The notes beneath the pieces were generated by a model. That model was not told the origin of the DNA. It worked only from the letters and a program-made list of their open reading frames with translations, and did not search any database. A stretch of DNA of 63,916 bases, filler included, from Lenisia limosa (Eukaryota > Protista > Breviatea), in the NCBI GenBank assembly GCA_001655205.1. It is 11 parts of 11 records of this genome, joined end to end, with 100 filler letters (N's around TTAATTAATTAA, not from the genome) between each part and the next. Parts side by side here need not be neighbours in the genome. Positions count along the whole stretch, not along the records: positions 21,918 to 39,805 come from LPNZ01006315.1; positions 39,906 to 43,560 come from LPNZ01004650.1; positions 43,661 to 46,613 come from LPNZ01008952.1; 8 more parts are not named here. The stretch is one strand, 5' to 3'. The position numbers and the translations under genes are program-made. Below are positions 1 to 63,916 of this stretch, piece by piece; the stretch's first letter is position 1; the number at the start of each line of letters is the position of its first letter.

Positions 1-16
1 CCCCCCCCCCCCCAGT

Positions 17-890
17 GAAAACCGTGTGCAACCGCTGCCGGTCCCGCGAATCCGAGGTTTACCTCCACAATGTCGACAAACTTCAGGACGCTGAGGCCAC
101 GTTTTCTCGGTTGGTTGCCTAATTTGGAAGGAATAGTTGCCTAATTTGGAAGGAATAGTCAGGGATTATTTGCCTAGTATGGAAGGCTGCCTCTATCGAA
201 CTTCAGTTGAAAAGTCGTTTTTTAACCTCTTCCCTTACTCCTCTGGATTATGTTTTCAATCTATGGGGTGCAGAGGACGGGCTTGAATTGTATCTAGGGC
301 TTCCCTACGGTCCGAAAAAGACCGGTAAAGTATCGATATTTATCGAGAATTTATCGAGAATTTATCGAGAAATTCAGACCGTATGAAAGCCCTAGTTGTA
401 TCCCCCTCTCCTTATACACTTGCCCGCTCCTATCCCTCTTACTGCTGCAGCTGTTGGGCAGAGTGCCAAAACTGTCAGTCGTCTGTTCACCAGGAGATTC
501 TCTGTCAAAGGTGGGTGGTACTATGTACAAGCATAACTTGTCAAACATAATTGTCAAACATAACTTGTCAAAGGTGGGGTGGGGATACAACACAATGTCA
601 TAAATTTTCCTTTTGTATGGAGTGATGGGATCGGTGCTGCGCCTGGGCTTTGTTTTGTTGTTTTCAACCCTTGTATGCTATTAGCCAACAGTTGATTTTT
701 AGCTTTTTTTTTGTTTCATAAATATCCCAGTTTTACCCCCCCCCCCCCNNNNNNNNNNNNNNNNNNNNNNNNNNNNNNNNNNNNNNNNNNNNNNNNNNNN
801 NNNNNNNNNNNNNNNNNNNNNNNNNNNNNNNNNNNNNNNNNNACATTGAGGATCTGGGCAAGGTCCTGGCGAGGTTCGACAAGGAGTAGA
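17..890 (+). CDS. 3' exons of an unidentified spliced gene
   Basis: AG/GT-bounded open segments KTVCNRCRSRESEVYLHNVDKLQDAEATFSR / DYLPSMEGCLYRTSVEK / LLGRVPKLSVVCSPGDSLSK / DLGKVLARFDKE*. No family recognised. Confidence 0.4.
295..394. mobile_element. hAT-like MITE family A copy
   Basis: TAGGGCTTCCCTACGG...GAAAGCCCTA termini. Flanks ATTGTATC / GTTGTATC (7/8 TSD). Internal ATTTATCGAGA triplication. Confidence 0.8.
615..748 (+). repeat. Repeated intron 3'-end element (introner-like) copy
   Basis: CCTGGGCTTTGTTTTGTTG...AACAGTTGATTTTTAGCTTTTTTTTTGTTTCATAAATATCCCAGTTTTACCCC matches copies in other genes' introns. Confidence 0.55.
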
Positions 891-1669
891 GGTTACAGGT
901 GCTTTGTGTTTTTCGAAATGTAATTTTATGGTTTTAAACGTACATGGAGGGGTTTTCGACATGTAGTTCTAGTGTAGCTTGTGGTCCATTTTTATTCGAT
1001 TTCTGGAAAATCAAAAGGTAAAACGCATCGATGGGGACCTCGGGGTACCTCAAGATCGGTTCCAGGTTCCCGCGTGACGGCTCTGGTACTTTCCCGAATA
1101 GGCGTATGGGAAATGGATGTTTAGGTTTAGTACGGGGTTGTAATGCATTGACTTGGAATTCCAATGAAAATTCCTGTAAGAGGGTCCAATGAGAAAAACC
1201 ATCACTTAGCTTTAGAAAGCAGAAAAAGGAAGAAAAAAAAACTATAAATACTGCATGCATCACAGAGGAATCGGAATTATTTTGGAAACCAGAAGAATTA
1301 TACGGAATTTCCAAATACTGCGCATGAGAATTGCGAGTCGATGCACTATGGTGATAACCCCCTTCGGTGCCAGAGCAAATTAAGAAATAATAATTATAAA
1401 ATGTCTCATAGGTGGACTAAATCATATATTTTCACATTACTGTACATACCTTACATAAACCTAGTTTAACACGTTATTTCTTTTTCAATCGGCTAAGCTA
1501 AAAAAAGTAAAACACGGAAAAGGGGGAGGGGATGATAATATATGATTCTTTTAATTCCTTAGATCCAGCCCTATCATCAATCCTTAGATCTACCGCCCTT
1601 TGTTCATCATAATCCCTAGATCTACAGCCCTTTCCTTAGATCTACACATTTTGACCCTTGATTCCACAC

Positions 1670-2601
1670 CTCTTTTTCAGACGCGGCCAGATCCTCCTCC
1701 AGCGCTGTGATATCCAAATTTGCCATTGTCAGCTAAACGGTCATAATTTGTTTATGCTATCAAGGGTTTCAATTCGAGCCGAAAAAAAGACTGAATTTCT
1801 CTATAATACTCGAATAATATCAATATAGTCGCCCAAGCCCAATGGTATCCCTATGTAGGCTGGGGAGGCACGCAGAAAGCTGCACAGAGTTGTAAGGCAA
1901 ATGATTAGGAAACCCAATATATCAACGAAGTCATGCCCAATACCACCTCCATCCACTATCCCCAATAATATGCTCCAATAATATAATACCCCCACACACA
2001 CCCCATGTATTGTGCCCCCATAATACCCCACACAGACAATATACATGTTATGTTACCTTGGGTTTACTCAGGTCCGAAAAAGACAGGTAAAATATCAATA
2101 TCTTTCGAGGATTTATCGAGAAATTCAGTCATTTTTCGAACCGAAATGAAGGCCTATGTACCCCCATTATACCCCACCCACCATATCCACGAGGACCTTG
2201 ACCTTGGCTTGGAGGGCCTTATTCTCAGCCCTCAGCTTCCGAGCCTCTTTACCGCCGCCGCTGCCACTTGCCGTACTCACCCCGTCTACGGCGTTACCCC
2301 GGTATATGTATCATCATATGTTTATTGCAAATCATATAGTTATAGAAATGATGAATAAAAAAAAAGGCCATCACGCTTATACGAGATTTATTAATACATG
2401 TAGCTATTACATACGCATCATATACTAGTCATCACCACCATCATCACAACTCGCCATTATTATCATCAAAATGGCATTTTTATTTGTGATGATAAACACC
2501 CCATGCTCACCAATATGCCACTCGTTGTCCTCGAAACAGAGCTTTGCGCCATTTAACTCGATTTCCAGCAGATCCCTGAGATCTCTCTCAATTTCGCGAG
2601 A
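1670..2601 (-). CDS. Chibby-family (CBY1-like) basal-body protein, partial, at least 3 exons
   Basis: Exons 2511-2601, 2182-2285 and 1670-1732 splice in phase to SREIERDLRDLLEIELNGAKLCFEDNEWHI-DGVSTASGSGGGKEARKLRAENKALQAKVKVLVDM-LTMANLDITALEEDL. This resembles Chibby (L.FE.G.W; LEEENNLLRLKVDILLDML). Confidence 0.6.
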
Positions 2602-2690
2602 CTTAGGCGTGAGAGGGAGTGGTGGTAATTTGTTTAAAGGAATCCCGGGGGGTTTGGAGGCAAAAAACAAAGAACGTAGAGAGCCATAAG

Positions 2691-2788
2691 TAGGGCTTCA
2701 CTTCGGTTCGAAAAAGACCAGCAAAATATCGATAGTTTTCGAAGATTTATCGACAAATTCGGTCTTTTTGAACCAAAATGAAGCCTCA
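2691..2788. mobile_element. hAT-like MITE family A, best-preserved copy
   Basis: TIRs TAGGGCTTCACTTCGGTTCGAAAAAGACC / GGTCTTTTTGAACCAAAATGAAGCCTCA. Perfect 8-bp TSD GCCATAAG at 2683-2690 and 2789-2796. Confidence 0.88.
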
Positions 2789-4159
2789 GCCATAAGTATG
2801 TGGCTATGCGAAATAAAGAGAAGTACCCATCACGTTTCTAAGGATTCACAAAAAAATAACAACAAAAAAACGCCCGTATTTCGGCTCATCTAAAAAGGTG
2901 GTAGCGCCTGTAGTTTAAAAATAAAAAGTGGTAAAAGTTGCAAGTATTCCTGCCTGACCAAGAAACCATACGGGTTATAAATTAGTTATCGATATTATTT
3001 TTCTAGAACTTGTCGAGAATTCAGTCTTTTTGGGGCTAAAGTGAAGTCCCAGAATATATATTTAAGGTTGTATCTGGCCACGCCGTCCACACCATCTATA
3101 AGAGATATTGGATTATGGTATAATATTATAAAATATTCAGAATCTCTGATACGCGTGATGTGCAGAAACACTGAAAGTGGAAGTCTTTTCCAAAATACTG
3201 TCCGATATCCCAAGAAAAATCTGTCAAGCCTATCCAGAGTCACAGTATATGTCAGCTCAGTAAAGGTTTAATCTAAAGCTGAATCATTCCACCTTCGCCC
3301 CTTTAGAAAAGGAAACAAGTATCACATGGTTCGAACAACAAAAGCTTATTAAAGGAACCCATTAAAGCAAGAGCAATATCAGGAATGGGATGAAAACACA
3401 AGAGGGGGAGTAGTACGATGATGATCATAACAACAGCAGAAAATAACGGTTAAGAAGGAGAAGCAAATGCCCCTCAAAGAAGCGCTATATCGCAAACAGT
3501 GGTTGAAGGCTGTGGAGTCTTTCGTCGACCTGCCTTGAAGAGTTTGTTTTTGGACCACTTAGTTGCCATCCTCACTGCAACTGCACAAAGGGTTAAATCC
3601 GTCCATATCAGTAATTACCTACCCAATAGAAAGTGTTGTAAAGGCTTGAAATCCAGAAAACCTTAAACAATGCCGCTTATTACTGACAATTGCCAACTCG
3701 TCTGCACCTCTGCGTCTTTTACCGGAATATTTTAGTGGTTGTAAAGCTATATAATTAATTAATTCAACAATAGGTGCAAAAATCCAACAATAAAAAAAAA
3801 ACAAAAAAAAACATTTTCAATCTGGTGACGTCATGACGTCAAAGAATTGATGTTTTCTGTTACAAATTAATATCTACTTTAGGACTACTCGAGTACCCAC
3901 ACACTTTAAAGGCTTGATTACAAAACTAAAACTTGCTTCACTGCAGAATCAACTCAGATGGCTAAGCACATTTGGAAATGAAGACAACTTTACCTCGCTT
4001 CTGCCAGGTTACATCAACCACATCACGGGACAAAAGTTATGGTCTGTCTCAAATCTGTCTAAGGAATTGCAGCGCTGTGATCAATGGTCAACATCATACA
4101 TTTAATATGCGTAAAACAACCATCATCACGACGGACGAGAAACACGACGCAATCGTGGC

Positions 4160-7100
4160 TTAAAGAAGTGACGAATAGTGCTGTAGTCTGCGGCTTGAGG
4201 CCACAAAACTGTCAAGTTGCTCCCAGAACTTCAGGACTGCGGGTCGGTCCAGGTGCCTCTTGGTTTTGGATACCTGGCGGAAGGGGTGAAAATGGACATT
4301 TATAAAACAAAAGAAAAAGCCCAAAATCAAATATTCTGAAACTCCAAGCAAACACAAAAAGAAACAAGCATTAAAAAGGGGGGGGGGGTCAAAATTATAT
4401 CATATCTATTATTTATGAACAATTAACGAAATAAAGTGAGGGGTGAAGGTCTTGGATACCTGTAGGGAGGAAAAGTGGTGAATGCAAAAANNNNNNNNNN
4501 NNNNNNNNNNNNNNNNNNNNNNNNNNNNNNNNNNNNNNNNNNNNNNNNNNNNNNNNNNNNNNNNNNNNNNNNNNNNNNNNNNNNNNNNNNNNNNNNNNNN
4601 NNNNNNNNNTCAGCTCGTCTTGTGTCAAATGGAAGGCCGCAACTACCAGGTTATTTCGAGGAATTATGAAGGTTATTGTGAGAAATTCGAGGAATTATGA
4701 AGGTTATTTTTTGAGGAAGGGTTATGAAGAAAGGTTTTTTTGAGGAATGTAGTTACCCCCCCNNNNNNNNNNNNNNNNNNNNNNNNNNNNNNNNNNNNNN
4801 NNNNNNNNNNNNNNNNNNNNNNNNNNNNNNNNNNNNNNNNNNGGGTTGCCCTTCCACGGCCAGTCCTTGAACTGCCAATCCTGCCCGATGACAAAAACGG
4901 CCACAACCCTCTTCCAATCGGAGTCAGTCAGTGACTGGGGGTGGTCGTGAGAAAATGGAAAATTTATGAAACAAAAAAGTGAGGCGACAAGAGTGATCGA
5001 AAAATTAAGTCTTTTTTGTGATCGTAGGGAAGCGCTATTCATTTTTAGAGAAATGAGAGAAAAAAAAACAAGGTTGTATCAAACCGTGCACTCCGTCACG
5101 CTTATAAGAGATAAGGATTATAGTACCTGGCCAAAACCGTCCACAGCATCATATAAGAGCTATTAAATAGAGAATTGGGAACTGGATAGAGAACTGGATA
5201 GAGAATTGAGAATTGGACAGAGAAATTGGGACGCACCTGGATACTGTCCATCACAGTGTACTCAATGGATCTCCCGTCAGTTCGTTTCCTCTTGATTCGA
5301 ACGATGGGCTTCTTCGCTTCCCCACCTGAGGGACACAGCAGAGTGAAATTGGAATGTTTCAGTTACAGAATGGTCTTGTGTTCCATGGGTGCACAAATAT
5401 ACCGCAAATTAATTTGAACTAGGAACACACAGAAAGCTCAGTTTGAATGATGTACACACATGTTTAAAATATGTTTACGTACATATCTTTTTTTTTTTTC
5501 TGTATAGTATATCATGTATATACCTATGACATAATATTTATTCGTGTAATATAGCAATGAGAAACAAAAAAAACAAGGTTGTATCTGACCGAAGCCTTCT
5601 ACAACATCACGCTTATAAAATATATTGGGTTATACGTATAATATTAATTCACCCAATCATTTGCCTACAACTCAGTGCACACAGCGTTCTGGGTGCCTCC
5701 CCAGCATTATACATAGTACGATATAGAAGCACAAAATAAACAATGGTCAACAACATATGTCCCAGTGCATGTACACATAACCACATAAAGTGGTGCACCC
5801 CCCCCCCCNNNNNNNNNNNNNNNNNNNNNNNNNNNNNNNNNNNNNNNNNNNNNNNNNNNNNNNNNNNNNNNNNNNNNNNNNNNNNNNNNNNNNNNNNNNN
5901 NNNNNNNNNNNNNNNNNNTATCGCACGTTGAACATGTTGATGGGTGAAGAGAGAGCACTCGGGACGATGATGATGGGCGACGGGACTATGGAGGGTAATG
6001 TTGGTGATGATGATGGTGATGTTGATGATGATAGTGATGTGATGATGATGATGATAATGTTGTTGCTGATGATGGTGATATTGATGGTGCTGATGGCTTC
6101 ACAAGCTAAGGCTGTACCCCCCACTCTTTGGTGCTCGGGCCTTCTTAGGCGCGGGTGCCTATGTTATCAGCTTTTATTTTAAGAGCAAAAAAAGAACACC
6201 TTATTTCAAAAACAATCTGGTGACATGTACATACAAGAAAAAGACAATCAATATCCCCGATTTATGATGGTGAGAGTCTTTTTCGTTCTCTTTTACCAAG
6301 AGTATCAAAAGCTGTTTTTCTAACCGTCGGTATGAATTGAACATAAATAAAATCAAGGAATACTCGGGAAATACTAAAATCTATAAATGGTGTGATACAA
6401 TTACCACCTCAGCCCCCCCCCCCCNNNNNNNNNNNNNNNNNNNNNNNNNNNNNNNNNNNNNNNNNNNNNNNNNNNNNNNNNNNNNNNNNNNNNNNNNNNN
6501 NNNNNNNNNNNNNCTGGGAATAAACAATCGACAATTTATGAAAGAAAAAAAAACAACTCTGTAAGCGAATCATTTGACAAATGAGGACTGAAGACAACAA
6601 ACAAAACAAAGCCAGGCCACGCTCCTGTAGCACAGTATCTTTTTTCGTCACCCCCCTCCCCCCCAGATCTATACCTTCTTCTTTGCCAGCACGGACCCTC
6701 CAGTGTCCAAATCCAGGCCGGACACTAAGCGGTAAAATTGCAATGTAATAGAGGCAACAAGGTGCATCGACTGATCACCATACACTAGGGTCACCATGCC
6801 GCTAGGGTTACACTCCGGTCTGAAAAAGACCAATAAAACATCGATAGTTTTCGAGGATTTATCGAGAAATTCAGTCTTATTTAGACCGAAGTGGAGCGCT
6901 ACATACCCCCCCTACTATGGTCTCCATACTTCCGCTCCCAGAAGTCGGACTCTGAGATTTGGTATCTGTTGTAGTTGCCGTCGTGTGTAGAGGCCCGGGC
7001 GTCCGCCTCGGCTTTTCGGATTTTGTCCAAGGTCTGGAGCACGTTCTTGAAGTCCTGAGTCGTGAAGGAAATCATTGTTAGTTTTATGACATTCCATTAA

Positions 7101-7518
7101 ATAAATGAAATTGTCATGAAACAAATTACGGGATATGAATGGAATCGTCAATTAAAAATTATGACAGGGAATTATCAAGAAACAAGTGATGATAATTTGT
7201 TTTTCATGGTCTCCATAATATTACAAATGGTACATATCATATGATATACTAATAATATTTTCTATAAAAGCTTGGCAATTAATTGCTTTGAGGAAAAATA
7301 ATTGCCAATCATGGCAAAAAATTGCAAGGTGCCTAATTAATGGTGATATTAAGGAAACGAAAAATAATACAAATATTATGAATTAATAACACATAGCACG
7401 TAGCAAAATGAGTTATGTGTTTATGAAGAAATATCGATATACAGATGTTAATATAAAGACCACCTTCGGATAATCGCCTTGGAGGGTGTTGTTTCTCGAC
7501 CGGTTCGGCTTTTCCAGT
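4160..7518 (-). CDS. CDC73: Parafibromin / Paf1-complex subunit Cdc73, C-terminal half, multi-exon with gaps
   Basis: Exons in the expected order: [22 protein letters not shown]...[94 protein letters not shown]. All match conserved CDC73 motifs. Confidence 0.92.
5551..5710 (+). repeat. Unclassified dispersed repeat family B copy
   Basis: TAGCAATGAGAAA(A)nCAAGGTTGTATCTG...TCACGCTTATA...CACAGC.TTCTG.GTGCCTCCCCAGC. Related pieces lie at ~1850(-), 3063, 5052, 32975(-), 36628, 44246, 53632 and 61775. Confidence 0.75.
5990..6095. repeat. (GAT/GGT/GTT)n simple repeat in a CDC73 intron
   Basis: Degenerate trinucleotide run that produces the spurious poly-M/D and poly-I/S ORFs. Confidence 0.8.
6803..6901. 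mobile_element. hAT-like MITE family A copy (CDC73 intron)
   Basis: TAGGGTTACACTCCGG...ACCGAAGTGGAGCGCTA. Flanks CATGCCGC / CATACCCC (6/8). Confidence 0.75.
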
Positions 7519-7618
7519 NNNNNNNNNNNNNNNNNNNNNNNNNNNNNNNNNNNNNNNNNNNNTTAATTAATTAANNNNNNNNNNNNNNNNNNNNNNNNNN
7601 NNNNNNNNNNNNNNNNNN
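7519..7618. other. Artificial scaffold-joining linker (44N-TTAATTAATTAA-44N); one of ten
   Basis: Identical six-frame-stop 12-mer inside N runs at 7563, 12701, 19188, 21862, 39850, 43605, 46658, 59316, 60729 and 62592. Confidence 0.97.
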
Positions 7619-7679
7619 AACAAGAGGGAAAACAAAAGGTGGGTGGTTGGGATAAAGGAATATAAGGTACACACCAACC

Positions 7680-10600
7680 ATAGTTGTCTGGAACTCAGCA
7701 GCAAGGAGTTTCAACGTGTCCTTCTTGGGGGCTTGGTACTGCGCATCTGGCCGCTTCTCCTTCGCCGGCTTCGACTTAGGCTTCGCCGTCTATGGGGTCA
7801 ACGGAAGGGTAGTATAAGGGGGGGGGGGGTCACAACCAACCAAAAGCAATAAAAACAAGGAGGAAATTCAAAAAGAGAGCATATCTAGATTCCGAAGTCG
7901 GCATTACAATTTCACAAGGTGATGAAAAATGAACAAGAGCGATGGGTATAACGCATACCTCAACACGCTTCTGTGTTTTCTTTGCAAGGGTGTTGGATGC
8001 TTTGTTAAGGTTCTTCACGGTATCTGACTTGATTGCGATTTCCTTGAGGTCTCGACGGATCTGGTTCAATATTACATGATGGGTATTGTAGGATAAATGA
8101 CACGATCCTGGAACAACAAACCGTTTCTGGTATCCCTATGTATTCTTATGTTTACCTGGATTTATTTTGTGTTATTCAAAAAAATAAGCTCTCAACTAGA
8201 TTAAGATGGGGGAGGGGAGGGTGGAATAGAAACCCTTCACCCACTTCCTCGCTTTGGATGAGAATGTTGTTTTCTCTCTCAATTCTTTTGGTGACAGCCC
8301 GGGCGCCCAATCCGTTCTTCGATGACATGTGACATGACTTGATCCAGTCGTTGAAGGGCTGCGGCCGCGAGGTGTCTCCTGTGGTGTGCAATTATTAACT
8401 TTATAAAACAAAAATAAAAAATCAACTCTGTTTCTAAACATTTGCGAAAAACACGAAGGTGAAAGAAGCCAGGCAAAGTCCAAGCTCTTTCGTATCCGAT
8501 CACCCCCCCCCCCCACAGACCACTCTCCTTCCGAATGCGTCTCGAGAGCGCGAGTTGGTCCGTGACGCCCATGAGACTCCGACTTGGCGGCAGCCGGTAC
8601 ACGTCCATCCAGTTGGACGACCTGGGGAAGAGTGAAATGACTTTCAAGATAGAATTTAGAGGAAATAAAACATTATTTAATAGTTATGAGCGCCGGGGGG
8701 GGGGGGNNNNNNNNNNNNNNNNNNNNNNNNNNNNNNNNNNNNNNNNNNNNNNNNNNNNNNNNNNNNNNNNNNNNNNNNNNNNNNNNNNNNNNNNNNNNNN
8801 NNNNNGAGGAGACTTGACGTATTGAAATGATTGAAACCTACAGCCCCTCACCCGTCACAGTCAATTACGCCGTCATCTTGCTGTGTAATGAGCTCGTCAA
8901 TTCGCCGCTTCGACTCACTCGGGATACCCATATTGGAAGATGTGCGGGGGAGACTGAAGGCTTGTGACAGAAGTCGATATAGTATGACAATAATCCATCA
9001 ATTTGATCATCATAAACGTGTTTGGATAAGCCGCCCACTTTGAAGTTTCCTGCGGTGCGTATGATGCCAGCTTGGCCGCTAGGGATGCAGAGAGCGGCTC
9101 TTCAATTGTGGGAATCTGAAAATGAGAATCGGTGTTTCTTGGACATTTCCTATTCTGAAGACTAAATCTGGAGCATGGCTGACTGACCCAATACGGTTTA
9201 TTAGAAAACAGATCCCTTCAACCCCTCACCAATATGTCCTTGACCTTCTGGGGGGTGCCAAGACGAGCACGGGACTATGGCAGGTTAGTTGGGATTGTTT
9301 GGGGAAAATACACCGCATAACTTTGTTCACTCGTTCGTTTTGCAGTCGCCAATTCCATATAAACTTGGAACACAAACATTATTGTATTTTTTAGATATCA
9401 TATGATACATACAGTCTATTGTACAAGGCATTGGCTTCTTTGAGGGGAACTCAATACATAATAGAAATGTCCTCATATTACCCTGTCACATAAAGATAAA
9501 TGAGCAGAGAGTATTATCATCTCCCAAAAGCCAGAATAATTTCAATGATGGTAAAACTAGAAGCTGGTAAAACAGTATTCGTTCATTGGGTATAGACTAT
9601 CATTAGAATTATGTCTTTGTCAAACTGAATCTTTATGTCCCTCCACTACTGGTCCTTGGGGTTGAGTAAAGCTTCACACTGCTCCGAAACTCGATATGAG
9701 AGAGTTGGCATAAAACAGGAGCATGCGTGAGGAATTTTTATTTGAAGAAACAGGAAAACTATTCCATAGTACATATTTTATGACACATGATTCACTTCAT
9801 TATAGCGTTTTCAACTTGAAGCCAAGACAATTTATCATAGGGTTGACTTTCCAAAAGATTTGGAGATTACGCTCTTCTTATGCTTCAGAGGAGCACGTGG
9901 GTTTTTAATCAAGCTTTTGTTTCACTACTTGTTGGCCATGCATGACTGGATAAGAGGCTCTCTTGCAAACCATTTTGAGAGAGGTGAGGGTGACGGATTG
10001 AAGCGGAGAGTCCTCGGCGGCGTCAGGGCTGTCTATTGGTTCAACTACACAGCAAATTACAAAAGTGGGCGCTCAGAAGGCGATCAAGAAACGGCGATCA
10101 TATTTTTTTTTTAATAAGCATCTTTTTGATAAAGAAAGGACACGATAGGGAGCAGAGAGAGTGATGTAGGATGGAGTGATATATGGTGACATGACAATAC
10201 TGCTACAGAAGTTGAGAACAAGCTACACCATACTATCAATCAAACAGACACAATAAGTAATAAAAGAAACAAGGGAGGGAAGTGAAAAATAAAATACAGG
10301 TTCAGTAAAGAATGGGATTCTCTGTTCATCATAGTCGTCTGCAAACCATTAATTGGCCCTGAGCTGCCGGGCAGTTGCCCTGTGCTGACTACCAGTTTCT
10401 CAAGAATTTCAGGGGACTTTGGTGGAGGAGCTGCAATAGCTTCATGACCATCACTCTCCAAGTCCTCTTGAGCCAAAATGGAATCAAACTTGTCGTCTAG
10501 GCTGTTGCTGCTTCCTATTAGGTCCGAGAGGGGAACGTCCTCGAAAGTTTCGGGTTGGGGTATTGGGGTTGTGAGGTCGGCAGAGGAGTAAGTTATGAGG

Positions 10601-12330
10601 TTTTGGGGAATGGTCTTGAGCGGCCGGTCTAAGTGGTCAGCCGTCTTTCATTTTTTTTTNNNNNNNNNNNNNNNNNNNNNNNNNNNNNNNNNNNNNNNNN
10701 NNNNNNNNNNNNNNNNNNNNNNNNNNNNNNNNNNNNNNNNNNNNNNNNNNNNNNNNNNNNNNNNNNNNNNNNNNNNNAACAACAGCAAAAAAAGAAAACT
10801 GAACCAAAAAAACCCATGACCACTGAATACAACATACCCACCCGATTTGTAACTTTGTAAGGACAAGGTGCTGGTAAGTTCTCCAACTCGAACGTTCTGT
10901 AAATTGTACGTTGTACCCTGTTGAAGTTATGAGCAAGTGCGTACCTCCAATGCACAGTCGTGTAAATAAGGAGGAATCTTACATTTATAAGGGGTATATA
11001 GAGATGTATTAGTATTAATTCACCATCCTTTGCCATGATATCATTCCTGGGACAATAAACGGTAATTGAGGCAAACGTCTTCAAAAAGTCAACGGCAACA
11101 ACTCATTTATTCTTAATAACAAGGCTACTTCAACCAAATAGTCCAAATAGTGAATCAGGGTACATAGTATATCACAAGATGTCAGTTCAAAAACGTCATC
11201 CCCTCCCCCCATTTATGAACCCGTAGATAATAGTCACCCCTCAAACGGTTTCGGTGGTATATTTTGAAGGCATATTGTGGGGTAATTCGGCGCCAAGACC
11301 GCCTGAATGCAGCACTAAATTATTAATAAAGTACTGCACATCAAGTACAAATTACTTGGGGATGAGGGGTGAGCGAGGGTAAAAATGTTCAGATATTCGA
11401 TGGCGATGCCTCACCATTTCCATCATTCAGGTTGGGAGTGGACGTGAACGAGGCAAACATCTTCGCTCTGGGCAACGAGGCAGCGCTCGCTTTGGTGAGA
11501 CCAAATTTCGGCTGAATGGGATCAGAGAATATTGATAAGAGAATGGTGATAAGAGAATACTGTTTAGAGAATGGTGTAAACGTGAGGTGCCTTCTTCTTT
11601 GGAAGAGTCCAGGTGTCTATTAACTAGGGCTTAGGTATACAAAAACAAAATATCATATATTTTACATCCATTAAAGAAAATGTGTGGAATAGTTACAATA
11701 TTAGGTGTACAAAAGTCTTAAAATAGATATTCTGCCCCGAAAAAGAACGGCAAAATGGCACCAAATCGCACGCTACCGTATGTTGAAAAAAGAATAGAAT
11801 GGTTGAATCGATACAGTCGACAATACGATATTCGCAGCAGTGTGTTTCAGCCCTTATGTACCATCGACGATTTCTCTTACGAAAGCCCAACAAACCATCG
11901 AAGTTTTGTAGTCGTTGTCGTCTGAGCTCTCACAGTCAGGCTAAACAGTTAAATGACATACCAACAGTAGATTGCGAGAATGTGATCGAAAACACAACCG
12001 TGATTCCATTAGAATTATTTTGATCTTTACATTAATCTTACAAACCCACTTCATCAGCGTCCATCTTGGCCTTATGGGCGTCGTCAGATTGCGATCTCAG
12101 AAGTTCGAAATAGGCAACATTCATCTGCTTGCCGGATGCCAATATCCTATATAGGATTATTCCTTTGAACAGAATTGATGGCTACAACGCGGGAAGTTAT
12201 CAGGTTAAGCCGTATCACGTGGCATACCCGCTATCATCATCGTCATGCTCGCCATTGCTTTTGTTGTCCGCTTTTGGCGGTGGCTGCCGACTTATTGGCA
12301 CTCTGAGGGGGACTGCAGCAGGACGCTGAC
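7680..12330 (-). CDS. Unidentified multi-exon gene (low-complexity N-terminal part, coiled/basic C-terminal part)
   Basis: More than 10 AG/GT-bounded exons, several phase-compatible (IPTIEEPLSASL.. / LPRTSSNMGIPSESKRRIDELITQQDDG / SSNWMDVYRLPPSRSL.. / GDTSRPQPFNDWIKS.. / IRRDLKEIAIKS..). No family recognised. Confidence 0.5.
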
Positions 12331-13189
12331 GGAATAGCTACAAGGTGTGGGGGTGAAATGAGCACTATATATGATATATTATATAATATATAGTCACTTA
12401 ACACAACCGCGAACACTCACATAACCGCGAACGCTTTTTGAAAAACAGGAGTTTTCGCCAGAGATGTTATATTTTTTGTGGTTTTCAACATATAACAACC
12501 CAAAACATGATTATGAAGGGCGCTTTAACTTTTTTTTTTCAAAATCTAATTTCGTAAAATAGTCTCTGAAGTTCAGTTCCTTCCCTTTTCGCCAGTTTTT
12601 TTTTTTGAAAGAAGACCCTTTTCAGACGCAAAGTTCAATAAAAAAAGTAAGCTGGGNNNNNNNNNNNNNNNNNNNNNNNNNNNNNNNNNNNNNNNNNNNN
12701 TTAATTAATTAANNNNNNNNNNNNNNNNNNNNNNNNNNNNNNNNNNNNNNNNNNNNTCACCCCTCTAGATGACTTCTATGCCGGCTGCCGAAGATGAGAA
12801 CTGTAACACAATGATGCATTCGGAGTGTGACACAAGTTTCATCTAGATTTTTCTATTAGTTGTATTATTATTATTATTATGTTTTATAGGGAGTCTTTGT
12901 ACTTGTTTATTTATGTATAACAAAGATGTCACAACTCGGGATATAGCTTCCTTTAAGTGTTTGAGATAATGTTAAGTTATTTACAATGTCTCATTGTGCA
13001 AATGTGATTGTTCAGTATTGTTCGAACATTAAGAAAAAAAACAAGAACATAATTTTTGACAAGGGATACCAAATTTTCACTTCAGAGAGACTCCATAAAC
13101 GTAGACAGAAAATTATGGGAGATGGATGAGTTGGATATTAAGGACATAATATATATAGTATATATTAATACTTAATACAAAATATAGGG

Positions 13190-16100
13190 CCGATTTAGGT
13201 CTTCAGCTTTACGATGGTGGTTTTATAAGATCCTTCGACATCAATGATTTCACTGGGTGCTGAGAGAACCTCAACAACCTAAACACATAAGACTTCATTT
13301 CATGCACTTTTTTATCAACCCTGCAGGTCACACTACAAAATGCAAATGCGTGAGGAAGAACCCTACACAGCAGTCCCTTATAGCAGCAGTCCCCCTCATA
13401 CAGCCGCAGTGTAGGCTGACGAACGACACATTGACTGATTCAGAAAGTCCATACCAAACAGCCTGGTGGGGCTACATTCTAAAACCGTGACTAACGAAGC
13501 AAAGTTCACAAAGGTTCACTTCAATAGGAGGAATTTACTTCGGCTCCTGTTCTTCAAATGAATAGTATCAGAGTTGAAAGGAGAGAAAGAAGAGGCAGGA
13601 AGGAATAAATTGAAGAGATCCACAATGAAAAGCTCACAACCCATTAGTGTCCCCAAAATACCTCCCCAGAAGTAAAACGCCGAATGAACGGCTGACGTAA
13701 TCTTGGTTACCTTTTTACCCGAGTCACAACCCGCATTTGCATAAGACGTTAGGTCATACTGGAATGGTGAAACAAACATTGCAATTCAAGACGTTTTCAA
13801 ATAATACAGCCCATTTAGATCGGTTAGATCCCACCACCCCAAAAACAGTGGAGGCAGGGAAGGATATCCTGAGTTTCTTCCATCTTTATTCTTCATGTAA
13901 CATTCTTCTCCATAACCCCCCTCTCCTCAACAGAAACATCTGTTGTTTGATCCTACCCCCAAGAGGAATATTTATTAATCCTCCACCAACATGATATTCG
14001 TTACCTCCCCACCCCACCCCCCTTTACAGGAATATTTGTTGCATCCATCCACCCTCACAGGAATATTTGTTGCATCCATCCACCCTCACAGGAATATTTG
14101 TTGCATCCATCCCGGGGAACAAGCCGTCCCGATGAGTACACCCATAAATTGAGCCATCATCTGCATGAGTTAAAAAGGGGAGTAGGTGGGGGATTCACTA
14201 TGCTTCACAAATTCTCGAAAAATACCCAAAAAATAACGATAGGTTTTTCACTGGAATTAAGTTTGTAATTTCAATCTGAAATAGCTATTAACTAGCATGA
14301 TCTTACCCTTAAAGTAGAGACAGCCGCCATGGTAATTGCAGTGAATACTGACGACTCCGGTTTGCACAGTAGAGTGTGCCTGAACTATCAAAAAAACTTA
14401 AGGGAATTCAAAATTGACTTGAACAAAATAAAAAAGAACACACAAATTTAACTCCTATACTGAGGTTATTATAAACTCATTGGACGTTGAGTAAATACTC
14501 AATCGTACCAAAGTTAGAGTTGAAGAAACTGCTGACAAGCAAGTTGATTGGTAGGCAGGGTCATTTGTTGATCGTCCGTAGATTTTGCCCGATTCTAAAG
14601 ATAAGAAACTCAATCATGTATGATACACTACTACATATCATATGGAATGATAATAGAAATTTGGTAAAACAAAACATATTACAGTAGCTATATTATATCA
14701 TATCATATGATATATAGTAGTTGGTGTTATAAAAAGAAATTTCCATCAAGACTTCCCTTTCAGTATTAACAACATTATAAATATGGTAGAGTATCATCAA
14801 TTTCTCCATCTATTACAATAGTTGGGCTTTCCTCTCACCAAAACATAGAATATCTTGCTAAATCTTTGAAATAATGTATTTTCACGGTCTTTTCCGTATC
14901 GCACAAGGAAAGCCATACATCACATAATACCCACCTGTCAAAACAACCAACGGTTTGTGGAAAGATATTTCTTTGATTGTCTAAAACAGTGATGACGGAA
15001 TAAGGAAAAGATCAGTTTATAATTATGGGTTAGAATTGAATGCGTTTTGTAAAGAGAGTAACAAATAAAGAAAACTAATAATACATATTAACATAAATAA
15101 TAATGAGAACTAAAAAATCTCATATGATATGCTATAAAATATCAATACCGATTTATTCATATCTCTCCACCAGCTGTGATATTTTGTGATATCGAATAAA
15201 TTTAAATTACCAAAAATAAACAAAAACAGCGATACACTAGCCGCGATAAATCCTGACAGAGATATTGAGCTTTATCTTTCATCAATCATGTCAGGACTTG
15301 TCACAGTCAGTTTACATTCCTACCTCGCCGGCAGGTGTGACATCGGGTACAGCAGGACCAAAAGCTGTGGAGGTTGTGGATGACAGCGCGGCATATGCAT
15401 TATAACCTCCAGCATAGTAGCTGCCGTCATCTATGACAGTTAAGACATCAACTGGTGTTGTTGAGTCATTTGAAAATACAACTTGTTTAGGTTTAGTTAT
15501 TTTTGGCTTTAAGGTTTGGTGAAATGACTGGGCATAAACATCATTTATGATGAAGCAATTATATCAAAGAGTTTGAGCATGAGCATAGAAACACCCAATG
15601 TTGTGGTCAGAATAATTTTGAAGGAAACAAAAGCCAAAATCAGATGGGCAAATATCTAAATAAGTAGAAACTTTGAAAAATATTGAAGCTTATCTCATAG
15701 TTTCCATTGTTTCCCCCTCACCTAATTGCACCATCGATGCGAGGTAGGAGGTTTGGAGTTTCGTAGCAATTCGTCCAGCAGGCATTGCAGCCTATTATTG
15801 TCAATAACAATCTTAGAACTAGTGATTGTCGTTTCTAAGGCCGTCCTCTCCGGGTATAGAGCCCTAAAACCCCCGTTACCTATTACATCCATGGATGTCA
15901 ACTCCAGTGAAAATTATTTATGGGAAACAAACTGACATCTTATATAATTATATAACGTGCTTCATTTCACATTTTGGAATTCAATAACAAGTCACATCAA
16001 AAGGGGGGTGATCTTGAAACCCTCTCTTGTACAGTACAATATTTGTATTTTTAATTGTATTTTTTATGTGTAATTTGTATTTTTACTTGATTCGTTATGT

Positions 16101-18860
16101 GTAATTTGTATTTTTACTTGTATTTTATTATGTGTTTTGTTCAATCTGCCTATTCCACCCCATTACATCCCTCTCCTCCCCAACTTCAAGAACTAGGTTG
16201 GAGGCAGTGGTTCTCAAGAGTTCATTGTATTCATTTCTTCCCCATGAAAAGACCTTTCCGCTTCCTTCAATGGTTAGAAAAGGAACAAATGAAAGCACTA
16301 TGCTTTCAGACAGAATATTGCCCAAAAATCCGCGAAACACTTAGTATTTTTGGTCTATTTGGGACCTAAGGGAGAGCTAAGTCATACCTGTGAGAACCAC
16401 TGCATGATAGCCTCCAGTTTGGAAATTGACCACTGTTTCTCCCATTGTTTGGAAATCCGCTCTGAGGCATTAGCAAAAGCTATCTTTGAATTCATTGCAT
16501 ATTGATAAAGTAAAGTCAGATGCTAAAACAGTTTGATACTATGTGTTCGGTTTTGATGAAGAAAAATACAACTCCATCAAAAAATGAACTCAGAGTGAAT
16601 ACTATCGCGGATTGTCAAAAAATATTGTCTGTATTAGACCGAAGGGACGCCATAACCATACCTTAGTGTGGGTACGCTTACATCGGATGTTCCTGTACCT
16701 GCTATCAGATTGTACGTATTACGCCCGATGCACGTGATTTTGTAGTCTGTAAAGTGAACACGGACACTATCAAAAATGATTTCATGTAGTATCACAAAAT
16801 ATACTACAACGCATATCATATAGTAGCCTTTGTCATATCATGTGTACCCCTCCCTGTGTTTCAGATAATGAACTCTCTGGACTCTAAAAAAATGCAAAAA
16901 TTATGAAAATATTTTGTATTTCGCTGAGCACGACACACTTCGGGATGAAAAAAGAGAAAATCTCGAGAAATCCTCGAAAATGTTGATCTATAGTTTTTTT
17001 TTTCGGACCAAGGGGAAGCCCAATCAACAGTTCAGCCAACCAGTGTCTAGAGCACAATAGGCTCCGACCAGTCCTTGCGGAATTAAAACGGTTTCACTCC
17101 AGCCATTTACGTTCGTCAATTTCTCAATATTCGGGCTCCACACGTCAGAGGGCTACAAATGTGACGCAAAAAATGTTGTATTCATAAGATAGCATTTATT
17201 AGATAATGATATTGGGGCTCCGTGATACAATAGGAGGAAATATGAAATATCAACTGTGAGTGGACTTAAGTCTAAATATCATTAGGGTTCTTGCGGATCT
17301 GTTTTGTAAAAAAAACAGAGCTTAAATGGATTTCTCTTTGCAATATGTCCAATTAATTGCTCAATTTATTGATCGGACCAAAGGATACGATATGTACATA
17401 GAACCAAAGGTATCGCCTTTGTCAAGTAAACAAGGAATTAGGCTTCACCATTGCTGAATCCCACCCACATATCCCAAAGCACTGTTTTCGTTCTGGCCGC
17501 ACACAGAAATTGGACCGCCTAAAAAGATCATTTGGGGGGGGGGGGGGNNNNNNNNNNNNNNNNNNNNNNNNNNNNNNNNNNNNNNNNNNNNNNNNNNNNN
17601 NNNNNNNNNNNNNNNNNNNNNNNNNNNNNNNNNNTGCTAGATCAAGTCCCCCCTCCGCCAACTTCCGCACAATCCGTGCATGTCAAATGTCTTTTCCGCT
17701 GTACAAGCCTGAACAGGGAATGAGAAAAGGGGGTGTGATAGAAGATGTAGAGCTGTAAATGTATTATACTATGACACCTGGAACAGTAATTTCGGTAAAA
17801 AATGAATATTTTATCCAGCTCAACCAAAATAAAACCATTGTACCCCCCCCCCCCNNNNNNNNNNNNNNNNNNNNNNNNNNNNNNNNNNNNNNNNNNNNNN
17901 NNNNNNNNNNNNCGTTTCCATTGAGTTTGCTTGTATCCTCAGCTTACCGTGTAATGGGTCCCAGCAACTCCAAGACAACTGTACTCACAGACGGTTCCAT
18001 AATCAACATAATCTAAAAACGTGAAAGAAAGGTGAATAAAACAGAAGGAAACAAAAGAAGGGCAAAGGGTCAGTATTAGAAATCGCTCAATTTTCTGGGA
18101 AATTAATTGTGAATTGAATAGCGAGATATATTTTACCAGATATACAAATGTTGTCCAATAACTTCTACAAAAAAACCAACACACAGAATTCAAGCTGAAT
18201 AGTTGAACCCGACCCACCAGCCGTGCAATTTGTCGACTCCGCAAGGGCTAATTCACTCAAAGTTGAACATTGTGCTGAAATCTGTCAATTGTAGGGCTTT
18301 ATTATATACTCTCTCTTTTTTGAATATGAGGAAGGTATATTATTATGAAGATTGATGATATTGGCTCATCTAAAATGAGTTGGTATTGTTTTAGCGTAGT
18401 CATAAAAGTGTTATTTTACGAAAAAGAAATATGATATTCTCCACATACAAATTACACAACGCGGGGTGTCAGTCCATCCTCCTTCAAAAGTGCAAGTAAT
18501 TCGCTTGGACGTATATGCTAGCTCGTAGCCTGTTGGGCATTCACCCTGCCATAACAATAAAAATTGAAAGCGCTAGTCAAAGTGCTATGTTTGGTAGGTC
18601 CCAAAGTAGCACTTTCTATTCTAGTGTCTATCAAAAAAGCTGGAATGTACATATCGATATAGGCTCAGCCGGGGCTTTTATTGAGTCCCCCCCCCCCCAC
18701 TGTCACAGTTAAGTCAGCAGACCAGCCAGCCGAGGTCAACTTAAGTCCCGAGAAATCCGCTTCTAACCCCTCATCAATAGGAGGCCCCATAGAGCAGCGC
18801 ACCGCTGAAGAATTAGACTTGCAGCTGAGTAGACAAGCTAATAAACGGATTGTTAAAAAA
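13190..18860 (-). CDS. Cys-rich Sushi/CCP-like + RCC1/BLIP-II-like repeat protein, paralog 1
   Basis: Sushi-like exons GECPTGYELAYTSKRITCTFEGGWTDTPRC and DYVDYGTVCEYSC..ACT. RCC1-like exons ITCIGRNTYNLIAG, VVNFQTGGYHAVVLT-GSGKVFSWGRNEYNEL and DDGSYYAGGYNAYAAL. Final exon EIIDVEGSYKTTIVKLKT*. Confidence 0.65.
14031..14110. repeat. ~31-bp tandem repeat x~3 (AATATTTGTTGCATCCATCCACCCTCACAGG)
   Basis: Direct head-to-tail copies with no unique spacers. Confidence 0.85.
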
Positions 18861-19677
18861 ATACAGCGCTACAAATAACAGAAAAGGATGGTTTTACTCA
18901 TCACAATATCAGCTTGAATTAAAATTAGGATTCTGGACACATATAAAATATTAGTATAATATATTACATGGATACTACTAGATATATGACGTAATATACA
19001 TATCATATCATATCTTATGTATTATACATAGTATCATTGTATGTACTGTATGTCTATATCTTCATATGATGTGATGATGATATAGTATATATATAAAAGT
19101 TAGTATATCAAGCTAGATATATATTATACATATAAAATATAGANNNNNNNNNNNNNNNNNNNNNNNNNNNNNNNNNNNNNNNNNNNNTTAATTAATTAAN
19201 NNNNNNNNNNNNNNNNNNNNNNNNNNNNNNNNNNNNNNNNNNNCCCCCCCCCCCCCTATATGTGATTACTTAAATACGTATACAGTGACTGCGATAAGTA
19301 AAACTTAATGCCCGTTTCAGGATTTATCGCGGACAGGGGGGTTAGGCATAGTGAGTCATATCCAGCAAATAGAACCACACAGACACAATCCCTTCCCTCC
19401 GCAAAAGATATTTATAAAAAGTCAGATCTAACGGCACTTTTCTTTTTGGGGAATTGAAGGGATAGTGTCTGTGTTGTTCTTTTTGTTAGATATGTCTTTC
19501 AATATACTATATATATATATAGTATAATAAATATATTACAGTTTGGAAACAGATAAGAAATATGTTTAGCTCATATTCAAATAACTTGTATGATATGGAA
19601 TCGACTCTTTGTCATATCTTTTGTGATCCAAACATTTATTTAATCATTATAAAGTGTGAAATTAATTCACATTTCAG

Positions 19678-21043
19678 ACCCACGCCGGCGTAGTGATTTC
19701 TGTCAATATGGACAGCCTGCCTCAAACTCCCGATGGTCTTGATGTCGCTATCCGTTCGTGGATGGAGGGTTTTTCATCTTTATGTGACAAAAATGCCGTG
19801 TTTTTGAATTGGTCGATTTTATCAACAACAAGGATTATTGAAAATGATTGCAGCCTTCTGGTCCGCTTTTCCTTTTTTTCACCCCATATAGTCCCTCTAC
19901 CAACAGGGGAGTTCGACGAATGCCGCTGCAGGCTCTTAACTCAAATGAGCCTTATGAGGTGATGCATGTGAAATACACTTGTCATTAATTATTTTTATTT
20001 ATTTTTTTTGTTCCAGTGATAAATTTTCGATAATTTCAACAAGGCAAGGCTAATAAAGACAAAAATTGAGTAACCTTTTAGAGCGCATGTTTGGTCCGGC
20101 AAAATGTGCGCGGATCCGAAAGAGGAGCAATGGTGAGGGGGAATGATCTCAAAGATGATTTGTGTTTGTCTTATATATTTATTTTTATACCTCTCGTATG
20201 CTGCTCTTTGTCCTTTTCTATCATCTATATAATGTCGCTTCTCCTTTACCTGTTGCTGAAGTTGCCACTGACACGACAAAGAAGAATTTCACAGCTCACA
20301 AGGCCCCACACACACACACAGTTATTTGAGCGGGGAGAAACCTGGGGACTACACCTCACTTCCGCCGCAGTAGTTTTTTTTTTTTCTTCAGCTGCTCAAG
20401 TTTACCCGTAATCTCTCTGAGAAAGATGGGCAATACTATTTCAGCAACACAAAACAGTTCCAAAGTTGTGAAATACATGCAGTTTTAGGAAAGTTAATAA
20501 TCAGAAAACCGTATTATCACAAGGCCATAGCGCCTCGCCCGATGGAAATGAGGGTGACAGCCTTCTCAGTCTCAATGACCACATGCTGACAGAAGGGGGT
20601 AATACGCCAAACGTCAGCCATTTTCGATGACATGATAGAAGAGGGTTACGCGCCGAACGTCAGCCATTTTCGATTGCCTGGGCTTTGTCATAAATTTTCC
20701 AATTTTACTCCCCAGGACTGCGGCTCGTGAGAAGTTCGACAAGAAATACGGCAATATTGAAGGCGGTTCATTGGCAGAGAAAACTGTCACGCTTATTTCA
20801 ACTGCACAAGTGGGGGGTGAGGTAGCGTGACAGCCATTGTTTGATNNNNNNNNNNNNNNNNNNNNNNNNNNNNNNNNNNNNNNNNNNNNNNNNNNNNNNN
20901 NNNNNNNNNNACCACTCAAGGTTGTATTCATACCCTCAGACACTCCTTCAGCACCTTGGATTCTACATGGCGCTAGCGCCAATAGATGGCAGTTATTCCG
21001 ACGCCACTGTCGCCGCTGTGGAGGTGGGGCCCCGGGTTTATTA
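19678..21043 (+). CDS. Unidentified multi-exon gene; last visible exon resembles a peptidoglycan-binding-like (PGBD) helix pair
   Basis: Phase-compatible exons ...SLLSLNDHMLTEG-GLRLVRSSTRNTAILKAVHWQRKLSRLFQLHKWG-TLLQHLGFYMALAPIDGSYSDATVAAVE. Confidence 0.45.
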
Positions 21044-23035
21044 TTGAATATTTGTTGGAAGGTTTCGGCCAGATATAAATTATGTTTTTATATTCAAAAA
21101 CAATAATACCCCCCCCCCCTGACCGGCCCGGCTTTGTTTGTTTATTNNNNNNNNNNNNNNNNNNNNNNNNNNNNNNNNNNNNNNNNNNNNNNNNNNNNNN
21201 NNNNNNNNNNNNNNNNNNNNNNNNNNNNNNNNNNNNNNNNNNNNNNNNNNNNNNNNNNNNNNNNNNNNNNNNNNNNNNNNNNNNNNNNNNNNNNNNNNNN
21301 NNNNNNNNNNNNNNNNNNNNNNNNNNNNNNNNNNNNNNNNNNNNNNNNNNNNNNNNNNNNNNNNNNNNNNNNNNNNNNNNNNNNNNNNNNNNNNNNNNNN
21401 NNNNNNNNNNNNNNNNNNNNNNGTCGTTAGTAGTAGGGCTTCACTTAGGTCCGAAAAATACGAGGAATTCAGTCTTCTTTCGAACCAAAGCGAATCCCTA
21501 CTAGTCAGACATCCCCCACCCCCATCAAACATTAACTTTATACCTACGGCTTCACTTTGGTTCGAAAAAAGACTGAATTTTTCTCGATAAATCCTCTAAA
21601 AGTATCGATATTTTCCCGAACTAAAGTGACGCCCTCTCTCCATAGATTGTTGAAGTGTTTTATCTCTTCTTAAAAAAATCCAACATCAATTTCCCCTAAT
21701 GCATCCCTATTTAGCCCATGGCAGCGTCTGGTCATCTCACCCCGTCCTGTCTTAGTGCAATGAGGTCCCAAGTGTATGGACTGAAAGACAGCTTGCAAGC
21801 CTTGGGGGTCACCGTATNNNNNNNNNNNNNNNNNNNNNNNNNNNNNNNNNNNNNNNNNNNNTTAATTAATTAANNNNNNNNNNNNNNNNNNNNNNNNNNN
21901 NNNNNNNNNNNNNNNNNCCCCCCCCCCCACCCACAAAAAAGTATGACTCGGATTTGCAAATAAATGTATACTCCTACATTGTTGCATTCTTCAGCCCAGA
22001 CACAATTATTGGCAGCCGACACTCCGAAGGTAGGCGGCGGTTTTTGGCTTTCTCTGATTCTTGGCCCTTTCAAGGGGTGTATCTCCATACTACTGGAAGG
22101 TGAATGGGGAATTTACCATCAAGTAAATAACCGTATTTTACCTGGGCACAAGACGGTTTTGATTATTACTTTGAAAAACAGACATTATATGAAAGGACTG
22201 TTAAATATTACATATTTTTTTCATTGTATTTTATCACCAATTGACTCAACTCCTCCTCTTTCTCTCTACAACCACAATATAATTAAAATTAGAGAAGAAT
22301 AGTAGAAGAAGTGAAAAAGAATAATGAAGATGAAAGAAGAGTCATGTCTAGATCCCAGAGATCTTTAAAATACACAACTTGCCAAATATAGAAATCTGGT
22401 CAATATAAATCTGAGCCACCTATCTCATTAACATGCAAACAACCTCTTGGGCTTATGTACAACAATTAAATGAGCTTATTTCACCTTTTATATAGTTGAA
22501 GAACAAAATATCTGTTCTTATCATCTCATACATTGAACTTCAAGATTATACGCAACTGAAACAGTAATATTGAATACGTACAATCAGATGAATGATTATC
22601 AATAATTCAACCACAGTCATATTAACAACTGCCAAGAATGTCCAATGATTTACCAAGAATAGTAGGTAAGTAAACATTTACAACAAGTGCATTCCTTCCA
22701 TTTTATGTATTTTGATTAATATACCAAGACATGTCACTATTTTGATACTGTATGCTTTTATACATAGGTCAAGACTAACCACCATCTATGCAATATATTA
22801 AAATTTGTTGTGTAGGTATTTTGATTTAATAGCATATTTGCAATTTGATTTCATGGAAACACTCACCTTGTTCATTGAATCTCACCAAAAAAGACATAGA
22901 CGAGTGTAATGCTAAAGTGGCAGAACACGAAGAATCCAGTCAGCATATGACCCAGTTCGCTCATTTCAGGTTGGCATTTAAATTCCTATTCTGTCATCTT
23001 CTTTATATTGGGCTTCACTTCGGTTCGAAAAATAA

Positions 23036-23135
23036 TAGAGCTTCACTTTCGTTTCCAAAAAAGACTGAATTCTCGATAAATCCTCGATAAATATCGATAT
23101 TGTGTCGGTCTTTTGGAACCAAAAGTGAAGCCCTA
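23036..23135. mobile_element. hAT-like MITE family A copy, preceded by an orphan TIR (23008-23035)
   Basis: TAGAGCTTCACTTTCG...AAAAGTGAAGCCCTA, opposite orientation to the 2691 copy. No clean TSD. Confidence 0.75.
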
Positions 23136-23504
23136 TATTAATAAATCAGGCAATTGAGTACATCTGTCAAAGTTGTGTTGCTATGTTCCAATAAAATGAA
23201 GGAATTTAATGATAGCCGCCACCATTAACTAAAATTAACATGTATTTCTCATTTATTCAGAATTGCACACGTGATTCGAACGGTCAGTCAATGGATCATG
23301 AAGGGAATTGGAATTTATGTTGTAATTGTTCTGTAATACTACTTTTTATGTTTCTAACCTGATACAGAATACTGTAGAAGCTCACTTGGGAGTTGTGGTA
23401 AGCTAAAAATAACGATAAATCCTATTCAGTTACATTGCCAACTTGCATTCATGAGATAAGCTATATTTTTTGAGGCTCCCTTGAAATGTTTGAAAAAAAT
23501 TGTA

Positions 23505-26500
23505 CATGATATTTATGCAGAGTGCGATTTCAACAACATTACGAGATCTCGAAATCGAACTTCCTTACTTGGTAAGCATGTCACTGCTATCAAATCAATG
23601 CGTATTTTAAAAACAATATTCTCAAAATTGTCAATAAAAACCCTAACTTCTGGTATTTTGAATTATTTTAGTAATATTGTAGCAAACGAATCTGGTGCCT
23701 TTAATATCGAAAATAGAGGACCTTGATAAGGTAAATAAGTTGCTTGGAGTACAGATAATTGTAAATTAAATTTCAAGAATATTATCTGTATAAATCAAAA
23801 TATAGCTCTGTTATAACTGTTCAGTTTATCAGCTCTTCAAAACAAAATTACAATTTGTACATTGTTGAAGCTATTGGCTATTCGGTAAATAGTGCACACG
23901 GTTTGAGTGGTGGTGTTGACAAAAAAGACGGAATATTTTGATATACTAATGGGGGCTTTACAGTCTTTGCAACATCGATAGCCTTAATCTTTTTAGATAA
24001 TATGATAATATATCTCAGACCAGATATAGATATACATAACATACATGGATATAGTACATATCACATTTAGTTTCACAAGGGTTTATTTTCGTTCCAAAAA
24101 CGACCGCTAACATATCAATATAAATCGAGGAAGTTCCAAGTATTTATTCGTTTTGGGGATTGTAAGGAAGCCTAAGGTATTATTAACTCTAAATTAATAA
24201 TGTAACTTCATATTATTATTATCATGTATAATTATACAACAACTAACCATATCGTAAAAGCAATAGTGGTAACATACGGCCAAATACAATTAGACACATG
24301 TAAAATTGTTTGAACTCTGATGAATCGGTTGGTATCACCATTATTTACAATGTAATGTCAAGAAGTTGCGTACTATGCAAATCCAAATTAATTTATGAGA
24401 TTGTCAAAATCAGTACGAATCCCAAGTCGGTGACTCGTAGTGACAATTTGACATGTTACAACTTTACACAATCATAAACATCTAAACATTTTTGGTTGTG
24501 ACCATTCAGACTATGTATCAATCGCGTGCAAGCACTATGACACCCGCATCTATGTTAAGTGAGATGGATTGTGACTAAGTTCTTGTGATTGCAATTGTAA
24601 GTGTAATTTTTTATTGAAGTAATTTGTTAAAATAAAGAACACACTGCAATTAGATGGAGCATACGGTGAGTTTTTCCCTTATCAGAGATCTATTCGATGC
24701 CCATACATGGCTATATGATATCGATATATCATATTTTTGTTTGACACTAAATCGTACACTGCCTTAATGTTGATAATAATTTAAATCCCTTATTCTCTAG
24801 TTCTCTTTTGACGATCACACATTTTCCAAATAATCTTCGATTTGTTGGAATTGATGACACGTAAGGATGGATACCGACTCGATTATCTTAATTAATGGAT
24901 AATAAAATCTTGTATAATTTAGAAATACCGGCTAGTATGTCACAGAATACTTCATCACGATTTTCACAATTTATATTTTCATATTATTCACAAATATGAC
25001 TTGAAAATATCACTGCTTAATTCGAAATGATGATCCAGAGTGCCTTCGTTCTTTGCAATTGGCTACCTTGCTGGTCTGTTGACTGAATCTAAAAAAGTAC
25101 GTCACATGCTATACAACCATTTTGCAATACCAAGGAAATTAATAATAAATCTTAATTCGAAGCACTCTGGTGTACTTTCTCATTGTCCATATATTAACAA
25201 CATTTTTTTTGTCAATATCATTGTCCATATATTAACAATAGGTTGGAGTTGTTACTGGGAACAATTCTGACGTGCTACTGTATGGTATCGAAAAAGGTAA
25301 GAAAATTTAAGAATAACGATTTGAACTCAGGTCTTTCATACTCTCGAAAAAGACTATAGAAATAACGATATTTACCAAGTACTTCTACATTGTCTGTGTA
25401 CCATTACTCTATAATTAACTAAACAGAGAACCCTAAAACGGTGGCTCGAAATGAAACTAACAATATAACACCAGGTGTTGCCGAGTCTTGTCCAGAATGC
25501 AGCATTTTTGCCTCAACAAACGGCTACTTCAGCTCCGAGTTTTCAGTTTCCGACGCCCTCTCTCTTATTCAGTTATATGTAGGTAGTTCAAATATCTTCT
25601 TCAGTTATATGTCGGTATCTCCATCTTATTCACAATCTAAGTTGACACGTCCTTTACTTCTTATCCAGCTCTCCTTTGAAAATACCCCCACTCATATCGC
25701 TCCTATCCCCTATTCCCCTCCCCCTGTTCCACCATTTCTCACTCTTTTGTAATAGTTTTACAAAGAAACATTGAATATAATGAAGAATTTCGCGAAAATG
25801 AATGCATTTGTATTTCAAGAAACTGAAATATAGGATAATAACGAGCTGAATTGTTAATAATAAGCAATGCATAAAGGGACAATATCTTTAACTTTTTCAG
25901 AATACTGATGTTATTATGTCGCTCACTGATGGTTACACCACTTGCCAAGGTGGGAGAGTATCTGAGAGTCAAATGTCAAAAAACAGTAGAAATCGGGAAT
26001 AAACTATGAAGAATCGACTTGTAAATCCCATATTGCTTTTGGCAACCCCATAAATATCTACTTATTTCAATACCTCCATGGGATTTTAGTTTAAATAATA
26101 AAGCACTATATATTGATGAATATCAAGTCGATTCACCGTAGCATTAGAGTATATTCTCTCATAATACTCCAATATACTAGTATTTTAAAAATATCTTTGC
26201 ATTCAATTGAAGTCCTTCAATTTCAATATTATAATAACGAACAATATCTTCAATCAACATCGATGATTTGTTTGGAGATAGTGTTTCTACTATCAGAATA
26301 TTCTACACCTTTATAAATATCACCTCATAGAGATCATCAGGACCTATCACTATTTGTTATATTCAGCAGTTGTAAAGTATTTGATTGAGAACAACATTTA
26401 CTATTATCACCATTTATAAAAACATTTAGAAACATTAAAATATATAATTAACACCATTGTTGTCTGAATTTGCAACACAACTGTCATGACATGGCCTTTA

Positions 26501-27345
26501 GCCGTTATTAAGAACCGAGTGCTCTGTTCATCTCTGACTGGACCTCACAGAGGGATTCTTGGTGACTTTTTATTCACTTCTGGGGTAGGAAATTTACTAA
26601 GCTAGTTAAAGGGGACAGATGGGTAAATTTTAAAAAAGGCAGAAGGAAGCGGATTAAAAGTGGATACAATGATAGGAGTATCAACTGGCGTTATGTGACA
26701 ATATATTTTAAACACGATACAGAATTATTATACGAAAACAAAACAAATATAAGAGTATTTAGGAAATATTGCCGTATATGAAATATGATGAACTTTAGGA
26801 TCAAATAGCTCTTTATTAAGTTTATAATTCAACCCCCCAGATAAACCATTTTATTCTGATATCATCTTTTAAATTAAATGATCTTAACAAAAACACTGAG
26901 TAGCGGGATTAGTTTGCAACTCTCCGATTGCTAATCTTTTTAGATATTTTTGCCACATGATGAGTTCAAAGAAATGGTTTGTTTTACTATATGCAACTTT
27001 TTAATCCTCTCATACAATGATGAAAGTATTCTGATGGGTTTTAACATGTCTAATAATATGATTATTTCGCACAAACAATATACCTGAAGTAACACATAGC
27101 TTCATACAACATGGTAGTAGGGTGATGGGTCTGTGCTTTATATGAGAAGAAGATTGATAGTGGCATGTGAAACTAATGTGTAGACAATATCAGCAACATA
27201 TCATATGTAATTTAATAACTTAAATTGAAAACTGTCACCAATTATGTAGATCAATGCAATCAAAACCAAGACCTTCACACAACTGGAGCACAGAATTCAA
27301 GGGACTTACAAAATTGAAACACTTTCAAACCTTGTACCCAAAGAG
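23505..27345 (+). CDS. Exons encoding a BMP-family (PBP type-1, basic membrane lipoprotein-like) ligand-binding domain
   Basis: Exons 25039-25096, 25242-25296 and 25475- splice to VPSFFAIGYLAGLLTESKKVGVVTGNNSDVLLYGIEKGVAESCPECSI. Later exons give NTDVIM and YLLYSAVVK. These parallel the BMP motifs GYLA..TKT.KVG, GADVI and VLTS.VK. Confidence 0.55.
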
Positions 27346-29139
27346 GTTTGAGCTATCATTGATTTTTCGAGATCAATCAAGCCCCATTCAGAATTTTGTG
27401 ATATACCACGGCGCATCTCCTCAGTATTTGGAATTCCCGGAAATCTTCGGCATTCTAATAATGATTTTGGAAATCAACTCGTAATATTCCCAATTAATTG
27501 TCCCTTAATGTAAATAATTTTAAATTGAAGTGATAGACAAGTAGGGGCACCAAAAGTGAGAAATTGATTTTTCCGAGTTTTAATATAATTATATCAATCG
27601 ATAAATGGGTTTCATATGTGATTAAAATAGAGAAAATTTCCACAAGATAAACTATAGCCTACGAGTAAATAATAAAATGAGCATATTTCTCACGAAAATC
27701 TGGTTAATAAAAAGGAGATTGAGTAAATGTGTGTAAAACTGATTCACAATTAAAATTTTAACTTGGGCTGCTTATAACATATTGATAATAGCATTTATCG
27801 TGAAATTTACCCTTTATGAATCGAAGAAGACACTAATTATAAATAACATTACGTTCACAATTTCAGCTATAACACCCCCTTCTTTAGGTTAGTGCCAATT
27901 TTACAGAGTACTTCAATACCCACGATGCCAACCCTTTCTGCAAGCCTCATATTGAGCCAACTGGTAACCGAACCTGCCTAAATATTACGGAAATTGTCAA
28001 TTCCGTCGCGTATGAGGGGGGATTGGTTCTTGAATAATAAATTATCACATTTACTTTATATATAATTTACAAAATACAGCTACATAACTACGACTGATAA
28101 ATCCCTGAGAAATTCACAACTTTATATTTCAAGATGACCCTGTAGGAAAGATCCCTCTGAGTTCCTCAAGTTCACAATTGACCTCAGTGATGTACTTACT
28201 GGTAAGTCACCCACACAAACAGCGTAGTATATAAGCATGTCCTGTTCAACATAAACTCTCACAAAATAACAGCTTACAATACTGTTTGACCTAAGGGCGC
28301 GATTTATAAATTTTTTGAGAGGCGGTGTTTGTGGCGATATTTTCCTTGGTATTCATGAAGAAAGCTGGAGAACTTGGAGATGAAAATACTAAAACCGTTT
28401 GCTGGTAAAACTTTATTTGAATGAAATTTCATCAAAATTTTTATTTATCAATCGCTCATTTAAAAATTAATACTATTTGTAGCTTAAAAATTTAAAACCC
28501 ATCGCGCTCTAAGTCCAATGCTGTGACCTTAGTTCTAACTAGGGCTCCGTGCAATTAATTGAAACAATAATTGAAAAACTTGAATTTCACATACTGTCAT
28601 GTAAACTCAATTTTTGGCACTTTAATTTCTAGTTTTGTCGATTAATTTTTAAATTTGGCTTCTATATTCTTGAATTCAATTGATGATTTATGCTATTCAG
28701 TTGTGCCCAGTGAAATTCATAAACATTTAGACGGAGTATATGAGTTAGCGATGGGGGCACTTGAATGCTGCTATTAATTATGATATTGTAATTGTAATTC
28801 TTAATTTGCACATAATTTAGTTCTTAACTCAGAGATATACAATATTGTAATTTTTCTGATGTCTGAGATTTGTTTTGATTATAATTGAGACAATGAGCAT
28901 TTTACTTATTCTAATTAACCAGCTTTGACTTAGAGTGATATTAGGTCTTCGTGTAATGAACTTGTCAATTCATTGTATGAGTTCTAATTGATACATAGAT
29001 ATATAATATGTATGAGGAAATTTACTCTAAACAATAAGTAATATATAGTGGAAAATAGAAACTGCCAATCTTACAAATTAGGAAATTCAGCCAAATATTC
29101 AATTTCTATGGAAAACAATTAATATTGTAGGAAAACCAT

Positions 29140-30190
29140 TGATTTCTTGATATTCGACAAAACAAACCTCGAGGCAATCTACGACACAATTATTCCCTTT
29201 CAAATGACCATTGATGTGTGCGACAAAATGGAATTCACAGCTCGGACCCAACTAAGGTAAACCTTTATTATATTGTATAGAGATGAAAAATAATTCAAGA
29301 TTATATAACCGTCGCCATCCACACCATTTGGATACATTCAAATCCATAGTTAACAAAATGTTTAGCAACTCATCATACCAGACTGTCGTATCGAAACCCC
29401 CCATCAAAAGTTGAAATTGAGCCAAACCATATCTTCACAGTCTTTGATGAGGAATATATCCTTAGTAACAATGTGGCAAATGTCGTGGCCTTCCATATTG
29501 ATCGTGAGTTTTTATGGACTTTACAGTACCGTACATTTCATATGAAGTGACTGAGATAAGTCATGACCGATTTGCTCTGGGTTTTTCCTTAAACATTAGT
29601 CAAAATTTATCCGGTTACTGCATGTACATTGTTGAAACCGTCGCAGTATATTAGTATCTAGGCCAATTGTTTAAAATAAAATGCAACCGCGAAAATATCT
29701 AAAAAAAGTATTTCTATAATAAGAATAAATTGTGAGTAACAAATACAACAATAAAACTTGCTTTCATCAATCTAGATGTTACCCCTCTTGAACCAGGAAA
29801 CTGTTTCCTCGAAATTACCACGAAAAACGGCGATATTATCTCGGAATGGGCACATCTCAACTTCACTATTCCAGCATTGGACGATTCAAATGAGGTAAGG
29901 GGGTGCCGATTATCTTTGGTTCAACAATAGACTGAATTTGTTGATAAAAGCTGGATTTTTCTGATAATAATCAAATTTCTCGGAATGAATTGAAAATGTG
30001 CACACATAAAAGATTTTGATGTGCAAAACAAATATTACATCATGCATACGCGTTCCGCTAAACTGCAAATTAGCAACAGTATACGCATTATTTTAATTTC
30101 ACAAAATCAGTCTTCATTTATTCAGGATAGTACCAACTTTCTTCTGATACTTTCCGTGTTTGTGCTGATACCCATTTTGTTATTGGGTAG
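29140..30190 (+). CDS. Exons encoding an FN3-like strand set followed by a transmembrane helix
   Basis: DVTPLEPGNCFLEITTKNGDIISEWAHLNFTIP then DSTNFLLILSVFVLIPILLL, each with canonical splice sites. May be the same gene as the BMP exons. Confidence 0.45.
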
Positions 30191-30955
30191 GATTGGGAAA
30201 TTTTACCCCGACAGTAGTGTATAAACCCATAGAAATCCTCCAATGGAGAAATATTACAATTAATCTAAGAAATTTTGACTAATTATAGATAGTATTCAGA
30301 ATTCAGAAATATAAAAAGTTCGGATAATAGAAGAGTTGATAAGTAATATGAAAATTTTAGAAATTACAGTTAAATTCTTATACTGTTACAGTATTACCGA
30401 AAACGCCATGTTCCTTCACATTTCTGACAATCAGCATTCCCTGTATTTAGAATTTTGAAGAAGATCCATGGCACTAAGACCATTATTAATCAATTACAGT
30501 ACATTAATGTAAGCCGGGTAACAAATTTACATCGTTTTATGTTATCAAAGCGTAGGTTTTAAATAATATTTGAAAAGGTTTCAATTTTACTGTATATTTT
30601 TGAAGTTGATTACGATGCCTGCGGTAGTTATTAAAAAATTAGTTTGAAAATTCCAAATTGCATACTTACAAGAAACTTCCATTTCAAACACATGAACGTC
30701 ATGAAGTAGCAAGTACTTTTTGGACAAATGACAATTTTGATAATTTTCTTATTGTGTTTATCATCTTGCTGGTCCGAATATTCTGTTGAATATCATGTCT
30801 AAGTGCAATAATTTGTTGAGGTAATTGCCAAAATTTGAAATCAACGTGTCTGAAATTGAGTTTACATCACAATATGCCATACTTGAAGTTTTCCATTTAT
30901 TGTTAAATAATTACACAGTCAGTATATACTCTTGTTTTCATTAACTTCAGACGTC

Positions 30956-33900
30956 AAGCAAAACACGTGGAGGTGTGTCAAACTATCACGCATGTATAAA
31001 TGAACTTGACCAGCTAAGACAGGTATATAGTACACAAAAGCACATTAGTTTGAAATTCTTATAAAAAATTTGGGAATCCATAAATTCTTTCAAATTTTTA
31101 TTTAACAAATATGGGATTCAGTTGTTAATATTAGTAATTCCCCTTTTCATAAGTTTCCAAAGTCTACTTTATAGTGTCTTTAAATAAAAATTAACACTTG
31201 GAACACATTATGAAATACAATTATTAATATTTTAGGATATACTAAGATAATATGTGTGTTTCTTTAAATACCTAAATGAGTAGTATATATCATGATTGTG
31301 AATAAGGATATATCATATTCATCTCCTTGTTTTTTTTATTTGTTGCTAACATGTTAGTTGCTGTCTATTGGCGGAGTATCGAAGGCACTTAACCGCTCAA
31401 CCTATGGCTCTCTTGCCTCTGTCATCACAAGTAAGTAGATTATTTGGCCTAAAATAAGATATATAAAAGTATCAAAATACTTGTCTTTCTATTACCCAAA
31501 GTGATATCCAAATCGCTTGATATCCCAAAAATAAGACAAGCAGCAACTGTGTTAATAAAATATCATCAACAATAGTCACCCAAACTATGTTGTTGACAAC
31601 TTAATACCCCTGTTTTAGTACACTTTCCCTTGAAAATATTATACTTCGGTCCAAAAACACCCGATAAACTTCGTTATCTTACCTGTCTGTGTTTTTGAGC
31701 ATATGGCACATTAAACTTCCATTCTCTTAATCCAATATAGCAGCTTTTTACATATTATATATGATAAGATATACTTATATTATATTTCATATTATACACA
31801 TATTTTATAATATGAGAAAAATGAGTGTTTTATCTCATATGAAAATATAATACGATTTTACCATATGTAGAATAAAAAATATGATTATATTGTATATTGC
31901 ATATTATATGTGTATTAATATAGTATTTAAGATATAGCTGTAATGTATTTAGGACTGTCGCGAGTTGATGAAATTGCTGTACTTGATGAAACATCCAAAG
32001 GTAATAATATGATTAAACAATAGTTTCATTCCTTTTTATCGCCATCATTTACCGTTTTTAATGATTTTCTATGTATATTATCACCATTAATGATCATTCA
32101 GAAACCCTCAATGTTAAGCTGTTTATCTCGGATGAAGAAGTAAATAAGTCAAGAGTTATTACAACCTCGTCTGATAAGGTATGAACGGCTTTACCACATT
32201 ACAGCGCATAAAGTTGGGTTTTCCATCTACATTTTAGAATTGCCAACTTATTCCTAGTAATTTCAAAGTTAATACACCATAATAAACAATTATTTCTGTA
32301 TAAATTTGAATAAGTTCTGGTATTGAAAATATTAATTTTGCGATTATGAAAATATAATGAATTAACATATCTATATTTACAGTTTCAGTATTCTTGAATC
32401 CCAAGGGAGTCCTAATTATTAGCCATTCACCACAACCTCTAGAATGTAAAAATAACAGAATAAATTGTGATGTTTGGTCATGAAATTGCCCTATTGGGGG
32501 ATTACAAACCCAATTCACATTACCAGTCGGACACTCTTCTCAGCACAATGCCGCTTGAATATCCGCTCTGGTGGTACCCAAAGCCCGATTTAAACAAGGC
32601 AGTCCCGCGACTACCCGTAGAAATCCCCGAGTAAGCTTGGCTCTAGGAGGAGTGTAAGCACTATGGTCATAATATTGATTTGATATCATATTTGTTTTTT
32701 GATAAATGTATGCATGATAAACCAAAAGAACTTTATTGTATATTTTAGCAGTGGCTAAGTGAAAATTGCCCGTTAGAAAAACTACATGATACCCATATCG
32801 ATATATATTGACTGTTCATAACTTGGACTACTCTAGGCTTATCTAATTGTTGTTCTGCATTTGGAAATCAGATAAATTACGTCCGATTTCTATAATCACA
32901 AGCTGTTTACACAGAGTTATAAGGCAAATGACTGGGAAAATTAATATTCTTATAAGCGTAATGTTGTGAACTGCTTCGGCCAGATACAACCTTGTTTTTT
33001 ATTTCTCATTGCTATTTATCACAATGGTTACCAATGTTAACAAGTTGATACGCCGAGTATATCTTACCGTAAATGTCGGGATCATTGATTCATTTTTAAT
33101 GATTCCTCTAAATGGTAATCTTGATTCTTATTAAGCAATCTTTCAATATAACAATACAGCTATTTATTGAATTACTATTTCATATTATTTAAAGACATAA
33201 CTCATGATCTTGAATCAAATTTATACATTCTATATCAAATAAAATGCATACATGTATATTTTTCTTCAATAACAATTTAGTCCCCCATTTAGGCTGGTTT
33301 CCTTTATCGACGCTGCAACCAGGTAAGTCTCTTCATCTCTGTTGCCGTAAACTTCATAATTAACAACTACATCAATACATCACTCTCACTTTCACTAATA
33401 TCTTCCCAAATGACATCAAAAGTCTTCCCCAAATCCAACCATACCCCGTGTCTTAAATTCAGTGAACATTTTTGAGGTTATCTGTTAGTATTAATTTATA
33501 CTCAATTTATCTTATTAACGCTTATTTTACAAACAGAACAGTTTTTTAACATTCCCAGGGTATCGTATTCAATTCAGAAAGTTGTTGCTGAACCATGGTG
33601 TACCTTTGACCCGATTGCGCTCGATCTTTTGGATCCTGGTATGCAGTGTTTCATTTTCTTTTGTTTAGTATTACAGCCCCATAATTTCTATATAAATTTT
33701 CAAATAGTTACATGGAATTTCCATGGAAATAATGTAAATACCAACTGTTTAATAAGAATACCAAGTCAATTCTCGGGAATAAAGCGAAACATTTTCCACT
33801 GAGGATGAATTATACAGTTGACAAATATTAAAAAATGTGACTTCCATAAACACAAAATAAACAATGCATTCTCAATACTATGTGAAATAAATGATTAAAT

Positions 33901-34376
33901 ATGTATTATTTCTATTATATTACATGATATATATAGTATAAGACATATGTTTACATTCCTATCTGATAATATTGACATTGTGTAATGTTTTTGACAAATC
34001 TACAAGACATAATACTTGAATGTGAGCTACTTGTCATAAATTCAACAGGTAACACATTGCTCCACACAGTCTCTTACCTGCTGCATGACTTCGATTGTCC
34101 AATCCGCGACCTAGTGATCGGTGAAAAATTCATGTATGTTACTTTTCATAGTATCAAAATATTGAGAACATTTCATTTATGATTGAAATAGTTGGACATT
34201 TTCATTTTAAATGTTACGATATCGTTATCAAATATCATACGGTGACAGTTTAGTGTATTTTGCTGCTTGACAAGATTTTAGTTCAGGAAAAATTCTTACT
34301 TGGTGTTAGATATTGGAAAATGATAGTATGACTTCGATTGACCAAACCGTGACCTGTGATGGTGATAAGTTCATGT
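30956..34376 (+). CDS. Scattered small exons, probable cytoplasmic part of the same receptor-like gene
   Basis: Open AG/GT-bounded exons (YHACINELDQLRQ; PLEYPLWWYPKP; GNTLLHTVSYLLH, weakly ankyrin-like) ending ...CDGDKFM*. Confidence 0.3.
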
Positions 34377-35376
34377 AATCAATTTATGGTTATTAAATAT
34401 AGTAAAGATAATTTCTATATGCATATTTAGATGAATATATTGATACAGTTTCAATTAAACTGGTAAGATGCCAATATCAAATACATATTAATGATGAGAG
34501 TTGGGAATGCTGCACAGGATATATTGTTTTGAGGGAAATTTGTATTTGTTGATAATTATTGATAATGGTAAATATGACTTAGACTGTCTAATTGATGATC
34601 TTGTGATCGTTGACAAGTTCAGGTATGGTAATTTCATGGTTTTTCAAGAGAAAAATTCATGCCATATTCCACCAATGTCCGATAATTTCAATTTTTTTAA
34701 TCTCATATTTTACAATCTAAGTGTTTAACTTCTATTTTTCACCTAAATCAGATAACAAATCAGACTCGAGTGGTAATCCCATTGATTAATTTATCAGGAA
34801 ATGGGTGCACGTGGTGTCACACTGCTACTTTGATTTGCCATACCACAACTCCCTCCTTACCAGCTTGGTATGCTCAGATATTCTTACATCTGAAGAAAAG
34901 TCTCTAATTCTCTTTTGGATTTTCAAGTTAATGCGCTGTGTTTTGTAACATACATTCTTCAAAACCTCAAATTAATCTTCCAGGCGTTAAAGTGTTTAAG
35001 TGAACTCCTTGTACTTGACGGCAAGTTAAAGGGATTAGATAATCTATTTTAAAAACCCAAAAACTGTTCATGACATTTTGAAAGATATTCATTTTTCCTT
35101 GCCTAATCAAAGCTTCTTATTAAACTTTGTACTTGTATGTTTCTTATTCTTTGATTTTTCACGATTGAGTCTTCACTCCAGTGAAAATATGATCGGTAAA
35201 GTATCAATATATTAAGCTGATAATATCAAGAAACTTAGGCATTTCTGGATCGGAGCGAATCTTTATCACACTAACATTATTTTGTTTAGTAACCTGGAGC
35301 CTCTGGAAAAACTAGCCATCTTCGCAGCTACTACTGCAATGAGCGTTGGACATTTTGGGTAGGAATAAACGTTTTG

Positions 35377-35441
35377 AAGGGCTTCACTTCGGTTCGAAAA
35401 AGCCCCGTAAAATATCGATAAAAATCCGAAGTGAAGCCCTA
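35377..35441. mobile_element. Internally deleted MITE family A copy
   Basis: AGGGCTTCACTTCGG...CCGAAGTGAAGCCCT perfect inverted termini only 65 bp apart. Confidence 0.75.
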
Positions 35442-36627
35442 GATAAACGATAATAATGTGTTGAGGCGATTCTGCTATGCACCCCAGAACAAATACTATG
35501 TCCCTTTCACTAGTTGTTTTGGTATTATAACGAAGACTTCATTTTGTTCGAAATAAATGAATTTTTCTATATGTTTACGATATTTTGTGATAATTTATTG
35601 ATCTTTTTCCACCGAAGTGAAGCCCTAATTCTAATGGACGTGTAGCTTCAACAGCGATACCACTAAGCATCCATCCCAATTTGAGTACTTTGGTCACTCG
35701 GTGAGATCATGAATAATTTGTATTTTTGTCTTCATTTTACCTGTTCTTAAAGCTATTTTGAACAAAAGAAAGAATAGGTGGATACACTAATAGCAGGTCT
35801 CCAAAGCTTTTTATATAAAATATGGGAATTGGGAACTCCAAATATTTCACAAGAATCCCAGGGCAATAGGCCAGTAGCCAACTATTTCTTCTTGACATTC
35901 TCATAGAATATGAGAAAGGCAATATTATGACAGTTTTAGGTTATGCAAATGTACAGTGCAAGCCAGGCAATCAAACTTCTGAGAATTGAAGAACTGCATT
36001 TTCTCGTGCCTTCTATAGACTGGTATGCTATCAAATTGTTTAAAAGACTTGAATATTTCGTAGCTTCTTGAAACTCTTAATGTGCGTTGTTATCAAGTTC
36101 TTAAATGGTTATAGGGTTATTTACTGCTATTTTGATGCTATGTCTTTGTCTTTCTATAAACAATCTTTGAAGCCAACCTAATTTTCTATTATCAGTCGTT
36201 TTGAAGCCATCCTAATTTTCTATTATCAGTCACTTTTTAGCAATCTTAACTATCTAGGCTTGCGTTCCGTGACCTTTTTGTAAAAATTATCCTTGCCTCC
36301 GATATGCACCACCACTTCAAATACGCGTCTATTTTGGGAAATAAAGGTGGGAACAATTATATAGAAATTGTTGCGTTGCTTTTTAACAGTACTTTCCATT
36401 TCAAATACGCTCAATCTATGGCAATAAAACTCACTGTTGCATTTATATTTACCGCTTATTTTATCGAAACTCATTACGTACTATAAAAGTTATAAAAGCA
36501 GTCCTATTTCTTCCATTCAGCTCCCAAAGTGTAACTATCAGACTTGTTGGACTCTTCCTCAAAACTTTGCATCTTCATGAAGGTTGTTTCTATGAGGTTG
36601 GGAAATGTGATATATTTTACTGGATAT

Positions 36628-36830
36628 ATAGCAAAGAGAAAAAAAAAATAAGGCTGTATCTGGCTGAAACCGCCCACACCACCACGCCTATACAAGATAT
36701 TGGATAATAGTATAATATTTATTCACCCAATCTTTGCCTGTGTACACAGCTTTCTGCCTCCCCAGCATATTATTTCACCTCATTTGCCTTATAACTCTGC
36801 GCACACAGCTTTCTGCGTGCCTCTAAATTT
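36628..36830 (+). repeat. Repeat family B, longest copy
   Basis: Colinear with 5551-5710. The 3' CACAGCTTTCTG motif is duplicated. Confidence 0.75.
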
Positions 36831-37432
36831 TTAGATAGTAACAATTACAAAGATAATCTTTCCTTGTGTTATTCATCAGATGGTAGTTCATATCTGACTG
36901 TTGATGGGATATTTCTTAAACATTTTTACACTTTAACTATTTAGAATTTATATACTTGTAATAATATACAAAACCTAGAATTCTAATATACAGACACAAT
37001 ATGATTTCTCTTATTCAAAAAACAATCCTCAGATAACACGACGTTTAGTGTGATGTTTCGGCACGATACCCAGTTTTGGGTTGATGCATACCACGAGGAA
37101 GTAGCGAAATATGTTGGTTTGGAGTGAGGGCTTCATTTCGTTCCAAAAAAGACCGGTAAATTATCGAGTTTTCGACAATTTATCGGTAAATTCAGTAGTC
37201 TTTTAGTAGGAAATATAGCACGTTGTGGTTTTTTTACAAGGAGTTTTCCTCAACAAAAAACTCTAATTAGCAAATAGTAACAAAAGAAAGTCAATCTCGA
37301 GAAACAACCTGAGGGGAAATTCGAATGGAAAACACTTGAATCGGGATTTCAATTTTCCAGTAGTTTTCCAGGATACAGTAATTTTTTTCAAAAAGTTGTT
37401 TCCATTCCAACTGTCAGGAACTCAAAACATCT

Positions 37433-37662
37433 CAGCACTTAGCTGTATTTAGCTCATTTTGTCTTAGCTATTTTTGGGTGTTTTAGAGCTAAATACAAAC
37501 CTGACGCTGTTTTAAAACGCTACGTACTATATTTAAGATTTGTATTAAGAGATAAAGAGAGGCAAAAGCCTCTTAGAGAGAAGAGAACAAAAAAGTAGTT
37601 AGCTTAAATATTTTGCTAAGTCACTGCGAAGTACAAAATGAGCTAAATACAGCTAAGTACTG
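37433..37662. mobile_element. 230-bp MITE-like element with 30-bp TIRs
   Basis: CAGCACTTAGCTGTATTTAGCTCATTTTGT ... ACAAAATGAGCTAAATACAGCTAAGTACTG (29/30 inverted match). No TSD found. Confidence 0.8.
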
Positions 37663-38740
37663 AATGCTACGGGCTCCAGCCAGGGTAGTTCATGAGTTAC
37701 AATTAATGTAGTGAGGTTGAAGAAACGTCAAATTAGATCTGGCGAAGACGCCTACATCACCATGCTTATTGGATTATAGAAGTGTATTAATTGAGCTCAT
37801 TTGTCGTTTTTAATATGTAAACATGGAAAAAAAGAGGTAAAATCTGAATTGGAGGAAGGAATTACTTCTAGACGGTAATAACAATTTGGGTTCCACTTCG
37901 GTTCGAAAATAAATTTCTAGATAACCTCAAAAACTATCCATATTTATCGATCTGTATGAAACCAGAGTGAAACATTAGTTACAATTTGCAGGACCCACCC
38001 TACAATGTCATAAAGCCCTGTCGCCAGGATCTCGAGTGGGGGGGGACTATTTTGATCTTTAGTTGGAGTGGAGGGTTACTGTCTTGATTTTATGTTTTTG
38101 CCAGAGCGGGCGCTGTCTTTAAATCTTGATGTGGAGCTGTTGTTCAAAACTGACATCTTTCTGAATTGAAACCAATTCATCTAGTATATCATATATTGAT
38201 ATGCAATGCTGCAAGAGTAGAAGGGACCCAGTTGATTGAATTGGAATATTGAAATAAATTTGAGGTGAGCCATATTCGGAATCATTTCAGACTCTTTAAT
38301 TTCAATTTCCAACTAATTTCTTCACAAATAAATTGCATTTAGCCCTACTTTCTCTCGAAATTAACACACCAGCTTGATCTTCTACCCGTTTATGGTGTCA
38401 TTCGAGAAGCAGTTCTCAAGTTTGAACATGTCTGAACAAGGTGCGGCAGGGCTTACCAGAATTTGAATTCTACACTACTGCGCATCGACTTGAAATTCAC
38501 ATGTTGTATTTGGGAATCCCATAAATTTCTTCAAATATGCAACGGAATTGCCATGGAAAATATGAGAATTCCCGTTTCCAAGAATCTCAAGTCTATGCGC
38601 GGTATAGTGTAATTCTGAAAATGCTTCATGGATTGATATAACAACGGAAGCGGACCGTGCTGGTTTTTGACCCGTCCAATAATAGTCGAGTCTGAATGGT
38701 CAAAAACCAGCACGGTGAGACCACTAGCCGTTCGGAATTA

Positions 38741-38870
38741 TATCGGAGTACGAACTTATTTTACATCACAGTACGAACTTATTTTCTCATCAATACTGTA
38801 TAATATAAGATGAATAATAGTGTCAAAAATAAGTTCGTGCTATGATGTAAAATAAGTTCGTACTCCGATG
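38741..38870. mobile_element. 130-bp TA-flanked MITE (Tc1/mariner-type)
   Basis: ~45-bp TIRs (ATCGGAGTACGAACTTATTTTACATCA.AG.ACGAACTTATTTT). TA at 38739-40 and 38871-72. Confidence 0.8.
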
Positions 38871-39907
38871 TATGAGGCCCAGACCTTGCTCCATGGATTC
38901 TAGCTAAAAAGAGGGTATTTTAATGACGAGAGAGAGTGAGTGTGTGTGTGAATGTGGATGGTAGTGATGTTGGCTGAATGCGTATATTGAAAAACGATAG
39001 ATTGGATAGGACTTACAAAACACCTGCTATTTAGTCAAAAACGCCCCTTGTTACATTTTCCATTCACTGTCGTCCAAAAACAAAAATGAGCTAACTCGAC
39101 ATGGAAGCTATGCATTGTTTTGAATGTAAACACTGAATCCACCTTTTTTATACCAATCTAATGCCGAAGTCACCATTCTTGCTTCTTAGTACTTACCCAT
39201 AAAGGTTTCAAGAATCTTACAGATCTCAAGTGGACAGCAGAAGATTTTATTTAGTTTTTGATATTCTAGGATATTGTAGGTTAATATAATGTAATTGGAG
39301 AGTTGGAGAAATTTGGAATCTTCGTGAATCTTAATCCAGATTTATTATTTGAATATTTTCCAATGAAAAGTGGACACTTTAATTTCTAATTTTGTCAATT
39401 AATTTCTTCAAAAAATCAATTGCACGGAGCCCTAATAACTATGTATTTATAAACCGTAAAGCTATTAGTATATTCTCAGTTTCTGGGTTGGCACCCTGCT
39501 TTAAAAACAAACAATTAATAATTATACAGTGAAATGCAACCAAAATTATCTTGAGAAAGCACCTTGTTGAAAACACACATTTAATGTACATCCATCCTTG
39601 AAAAAAACATCCAAACACACCAGACATAGACTCATGAAATCAGCCCCCACTCTATTTCTCTCTCCTCCTCTTCATCAAAACATCTTCTTCTTCTTCTTCT
39701 TCTTCTTCCCCTTCTTGCTTCTTGCTTATTTTCCCCTTCTTCTTCTTTTTCTTCACTCATCATCATCGCTACTTATCACTTCAATTGCGGCAGTTGCTCT
39801 ACCAGNNNNNNNNNNNNNNNNNNNNNNNNNNNNNNNNNNNNNNNNNNNNTTAATTAATTAANNNNNNNNNNNNNNNNNNNNNNNNNNNNNNNNNNNNNNN
39901 NNNNNAA

Positions 39908-40249
39908 AAATTATTTGCTCACTATTTAAAGAAAGGAGTTTCAACATTTTTAATATCCCAAAATTTTTCTAAGAGTGTTCCAAGTCAGAGCAGAACAAAT
40001 TATAATTACTTTATAACTTTTAACGTTCCAAAGAAGTCATCAGATAGTCAAGCAATAAATAAATTCATATTATCATCCTCTTTTGGTTTCAATGATAAAG
40101 CATCAAAATTAGTAGATGAAGTTAGTCAAAACCAATATGTCTTTGCTGTTTTTGATAGAGAGAATTTGACGGGGTTAAGAATTAAAGAGGTAGATGGTGT
40201 TGAAGAGAATTGTAGATGTAGACTTAAGTTTGATAAATTTATAAATTAA
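39908..40249 (+). CDS. A32/FtsK-like genome-packaging ATPase, C-terminal 113 aa (5' truncated; not in the ORF track)
   Basis: KLFAHYLKKGVSTFLISQNFSKSVPSQSRTNYNYFITFNVP...QYVFAVFD resembles the post-Walker-B region of Polinton ATPases (LF...H..S.I...QN...R.N..Y...F..P). Walker A/B lie outside the scaffold. Confidence 0.62.
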   Translation, partial: KLFAHYLKKGVSTFLISQNFSKSVPSQSRTNYNYFITFNVPKKSSDSQAINKFILSSSFGFNDKASKLVDEVSQNQYVFAVFDRENLTGLRIKEVDGVEENCRCRLKFDKFIN

Positions 40250-40277
40250 AACATAAATTTATTTTTCTCTTAAAAGA

Positions 40278-41069
40278 ATGGCTCCTAAAAATTTTCAAAT
40301 TATTGTTAGAGGTGAATATAACAGTTCTCAAACGAATCCTATTTATTATAACGGCTCTGAGTTTGATTTAAATCACGATGCATATGAGTTTAGAATTGTG
40401 AATGCAAGGTGTGTTGTAGCTCATAAGAATATCAAAAAAGATTATAAAGATAAATTTGTTATGTCTGATGGTGTTAAAGACTATACCATAACACTAGATC
40501 CCGGTAATTATTATGCTTCACCATTATTTGACGAAATAATTGGACAACTGTATGAGAATTATTACAATGATTTTCTCGTAGATGTAGATGGACAATCAAC
40601 CTTTCAAGAACCTTTTTCTATTTCAGATATCCCTGCTAAAGGAAAAATTAAAATTATACGAGCAGATTCCAAGTATACAATTGATTTTATCCAGTCAACA
40701 TCTCTTTCTTTATTAGGTTTTACTGAACAAGTTCCTATTGAGAATAATGGGTTAAATGAATATTACGTGGGTAATCTCCCTCCTCATACAAGTAATGGAA
40801 TCAGTGTTTACAATATTATTTCAAATTATATTAAACAGAATGGTGGAGGAAAAGATAATAAGATAATGGCTACTCAGATGATAAATGTTGCACCATTTGA
40901 ATTTTTAGATTTTCAAACAAATATAGAACCTTCTTGGTATTTGTATAATAATAATAAAGTTGATAATAATTTATACTTTACTTTCACTGATAATAATAAT
41001 AAGAACATTGATATGGGTGAAGAAGAAAGTTATATGGTTGTGCAATTTAGAAAAGTTGAAGAAAAATAG
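40278..41069 (+). CDS. Minor capsid protein (penton, single jelly roll), Polinton/PLV type
   Basis: 263 aa with penton-type motifs YEF, NI...KF, TITLDPGNY, IDF...SL.LLGF, PSWY and F.D.N...IDM.EE. Confidence 0.8.
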   Translation: MAPKNFQIIVRGEYNSSQTNPIYYNGSEFDLNHDAYEFRIVNARCVVAHKNIKKDYKDKFVMSDGVKDYTITLDPGNYYASPLFDEIIGQLYENYYNDFLVDVDGQSTFQEPFSISDIPAKGKIKIIRADSKYTIDFIQSTSLSLLGFTEQVPIENNGLNEYYVGNLPPHTSNGISVYNIISNYIKQNGGGKDNKIMATQMINVAPFEFLDFQTNIEPSWYLYNNNKVDNNLYFTFTDNNNKNIDMGEEESYMVVQFRKVEEK

Positions 41070-41110
41070 AAAAGATTAAAATGATAATTAAAAAATTTAT
41101 TTCTCTATAA

Positions 41111-41275
41111 ATGGTGCGAAGAAATTTAATACTATTCGAAGAGGAAGAAATTAAAAATGAGGTTGTAAAGAAAGTTGAAATAGAAATTCCAAAGAAAGTA
41201 AAATCAAAATATAGACCAAAAGAATTAAGAACTAATAAACTTGAAAAACACATTTGGAAAAATTTAGTATCATAA
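41111..41275 (+). CDS. Small K/E-rich viral ORF, 54 aa (not in the ORF track)
   Basis: MVRRNLILFEEEEIKNEVVKKVEIEIPKKVKSKYRPKELRTNKLEKHIWKNLVS*. It fills the penton-MCP gap and has the same upstream motif as its neighbours. Confidence 0.6.
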   Translation: MVRRNLILFEEEEIKNEVVKKVEIEIPKKVKSKYRPKELRTNKLEKHIWKNLVS

Positions 41276-41327
41276 AAAGTAGATAAATTTAAAAAATTAA
41301 AAAATTATTTTTTTAGCTACAAAAATA

Positions 41328-42840
41328 ATGACAAACTATTCAACTAAAATTTCGGATAACTCAAAAGACATCTTTAATGAAAGTGTTCTCTCACCACTTT
41401 TTGGAGAAGTGGTTGGAGGAAAATTAACTTCTCAACCTGATACTAGACATTATACTAATGCTATTAATAATAGTAACGGTACATCTCTTATAACATCTAC
41501 TACTGGTGGAGAAAGGTATAAATTCCCAATTCCAGCTAATACATATATTAAACCATCTCACATTCGTGTTATGTACCATGTAGAAAATAAGAATGGAAAT
41601 ACCTATGGTGAAGAAGCGGATGCCGACGCTAAAACCGAATTTGGTAATATTCAAATTAGAAATTGTAATTCATCAGTATTTAATAAAGTTGTTCTTCAAT
41701 ATGATGGGGATGACGATGAAGTTACGATTGAAAGACCCTATTTACAAGAATTAATATATAATATGAAACAACCAGGATCTCCAGATGATGAATTATCTAC
41801 TTCTTTTGTTAAACATGAGAATACTGTTCCTGCAAATAATAATTTGATTGATAAAGACAATAAATTTATTCGCAATATCGATGGAACAACTGAATATAAA
41901 CCTCGTAAATATGGTTTTTCATCTTTTAAAGAACGTGAAACTTTGTGTCAGCAAGTTGATAAAAGTGATAATAATCTTGGAGTTATAAATGTACCTCTTG
42001 ATTGGTTATTTAATGGAAATCAATTTTTCTCTAAAGGTGTTACATTTTCAGTATATCAGAACAATAGTAAAAATATTTTTAGTTTTGCTGAACACCCTGC
42101 TGATGCTGTATATACAACTAATGAAATTAATAGTTATGAATTTAAAATTCATTTTATGGAATTAATATATGATGAAATCCATCTTACTGAAGAATATAAA
42201 ACTAAAATCAAAGCATATCGCGACAAAGGTAATTCTATTGTAAATTTAGTTAATACTGTTTCATTTAAAAATAAATTAGATTTCCAAAATGATATAACTG
42301 ACAATCATGAATATAAGTTGAATAGGATTAAATTACCAAGTGCTGTACTTTTTGGTTTTATGCCAGTTGATAATGCTGATACAATACATAATTTTAACAG
42401 TGATAATAGTTTTTACGGAGCTTCTGCCGATGGAGCCGGAGTTAAACATAATCGTCGTAAATTATCTGAACAAAGAACAACTTTACCTTATGATAAATTT
42501 AATCTAAAGAATTATCATATTAAATATACTGGTGATGATAATGTTGAAACTAATATCCCTAATAATCCTATTACACTCAAACAACATCCTGATAAAACAT
42601 ATGAAACATTTGATGTATATAAACGTTTTATTCGTTACTTTGGAGATAAGTGTCCTATTGATTNNNNNNNNNNNNNNNNNNNNNNNNNNNNNNNNNNNNN
42701 NNNNNNNNNNNNNNNNNNNNNNNNNNNNNNNNNNNNNNNNNCCTCCTCCTGGTTATGAATTAGTTGTCCTCCCTATTTATAATAATATCTTTACTCAAGA
42801 AGGAACTGCGGGTGAATATAAAATTAATAAACGTGTTTAA
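41328..42840 (+). CDS. Double-jelly-roll major capsid protein, Polinton (PY)/PLV type, ~500 aa with an internal N gap
   Basis: Colinear with the Polinton MCP consensus: FPIPANTYI, SVFNKV..YDG, PYLQELI, VPLDWLF.GNQF..GV, FKI..MEL....I.LT, KLPSAVLFGF, F.L..Y.I...IP..PI. Continues after gap 42664-42741 as GYELVVLPIYNNIF...KRV*. Confidence 0.85.
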
Positions 42841-42889
42841 AATATAACAACTAAAAAATATAAAAAATTATTTTTTTATCTCTAAAAAT

Positions 42890-43522
42890 ATGTCAGTGAA
42901 TTATCCCAATGTAAATGAACAACCTCCTCCTCCATATAATCCATATAGTACACCAACTTATGATTGTGGGGAGCACGAAGCTCCAGATGGTAAACGTAAC
43001 ACACCTTGTCCGAAATGTAAAAAAATAAATAAAGAATTAAAACCAGCTGTTACAAAAGAAGAAATTAATTATGAACAACTAGATAGAACTAATAAACTTA
43101 TTCATGATTTCAATGATTTTGGTTATAATATTTTGGTTAAGAGAGCTCCAAGTGATGGTGTATATCTTAGAGATTTAACTTATGGAAAGAAATTAATAAA
43201 GATAGCACCTTGTGATGATAAATATCATACAGTTTTAATCAAACAATCTAAGTTTGAGGAATTATATCACAATATAAGTTTAGATGTTGATGGTGTTAAG
43301 AATCATTTAAATCAAGTACAAAAACAAAACGGGTCCTGTTGGAAATATTTGTTTGATGAAGATTATAAGAAAAAAGTTCTTCTACCAAATCAGAGAGATA
43401 TTTTAATCCCAAGTTTCTTACAAAGACATAAAAAGTTAACCACTATTACGACAGGAATTACAATCTTTATGGCTCTCACTAATTTTCTTTTTCCCGGGTT
43501 TAGCGCCGCAGATTACTTATGA
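42890..43522 (+). CDS. Unknown viral membrane protein: N-terminal PPPPY, putative C-x2-H...C-x2-C zinc site, C-terminal TM helix
   Basis: 210 aa containing QPPPPYNPY, DCGEH...PCPKC and the hydrophobic tail LTTITTGITIFMALTNFLFPGF. Confidence 0.7.
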   Translation: MSVNYPNVNEQPPPPYNPYSTPTYDCGEHEAPDGKRNTPCPKCKKINKELKPAVTKEEINYEQLDRTNKLIHDFNDFGYNILVKRAPSDGVYLRDLTYGKKLIKIAPCDDKYHTVLIKQSKFEELYHNISLDVDGVKNHLNQVQKQNGSCWKYLFDEDYKKKVLLPNQRDILIPSFLQRHKKLTTITTGITIFMALTNFLFPGFSAADYL

Positions 43523-43764
43523 ATATGATTTTAATATTTCTGGTGGAAATAAAAGTTAAANNNNNNNNNNNNNNNNNNNNNNNNNNNNNNNNNNNNNNNN
43601 NNNNTTAATTAATTAANNNNNNNNNNNNNNNNNNNNNNNNNNNNNNNNNNNNNNNNNNNNGAGCTGATGATGGTATTTGTTCTTCGTCAACTGATATGTT
43701 TTAGCCGCTCCGTCTCCATGTTTTTATACGTGAACGAAAATTGCAAAAGAAAGAAATACTATCA

Positions 43765-45440
43765 GTCACACCTTCCTCCTCCCTCAGCTGCATAAAGGCC
43801 TGTCTCCAAGCCTCCTGTCGAGAATGGTTCCGGGGGTCCAGCCATGAGCGGATCTACAGTGAATAAAACAAAGGCCAATATATGATATTTACCATGTTAA
43901 AAAACTCAAAAGTCAAAGTATTATTCTCCATAACCATTCTGCCTTTCCAAAAATGTCTTGCTGCCAACCTGAGAGGCGTCAGCAGCCATTTTGGTGGAGT
44001 CACTGTCAATAAATCTGGAATATAAGATAACAGAAGGTTATCGGGCAGCAATTATATTGTTTCCAATCCTCCAAAAGTGTACGCAACCCACTTGTTCTTA
44101 TTTGACACCGAAAAGCAGGGGTCGATCTTTTTGATCCGATTGTCACTTTCTTCTATCGGCTTGAGGAGATTGAGCGCCAAAATGGCCACGTTATGGATAA
44201 AGCCTAAAGTGTTGTGAGGAACAAGCCTAGCGCATTTTAATATATGTAGCAATGAGAAAGAAAAAAACAAGGTTGTATCTGGCCNNNNNNNNNNNNNNNN
44301 NNNNNNNNNNNNNNNNNNNNNNNNNNNNNNNNNNNNNNNNNNNNNNNNNNNNNNNNNNNNNNNNNNNNNNNNNNNNNNNNNNNNCGTACAACACTGTACA
44401 CACAGCTTTCTGCGTGCCTCCCCACAGTAATTTGGGTTTATTTTCTTTCAAATTCCAAGAGCGCACCAAGAGGGGCAACATAGACGTGCTCGGACATTGA
44501 GATGTGCGTTCGGCCGCAAGCCTTGGACTCGTCCAAAAGGGCAGCCAGCCAGCGCAGGAGAGATTGTCTAGACTCCGCCCCGGCCTTGAATGGGTGAATC
44601 GGGTTATCTTGTGATGGAAGGTCATTTTCTAGCATTTTTGTTTATGCATCAAATTTCAAGGGGTTGGGGGCATATTGCTACAATATTAATCTCATGGTGA
44701 AATAATGTTTAGTTGGCTGCGTACCAAGATAGCATTATCCATCAAACGTTACCTTCATTTCCCATCACAGCCCTCACCGAAAAGATGAAGTGGAACGTCC
44801 GGAAGAGCTGCCTGAGGTAGTCTGAGTACTCGGCATTCACCAAGTTGATGGCCGTTTGAGTCTCGACCTGATAAGTGATGCTTTCAGTGCCAAAACAGGT
44901 TTGGTAATGTTTGAATGGCTTTACACCAGTTAATCTAAGCCCCCCTCCCCTCCACTCCAACTGGCTCTGCTTATGGAAAAACCACAGCAGTGTTGGTGCT
45001 GATTAAATATCATGTATATTACTTAGATTGTCGTTTTGACATTTGATATTAACAAAACAATTATATGCGTATCATATGAGGCATCATAATAAGGCTTAAA
45101 AAGAAGATTATCCCTTTAACAAGCCAACCCTCGCAGAGTGGCTTTGGTTGGAGGCGTCAAAGCCCTGCAGGTGCTTCATCAGAAATTGCTCCGACGGTCC
45201 GTGCGGCGGTCTCGAAATGAAGTTTTGAATCTAAGTATGTATTGGAGTGAACAGTTTAAAAAATCCAAGAGGTAAGGACCGTAGTATGAGTAACCCGAGC
45301 AGAAGGGTGTGTTCATACGTAAGATGGATAGAAGATAGACGCCAGGACTGAGGTGCAGAAGAGACGAACGGGTCTTTTGAATTTGGCTGCGTTTTCATAA
45401 TCCTCCGCTTCTTGATTCAGACGTCGCGCTACTGCTTGCT
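43765..45440 (-). CDS. Ubiquitin conjugation factor E4 (UFD2/UBE4-like), internal exons
   Basis: Spliced SRQSLLRWLAALLDE...VAPLGFIHNVAILALNLLKPIEESDNRIKKIDP matches the Ufd2 core (L.WL...L..N; GF..N....L..L..PF....KI.KID). Confidence 0.7.
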
Positions 45441-46940
45441 GGGGAGGGGGGGGGGAGGTAAAATGAAGGAAATTTCGATGAAGAATACTGGCGTAAAGAT
45501 ACTAATCACGAATCGAAAAATCTAAAACCCCTAACAAACAAAAAGCAACAAAAAAAAAGCAATAACTACACGGGCAACCACTAAAACTAGAAAAAAACCA
45601 GATGACAAAAAACAAAACAAAGCAACAACTACCCTTTAAACCGAGATTGGAATGAAAAATTATGACGTGTCACAGATCCTGCTCTGACCAGTTACTGACC
45701 AAGACCTCTTAAATAAACAACGATGCAGCTCCTGTTTCAGAAGAGGAAGACGGGTCATGGTGAACATCGAGGTGGGTTTCCGTTTTGCTTCCCTTATTGT
45801 TTCTCGAAACTGCACCTCATCTGGTCTTCACCTGTTCACTGTTTGAAGAAGACCCACCTGACGATGTCCTTTGCCGCCAGATTCATGTTTCCTTCGGCCG
45901 CCAGTTCCGAACTCTGATCCACCCATCAAGCGCTCTCTGATCTTTACCTCCGTGTTGCACGGCAGTTTTCAGAGATATTCGGGCGACTCTGACACCAAGA
46001 AAGCACATACTCACATAAGTAAATATTCTTTCTCAGAAACCATCAAAAAACCATATTTCAGAGGTGAGGGTGGCATTATTTTTTGCTTCAATCACTGTTT
46101 CACTACTTTAAAGAAGTTGGTAGTCGCAGGACCCCTAATCGTTTATTATAGTTGAAATTGCGTCTCATATACATGTACCTGATCAGATATAAGACTTATC
46201 AGATTTTGACTTTCCTCAGAATCTTTACAAATAATGGTGGCTAGAAATCAGTCGACTGTTATGACTTAATTAGTGAGGGGGGTCATCCAATATATCATAT
46301 AGGTGACCANNNNNNNNNNNNNNNNNNNNNNNNNNNNNNNNNNNNNNNNNNNNNNNNNNNNNNNNNNNNNNNNNNNNNNNNNNNNNNNNNNNNNNNNNNN
46401 NNNNNNNNNNNNNNNNNNNNNNNNNNNNNNNNNNNNNNNNNNNNNNNNNNNNNNNNNNNNNNNNNNNNNNNNNNNNNNNNNNNNNNNNNNNNNNNNNNNN
46501 NNNNNNNNNNNNNNNNNNNNNNNNNNNNNNNNNNNNNNNNNNNNNNNNNNNNNNNNNNNNTGAGAAGAAGACCCCTTTCAAACACGTCTTCAAATTGAAA
46601 AAAAAGTATGCTCNNNNNNNNNNNNNNNNNNNNNNNNNNNNNNNNNNNNNNNNNNNNTTAATTAATTAANNNNNNNNNNNNNNNNNNNNNNNNNNNNNNN
46701 NNNNNNNNNNNNNGACCGTCCGCCCCTCTTCCCTCCACTAAGTACGCCTGAACAACTCGCTACAATGCAGTCAGAAAGGCTCAATTTACTGTTCAATGAA
46801 GGTGGTGATATCCGATACAATACAACCTTTATATTTTCCACTTTTCTGCGTAAAATAATTTGGACTTGAGTATTCCTTCTTTCATTAGAAGATATTGATA
46901 CACCGGTAAAATAAATATATGTACATGTAGTATATAGCTA

Positions 46941-47023
46941 TAGGGCAAGACCATTAAAATATCGATAGATTCCAAGGACTTATCAAAAAATTCAGTCTTT
47001 TTTTGAACCGAAGTGAAACTCTA
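46941..47023. mobile_element. MITE family A, degenerate copy
   Basis: TAGGGC start, internal AAATATCGATAG...AAATTCAGTCTTTT, GAACCGAAGTGAAACTCTA end. Confidence 0.65.
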
Positions 47024-47589
47024 AGTATATAATATCATATATATCATATATTATATATCGATATATGATATGTATATACATGTATATATGTATATGCTCG
47101 AGGGCCTAAACTATGTCGTTAATTCGAATTATTGTCGTTAATTCAATTTTCTATGACTCTCTTTTTCATGTTACGGTCAACTTCACAACAATTTAACTCG
47201 TAAAAAAGGACATNNNNNNNNNNNNNNNNNNNNNNNNNNNNNNNNNNNNNNNNNNNNNNNNNNNNNNNNNNNNNNNNNNNNNNNNNNNNNNNNNNNNNNN
47301 NNNNNNNNNNNNNNNNNNNNNNNNNNNNNNNNNNNNNNNNNNNNNNNNNNNNNNNNNNNNNNNNNNNNNNNNNNNNNNNNNNNNNNNNNNNNNNNNNNNN
47401 NNNNNNNNNNNNNAAAATATATTACTGTTTTGAAGGGGAATAGTTGATTTGGCGACCGTAAATAATTAACGACATGAATTCGAAATAACGACATAATTTT
47501 GAACCTTGAGCATATACTATATAATATTATAATTACATGTATAATATGTATTATCTGTACAATCATAAGAAGAAAGACATTGTTCATCA

Positions 47590-50500
47590 CACCAAGTCCC
47601 TCCCTTCCTACTGACGAAAGCCCCTGGTCCGACAAAGTAATGGCGTCATAATTGGTAGTTGCCTGCACCCTGGAAATGTCGCCGGAGGACACCGTGATGG
47701 CTAAAGAGCCAATGAAAACACGACAGTATTCGGCTATTGTGGAATGTTTTAAAGTTGGCATCATATCAAATTGACCTATTATAAGCGAGATAAAGATCAA
47801 AACAAGTGCATTACAGTCCCGACATATTATGTAACTATGTTGAAACCACAAAAAGGTGACAACCGTCTCCCTTACATATGACATACTACTCAAAGAAATG
47901 CCACCCCCCCCCCCACATGGAGTTACGCCTTCTGACGTCAGTAGTTTCACTTCTGAGAAAGCATACTCCCCTCGGTCAATGTATCCACCCTGTTTGGGGA
48001 ACAATTTAAGTGAAACAACCAAAAAAAGGCAGATTATATACGCGGTTACTTTGAACCATTATTCGCCTCTCAACCTACCGCACTCTCCACTTTGAACGAG
48101 AGAACGTCACAGCCGCCCAACGCTCGGGTCAATGCGGAGCTATATGAGTAAGAAGTGTGGTGGGAAACTGAAAAATTGGGAGGGGATAAAGAAGTAATTG
48201 GCCGAGTTGATGTGTCACCAAATATAAATGAGATTAATATGTGAAATGCCATTCTTACCTTTCAAGAAGAATAGGGAGGGTCAGAGAAATTTGAGACGCA
48301 CCAGTCTATAACATGTTAATGGAAGCAACTAAGGCTCCACATGACTCTAAAAATAAGACTACTTTCCAAGTAGCTGAACCACACTTACTTAACAGAAACT
48401 AAGATGGTTATAACACCCCCACTAACAGTGTTAAGACTGGTGCAATGCGTACTGGCCGCCGAATCCACAGTCAAACTCCTTCCTTCGAAGGGGGGAAGAA
48501 GGGGGGATGAGACCTCATGCAGAGTCGCAATACCGACATATCCGACAAAGAGACGACCGTCATGAAGCACCACAGTCACCATGTTTTGATCGACGTTAGT
48601 AGTGATGATCTTGGAGGTGAGGATGATGACGACTACGCGAGGGTTTAATAGCAGGGCTTCACCTTGTCACAAAATATCTACAAACGAATTCTTACATCAA
48701 GAACTTCAGAGGTGATAGGTCCAGACAGAGGTGTCAGTGTCAGCTTCATGAAAGCAAGGCCTAGGCGGGTGAAAAGACCACTGACAAACAAATTTTGTGA
48801 ATATTTAGTTCTAAAAACAAAAACAACAAAAAAAAAAAAAAAAAAAAAAANNNNNNNNNNNNNNNNNNNNNNNNNNNNNNNNNNNNNNNNNNNNNNNNNN
48901 NNNNNCATCGCCTCCGATGAACACCTCTCCTGTACCAAAATGACTCGTTGTCATCACCACTGGTTGCGTCTATGTGGTCACTTCAACAAACAAAGAGATG
49001 TCGAATCATCAAGCCCGAACATTTGCTCTCTATATTTTGCTATGTCAATAAGTAAAGAGCAAGTGTTTCAGATATAGCGATTAACTGATACGTACGGATT
49101 TGTAAGGGCCTTTGTCAGCCCAAGTCATTCCAATGCTCCATGTGGCTATGCTAATATCGTAAACCACGGTCTGGACAGACCCGTCAGCCAATTCGAAAAT
49201 CTGGAGTGCCATGAGAAAGATTAAGTACAGTGCTGATAAGAAGTATACAATGCATGTTAAGAGCATGTACACGCCTGAGGAAATCCAACCCACAACAAGG
49301 AGTCTCTTTGGAACGGCAATGACGTTAATGTCAAGAATTTTAGTTGGCGTAGTAGGAAGGTTGCTTGGAAGCGCCAGAGCAGAAAATGTCAACCCCGAGT
49401 CAACTACAGAATAAGCGAAACAACTCTGCTAAGATTGGTGTATTATATCCTCAATCTATTTGAAAGAAACCAATAATATCTACAAAAAAATCAACTATGG
49501 GAAATGTCAAAATGAATGCTCTCAACAACCCCCATATTCCCACTGGAAAAAGAGATTGCCATACTGGTTGCATCATACACTGCAACAACTTGAGACTGTT
49601 GCCTGCGAAGGGGTAAGGCAAATAAGTTGTATTGTATGCTTTATGAACAATCCAACACAAAAAATCACTTCATGTTGTGAAAGGTGTGAAGCTTGTTGTT
49701 CAAAGTATCTCAACGATACCTGAGAAATAGAACCCTTCCTACAGCTCAGCTGTGCACAGCATATCAGGGGCACCATTAGGAGTTGAGATGGTGGCGGAGG
49801 GGGGGACAGTACCATTGGCCTTTAACCAGGGCAGTTCACTCAGATACAACCCATCAGAAGATGACACAAGAAGTCTAGAGTTGAGGAAAGCTGCATCCGC
49901 AATGTCAGCTGCAGCAGTGAGAGTCGGGTCATACGAAAGGACGATAACGTGTAGAATATGGCTGAGCGGGATAAAAATCATTTGAAGACGTAAAATTACG
50001 CCAAAACAATAAGAGCAACAAAGAGAAAGACCTCCTCACGAGGTCCGTTCACAACAGTCATAGCATAGACCCTTCGAAAGTATGACTGGGTGACGATCAG
50101 ACGGCTCAGATCCTCAGATACCGTGACGGCCAGTGTTGGCGAGCATCTGAGGGGTGAGTGGTACAATTCCAACAAAGTAAAGGGAGGAAGGAGAATGAGG
50201 AATATGGCATAAGATGAAATGGACCTACGGATCAGTTTTCCATTTAATGGGTTCTGTGAATGCTGGAATTGTGGACATGGCAACAGGTGTGGCTAAAACA
50301 GTGAGCTCATGATAAACATGGGAAATGCTGATGTAGAAGACTCCTGGTCTAATAATATAATAGTTGTTGCTTATTGATCCAAACGGATAAGGAGAGAAAA
50401 GGGCCCACTTGGTAAGGTAAGGAACGATGAAAGGTCTATAGCAACTGCCATGGTGGAGAGGTATGGAGACACGCTGCAGCCCAAAACGGCTACTGAATGT

Positions 50501-52200
50501 TTGCCACTGATTTTTATCTTAGGCCATTAACGCAAATGTTGGAACATTAGATTAAGACCAATCCTTAAAATGTCCACAAACGGTACCGATACGATTATGG
50601 CTTCACTGCTATCACAAATAGACTTCATTTCTTGAAATAACTCTAATGAGGATGTATGTACTGGCCTTTCTTTCACAAGAACGCCCCAAACCCTCCATAC
50701 AGTGAGAGACGCCGGATTCATTGCAGCCATGCTGACAACCCAGCCTTTGTATTCAGACGAAAGCGTGGCTATGTGGCTGGTCCCCCCAATGGTCACAACA
50801 GGCTCCTCCCCTAGGGGGTTAGTACAAGGAATTTCACCCATGATCATATCATAGCCCCGCACCAAGAATTGCTCATATCATAGCCCCGCACCAAGAATTG
50901 CGAAAGAGCGCGAGAGACCCTTGTCCTCATCGCTAGGTTTGGAATCCGATGTGGGGCTTGACGATACCCATATCAAAAGCTGCAGCAGTGAGTCGCCTTC
51001 ATTCCACAGTGGAGACACCCCACGTTGTTTTGGATTCACGGCTACCCACCTCAAACTCCTTCCCGGCCACAACAGTAAAGCCATCGTCAGTAGTGGGCGA
51101 TACGGCCGCGTTCCTATGGCATCAGCATCCTTGGCAAAAGCCGAAGGGGTGGAGGAGGTAAACAAGTAAGTAAAAAAAACACGTTTCATCTACCTGAGAC
51201 AAGATCAGACCTGACCGTATTTTCAAAGTGGGTGGTGTGAAACACTAAGATTGGTTTCCCCTTGAGCCCCCAACCAAAAGTAGCAGCCTTGCGATGAATG
51301 GATGGTGACAGTGGTAGCATCAGCCGCGGATTCTAGCCCGTCAGGATAAACCCTGACAACTATGTCATTGGCCTTCTTGCAGGACTGAGGGGTGGAGTAA
51401 ACAACTTGTATCAAATTTTATAACTTTTGCCTCTGTTGCTCACCCAACAACTTTAATCCGTGCGAGTATCGCCAAATCCGCCCGTGGCTTACAAGGGTAG
51501 TGTCCTGGGTGTCGAAAACGGAGAGTACACACTCTGACGAGGCGGAAGAGCCCGACACTCCTGACCGAAGCAGGTCTGGTCCGGCCGAACCATCAGCCTC
51601 AAAAAGGGCATACTCATCTTGCGTCACGATCTGCCATACAGAAGCTGGAAATAGCTCAGATTGAGCAGCATTGGCTCCTGTGGTTTGGTTATTGTTTACA
51701 ATAGTGTTGCTATTGAAAGATACACAAAAAGACTATATGGTCGTAAAACGGAAGTAGCAAACATTTCATGGTACGATTTGCTGGAAATAACACACAAAAC
51801 CTGGTTGATACTCAATGGCTTTTGCGAAGAAAATAAAGAACATAAAATACACACTCCAAAGGAGAACAAATTGCCCACTGTTGAGCATAGTTCAAAACAA
51901 GATTACTCCAATACTCAACATTTTATGTTATATATTTTGTTATATATTCAATGAAGTTCTTCCTACCTTCAGCTGTCGCATTGACAAGTCCATAGTTGAC
52001 AAGACTTATCTCAGCGTTTACCACAAGTCTAAGGAGGTTAACCAATTGTTTCTCCTTTTATTATTTCTTATATCAGGTATAATATTAATTTAAGGAATAG
52101 AAGACGGTGGAAGTGCGCTGAAGCTCACAAAGATGAGTAACCCTCGTCTTTAGGAGTGATTGCGAACCGTCCATGCTGTTTATCAGCAATACACTGAGGT
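47590..52200 (-). CDS. Large unidentified multi-exon gene, beta-rich; contains a hydrophobic segment
   Basis: Consecutive minus-strand open exons (ORFs 51418, 51223, 50878, 50527, 49996, 49739, 49081, 48385, 48070, 47590-47990) with GT-AG boundaries. No family recognised. Confidence 0.5.
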
Positions 52201-53039
52201 AAAATTAGGCATAATGCCCATAGTAGTAGGATATATTGCGGAGGGGAACCGATCTCCATTTACTTTCCCAAATTAATAAATCTGCCAATTGTAATGTGTA
52301 ATACAGACAGCTCTAAATATAATTTAGCCGATGTTCCCTCTTTTTTTTCTCTTGAACAGGCTGCTTAAACATATCGAAAAATGTCGAATAATATCGGCAA
52401 CATTATCAAATAATTGTCCGTATTTTCACCAGGGCACAAGAAACTGTTTTTAAGTAGAGTCATTCTTTCATAAATTTGGTCAGCGGTTTTCTTTTGAAGA
52501 ATCATGTTTATGAGTCAGATTGTATTTTACATTTTGTTCCATGATCTTCCCCATATGATTATGTCCATTCAGACACTCGTTGGCGCTCTCGCTGCAGACT
52601 GTTCGAAACTCCGTTTCAATGTACGTTTTGATGTTTCGCTCTCTCTCCATCATTCGCTGGCCGATTCCGATTGTTTTCGGATTTTTCCATTCTCTAAAAA
52701 AAAAAATTGAAGGGTTTTTGACATAGTTTTTTGTATCTTGTGAAATAACAAAATTTTATTGTGAGGACTCTATTTGAAATATGAGAACAATACTTATATT
52801 GTAACCATGAGATGAAACAGAAAAAAAGAAACTCAAAAATACAACGGGATTTACTCATCGTCAAACTCACTCGATACATTGGGTGCTTGTTTTCTAATGG
52901 GCATGACCTGCAAAAAGTCAGAATATAATGTCAAAGCTGTTGCATCTAATCCATTGGGAGGGGGCAGACTAATACTGGCACGATATCTGTACAACTATGT
53001 AATAGACCAAATGATGACAGCGCCCATCATACACGAGGT

Positions 53040-54341
53040 GGGGCGGCGGGGGGAGGTGCTTGCTGCATTTGCATGCCAGGAGCTACATCAATAAATAAGA
53101 CATGTGGCAGTATCTCGAGTGCAAAAAGGTGTTGGATCTTGCTTTTACGTTGTATTTCTACTTAAAAGCAAAGGGTTTAAAATATCTGGCACATATTAAA
53201 ATAAATCCTCAATATTATCTTTGATGGCAACTCTTTAGCTCAACAAATTCCTTCCAATGAACCTTTTTGATAATAATGAAGAACTCAGAGAACAAGAGCT
53301 TTGGACTATGGCTTTCCTCAATATTTGTCGGAAACAATCATTCAAATGTTCTTATTGCAGTAAACAGATAACCCCCACCAATCGCACCTGGAGGAGGAGC
53401 CGACTGTCTGTTCATAGCTATTGAGAGTCCCTCAATCATGGCAAGGATAAGACCACCAAAAAGGCCAGATTTGAGGGCCATGCTCGCCCCGCTTCTCATT
53501 GCCAGAACCGTACCAGTGGTGGCTCCTAAGGAGATCACACATTTGCGTGATAAAATAATTATTAAACAAAAGAATTGATAATGAAAGTCAGGCAACGCCT
53601 CAGTGTAAACGGTTATAACTCCATTAAATCTATAGAGATGAGAAAGAAAACAAGGATATCTCTGGCCGAAACCGCCCACACCATCACGCTTATAAGATCA
53701 CCTTGTACTGTTTACTTAATTCTTATTATGCACAGAGAATGGTCATCTCAGCTTTAATAATATGTAAGGCTCAAGGCAGAAGTTACCTGTGAACAGACAT
53801 TCCCCCCAAAATATAACGGAGTTTGGTGGTTTTCCCTTTGAAACTTATCATCTGGTCGCCTCTAACCCCAACTCACCCGAAAGAATTGCATTCCAAGAAT
53901 CCTCTTTCTGTCTGATATAGGCATATGTGCAGTCGAAAGCAGAGAAAAGACCACCCCACACTCCAAAGGCACCTTAAAGATCAATGCAATGTTGGTAGTT
54001 CCTTGATATAGCCCTTCCCAATAAGAAGCTCGTGGTATTAACTTTTAAATTTAGCCACCATACCACTTGTTCTGGGCACAGACCTCCTCACAAGACGGGC
54101 AGTTCCAATGAGTCTCTCACCCTAAACAATGACGATCCCAGTCATATCAACTTTGTAAAATATGCATTAAATCCCCTCAAACCGATGCACAGGTCTTTAA
54201 ACCCTTGAGAGTGTACCAGACAGTTCCACCAACAGCGCCAAAGGCAAAGGCCGAACCAATATCTTCAGGAACTCGCCAGGGGCAAGGCTAAATAGTAAGT
54301 CTTCATTTTAATAGAGGTGGACATACCTCTCTATCCGCCAT
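53040..54341 (-). CDS. TIM17: Mitochondrial inner-membrane translocase subunit Tim17
   Basis: [26 protein letters not shown]...[15 protein letters not shown]...[25 protein letters not shown]...[10 protein letters not shown], the hallmark Tim17 motifs across at least 5 exons. Confidence 0.93.
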
Positions 54342-55129
54342 TTTCGTGCTTAGACAACAACACACGAACTAAAGCCAATTAAAAAAAACAAAAGATAACA
54401 ATTAAAGAAGCTATTCTTATCTAACAGTCTTTAATACTATTTTTAAGTACACCATGCAATCATGATATCCTCCTTACATGTAAAAAGGGCGATTTGTTTT
54501 CAAAAACAAAAATAAAGTGTACTACGGCGGCGGACAAAAAAAAGCCCATGGTTCAGTTTTTTTGGAAATATAATATTCCTTTCTTTGGTGGTCCTTCAGT
54601 CCTTTGGACACCCTTGGTATGGATCAAGCACACACCACACACCAACCAAATTTTTTTCATAGCACGCCAATTTTTTAAGACACCTGGGTGTACTCGACTC
54701 AAAATAACACCAGCAAAATACCATAACACACCATCACATCAGCCAAATTCTGACCATAACACCATCACACCAGCCGTGGTGCTGGTGTAACATTTCCTGA
54801 GAGTGACCACCCCCCCCCTGTTATGGATGTATGGATGCAGTATGGTATTCATACCATCTGATATGAAATGCCTATCATATCATATCCTAATACTGGTAAT
54901 CTTAACAAAAACCCGAAAATTAACAGTATGCCTTCAGCAGGAATAGATAAAACGAAAATACATAGTTGATAAATACGAAATATAATACAGCGTTCAGGCT
55001 TGTTGAATGAATAGGGGGGATCCCATGTAGCCTGGAGTTTCAATTGTAGGCAGGGGTGTGTTAGCCACTTCGAAGAACTATATTGTGAAGAAAACACAAT
55101 GGGCCTTTTTCTCATCAACTCATCCTTAT

Positions 55130-58100
55130 TTCACATGGCCTCTGAATGGTCCAGGCAGCCCACCGTGTTGTCAGTCACGGCACTGGATCTGCACATTCCG
55201 TTTCCCTCCGTTGCTGCGAACACTTTGTTGCCTGCACAGTCTGTGGAGGGTTATCAACAATCTGCTTCATCATTATTTTGAAGGGTGAAAATTTCATCCG
55301 GTAAATATCTTAAGATAGTAATGGAATTGTACTGGAAAACCATGCCCATTTTTAAACATACCTCCATAGAGATAGATATGTTGAGATCCATCATAAGACA
55401 TTCGAGTGAACATTTTGCCTGGATCACAAACTGCGGTGGCATAGCTTGTTACGTCTACCTGATGGGGTGTGTGATATCTGTAGGCAGGCTAGGAATCAAA
55501 AATAAAAAATTCACCTCAATCCCAAAGAAAAAGCGTTTTTCATTACATTTTGAATGAGAAGGATCATTAATTGAGAAACTCCGTAATATCCAGATATGTG
55601 AAGCCCAAGTTCAAGGAATTTCAACGAAGCATTTGCCCTTCATACTGGACTGGCTGTTGAGCCAGCATAGCCCGGAATAACCCTATCCGAGTTGGCACAC
55701 ATATAGAGTTTAGCCTGATCTGCATGGGGTTAAGAGCGCGGTGGTGTTGCGGGGGGGTGGGGGTGGACACTTACTTCATAAAAAGATCAAAAACAACCGC
55801 AAGGTTATGTCAAAGCAAAATAAAGCAGAGTGAGTTGATTTTGCAGCCAGCACTTCTCTATCTATTGACAGTTTTCTTTTGTTGGAGCCAAAGTGAAGCA
55901 TTCCTTACAAAAAGTATCCCCCGCTTCAAACAATTGAATGGCCCAGCCACATACTTGTAATAAAGGCACATGCTTGTCGGGAGCAAGCAACGTCAATGAT
56001 TTTACCATTCATCACATTGCTAGCGTCACCCTGGAGGTTAGTCAATTGGGAGGGGGGGGGGGNNNNNNNNNNNNNNNNNNNNNNNNNNNNNNNNNNNNNN
56101 NNNNNNNNNNNNNNNNNNNNNNNNNNNNNNCACATCGGACAATAAAATTGTGAAACCACAACGATAAGCTCCGAAAGTTACAGTCACCAACACAAACCTT
56201 TGCGAAAGTTCCAGGGGAGCTCACAGAGCTACAGAATGCAAAATACGACGAGCTGCTTCGACCATACACCTTCAATTCGTCTGAAGAATTACTTGATGCA
56301 ATTTGGCATACTACGACATTCAATTAGTGTACTACAGTTTTATCCACTGCTATTCTCAACCCTATTTTAATACCCCCAAACCTGTAATGACGGTCATGTG
56401 TGTTCTTGACAGCGAAATTTTGGTAATTGTTCCAGACTTAAAGCGTCATTATATTTAGTTTGTAACGTGAATTATTTGTTTTTATAATCGCAAAATATCA
56501 GTACTTATCCCTAACAGCACTACAATTTCAATTCACGGATGTAACAACAACTTTCCAATACAAATGTTTCAAAAAGATGCATTCTAGGAGCTCACCTCAG
56601 GAAGGGTCATGTCGAGAATTCCCTTAAACTCTCCTCCGGACACTGAAAGTTCCATACCGTTGTTCTCTCCACCACCATAATATTGTCCATTGTCTATGCT
56701 GCATAAGAAGTACATGTATGTTGAGCCTTCTACAAAGGGAATTCCTTAAAGTACTACATGTGAAAATATATGTAATATATCACCTCATCGTCTCAATAGC
56801 ACTCATTATAAAATGCTGGCAAATAACATATAATATCATGTACTTAATATATCATAGTATGATATTGTATGTATTACCTTTATAAGTAGATATTACTATG
56901 TCTGATGAAATATAAATCTCTGCAATACTAAGTATAAGCAACTCATTAAAACATGTAACATACCAAGCTTGACAACAGTGGAGTAACACGCAGCCCAAAT
57001 ATCAACTGCGGTCCTTCCAACTGGCAGCACCACCTGAATTCGGTAACACCAGCTTTAAAAAAGGTTTCATTTGGGTCTGAGAATGTCCTTTTTCAATACT
57101 AAATTACAGATCCTACCCATACTATTCAGTTTACGATATGTTGAGTAATGGAAAAATATATAGTATATAGTATACATATCGATATTTCGATAAATGTAAA
57201 GCGAAATAGTATATGATATAGTTCGAGATAAGATATGCCACAATATAGCAGATATAATGTCATTTACTATATGGATGGTATTGGCAAGATCAATCAAGCT
57301 TGCAACAAAAGAGGGACCCAATAGTAAGCAGATTCTATCCCTCCCCCACCTTAGTTGGGACCCAATAGTTAGCAGATTATATCCCTCCCCCACCTTAGTT
57401 GGAAAATTTACTGAATCAGTAACATCGAGGAGAAGTTCCTTCTTAAAGTTGTAGCCCCAGGTGTAAAGACTTCCGGATTCTAAAGGTTATGGTTTTTGTC
57501 AGACATCTACATAGATTGTCAAGTTTGCCTGATAATTTCAAACAAAACTGCCTCCCCAGTGTACCTGTCATAATGACATATCCGTAAGCATGGGCATCCA
57601 TTTTGACAGCAGGGTCCCCAATGGCATTCCAAGTGGGGTACTCGAGGGGGGTGCTTACAGACGCGGCGCTTGTGTTGGGAATCTAGATAGGTGAGAGAGA
57701 TGGAAATCCAAGTAAAATATCATTCAAAAACCGACAGATTTGTAACACCTAGCCTTTCATGTAATATGAGAGAGAGAAGCGTATTAATGCTAGGAGGTGT
57801 AAAGAATAGAGTGGTGGGTCGGGTCACCATTGGAAGTGTCATTGTTGCTGTCTACTGTATCATGATGGAATTCGAACACTATTGTACCTAAGTATCTCAG
57901 GAATCCCTACCTGCTTGTATTTATTCTCACCACCACAGAGAAGCCTGTTATCTAAAGGGTTAATTGCGCTTTTCGAATAAAACCATATTCGATCATACTA
58001 AATCAATATACTACCATACCTTATAAATACAAAGTATTTTCAAGTTATTTAAAAAGACTTTCCACTTAGTAACGAAAAATACCCAATAATCCAGCCACTC

Positions 58101-59010
58101 GTTTGGCCGACCATGTAACGGCCACAAGCACGCAGCCTACCTGACGTGACAACACACTTTGAGTCGTACCCCGCACTGGCAACAAGGAATCGTGTTGTGG
58201 TCCAGTCTCCACCAAAGTTGTAAATGGCACCGTCAAGATAGTTCGTTCCAGTCTATAGTGTTTAGAGCTTGAGGAAAAAGCCAAAAGTAACGGCAATAGT
58301 ATCATACCAATCATTGACATGTTAATACTCAGGTTTTATTACAAATCATTAAGAGTGAAACCATAGCTATGCGTGTCTAAGACGATACAATAATACTTAG
58401 AATTTGATACACTACTGACTGCTACGCTGATAATTAAATTGTTTTATCGAAAGCAAAGCCCCACTCACCTCTCCAGGGTAAGTTGATGATGAACCACAGG
58501 AAGAAAGAGCCACTAAAGGATGAAGGATCAATTAGGAGGACTCTGTCCAAGAAATTTATTGTAATTTTTGGAAATGGAGTGTTTGTGACAATATTCCCCA
58601 CTTTGCATTTACATTAAAGAAGGTGGCAAAAATTTATTCCTCTTATTATTTCGAGAAGCAAAGCACAAAATGAAAACGGTTCGTGTAATGTTGATTTAAT
58701 AAATTTCTTTTAAAATTTCAATTATTAGGCCAATTAAACCAACCTGATACGCCGCAATTGAAATTTGTATCGTAAGAACCTGACGCACTACAGGTGGCAA
58801 TAGGGACCCCTAGGCATTGTTAACAAACTATTAGCTGAGCAGAGAAGCACTCTGAAATAAGCAGATAAGATATTAAAAAGAAAATTGAGAGTACAAAAAT
58901 AGAATAAAAATTCAACATTTTAATGAATCTATTAAATGCAAATATCACCTACCAGAGGCATCTGCCGGAGTGGTGCAAGCCATGCTACAAACCGTCCCGT
59001 ATGTGTAGGA
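55130..59010 (-). CDS. Cys-rich Sushi-like + RCC1-like repeat protein, paralog 2
   Basis: Exons GSYTYGTVCSMAC..-VPIATCSASGSYDTNFNCG, YGYVIMT-ESGSLYTWGYNFKKELL, DNGQYYGGGENNG, KIIDVACSRQACAFITS and VDVTSYATAVCDPGK...YLYG. Colinear with the 13190-18860 gene. Confidence 0.65.
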
Positions 59011-59371
59011 TCCTAAAAAACATGATCAGAAAATGATGTATAGGTCAGGGAATATAAAGGGGCCCAGTGCATATGAATGGGCCCAGCTTTTTTAAAATGT
59101 TGATAACTGAGCTTTTAAAGATCAAAATTCCAATATTGTTCAAAACTAAGTTGAAGAAAGTTGGAATCATTAAAATAAAGATTTAAAAAAAATTTCGAAT
59201 GTCGAAAATTTTCGATAGTCCAGTTCGTCCTGTTCACTCCCCTTTTCGCGAGTTTTTTTTTTTTTTTTTTTNNNNNNNNNNNNNNNNNNNNNNNNNNNNN
59301 NNNNNNNNNNNNNNNTTAATTAATTAANNNNNNNNNNNNNNNNNNNNNNNNNNNNNNNNNNNNNNNNNNNN

Positions 59372-60500
59372 TGAGCCGTCGGAACCTACAGTATCCGGCA
59401 ATGCACCGGACCAGCCGATTTCCATCTACACCGAAATGATGTCTTCGGGCAAGTCGTCTCTTCATATGGTTTGTTGGGGGGTGTAGACTTTGATTCCTCT
59501 TTTACGCTATTTTAGAGTTGATGTTGCACAAGTGTTGCATGAGATATATTACAATCTGATCGATTGAGAGGGTTTACCAAAGTAGACACAGAATTCCGGT
59601 GGAGTGTCTGTGTTCACACGCAACGCAATGTTCTCAAAACCGGCCGCTTTGGCTGATGGACAGGTTTGTGATGGTAAATGGCCCAATGGGAAAGTTGTCA
59701 CTAAAATACTACCTTATTTTACTGCTCCTTTCTTCTTATCACATATGATATAGAGGTGTGATGATAAGTGTCAGGTATCAGAATGAAGTCTCACCAAAAC
59801 AGGTCGCATCAGGGTTCTGAGGATTTCGCCAGCCTCAAGGGTAGTTAATTTTTTGTTAGGTCAATGTATTTGTATATTTGTATTTGGGTCTTGTATTAAC
59901 CTGTTTGGATGGTATTAGTCTCCTAGTAGATCATTCCAGCCAATATGAGAGAGGAGAATAGGAGAATATTGGATAATATGGTATTTTGATATTTAATTGA
60001 TCAATTGATATTTGTACTGTATGTAGTATGATGATTGAAGAAAGGTACACAGCAACGGCCCTCAACAAATACTAAGAAGATATCCATCCACGTCATTTAC
60101 TTTCTTTCTTTCTTTCCACCTTCTATTCTATCCTGCCTTATTATAATTAATTATTAATAGTAATGGTGACGGCAGTTGAAGATGAAACAGGCGACTCTCT
60201 GTCCAACCTCTTTTCCGACAGACTGATCTCTCTCGATACCCTCGACAAGGAGTCATGCTTCCTTCTCTCAGGTGGGAATAGTGCCGAGGGGAAAGACCAC
60301 ATGGTATGCGTTGAGGTAAATAAAATCACTGTGTCAATAAACAGAAATGACATTCGAAGACCCATATTAAGAGAAGACACGTTGAACAGCAGTTAACAGT
60401 CGAAATGTCACCCCCCCCCCTTACTCTCCAGCAATTGTCCAGCGATATGAGAATCTGGTTGCTTCAGACTGGCATGACTCTTGGGAGGAGTGCGCAGAGG
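59372..60500 (+). CDS. Exons of an unidentified gene
   Basis: Open AG/GT-bounded segments, e.g. VTAVEDETGDSLSNLFSDRLISLDTLDKESCFLL..VCVE and AIVQRYENLVASDWHDSWEECAE. Confidence 0.35.
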
Positions 60501-60809
60501 TGGGGGGGATAAGGGACATGGTCTTTCGTGTAATTCGGTTCGAAAGTATTAATTGAACACTCGGTTTTTTTTCTCTTGGCTGACGTATAACTATAATATT
60601 GTTCTTCGAATAGTTAATAATAAGTCGGGTTTGTGCACTTCATGGTTTCAATATGGTCATATTCGTTCAGAGGCAATTTTCAGCNNNNNNNNNNNNNNNN
60701 NNNNNNNNNNNNNNNNNNNNNNNNNNNNTTAATTAATTAANNNNNNNNNNNNNNNNNNNNNNNNNNNNNNNNNNNNNNNNNNNNCACAGGGGATTGAACA
60801 CCCACTTTT

Positions 60810-62320
60810 TAATGTGTCCCAAGTTGGCACTAACCACTCGCGAGGCCGCCAAGTTACCACGCGAAATGAATGACTAGTGTAATGTGAAATGCAGAGAAGA
60901 AAATGGTCCAAACGAATGGAATGTATTTAGAAAAAGGTCTAAACGAATGATTGTATAACGTAAAATGCAGAGAGAAAAATGGCCTTAGTGAAAGATTATT
61001 TTAAAAAACAAACACACGAAGATATCCAGATATATCCCCTCCATGATACCCCCTCCCCCCACCTCCTCCACCAGAGACAAGACGTGGCATATCCTAGCAT
61101 GACTGGTGGCAAACCGCTGTTCAAGGAACTTGGCGATTCCGGTAGCCTGCGGGGTTGGGGGGAGTAAAATTGAAAATTTTATAAGCCATATTAACTTTGT
61201 TGTCTGACGAGGGTTGAGAATAAGAAAACAAATAAGCCGAGGCTAGTCGCTCTGGGTTTTAAACGTAATCCGAGCCAAAAACCAAAACCCCAATTCAAAT
61301 TATTATTAACTTCAGCATTACATATATAATGTTTTGTTTGGAGTAAATCCCTTAAAACTTGATCATAAAGATCCGTAAGTTGACGAAAACACCCACATTT
61401 TTTTTTTTTTTTTTTTTGATAAAAACGAAAGAACATGGTTACTTTGATACTCCATACCTGAGTGCCAGTCGGCAGGTTGCTAATTTCCGCCTTCAACTTC
61501 TCGGTCTCACCAGGGAATGAGTCCGACTATAGGAGTAAAATTGGAATATTTATAAAATAAAAAAAAGCCCAAATCAACTCTGTTNNNNNNNNNNNNNNNN
61601 NNNNNNNNNNNNNNNNNNNNNNNNNNNNNNNNNNNNNNNNNNNNNNNNNNGTCCTGTCGCTTCTGCAGCACCGCATCCCATCGTGGGCGTCAAAGTATAA
61701 TTTAATAAAACTTCAGTCTTTTTTCAAACCGAAGTGAAGCCCTTCTAGCAAAATTAACAACCAGTCATTTTCCATACAACTCTGTGTATACAGCTTCCTG
61801 CGAGACTCCTTGACTGCATATGCATAGGTAACACAATTTCCACTTCTCCCATACCCTCATAGATTTGTTTAGGATATCAACTGGAGGTAAGGACAGGGAT
61901 GCCAATGAACGCAGGTGCACCAAAATACCAGTGAAATCTAGAGAATGGGTGAAGATAATAATGAAGAAGAAAGCATATTGTTTTTTGCACTAAAGTGAAA
62001 CTATAATCAGAGAGAACCAGCTGTTGACTACAAGAAACAGAGAGCAAGGCACTTCGGTCCAAAAAAGTAACGGTAAATATCGATAGTTTTTGAGGATTTA
62101 TCGAGAAATTCAGTCTTTTTCAAATAAAAGTGAAGCCCTAACCATAACGCGTATCATCGAGTAAGTNNNNNNNNNNNNNNNNNNNNNNNNNNNNNNNNNN
62201 NNNNNNNNNNNNNNNNNNNNNNNNNNNNNNNNNNNNNNNNNNNNNNNNNNNNNNNNNNNNNNNNNNNGGCTTTGCTCTACTCAGAACATCTCCCTCGTTG
62301 CTCGAACGAAGCACCTCCTA
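60810..62320 (-). CDS. Exons of an unidentified gene
   Basis: DFTGILVHLRSLASL.., SDSFPGETEKLKAEISNLPTGTQ and ATGIAKFLEQRFATSHARICHVLSLVEE, each with canonical splice sites. Confidence 0.35.
62044..62140. mobile_element. MITE family A copy
   Basis: CACTTCGGTCCAAAAAAG...ATATCGATAG...GTGAAGCCCTA. Another copy lies at 62415-62500. Confidence 0.7.
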
Positions 62321-62744
62321 AGATTGTGATAAGACAACTATACTTTTTTCTGGTTTAATAATATCAATAATTCCCTTGTTTGTTTTGTGTTCATGAGCCT
62401 ACGACGGTCAGGAGTAGGGCTTCCCTACGGTCCAAAAAAGACCGTTTAAATATCGATATCGTTCGAGGAATCGAGAGATTCAGTTTATTTGGGACCGCAG
62501 TGATAAGACTCTGCCAGAACAAAATTATGATTCATTGATCCCCTTTTNNNNNNNNNNNNNNNNNNNNNNNNNNNNNNNNNNNNNNNNNNNNTTAATTAAT
62601 TAANNNNNNNNNNNNNNNNNNNNNNNNNNNNNNNNNNNNNNNNNNNNGGGGGGGGGGGGGCTTCTTTATTGCTAAGGGGTGGTAGGAGGCTGTTTACTTC
62701 CTTATCTTTACATATAGACTACATTACATCAATTACCACCACAG

Positions 62745-63775
62745 ACCTCGCGATACTTTGGCCAAAGCGAGAAGCTCGTTCGTACTCTCTTCGCTATGGC
62801 GCGCTACTACGCTCCTTCCGTAATTTACATGGATGAAGTTGACGGATTAGCAACACAGCGATCCAGTGGAGAAGTGGGCCGATTCATTCTCGATAAATCC
62901 TCGATAAATCACAATATCAAGCCTTGGAAAGCTATGTGCAGTGACCGGGAGAAGTCTTGATCGATTTTCCTTGGGAAATGACATAGCAAATTGGTAAAGA
63001 CTTATCCTAGTCACTGTATATTATGCAAATATGATGATAACTCCAACTTCTTAATAGAACCAATCCATGTATAGCACTGAATTAAATATGACTCTCGCTA
63101 ACTCTAACTTCTTAGTAGAACGAATCCAATACGTAGTACATGATGTAAATGTAAATATGACGATAACTCCAACTTCCTTTCTTTAACTTCTCTTTAGAAC
63201 GAGGCCACTCGAAGAATCAAGGCGGAAGTTCTACAACAAATCGATGGAATCCCGGCGGACAACTCCGTAGGCTTTTTGGCTCTTTTGAGGACATCTTATA
63301 GTCCATTTTTGGCTATTTTCTTGCTTATGCAATTCCATGCAATAGTATTTCTTGCCTTAGAAAATAAGGTTGTCTTTACTGTAATAGTATTTCTTGCCTT
63401 AAAAATAATTTTTTTTTCTCAGGATGGGAGAGTTGTGGTCATTGGATCAACAAATCGTCCCCAGGATCTTGATGAAGCAATAAGGAGGAGATTCGAGCAC
63501 CGAATACGTGGGTTTTGATTTTGTAGGTTTTATTTCATTAATTTTGTATTATTATGAGAAGTTGGTGCAATTAATTTTCTGAAAAAACAATTTAAAAGAT
63601 TTTTTTTTTTTGGAGCAATTAATGTATAATTTCAGAAAATATTAATTGCCCCTACTTCTATCATTAGCCCTTTTTATTATTATCATTAACCCTTCTCCCA
63701 GACATTCCGCTCCCCTCTCAACATGCTCGAAAGGAGTTGGCCAAGCACTTCCTCAAAGAGACGGAACTGGACAGG
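62745..63775 (+). CDS. Microtubule-severing AAA ATPase, katanin p60-like (meiotic clade), internal exons
   Basis: Exons 62745-62873, 63198-63266, 63423-63507 and 63702-63775 give [33 protein letters not shown] (Walker B), [39 protein letters not shown] (SRH) and HIPLP. Confidence 0.85.
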
Positions 63776-63916
63776 TGAGACTTTGGGGGGATAGATTATG
63801 ATGAGGGGTGGGGGTTACGGGTCAAGTGTGAGGAATAGTAAGATTGTAACTTTTGGTTAGAGTAATAGTTTCCCTAGGATGCGGTGCTGAAGAATCGACT
63901 TGCTTGGGCTTTGTTT

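Follow-up and report, generated by a model that had tools for sequence, protein, structure and literature searches.

A probable virion-building module of a very divergent polinton-like virus in a Lenisia limosa genome assembly

The window analysed here, a stretch of 63,916 nucleotides joined from 11 records of the Lenisia limosa assembly, includes one scaffold of 3,655 nt that raises two questions: what kind of virus its genes come from, and whether that virus resides in the nuclear DNA of the protist that was sequenced. An initial annotation had described a separate AT-rich scaffold with five plus-strand ORFs and short spacers (28-52 nt), and had read them as the capsid module of a polinton-like virus. 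The measured layout agreed: GC content was 0.277, compared to 0.330-0.429 in the other 10 scaffold pieces of the window, ORFs covered 3,445 of 3,655 nt (94% coding), and the spacers between the five co-directional ORFs were 28, 41, 52 and 49 nt (Table 1). The longest open frame arising by chance in 200 dinucleotide shuffles had 127 codons and none of the shuffles reached at least 210 codons, so the frames of 263, 445 and 210 codons exceed chance, which together with the five-gene block bears out the presence of the module. At least 113 codons were reached in 8 of 200 shuffles, and the ATPase stub taken alone is not beyond chance. The dinucleotide signature was ordinary among the window scaffolds (delta* 61 vs 34-100), and the only distinctive points of composition were GC content and a lack of G/C runs. 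The scaffold is flanked on each side by an N44-TTAATTAATTAA-N44 linker; no host junction or terminal repeat was in view within it, and no terminal inverted repeat stood out. On balance, the scaffold is probably a piece of the gene set with which a polinton-like dsDNA virus builds its virions. Three or more variants of this virus occur in a single sequencing run, and several copies are likely integrated in the protist's nuclear genome.

Table 1. Features of the scaffold, in positions of the window
Feature	Position	Strand	Basis or remark
Whole scaffold	39906..43560	.	AT-rich, gene-dense fragment of small dsDNA virus; both ends cut
P-loop ATPase 3′ end (residues 170-282), likely A32-type genome-packaging motor	39908..40249	+	Comparison with P0009; motif definition PMC11703096
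Box copy 1, likely promoter	40255..40277	+	AAATT(T)ATTT, then T run, short CT(T)A core few bases before ATG
263-aa likely minor capsid protein (penton)	40278..41069	+	Atlas feature look-alikes
Box copy 2	41093..41110	+	Contains TCTA, ends TAAATG
54-aa charged ORF	41111..41275	+	15 K+R, 9 D+E; 61-aa ORF at same place in L001
Box copy 3, upstream of MCP	41302..41327	+	Shared upstream box
Major capsid protein (MCP), predicted double jelly roll	41328..42840	+	Fold comparisons; 521 aa in independent record P0006; assembly gap 42664-42741
Box copy 4	42865..42889	+	Contains TCTA
210-aa ORF	42890..43522	+	N-terminal PPPPY stretch, C-x2-H...C-x2-C cluster; variant present in run X1

The MCP frame contains a scaffold gap of 78 N, which shifts its reading frame in the window. 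The P0006 protein, encoded on a 13,263-nt contig, is identical to the window MCP on both flanks of the gap, with 131 nt implied to be missing, and the gap is thus an assembly artefact rather than a lesion. The module, first described as intact and uninterrupted, is therefore interrupted in the window and uninterrupted for this gene in the independent record. Three fold comparisons of predicted models, one of them using a separate model, point to the double-jelly-roll (DJR) fold that had been proposed for the MCP. The ESM Atlas model (pTM 0.64) matched seven listed clusters with TM 0.62-0.69 over 392-446 residues, of which the first, 86% Eukaryota, reached the threshold for PF21738, a DJR-like domain, and the others carried Sputnik MCP or Capsid_N domains. 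Our own model, of low confidence (pLDDT 40.6), was compared by Foldseek with BFVD, where bracovirus, adomavirus LO7, asfa-like, MELD and adintovirus capsids led (E 1.8e-8 to 3e-5, at a TM of only ~0.2), and with the PDB, where DJR capsid proteins, Sputnik and mavirus included, made up 23 of 24 rows among the matches listed. VIA-align against 48,161 chains placed DJR proteins at all of ranks 1-7 (Z 7.4-9.0, rmsd 10-13).

Some of the matches lead to bacterial viruses, since the capsids of PRD1, PR772, GC1 and Wip1 were among the fold matches and the top Atlas feature clusters for the MCP were labelled Uroviricota, on few members. A search of 185,579 prokaryote genomes also returned a single locus, L001, which is a syntenic sibling of the window scaffold (74% nucleotide identity, conserved gene order) filed in a Colwellia-labelled genome bin. 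A tailless DJR bacteriophage of a culture bacterium, tectivirus- or corticovirus-like, would account for these observations, but we regard it as very improbable. The MCP has 521 aa, whereas those phage MCPs have 353-399 aa, and most of its nearest neighbours by structure are eukaryotic clusters. A G-rich stretch of Shine-Dalgarno type was absent, read by eye, from all ten listed starts; no PHROG matched at E <0.01, and tblastn against INPHARED gave only two records, at E 0.3. L001 itself is a stand-alone contig of 5.0 kb with a GC content of 0.29.

Searches by sequence returned no relative outside the family itself, in line with the divergent lineage that had been suggested. Pfam, PHROGs and NCBIfam contained no capsid or A32 family matching the window proteins, and neither P0006 nor the second MCP, P0007, matched any Pfam family at E up to 1. 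A PDB sequence search with the MCP alignment came back empty, Sputnik and mavirus chains included, and the two-sequence MCP profile, run against 1.84 billion protein representatives, matched only itself. Scans of IMG/VR (MCP, the MCP, ATPase and penton alignments, the fifth ORF, and a divergent ORF of L001) and of JGI metagenomes, both of which require exact peptide words and miss distant kin, yielded no relative. Two 10-residue MCP words were absent from those supplements of PMC10120064 that we consulted, which hold representative sequences only, so that the lineage may still be a published one. Having neither an HMM match nor a relative among the 1.84 billion representatives, this MCP belongs to a lineage invisible to sequence-based surveys.

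Of the proposed packaging ATPase, the window holds only the last 113 of 282 residues, which lie outside the Walker motifs. The full protein, P0009, comes from a contig with the same length (13,263 nt) and source as that of P0006 and has GPSRSGKT at residues 40-47 (Walker A), AVIFDD at 146-151 (Walker B) and Gln187 at the sensor position, which upholds a P-loop ATPase for the complete gene and leaves the window with a stub. Walker A, Walker B, an arginine finger and a sensor Gln make up the A32/FtsK-HerA motif set defined in PMC11703096. None of the 37 residues from Walker B to the Gln is an arginine in P0009 or in its variant P0010, whereas FtsK/HerA-type motors have their arginine finger there. 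The profile match was to Pfam ATPase_2 (E 1.8e-8), with FtsK_SpoIIIE at only E 0.03-0.18 and no match to the Pox_A32 profile; a PDB sequence search gave chance matches only.

The 263-aa protein, which is 72% identical to its sibling P0008, is likely, on weak support, the penton or single-jelly-roll minor capsid protein (mCP) that the initial annotation had named. What favours this assignment is language-model resemblance: Atlas features were 0.97-0.98 to viral clusters of 253-336 aa, one of which has Sputnik V18/19 on 26% of its members, and the best look-alikes were labelled Nucleocytoviricota. Its single jelly roll is putative; the AlphaFold model was unusable (pLDDT 29.8; 0 fold matches at E up to 0.001). 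The protein had no Pfam match, a PDB sequence search with the penton alignment was empty, and the penton and MCP profiles showed no similarity to each other. The 54-aa ORF possibly encodes a small virion or DNA-binding protein. The 210-aa ORF has a moderately hydrophobic segment near its C-terminus, at residues 183-201 (Kyte-Doolittle 1.52).

An AT-rich box precedes nearly every gene start, and the observed level of sharing was reached in 0 of 500 shuffles at both L=12 and L=16. In a held-out test, the profile built from the four window boxes put all 6 L001 starts in the top 8 of 183 ATGs, including two starts with no counterpart in the window. The conserved part is the AATT(T/A)ATTT stretch, and 4 of 10 starts have the strict TCTA. 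The box is loosely similar to the T-rich/TAAAT/TATA/TCTA late promoters described for poxvirus, ASFV and CroV (PMC5294985). As TCTA is found at so few starts, and the full window-derived regular expression had just 2 matching sites in L001, this link to giant viruses amounts to a resemblance. A CroV-specific TCTA reading was accordingly downgraded once L001 was considered. The spacers do not read convincingly as Mimivirus-style hairpins, and this idea was rejected: just 1 of the 4 folded better than its shuffles (11/300).

The scaffold could also come from a very divergent virophage (Virophaviricetes) or a small member of Nucleocytoviricota such as a mriyavirus, groups with the same three core genes, in which the virus's own or a helper's late transcription would read the box. 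This would fit the Atlas matches, where a cluster of Nucleocytoviricota had the best TM by query (0.69) and TM was 0.65 for rows carrying Sputnik MCP domains, as well as the Sputnik and mavirus matches in the PDB, the resemblance of the box to late promoters and the sharing of MCP, mCP and ATPase with mriyaviruses (PMC11253617). We nevertheless consider it improbable: no HMM match was found to the Pfam virophage or NCLDV capsid families, the search of 1.84 billion representatives gave no relative even though virophage MCPs form one sequence cluster (PMC10120064), and no protease, VLTF2 or VLTF3 is among the genes seen in the window and L001, about 5.6 kb of the element in total. Neither the window nor L001 showed a host-virus junction, a terminal inverted repeat, an integrase or a polymerase, the element being truncated; pPolB, integrase and terminal inverted repeats had likewise been noted as not visible. 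[quoted passage not shown] The likely identity is a very divergent polinton-like virus, and tens of thousands of this kind are already known from protist assemblies.

The window copy was found in one public DNA run, X1, together with L001-type sequence and a third variant. Among 14 X1 contigs matching the scaffold, none covered it from end to end and 11 were <90% alike, and the ATPase variant in X1 equalled P0010 at 28 of 28 changed codons checked. Four of six loose-end or joint strings matched L001 exactly and two differed (4/25 and 7/30 letters), thus indicating the third type. Depth in X1 was 32.9 for the window copy and 45-132 for the variants, values that are not to be read as copy numbers. 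The variants are separated by a dS of ~0.5-1, with dN/dS of 0.094, 0.177 and 0.234. Open frames had been taken to suggest a recent or active element; with dN/dS of 0.09-0.23 they indicate past purifying selection and not present activity. No RNA dataset was listed as containing the stretch, and the polyA run X2 had 0 contigs matching it, which is not evidence of silence.

The sample is mixed: one library of the study has the label metatranscriptomic, and the bin that contains L001 is bacterial. Neighbouring scaffolds of the window are eukaryotic, with CDC73_C exons found by Pfam. One of them has what we take, by eye, to be an intron-split TIM17-like gene, whose 28-aa exon had no Pfam match. 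Of 673 open stretches of >=40 aa in the host scaffolds, the 147 longest were scanned with Pfam, which found CDC73_C and AAA exons only and no further viral gene. The mixed sample, the differing depth of the variants and a stand-alone AT-rich scaffold that shows no junction are consistent with the same kind of virus being free, persistent or episomal, or being an element of another eukaryote present as contamination. [quoted passage not shown]

Judged from the known biology of Polisuviricotina, the MCP would assemble into trimeric capsomers that make up an icosahedral shell, the 263-aa protein would close off its vertices and the ATPase would drive the genome into it. The box would turn on all genes of the module at once, most plausibly when a co-infecting giant virus supplies its machinery for late transcription, as with mavirus-type elements; in other circumstances the copies would be silent. 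Short-read assembly would break such a repeat family into stand-alone contigs, of which L001 in a bacterial bin may be an example. A bolder reading, which we find doubtful, is an undescribed deep lineage (family- to class-level) of small DJR viruses, endogenous as multiple variants in a poorly sampled protist, with all genes on a giant-virus-type late promoter and a packaging motor using lysine or a relocated arginine instead of the canonical arginine finger; such a virus would be a virophage by lifestyle without the virophage capsid.

Endogenous polinton-like viruses in protists are, as a general phenomenon, already well documented: over 35,000 MCP matches were reported as endogenous viral elements in 462 protist genomes, with many diverged variants per genome that assemble as separate short contigs (PMC10120064). 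Within this background, the MCP can serve as a capsid seed for missed endogenous viruses and as a point for a structure-based Polisuviricotina phylogeny, the shared box as a means to identify a giant virus of the host that acts as its helper, and the ATPase lacking the arginine as a natural variant for testing the A32-type motor mechanism. The filing of L001 is a caution on contamination of genome collections.

Compared with known systems, mriyaviruses (Mriyaviricetes; PMC11253617) are alike in being small genomes with MCP, Sputnik-like penton and ATPase, but the known fragment has neither of their diagnostic VLTF2 and VLTF3 genes and no detected sequence similarity. Mavirus, type-4 EMALEs and Sputnik share the DJR fold, a similar MCP length (chains of 503-515 aa), endogenous families of several types whose upstream motifs differ by type, and TCTA in AT-rich context, here at 4 of 10 starts; they differ in that no virophage MCP HMM matched, what is conserved in the box is not TCTA, and no protease was seen. 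Mavericks/Polintons and adintoviruses (PF21738; MELD virus, adintovirus and adomavirus LO7 in BFVD) supplied the top structural neighbours of the MCP, although no HMM-level match was found, the MCP is longer than the 424-459 aa of the eukaryote-dominated Atlas rows, and pPolB, rve integrase and adenain were not seen in this truncated element. PLVs and endogenous Maverick-Polintons of protists (PMC7805220, PMC10120064) differ in the lack of a detected sequence link to described MCP groups and in the usual arginine-finger residue of the ATPase, and are alike in carrying MCP, mCP and ATPase in one compact block, in a highly diverged MCP recognisable by structure only, and in their many variants on short AT-rich contigs.

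The window was assembled from 11 scaffold pieces separated by N44-TTAATTAATTAA-N44 linkers, and the piece at 39906-43560 had the lowest GC content in the window (0.277; other pieces, 0.330-0.429), no G/C run of six or more, and a coding density of 94%. Five plus-strand ORFs were found in this piece, with intervening spacers of 28, 41, 52, and 49 nt, and open frames of at least 210 codons occurred in none of 200 shuffles. The five co-directional ORFs of the initial annotation were recovered in orientation and spacing, but the first is a 113-residue stub. The capsid ORF, described there as uninterrupted, is broken in the window by a 78-N assembly gap that shifts the frame. An independent major capsid protein (MCP) record of 521 aa, P0006, located on a 13,263-nt ENA contig, matched the capsid ORF identically on either side of the gap, implying that 131 bases are missing there. 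One ENA record each was found for the proteins of 263, 54, and 210 aa and for the complete ATPase of 282 aa (P0009). All have 13,263 nt as the length of their longest contig, from which we infer that they sit together on a single contig from a different assembly.

Among 5.8 billion proteins, word-based searches with the MCP, the likely penton, and the ATPase each retrieved the query itself and one sibling only, with identities of 66-69%, 72-73%, and 89%, respectively. When a two-sequence MCP profile was run with HMMER against all 1.84 billion representatives, the MCP itself was the one match; as this profile is shallow and limited in reach, the null result indicates a very divergent protein rather than an unrelated one. 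Scans of IMG/VR and JGI gave no match. These searches agree with the divergent lineage proposed initially. No naming family was found for the window proteins in Pfam, PHROGs, or NCBIfam, except the generic ATPase_2 for the ATPase (Pfam, E 1.8e-8).

The double jelly roll (DJR) fold proposed for the MCP is nevertheless well supported by structural comparisons of predicted models. The ESM Atlas model of the MCP gave TM 0.62-0.69 over 392-446 residues against all 7 listed clusters, the first of which reached the bar for PF21738 (DJR-like), with Sputnik MCP or Capsid_N domains in others. An AlphaFold model made from a two-sequence alignment was poor (pLDDT 40.6). Its 46 BFVD matches at E<=0.001 nevertheless included DJR capsid proteins at TM of about 0.2, with entries from bracovirus, adomavirus, asfa-like, MELD, and adintovirus sources at the top, and DJR capsid proteins made up 23 of the 24 PDB matches listed. 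VIA-align against 48,161 entries placed DJR proteins at all of ranks 1-7 (Z 7.4-9.0, with high rmsd). Since these matches are spread over the entire DJR lineage, they do not place the MCP in a class.

The 263-aa protein, initially called a penton, showed language-model feature scores of 0.97-0.98 against viral clusters, one of which has 26% of its members annotated with the Sputnik minor capsid family. Its own structure model was unusable; the protein is a likely penton. In P0009, Walker A (residues 40-47), Walker B (146-151), and Gln187 were located. An arginine finger would be expected about 11 residues ahead of the sensor Gln; both P0009 and its variant P0010 have no Arg among the 37 residues from Walker B to Gln, with Lys177-Lys178 there instead. 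By one published definition, the marks of a viral FtsK/HerA packaging ATPase are the two Walker motifs, A and B, together with an arginine finger and a sensor Gln (PMC11703096).

A search of 185,579 prokaryote genomes recovered a 4,998-nt sibling contig, L001 (GC 0.29), from a Colwellia-labelled bin, a placement that is most likely a binning error. L001 has the same gene order as the window (ATPase, penton-like gene, small ORF, MCP, and start of ORF5), with 74% identity across 2.8 kb and dN/dS of 0.094 for the ATPase tail, 0.177 for the penton-like gene, and 0.234 for the MCP. The N-terminus of ORF5 in L001 differs from that in the window, having short Pro-rich repeats; the PPxY-type stretch seen in the window ORF5 may have a late-domain role. 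L001 additionally contains a divergently oriented ORF of 393+ aa with no family match and no relative in Pfam, PDB, or IMG/VR.

Features of the window and of sibling contig L001
Feature	Coordinates	Strand	Observation
Charged 393+ aa ORF	L001:3-1181	-	Divergent from ATPase
Spacer, ATPase/divergent ORF	L001:1182-1220	both	39 nt; shared box on both strands, resembling a bidirectional promoter
Whole sibling contig	L001:1-4998		Eukaryote-type virus contig in Colwellia-labelled bacterial metagenome-assembled genome, GTDB-based collection
ATPase segment	39908-39961		Arg-free, Lys-bearing, at expected arginine-finger place; both variants
ORF5	42890-43522		PPxY-type stretch at start, Cys/His cluster, hydrophobic end
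CDC73/parafibromin exons	4163-5362	-	Host
Katanin/spastin-like AAA ATPase exons	62718-63515	+	Host
Intron-split gene	53340-54340	-	Visual inspection: several short GT-AG introns
Gap-free 17.9-kb scaffold	21918-39805		GC 0.33, few G/C runs; no Pfam match among its longest open stretches
Short dispersed host repeat	159-3000, 6775-6987, 61880-62530		Apparently recurring (similar translated words, several open stretches)

The DNA sequencing run X1 was the sole public run in which the window stretch was present, at 0.86 of the words sampled. This run is not independent support and may be the source sample. Among its 14 contigs on the stretch, one matched over 2,360 nt with no differences (depth 32.9), while 11 were less than 90% alike, with depths of 45-132 for the variant pieces shown. 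For the X1 ATPase variant, 30 of 32 listed differences were checked, leaving out two that adjoin an alignment indel. They changed 28 codons, 19 of them synonymously (19% expected), introduced no stop, and agreed with P0010 at all 28 codons. Four of six loose-end or joint strings in X1 were exact to L001, and the two that differ point to a third variant type. All knowledge of the lineage may derive from one data set.

Each of the four spacers contains AAATT(T)ATTT, then a T run, then a CT(T)A core just ahead of ATG. The sharing of the best 12- and 16-mers among spacers was equalled in 0 of 500 shuffles, that of the best 10-mer in 8, and that of the 20-mer in 1. The full box pattern, defined post hoc, was found at the four spacer sites only when both strands of the whole window were scanned. 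In a held-out test on L001, a profile of the four window boxes placed all 6 gene starts among the 8 best-scoring of 183 ATGs. These 6 include the starts of the ATPase and the divergent ORF, both without counterpart in the window. TAAA+T occurred at 8 of 10 starts; the full regular expression had only 2 sites in L001 and strict TCTA only 4 of 10 starts, which disfavours a narrow reading of the box. Published reports describe TCTA in AT-rich context as the CroV/ChlorV late promoter, common to mavirus and type-4 EMALEs, with the CroV response confined to the latter (PMC8547959, PMC10945749, PMC13196603, 10.1101/2025.10.09.676808), and poxvirus and ASFV late promoters as a T-rich core plus TAAAT and TATA (PMC5294985). 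Halocafeteria virophages have been reported to carry CroV-like motifs (10.64898/2026.07.28.741278). Overall, a promoter is the most likely identity of the box. A polinton-like virus (PLV) sharing its helper's promoter has been described (10.1101/2022.07.28.501842), and a giant-virus helper as reader of the box is plausible, with chances close to even; the alternative reader is host RNA polymerase II.

The other window scaffolds were eukaryotic and exon-fragmented, and of their 673 open stretches the 147 longest included CDC73_C and AAA exons by Pfam. The intron-split gene, presumably TIM17-like, suggests a host with a mitochondrion-derived organelle. No host-virus junction was visible around the piece within the window, and the polyA RNA run X2 gave 0 contigs on the window stretch, which has no firm bearing on expression. 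One survey of protist genomes reports more than 35,000 MCP hits in 462 genomes, falling into 73 clusters, many confirmed solely by structure and nearly half on contigs that did not exceed a virus genome in size; a single genome could contain many non-identical variants (PMC10120064). Because the module and its variants show the pattern reported there, we favour an endogenous family as the moderately likely origin, and consider a free or foreign virus rather unlikely.

The module is real, viral, multi-variant, under purifying selection, and unusually isolated in sequence. By sequence, its MCP did not qualify as a virophage MCP. Mriyaviruses are described with the same three genes, and their diagnosis requires VLTF2/3 (PMC11253617); many MCP groups are reported to lie still outside ICTV classes (10.64898/2026.10.13.758929). 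PLVs are defined, in one account, by an MCP plus a minor capsid protein, along with a packaging ATPase, with group-specific and highly diverged sequences (PMC7805220). The element appears to operate like a PLV, and the module is a fragment of an already well-known kind of virus.
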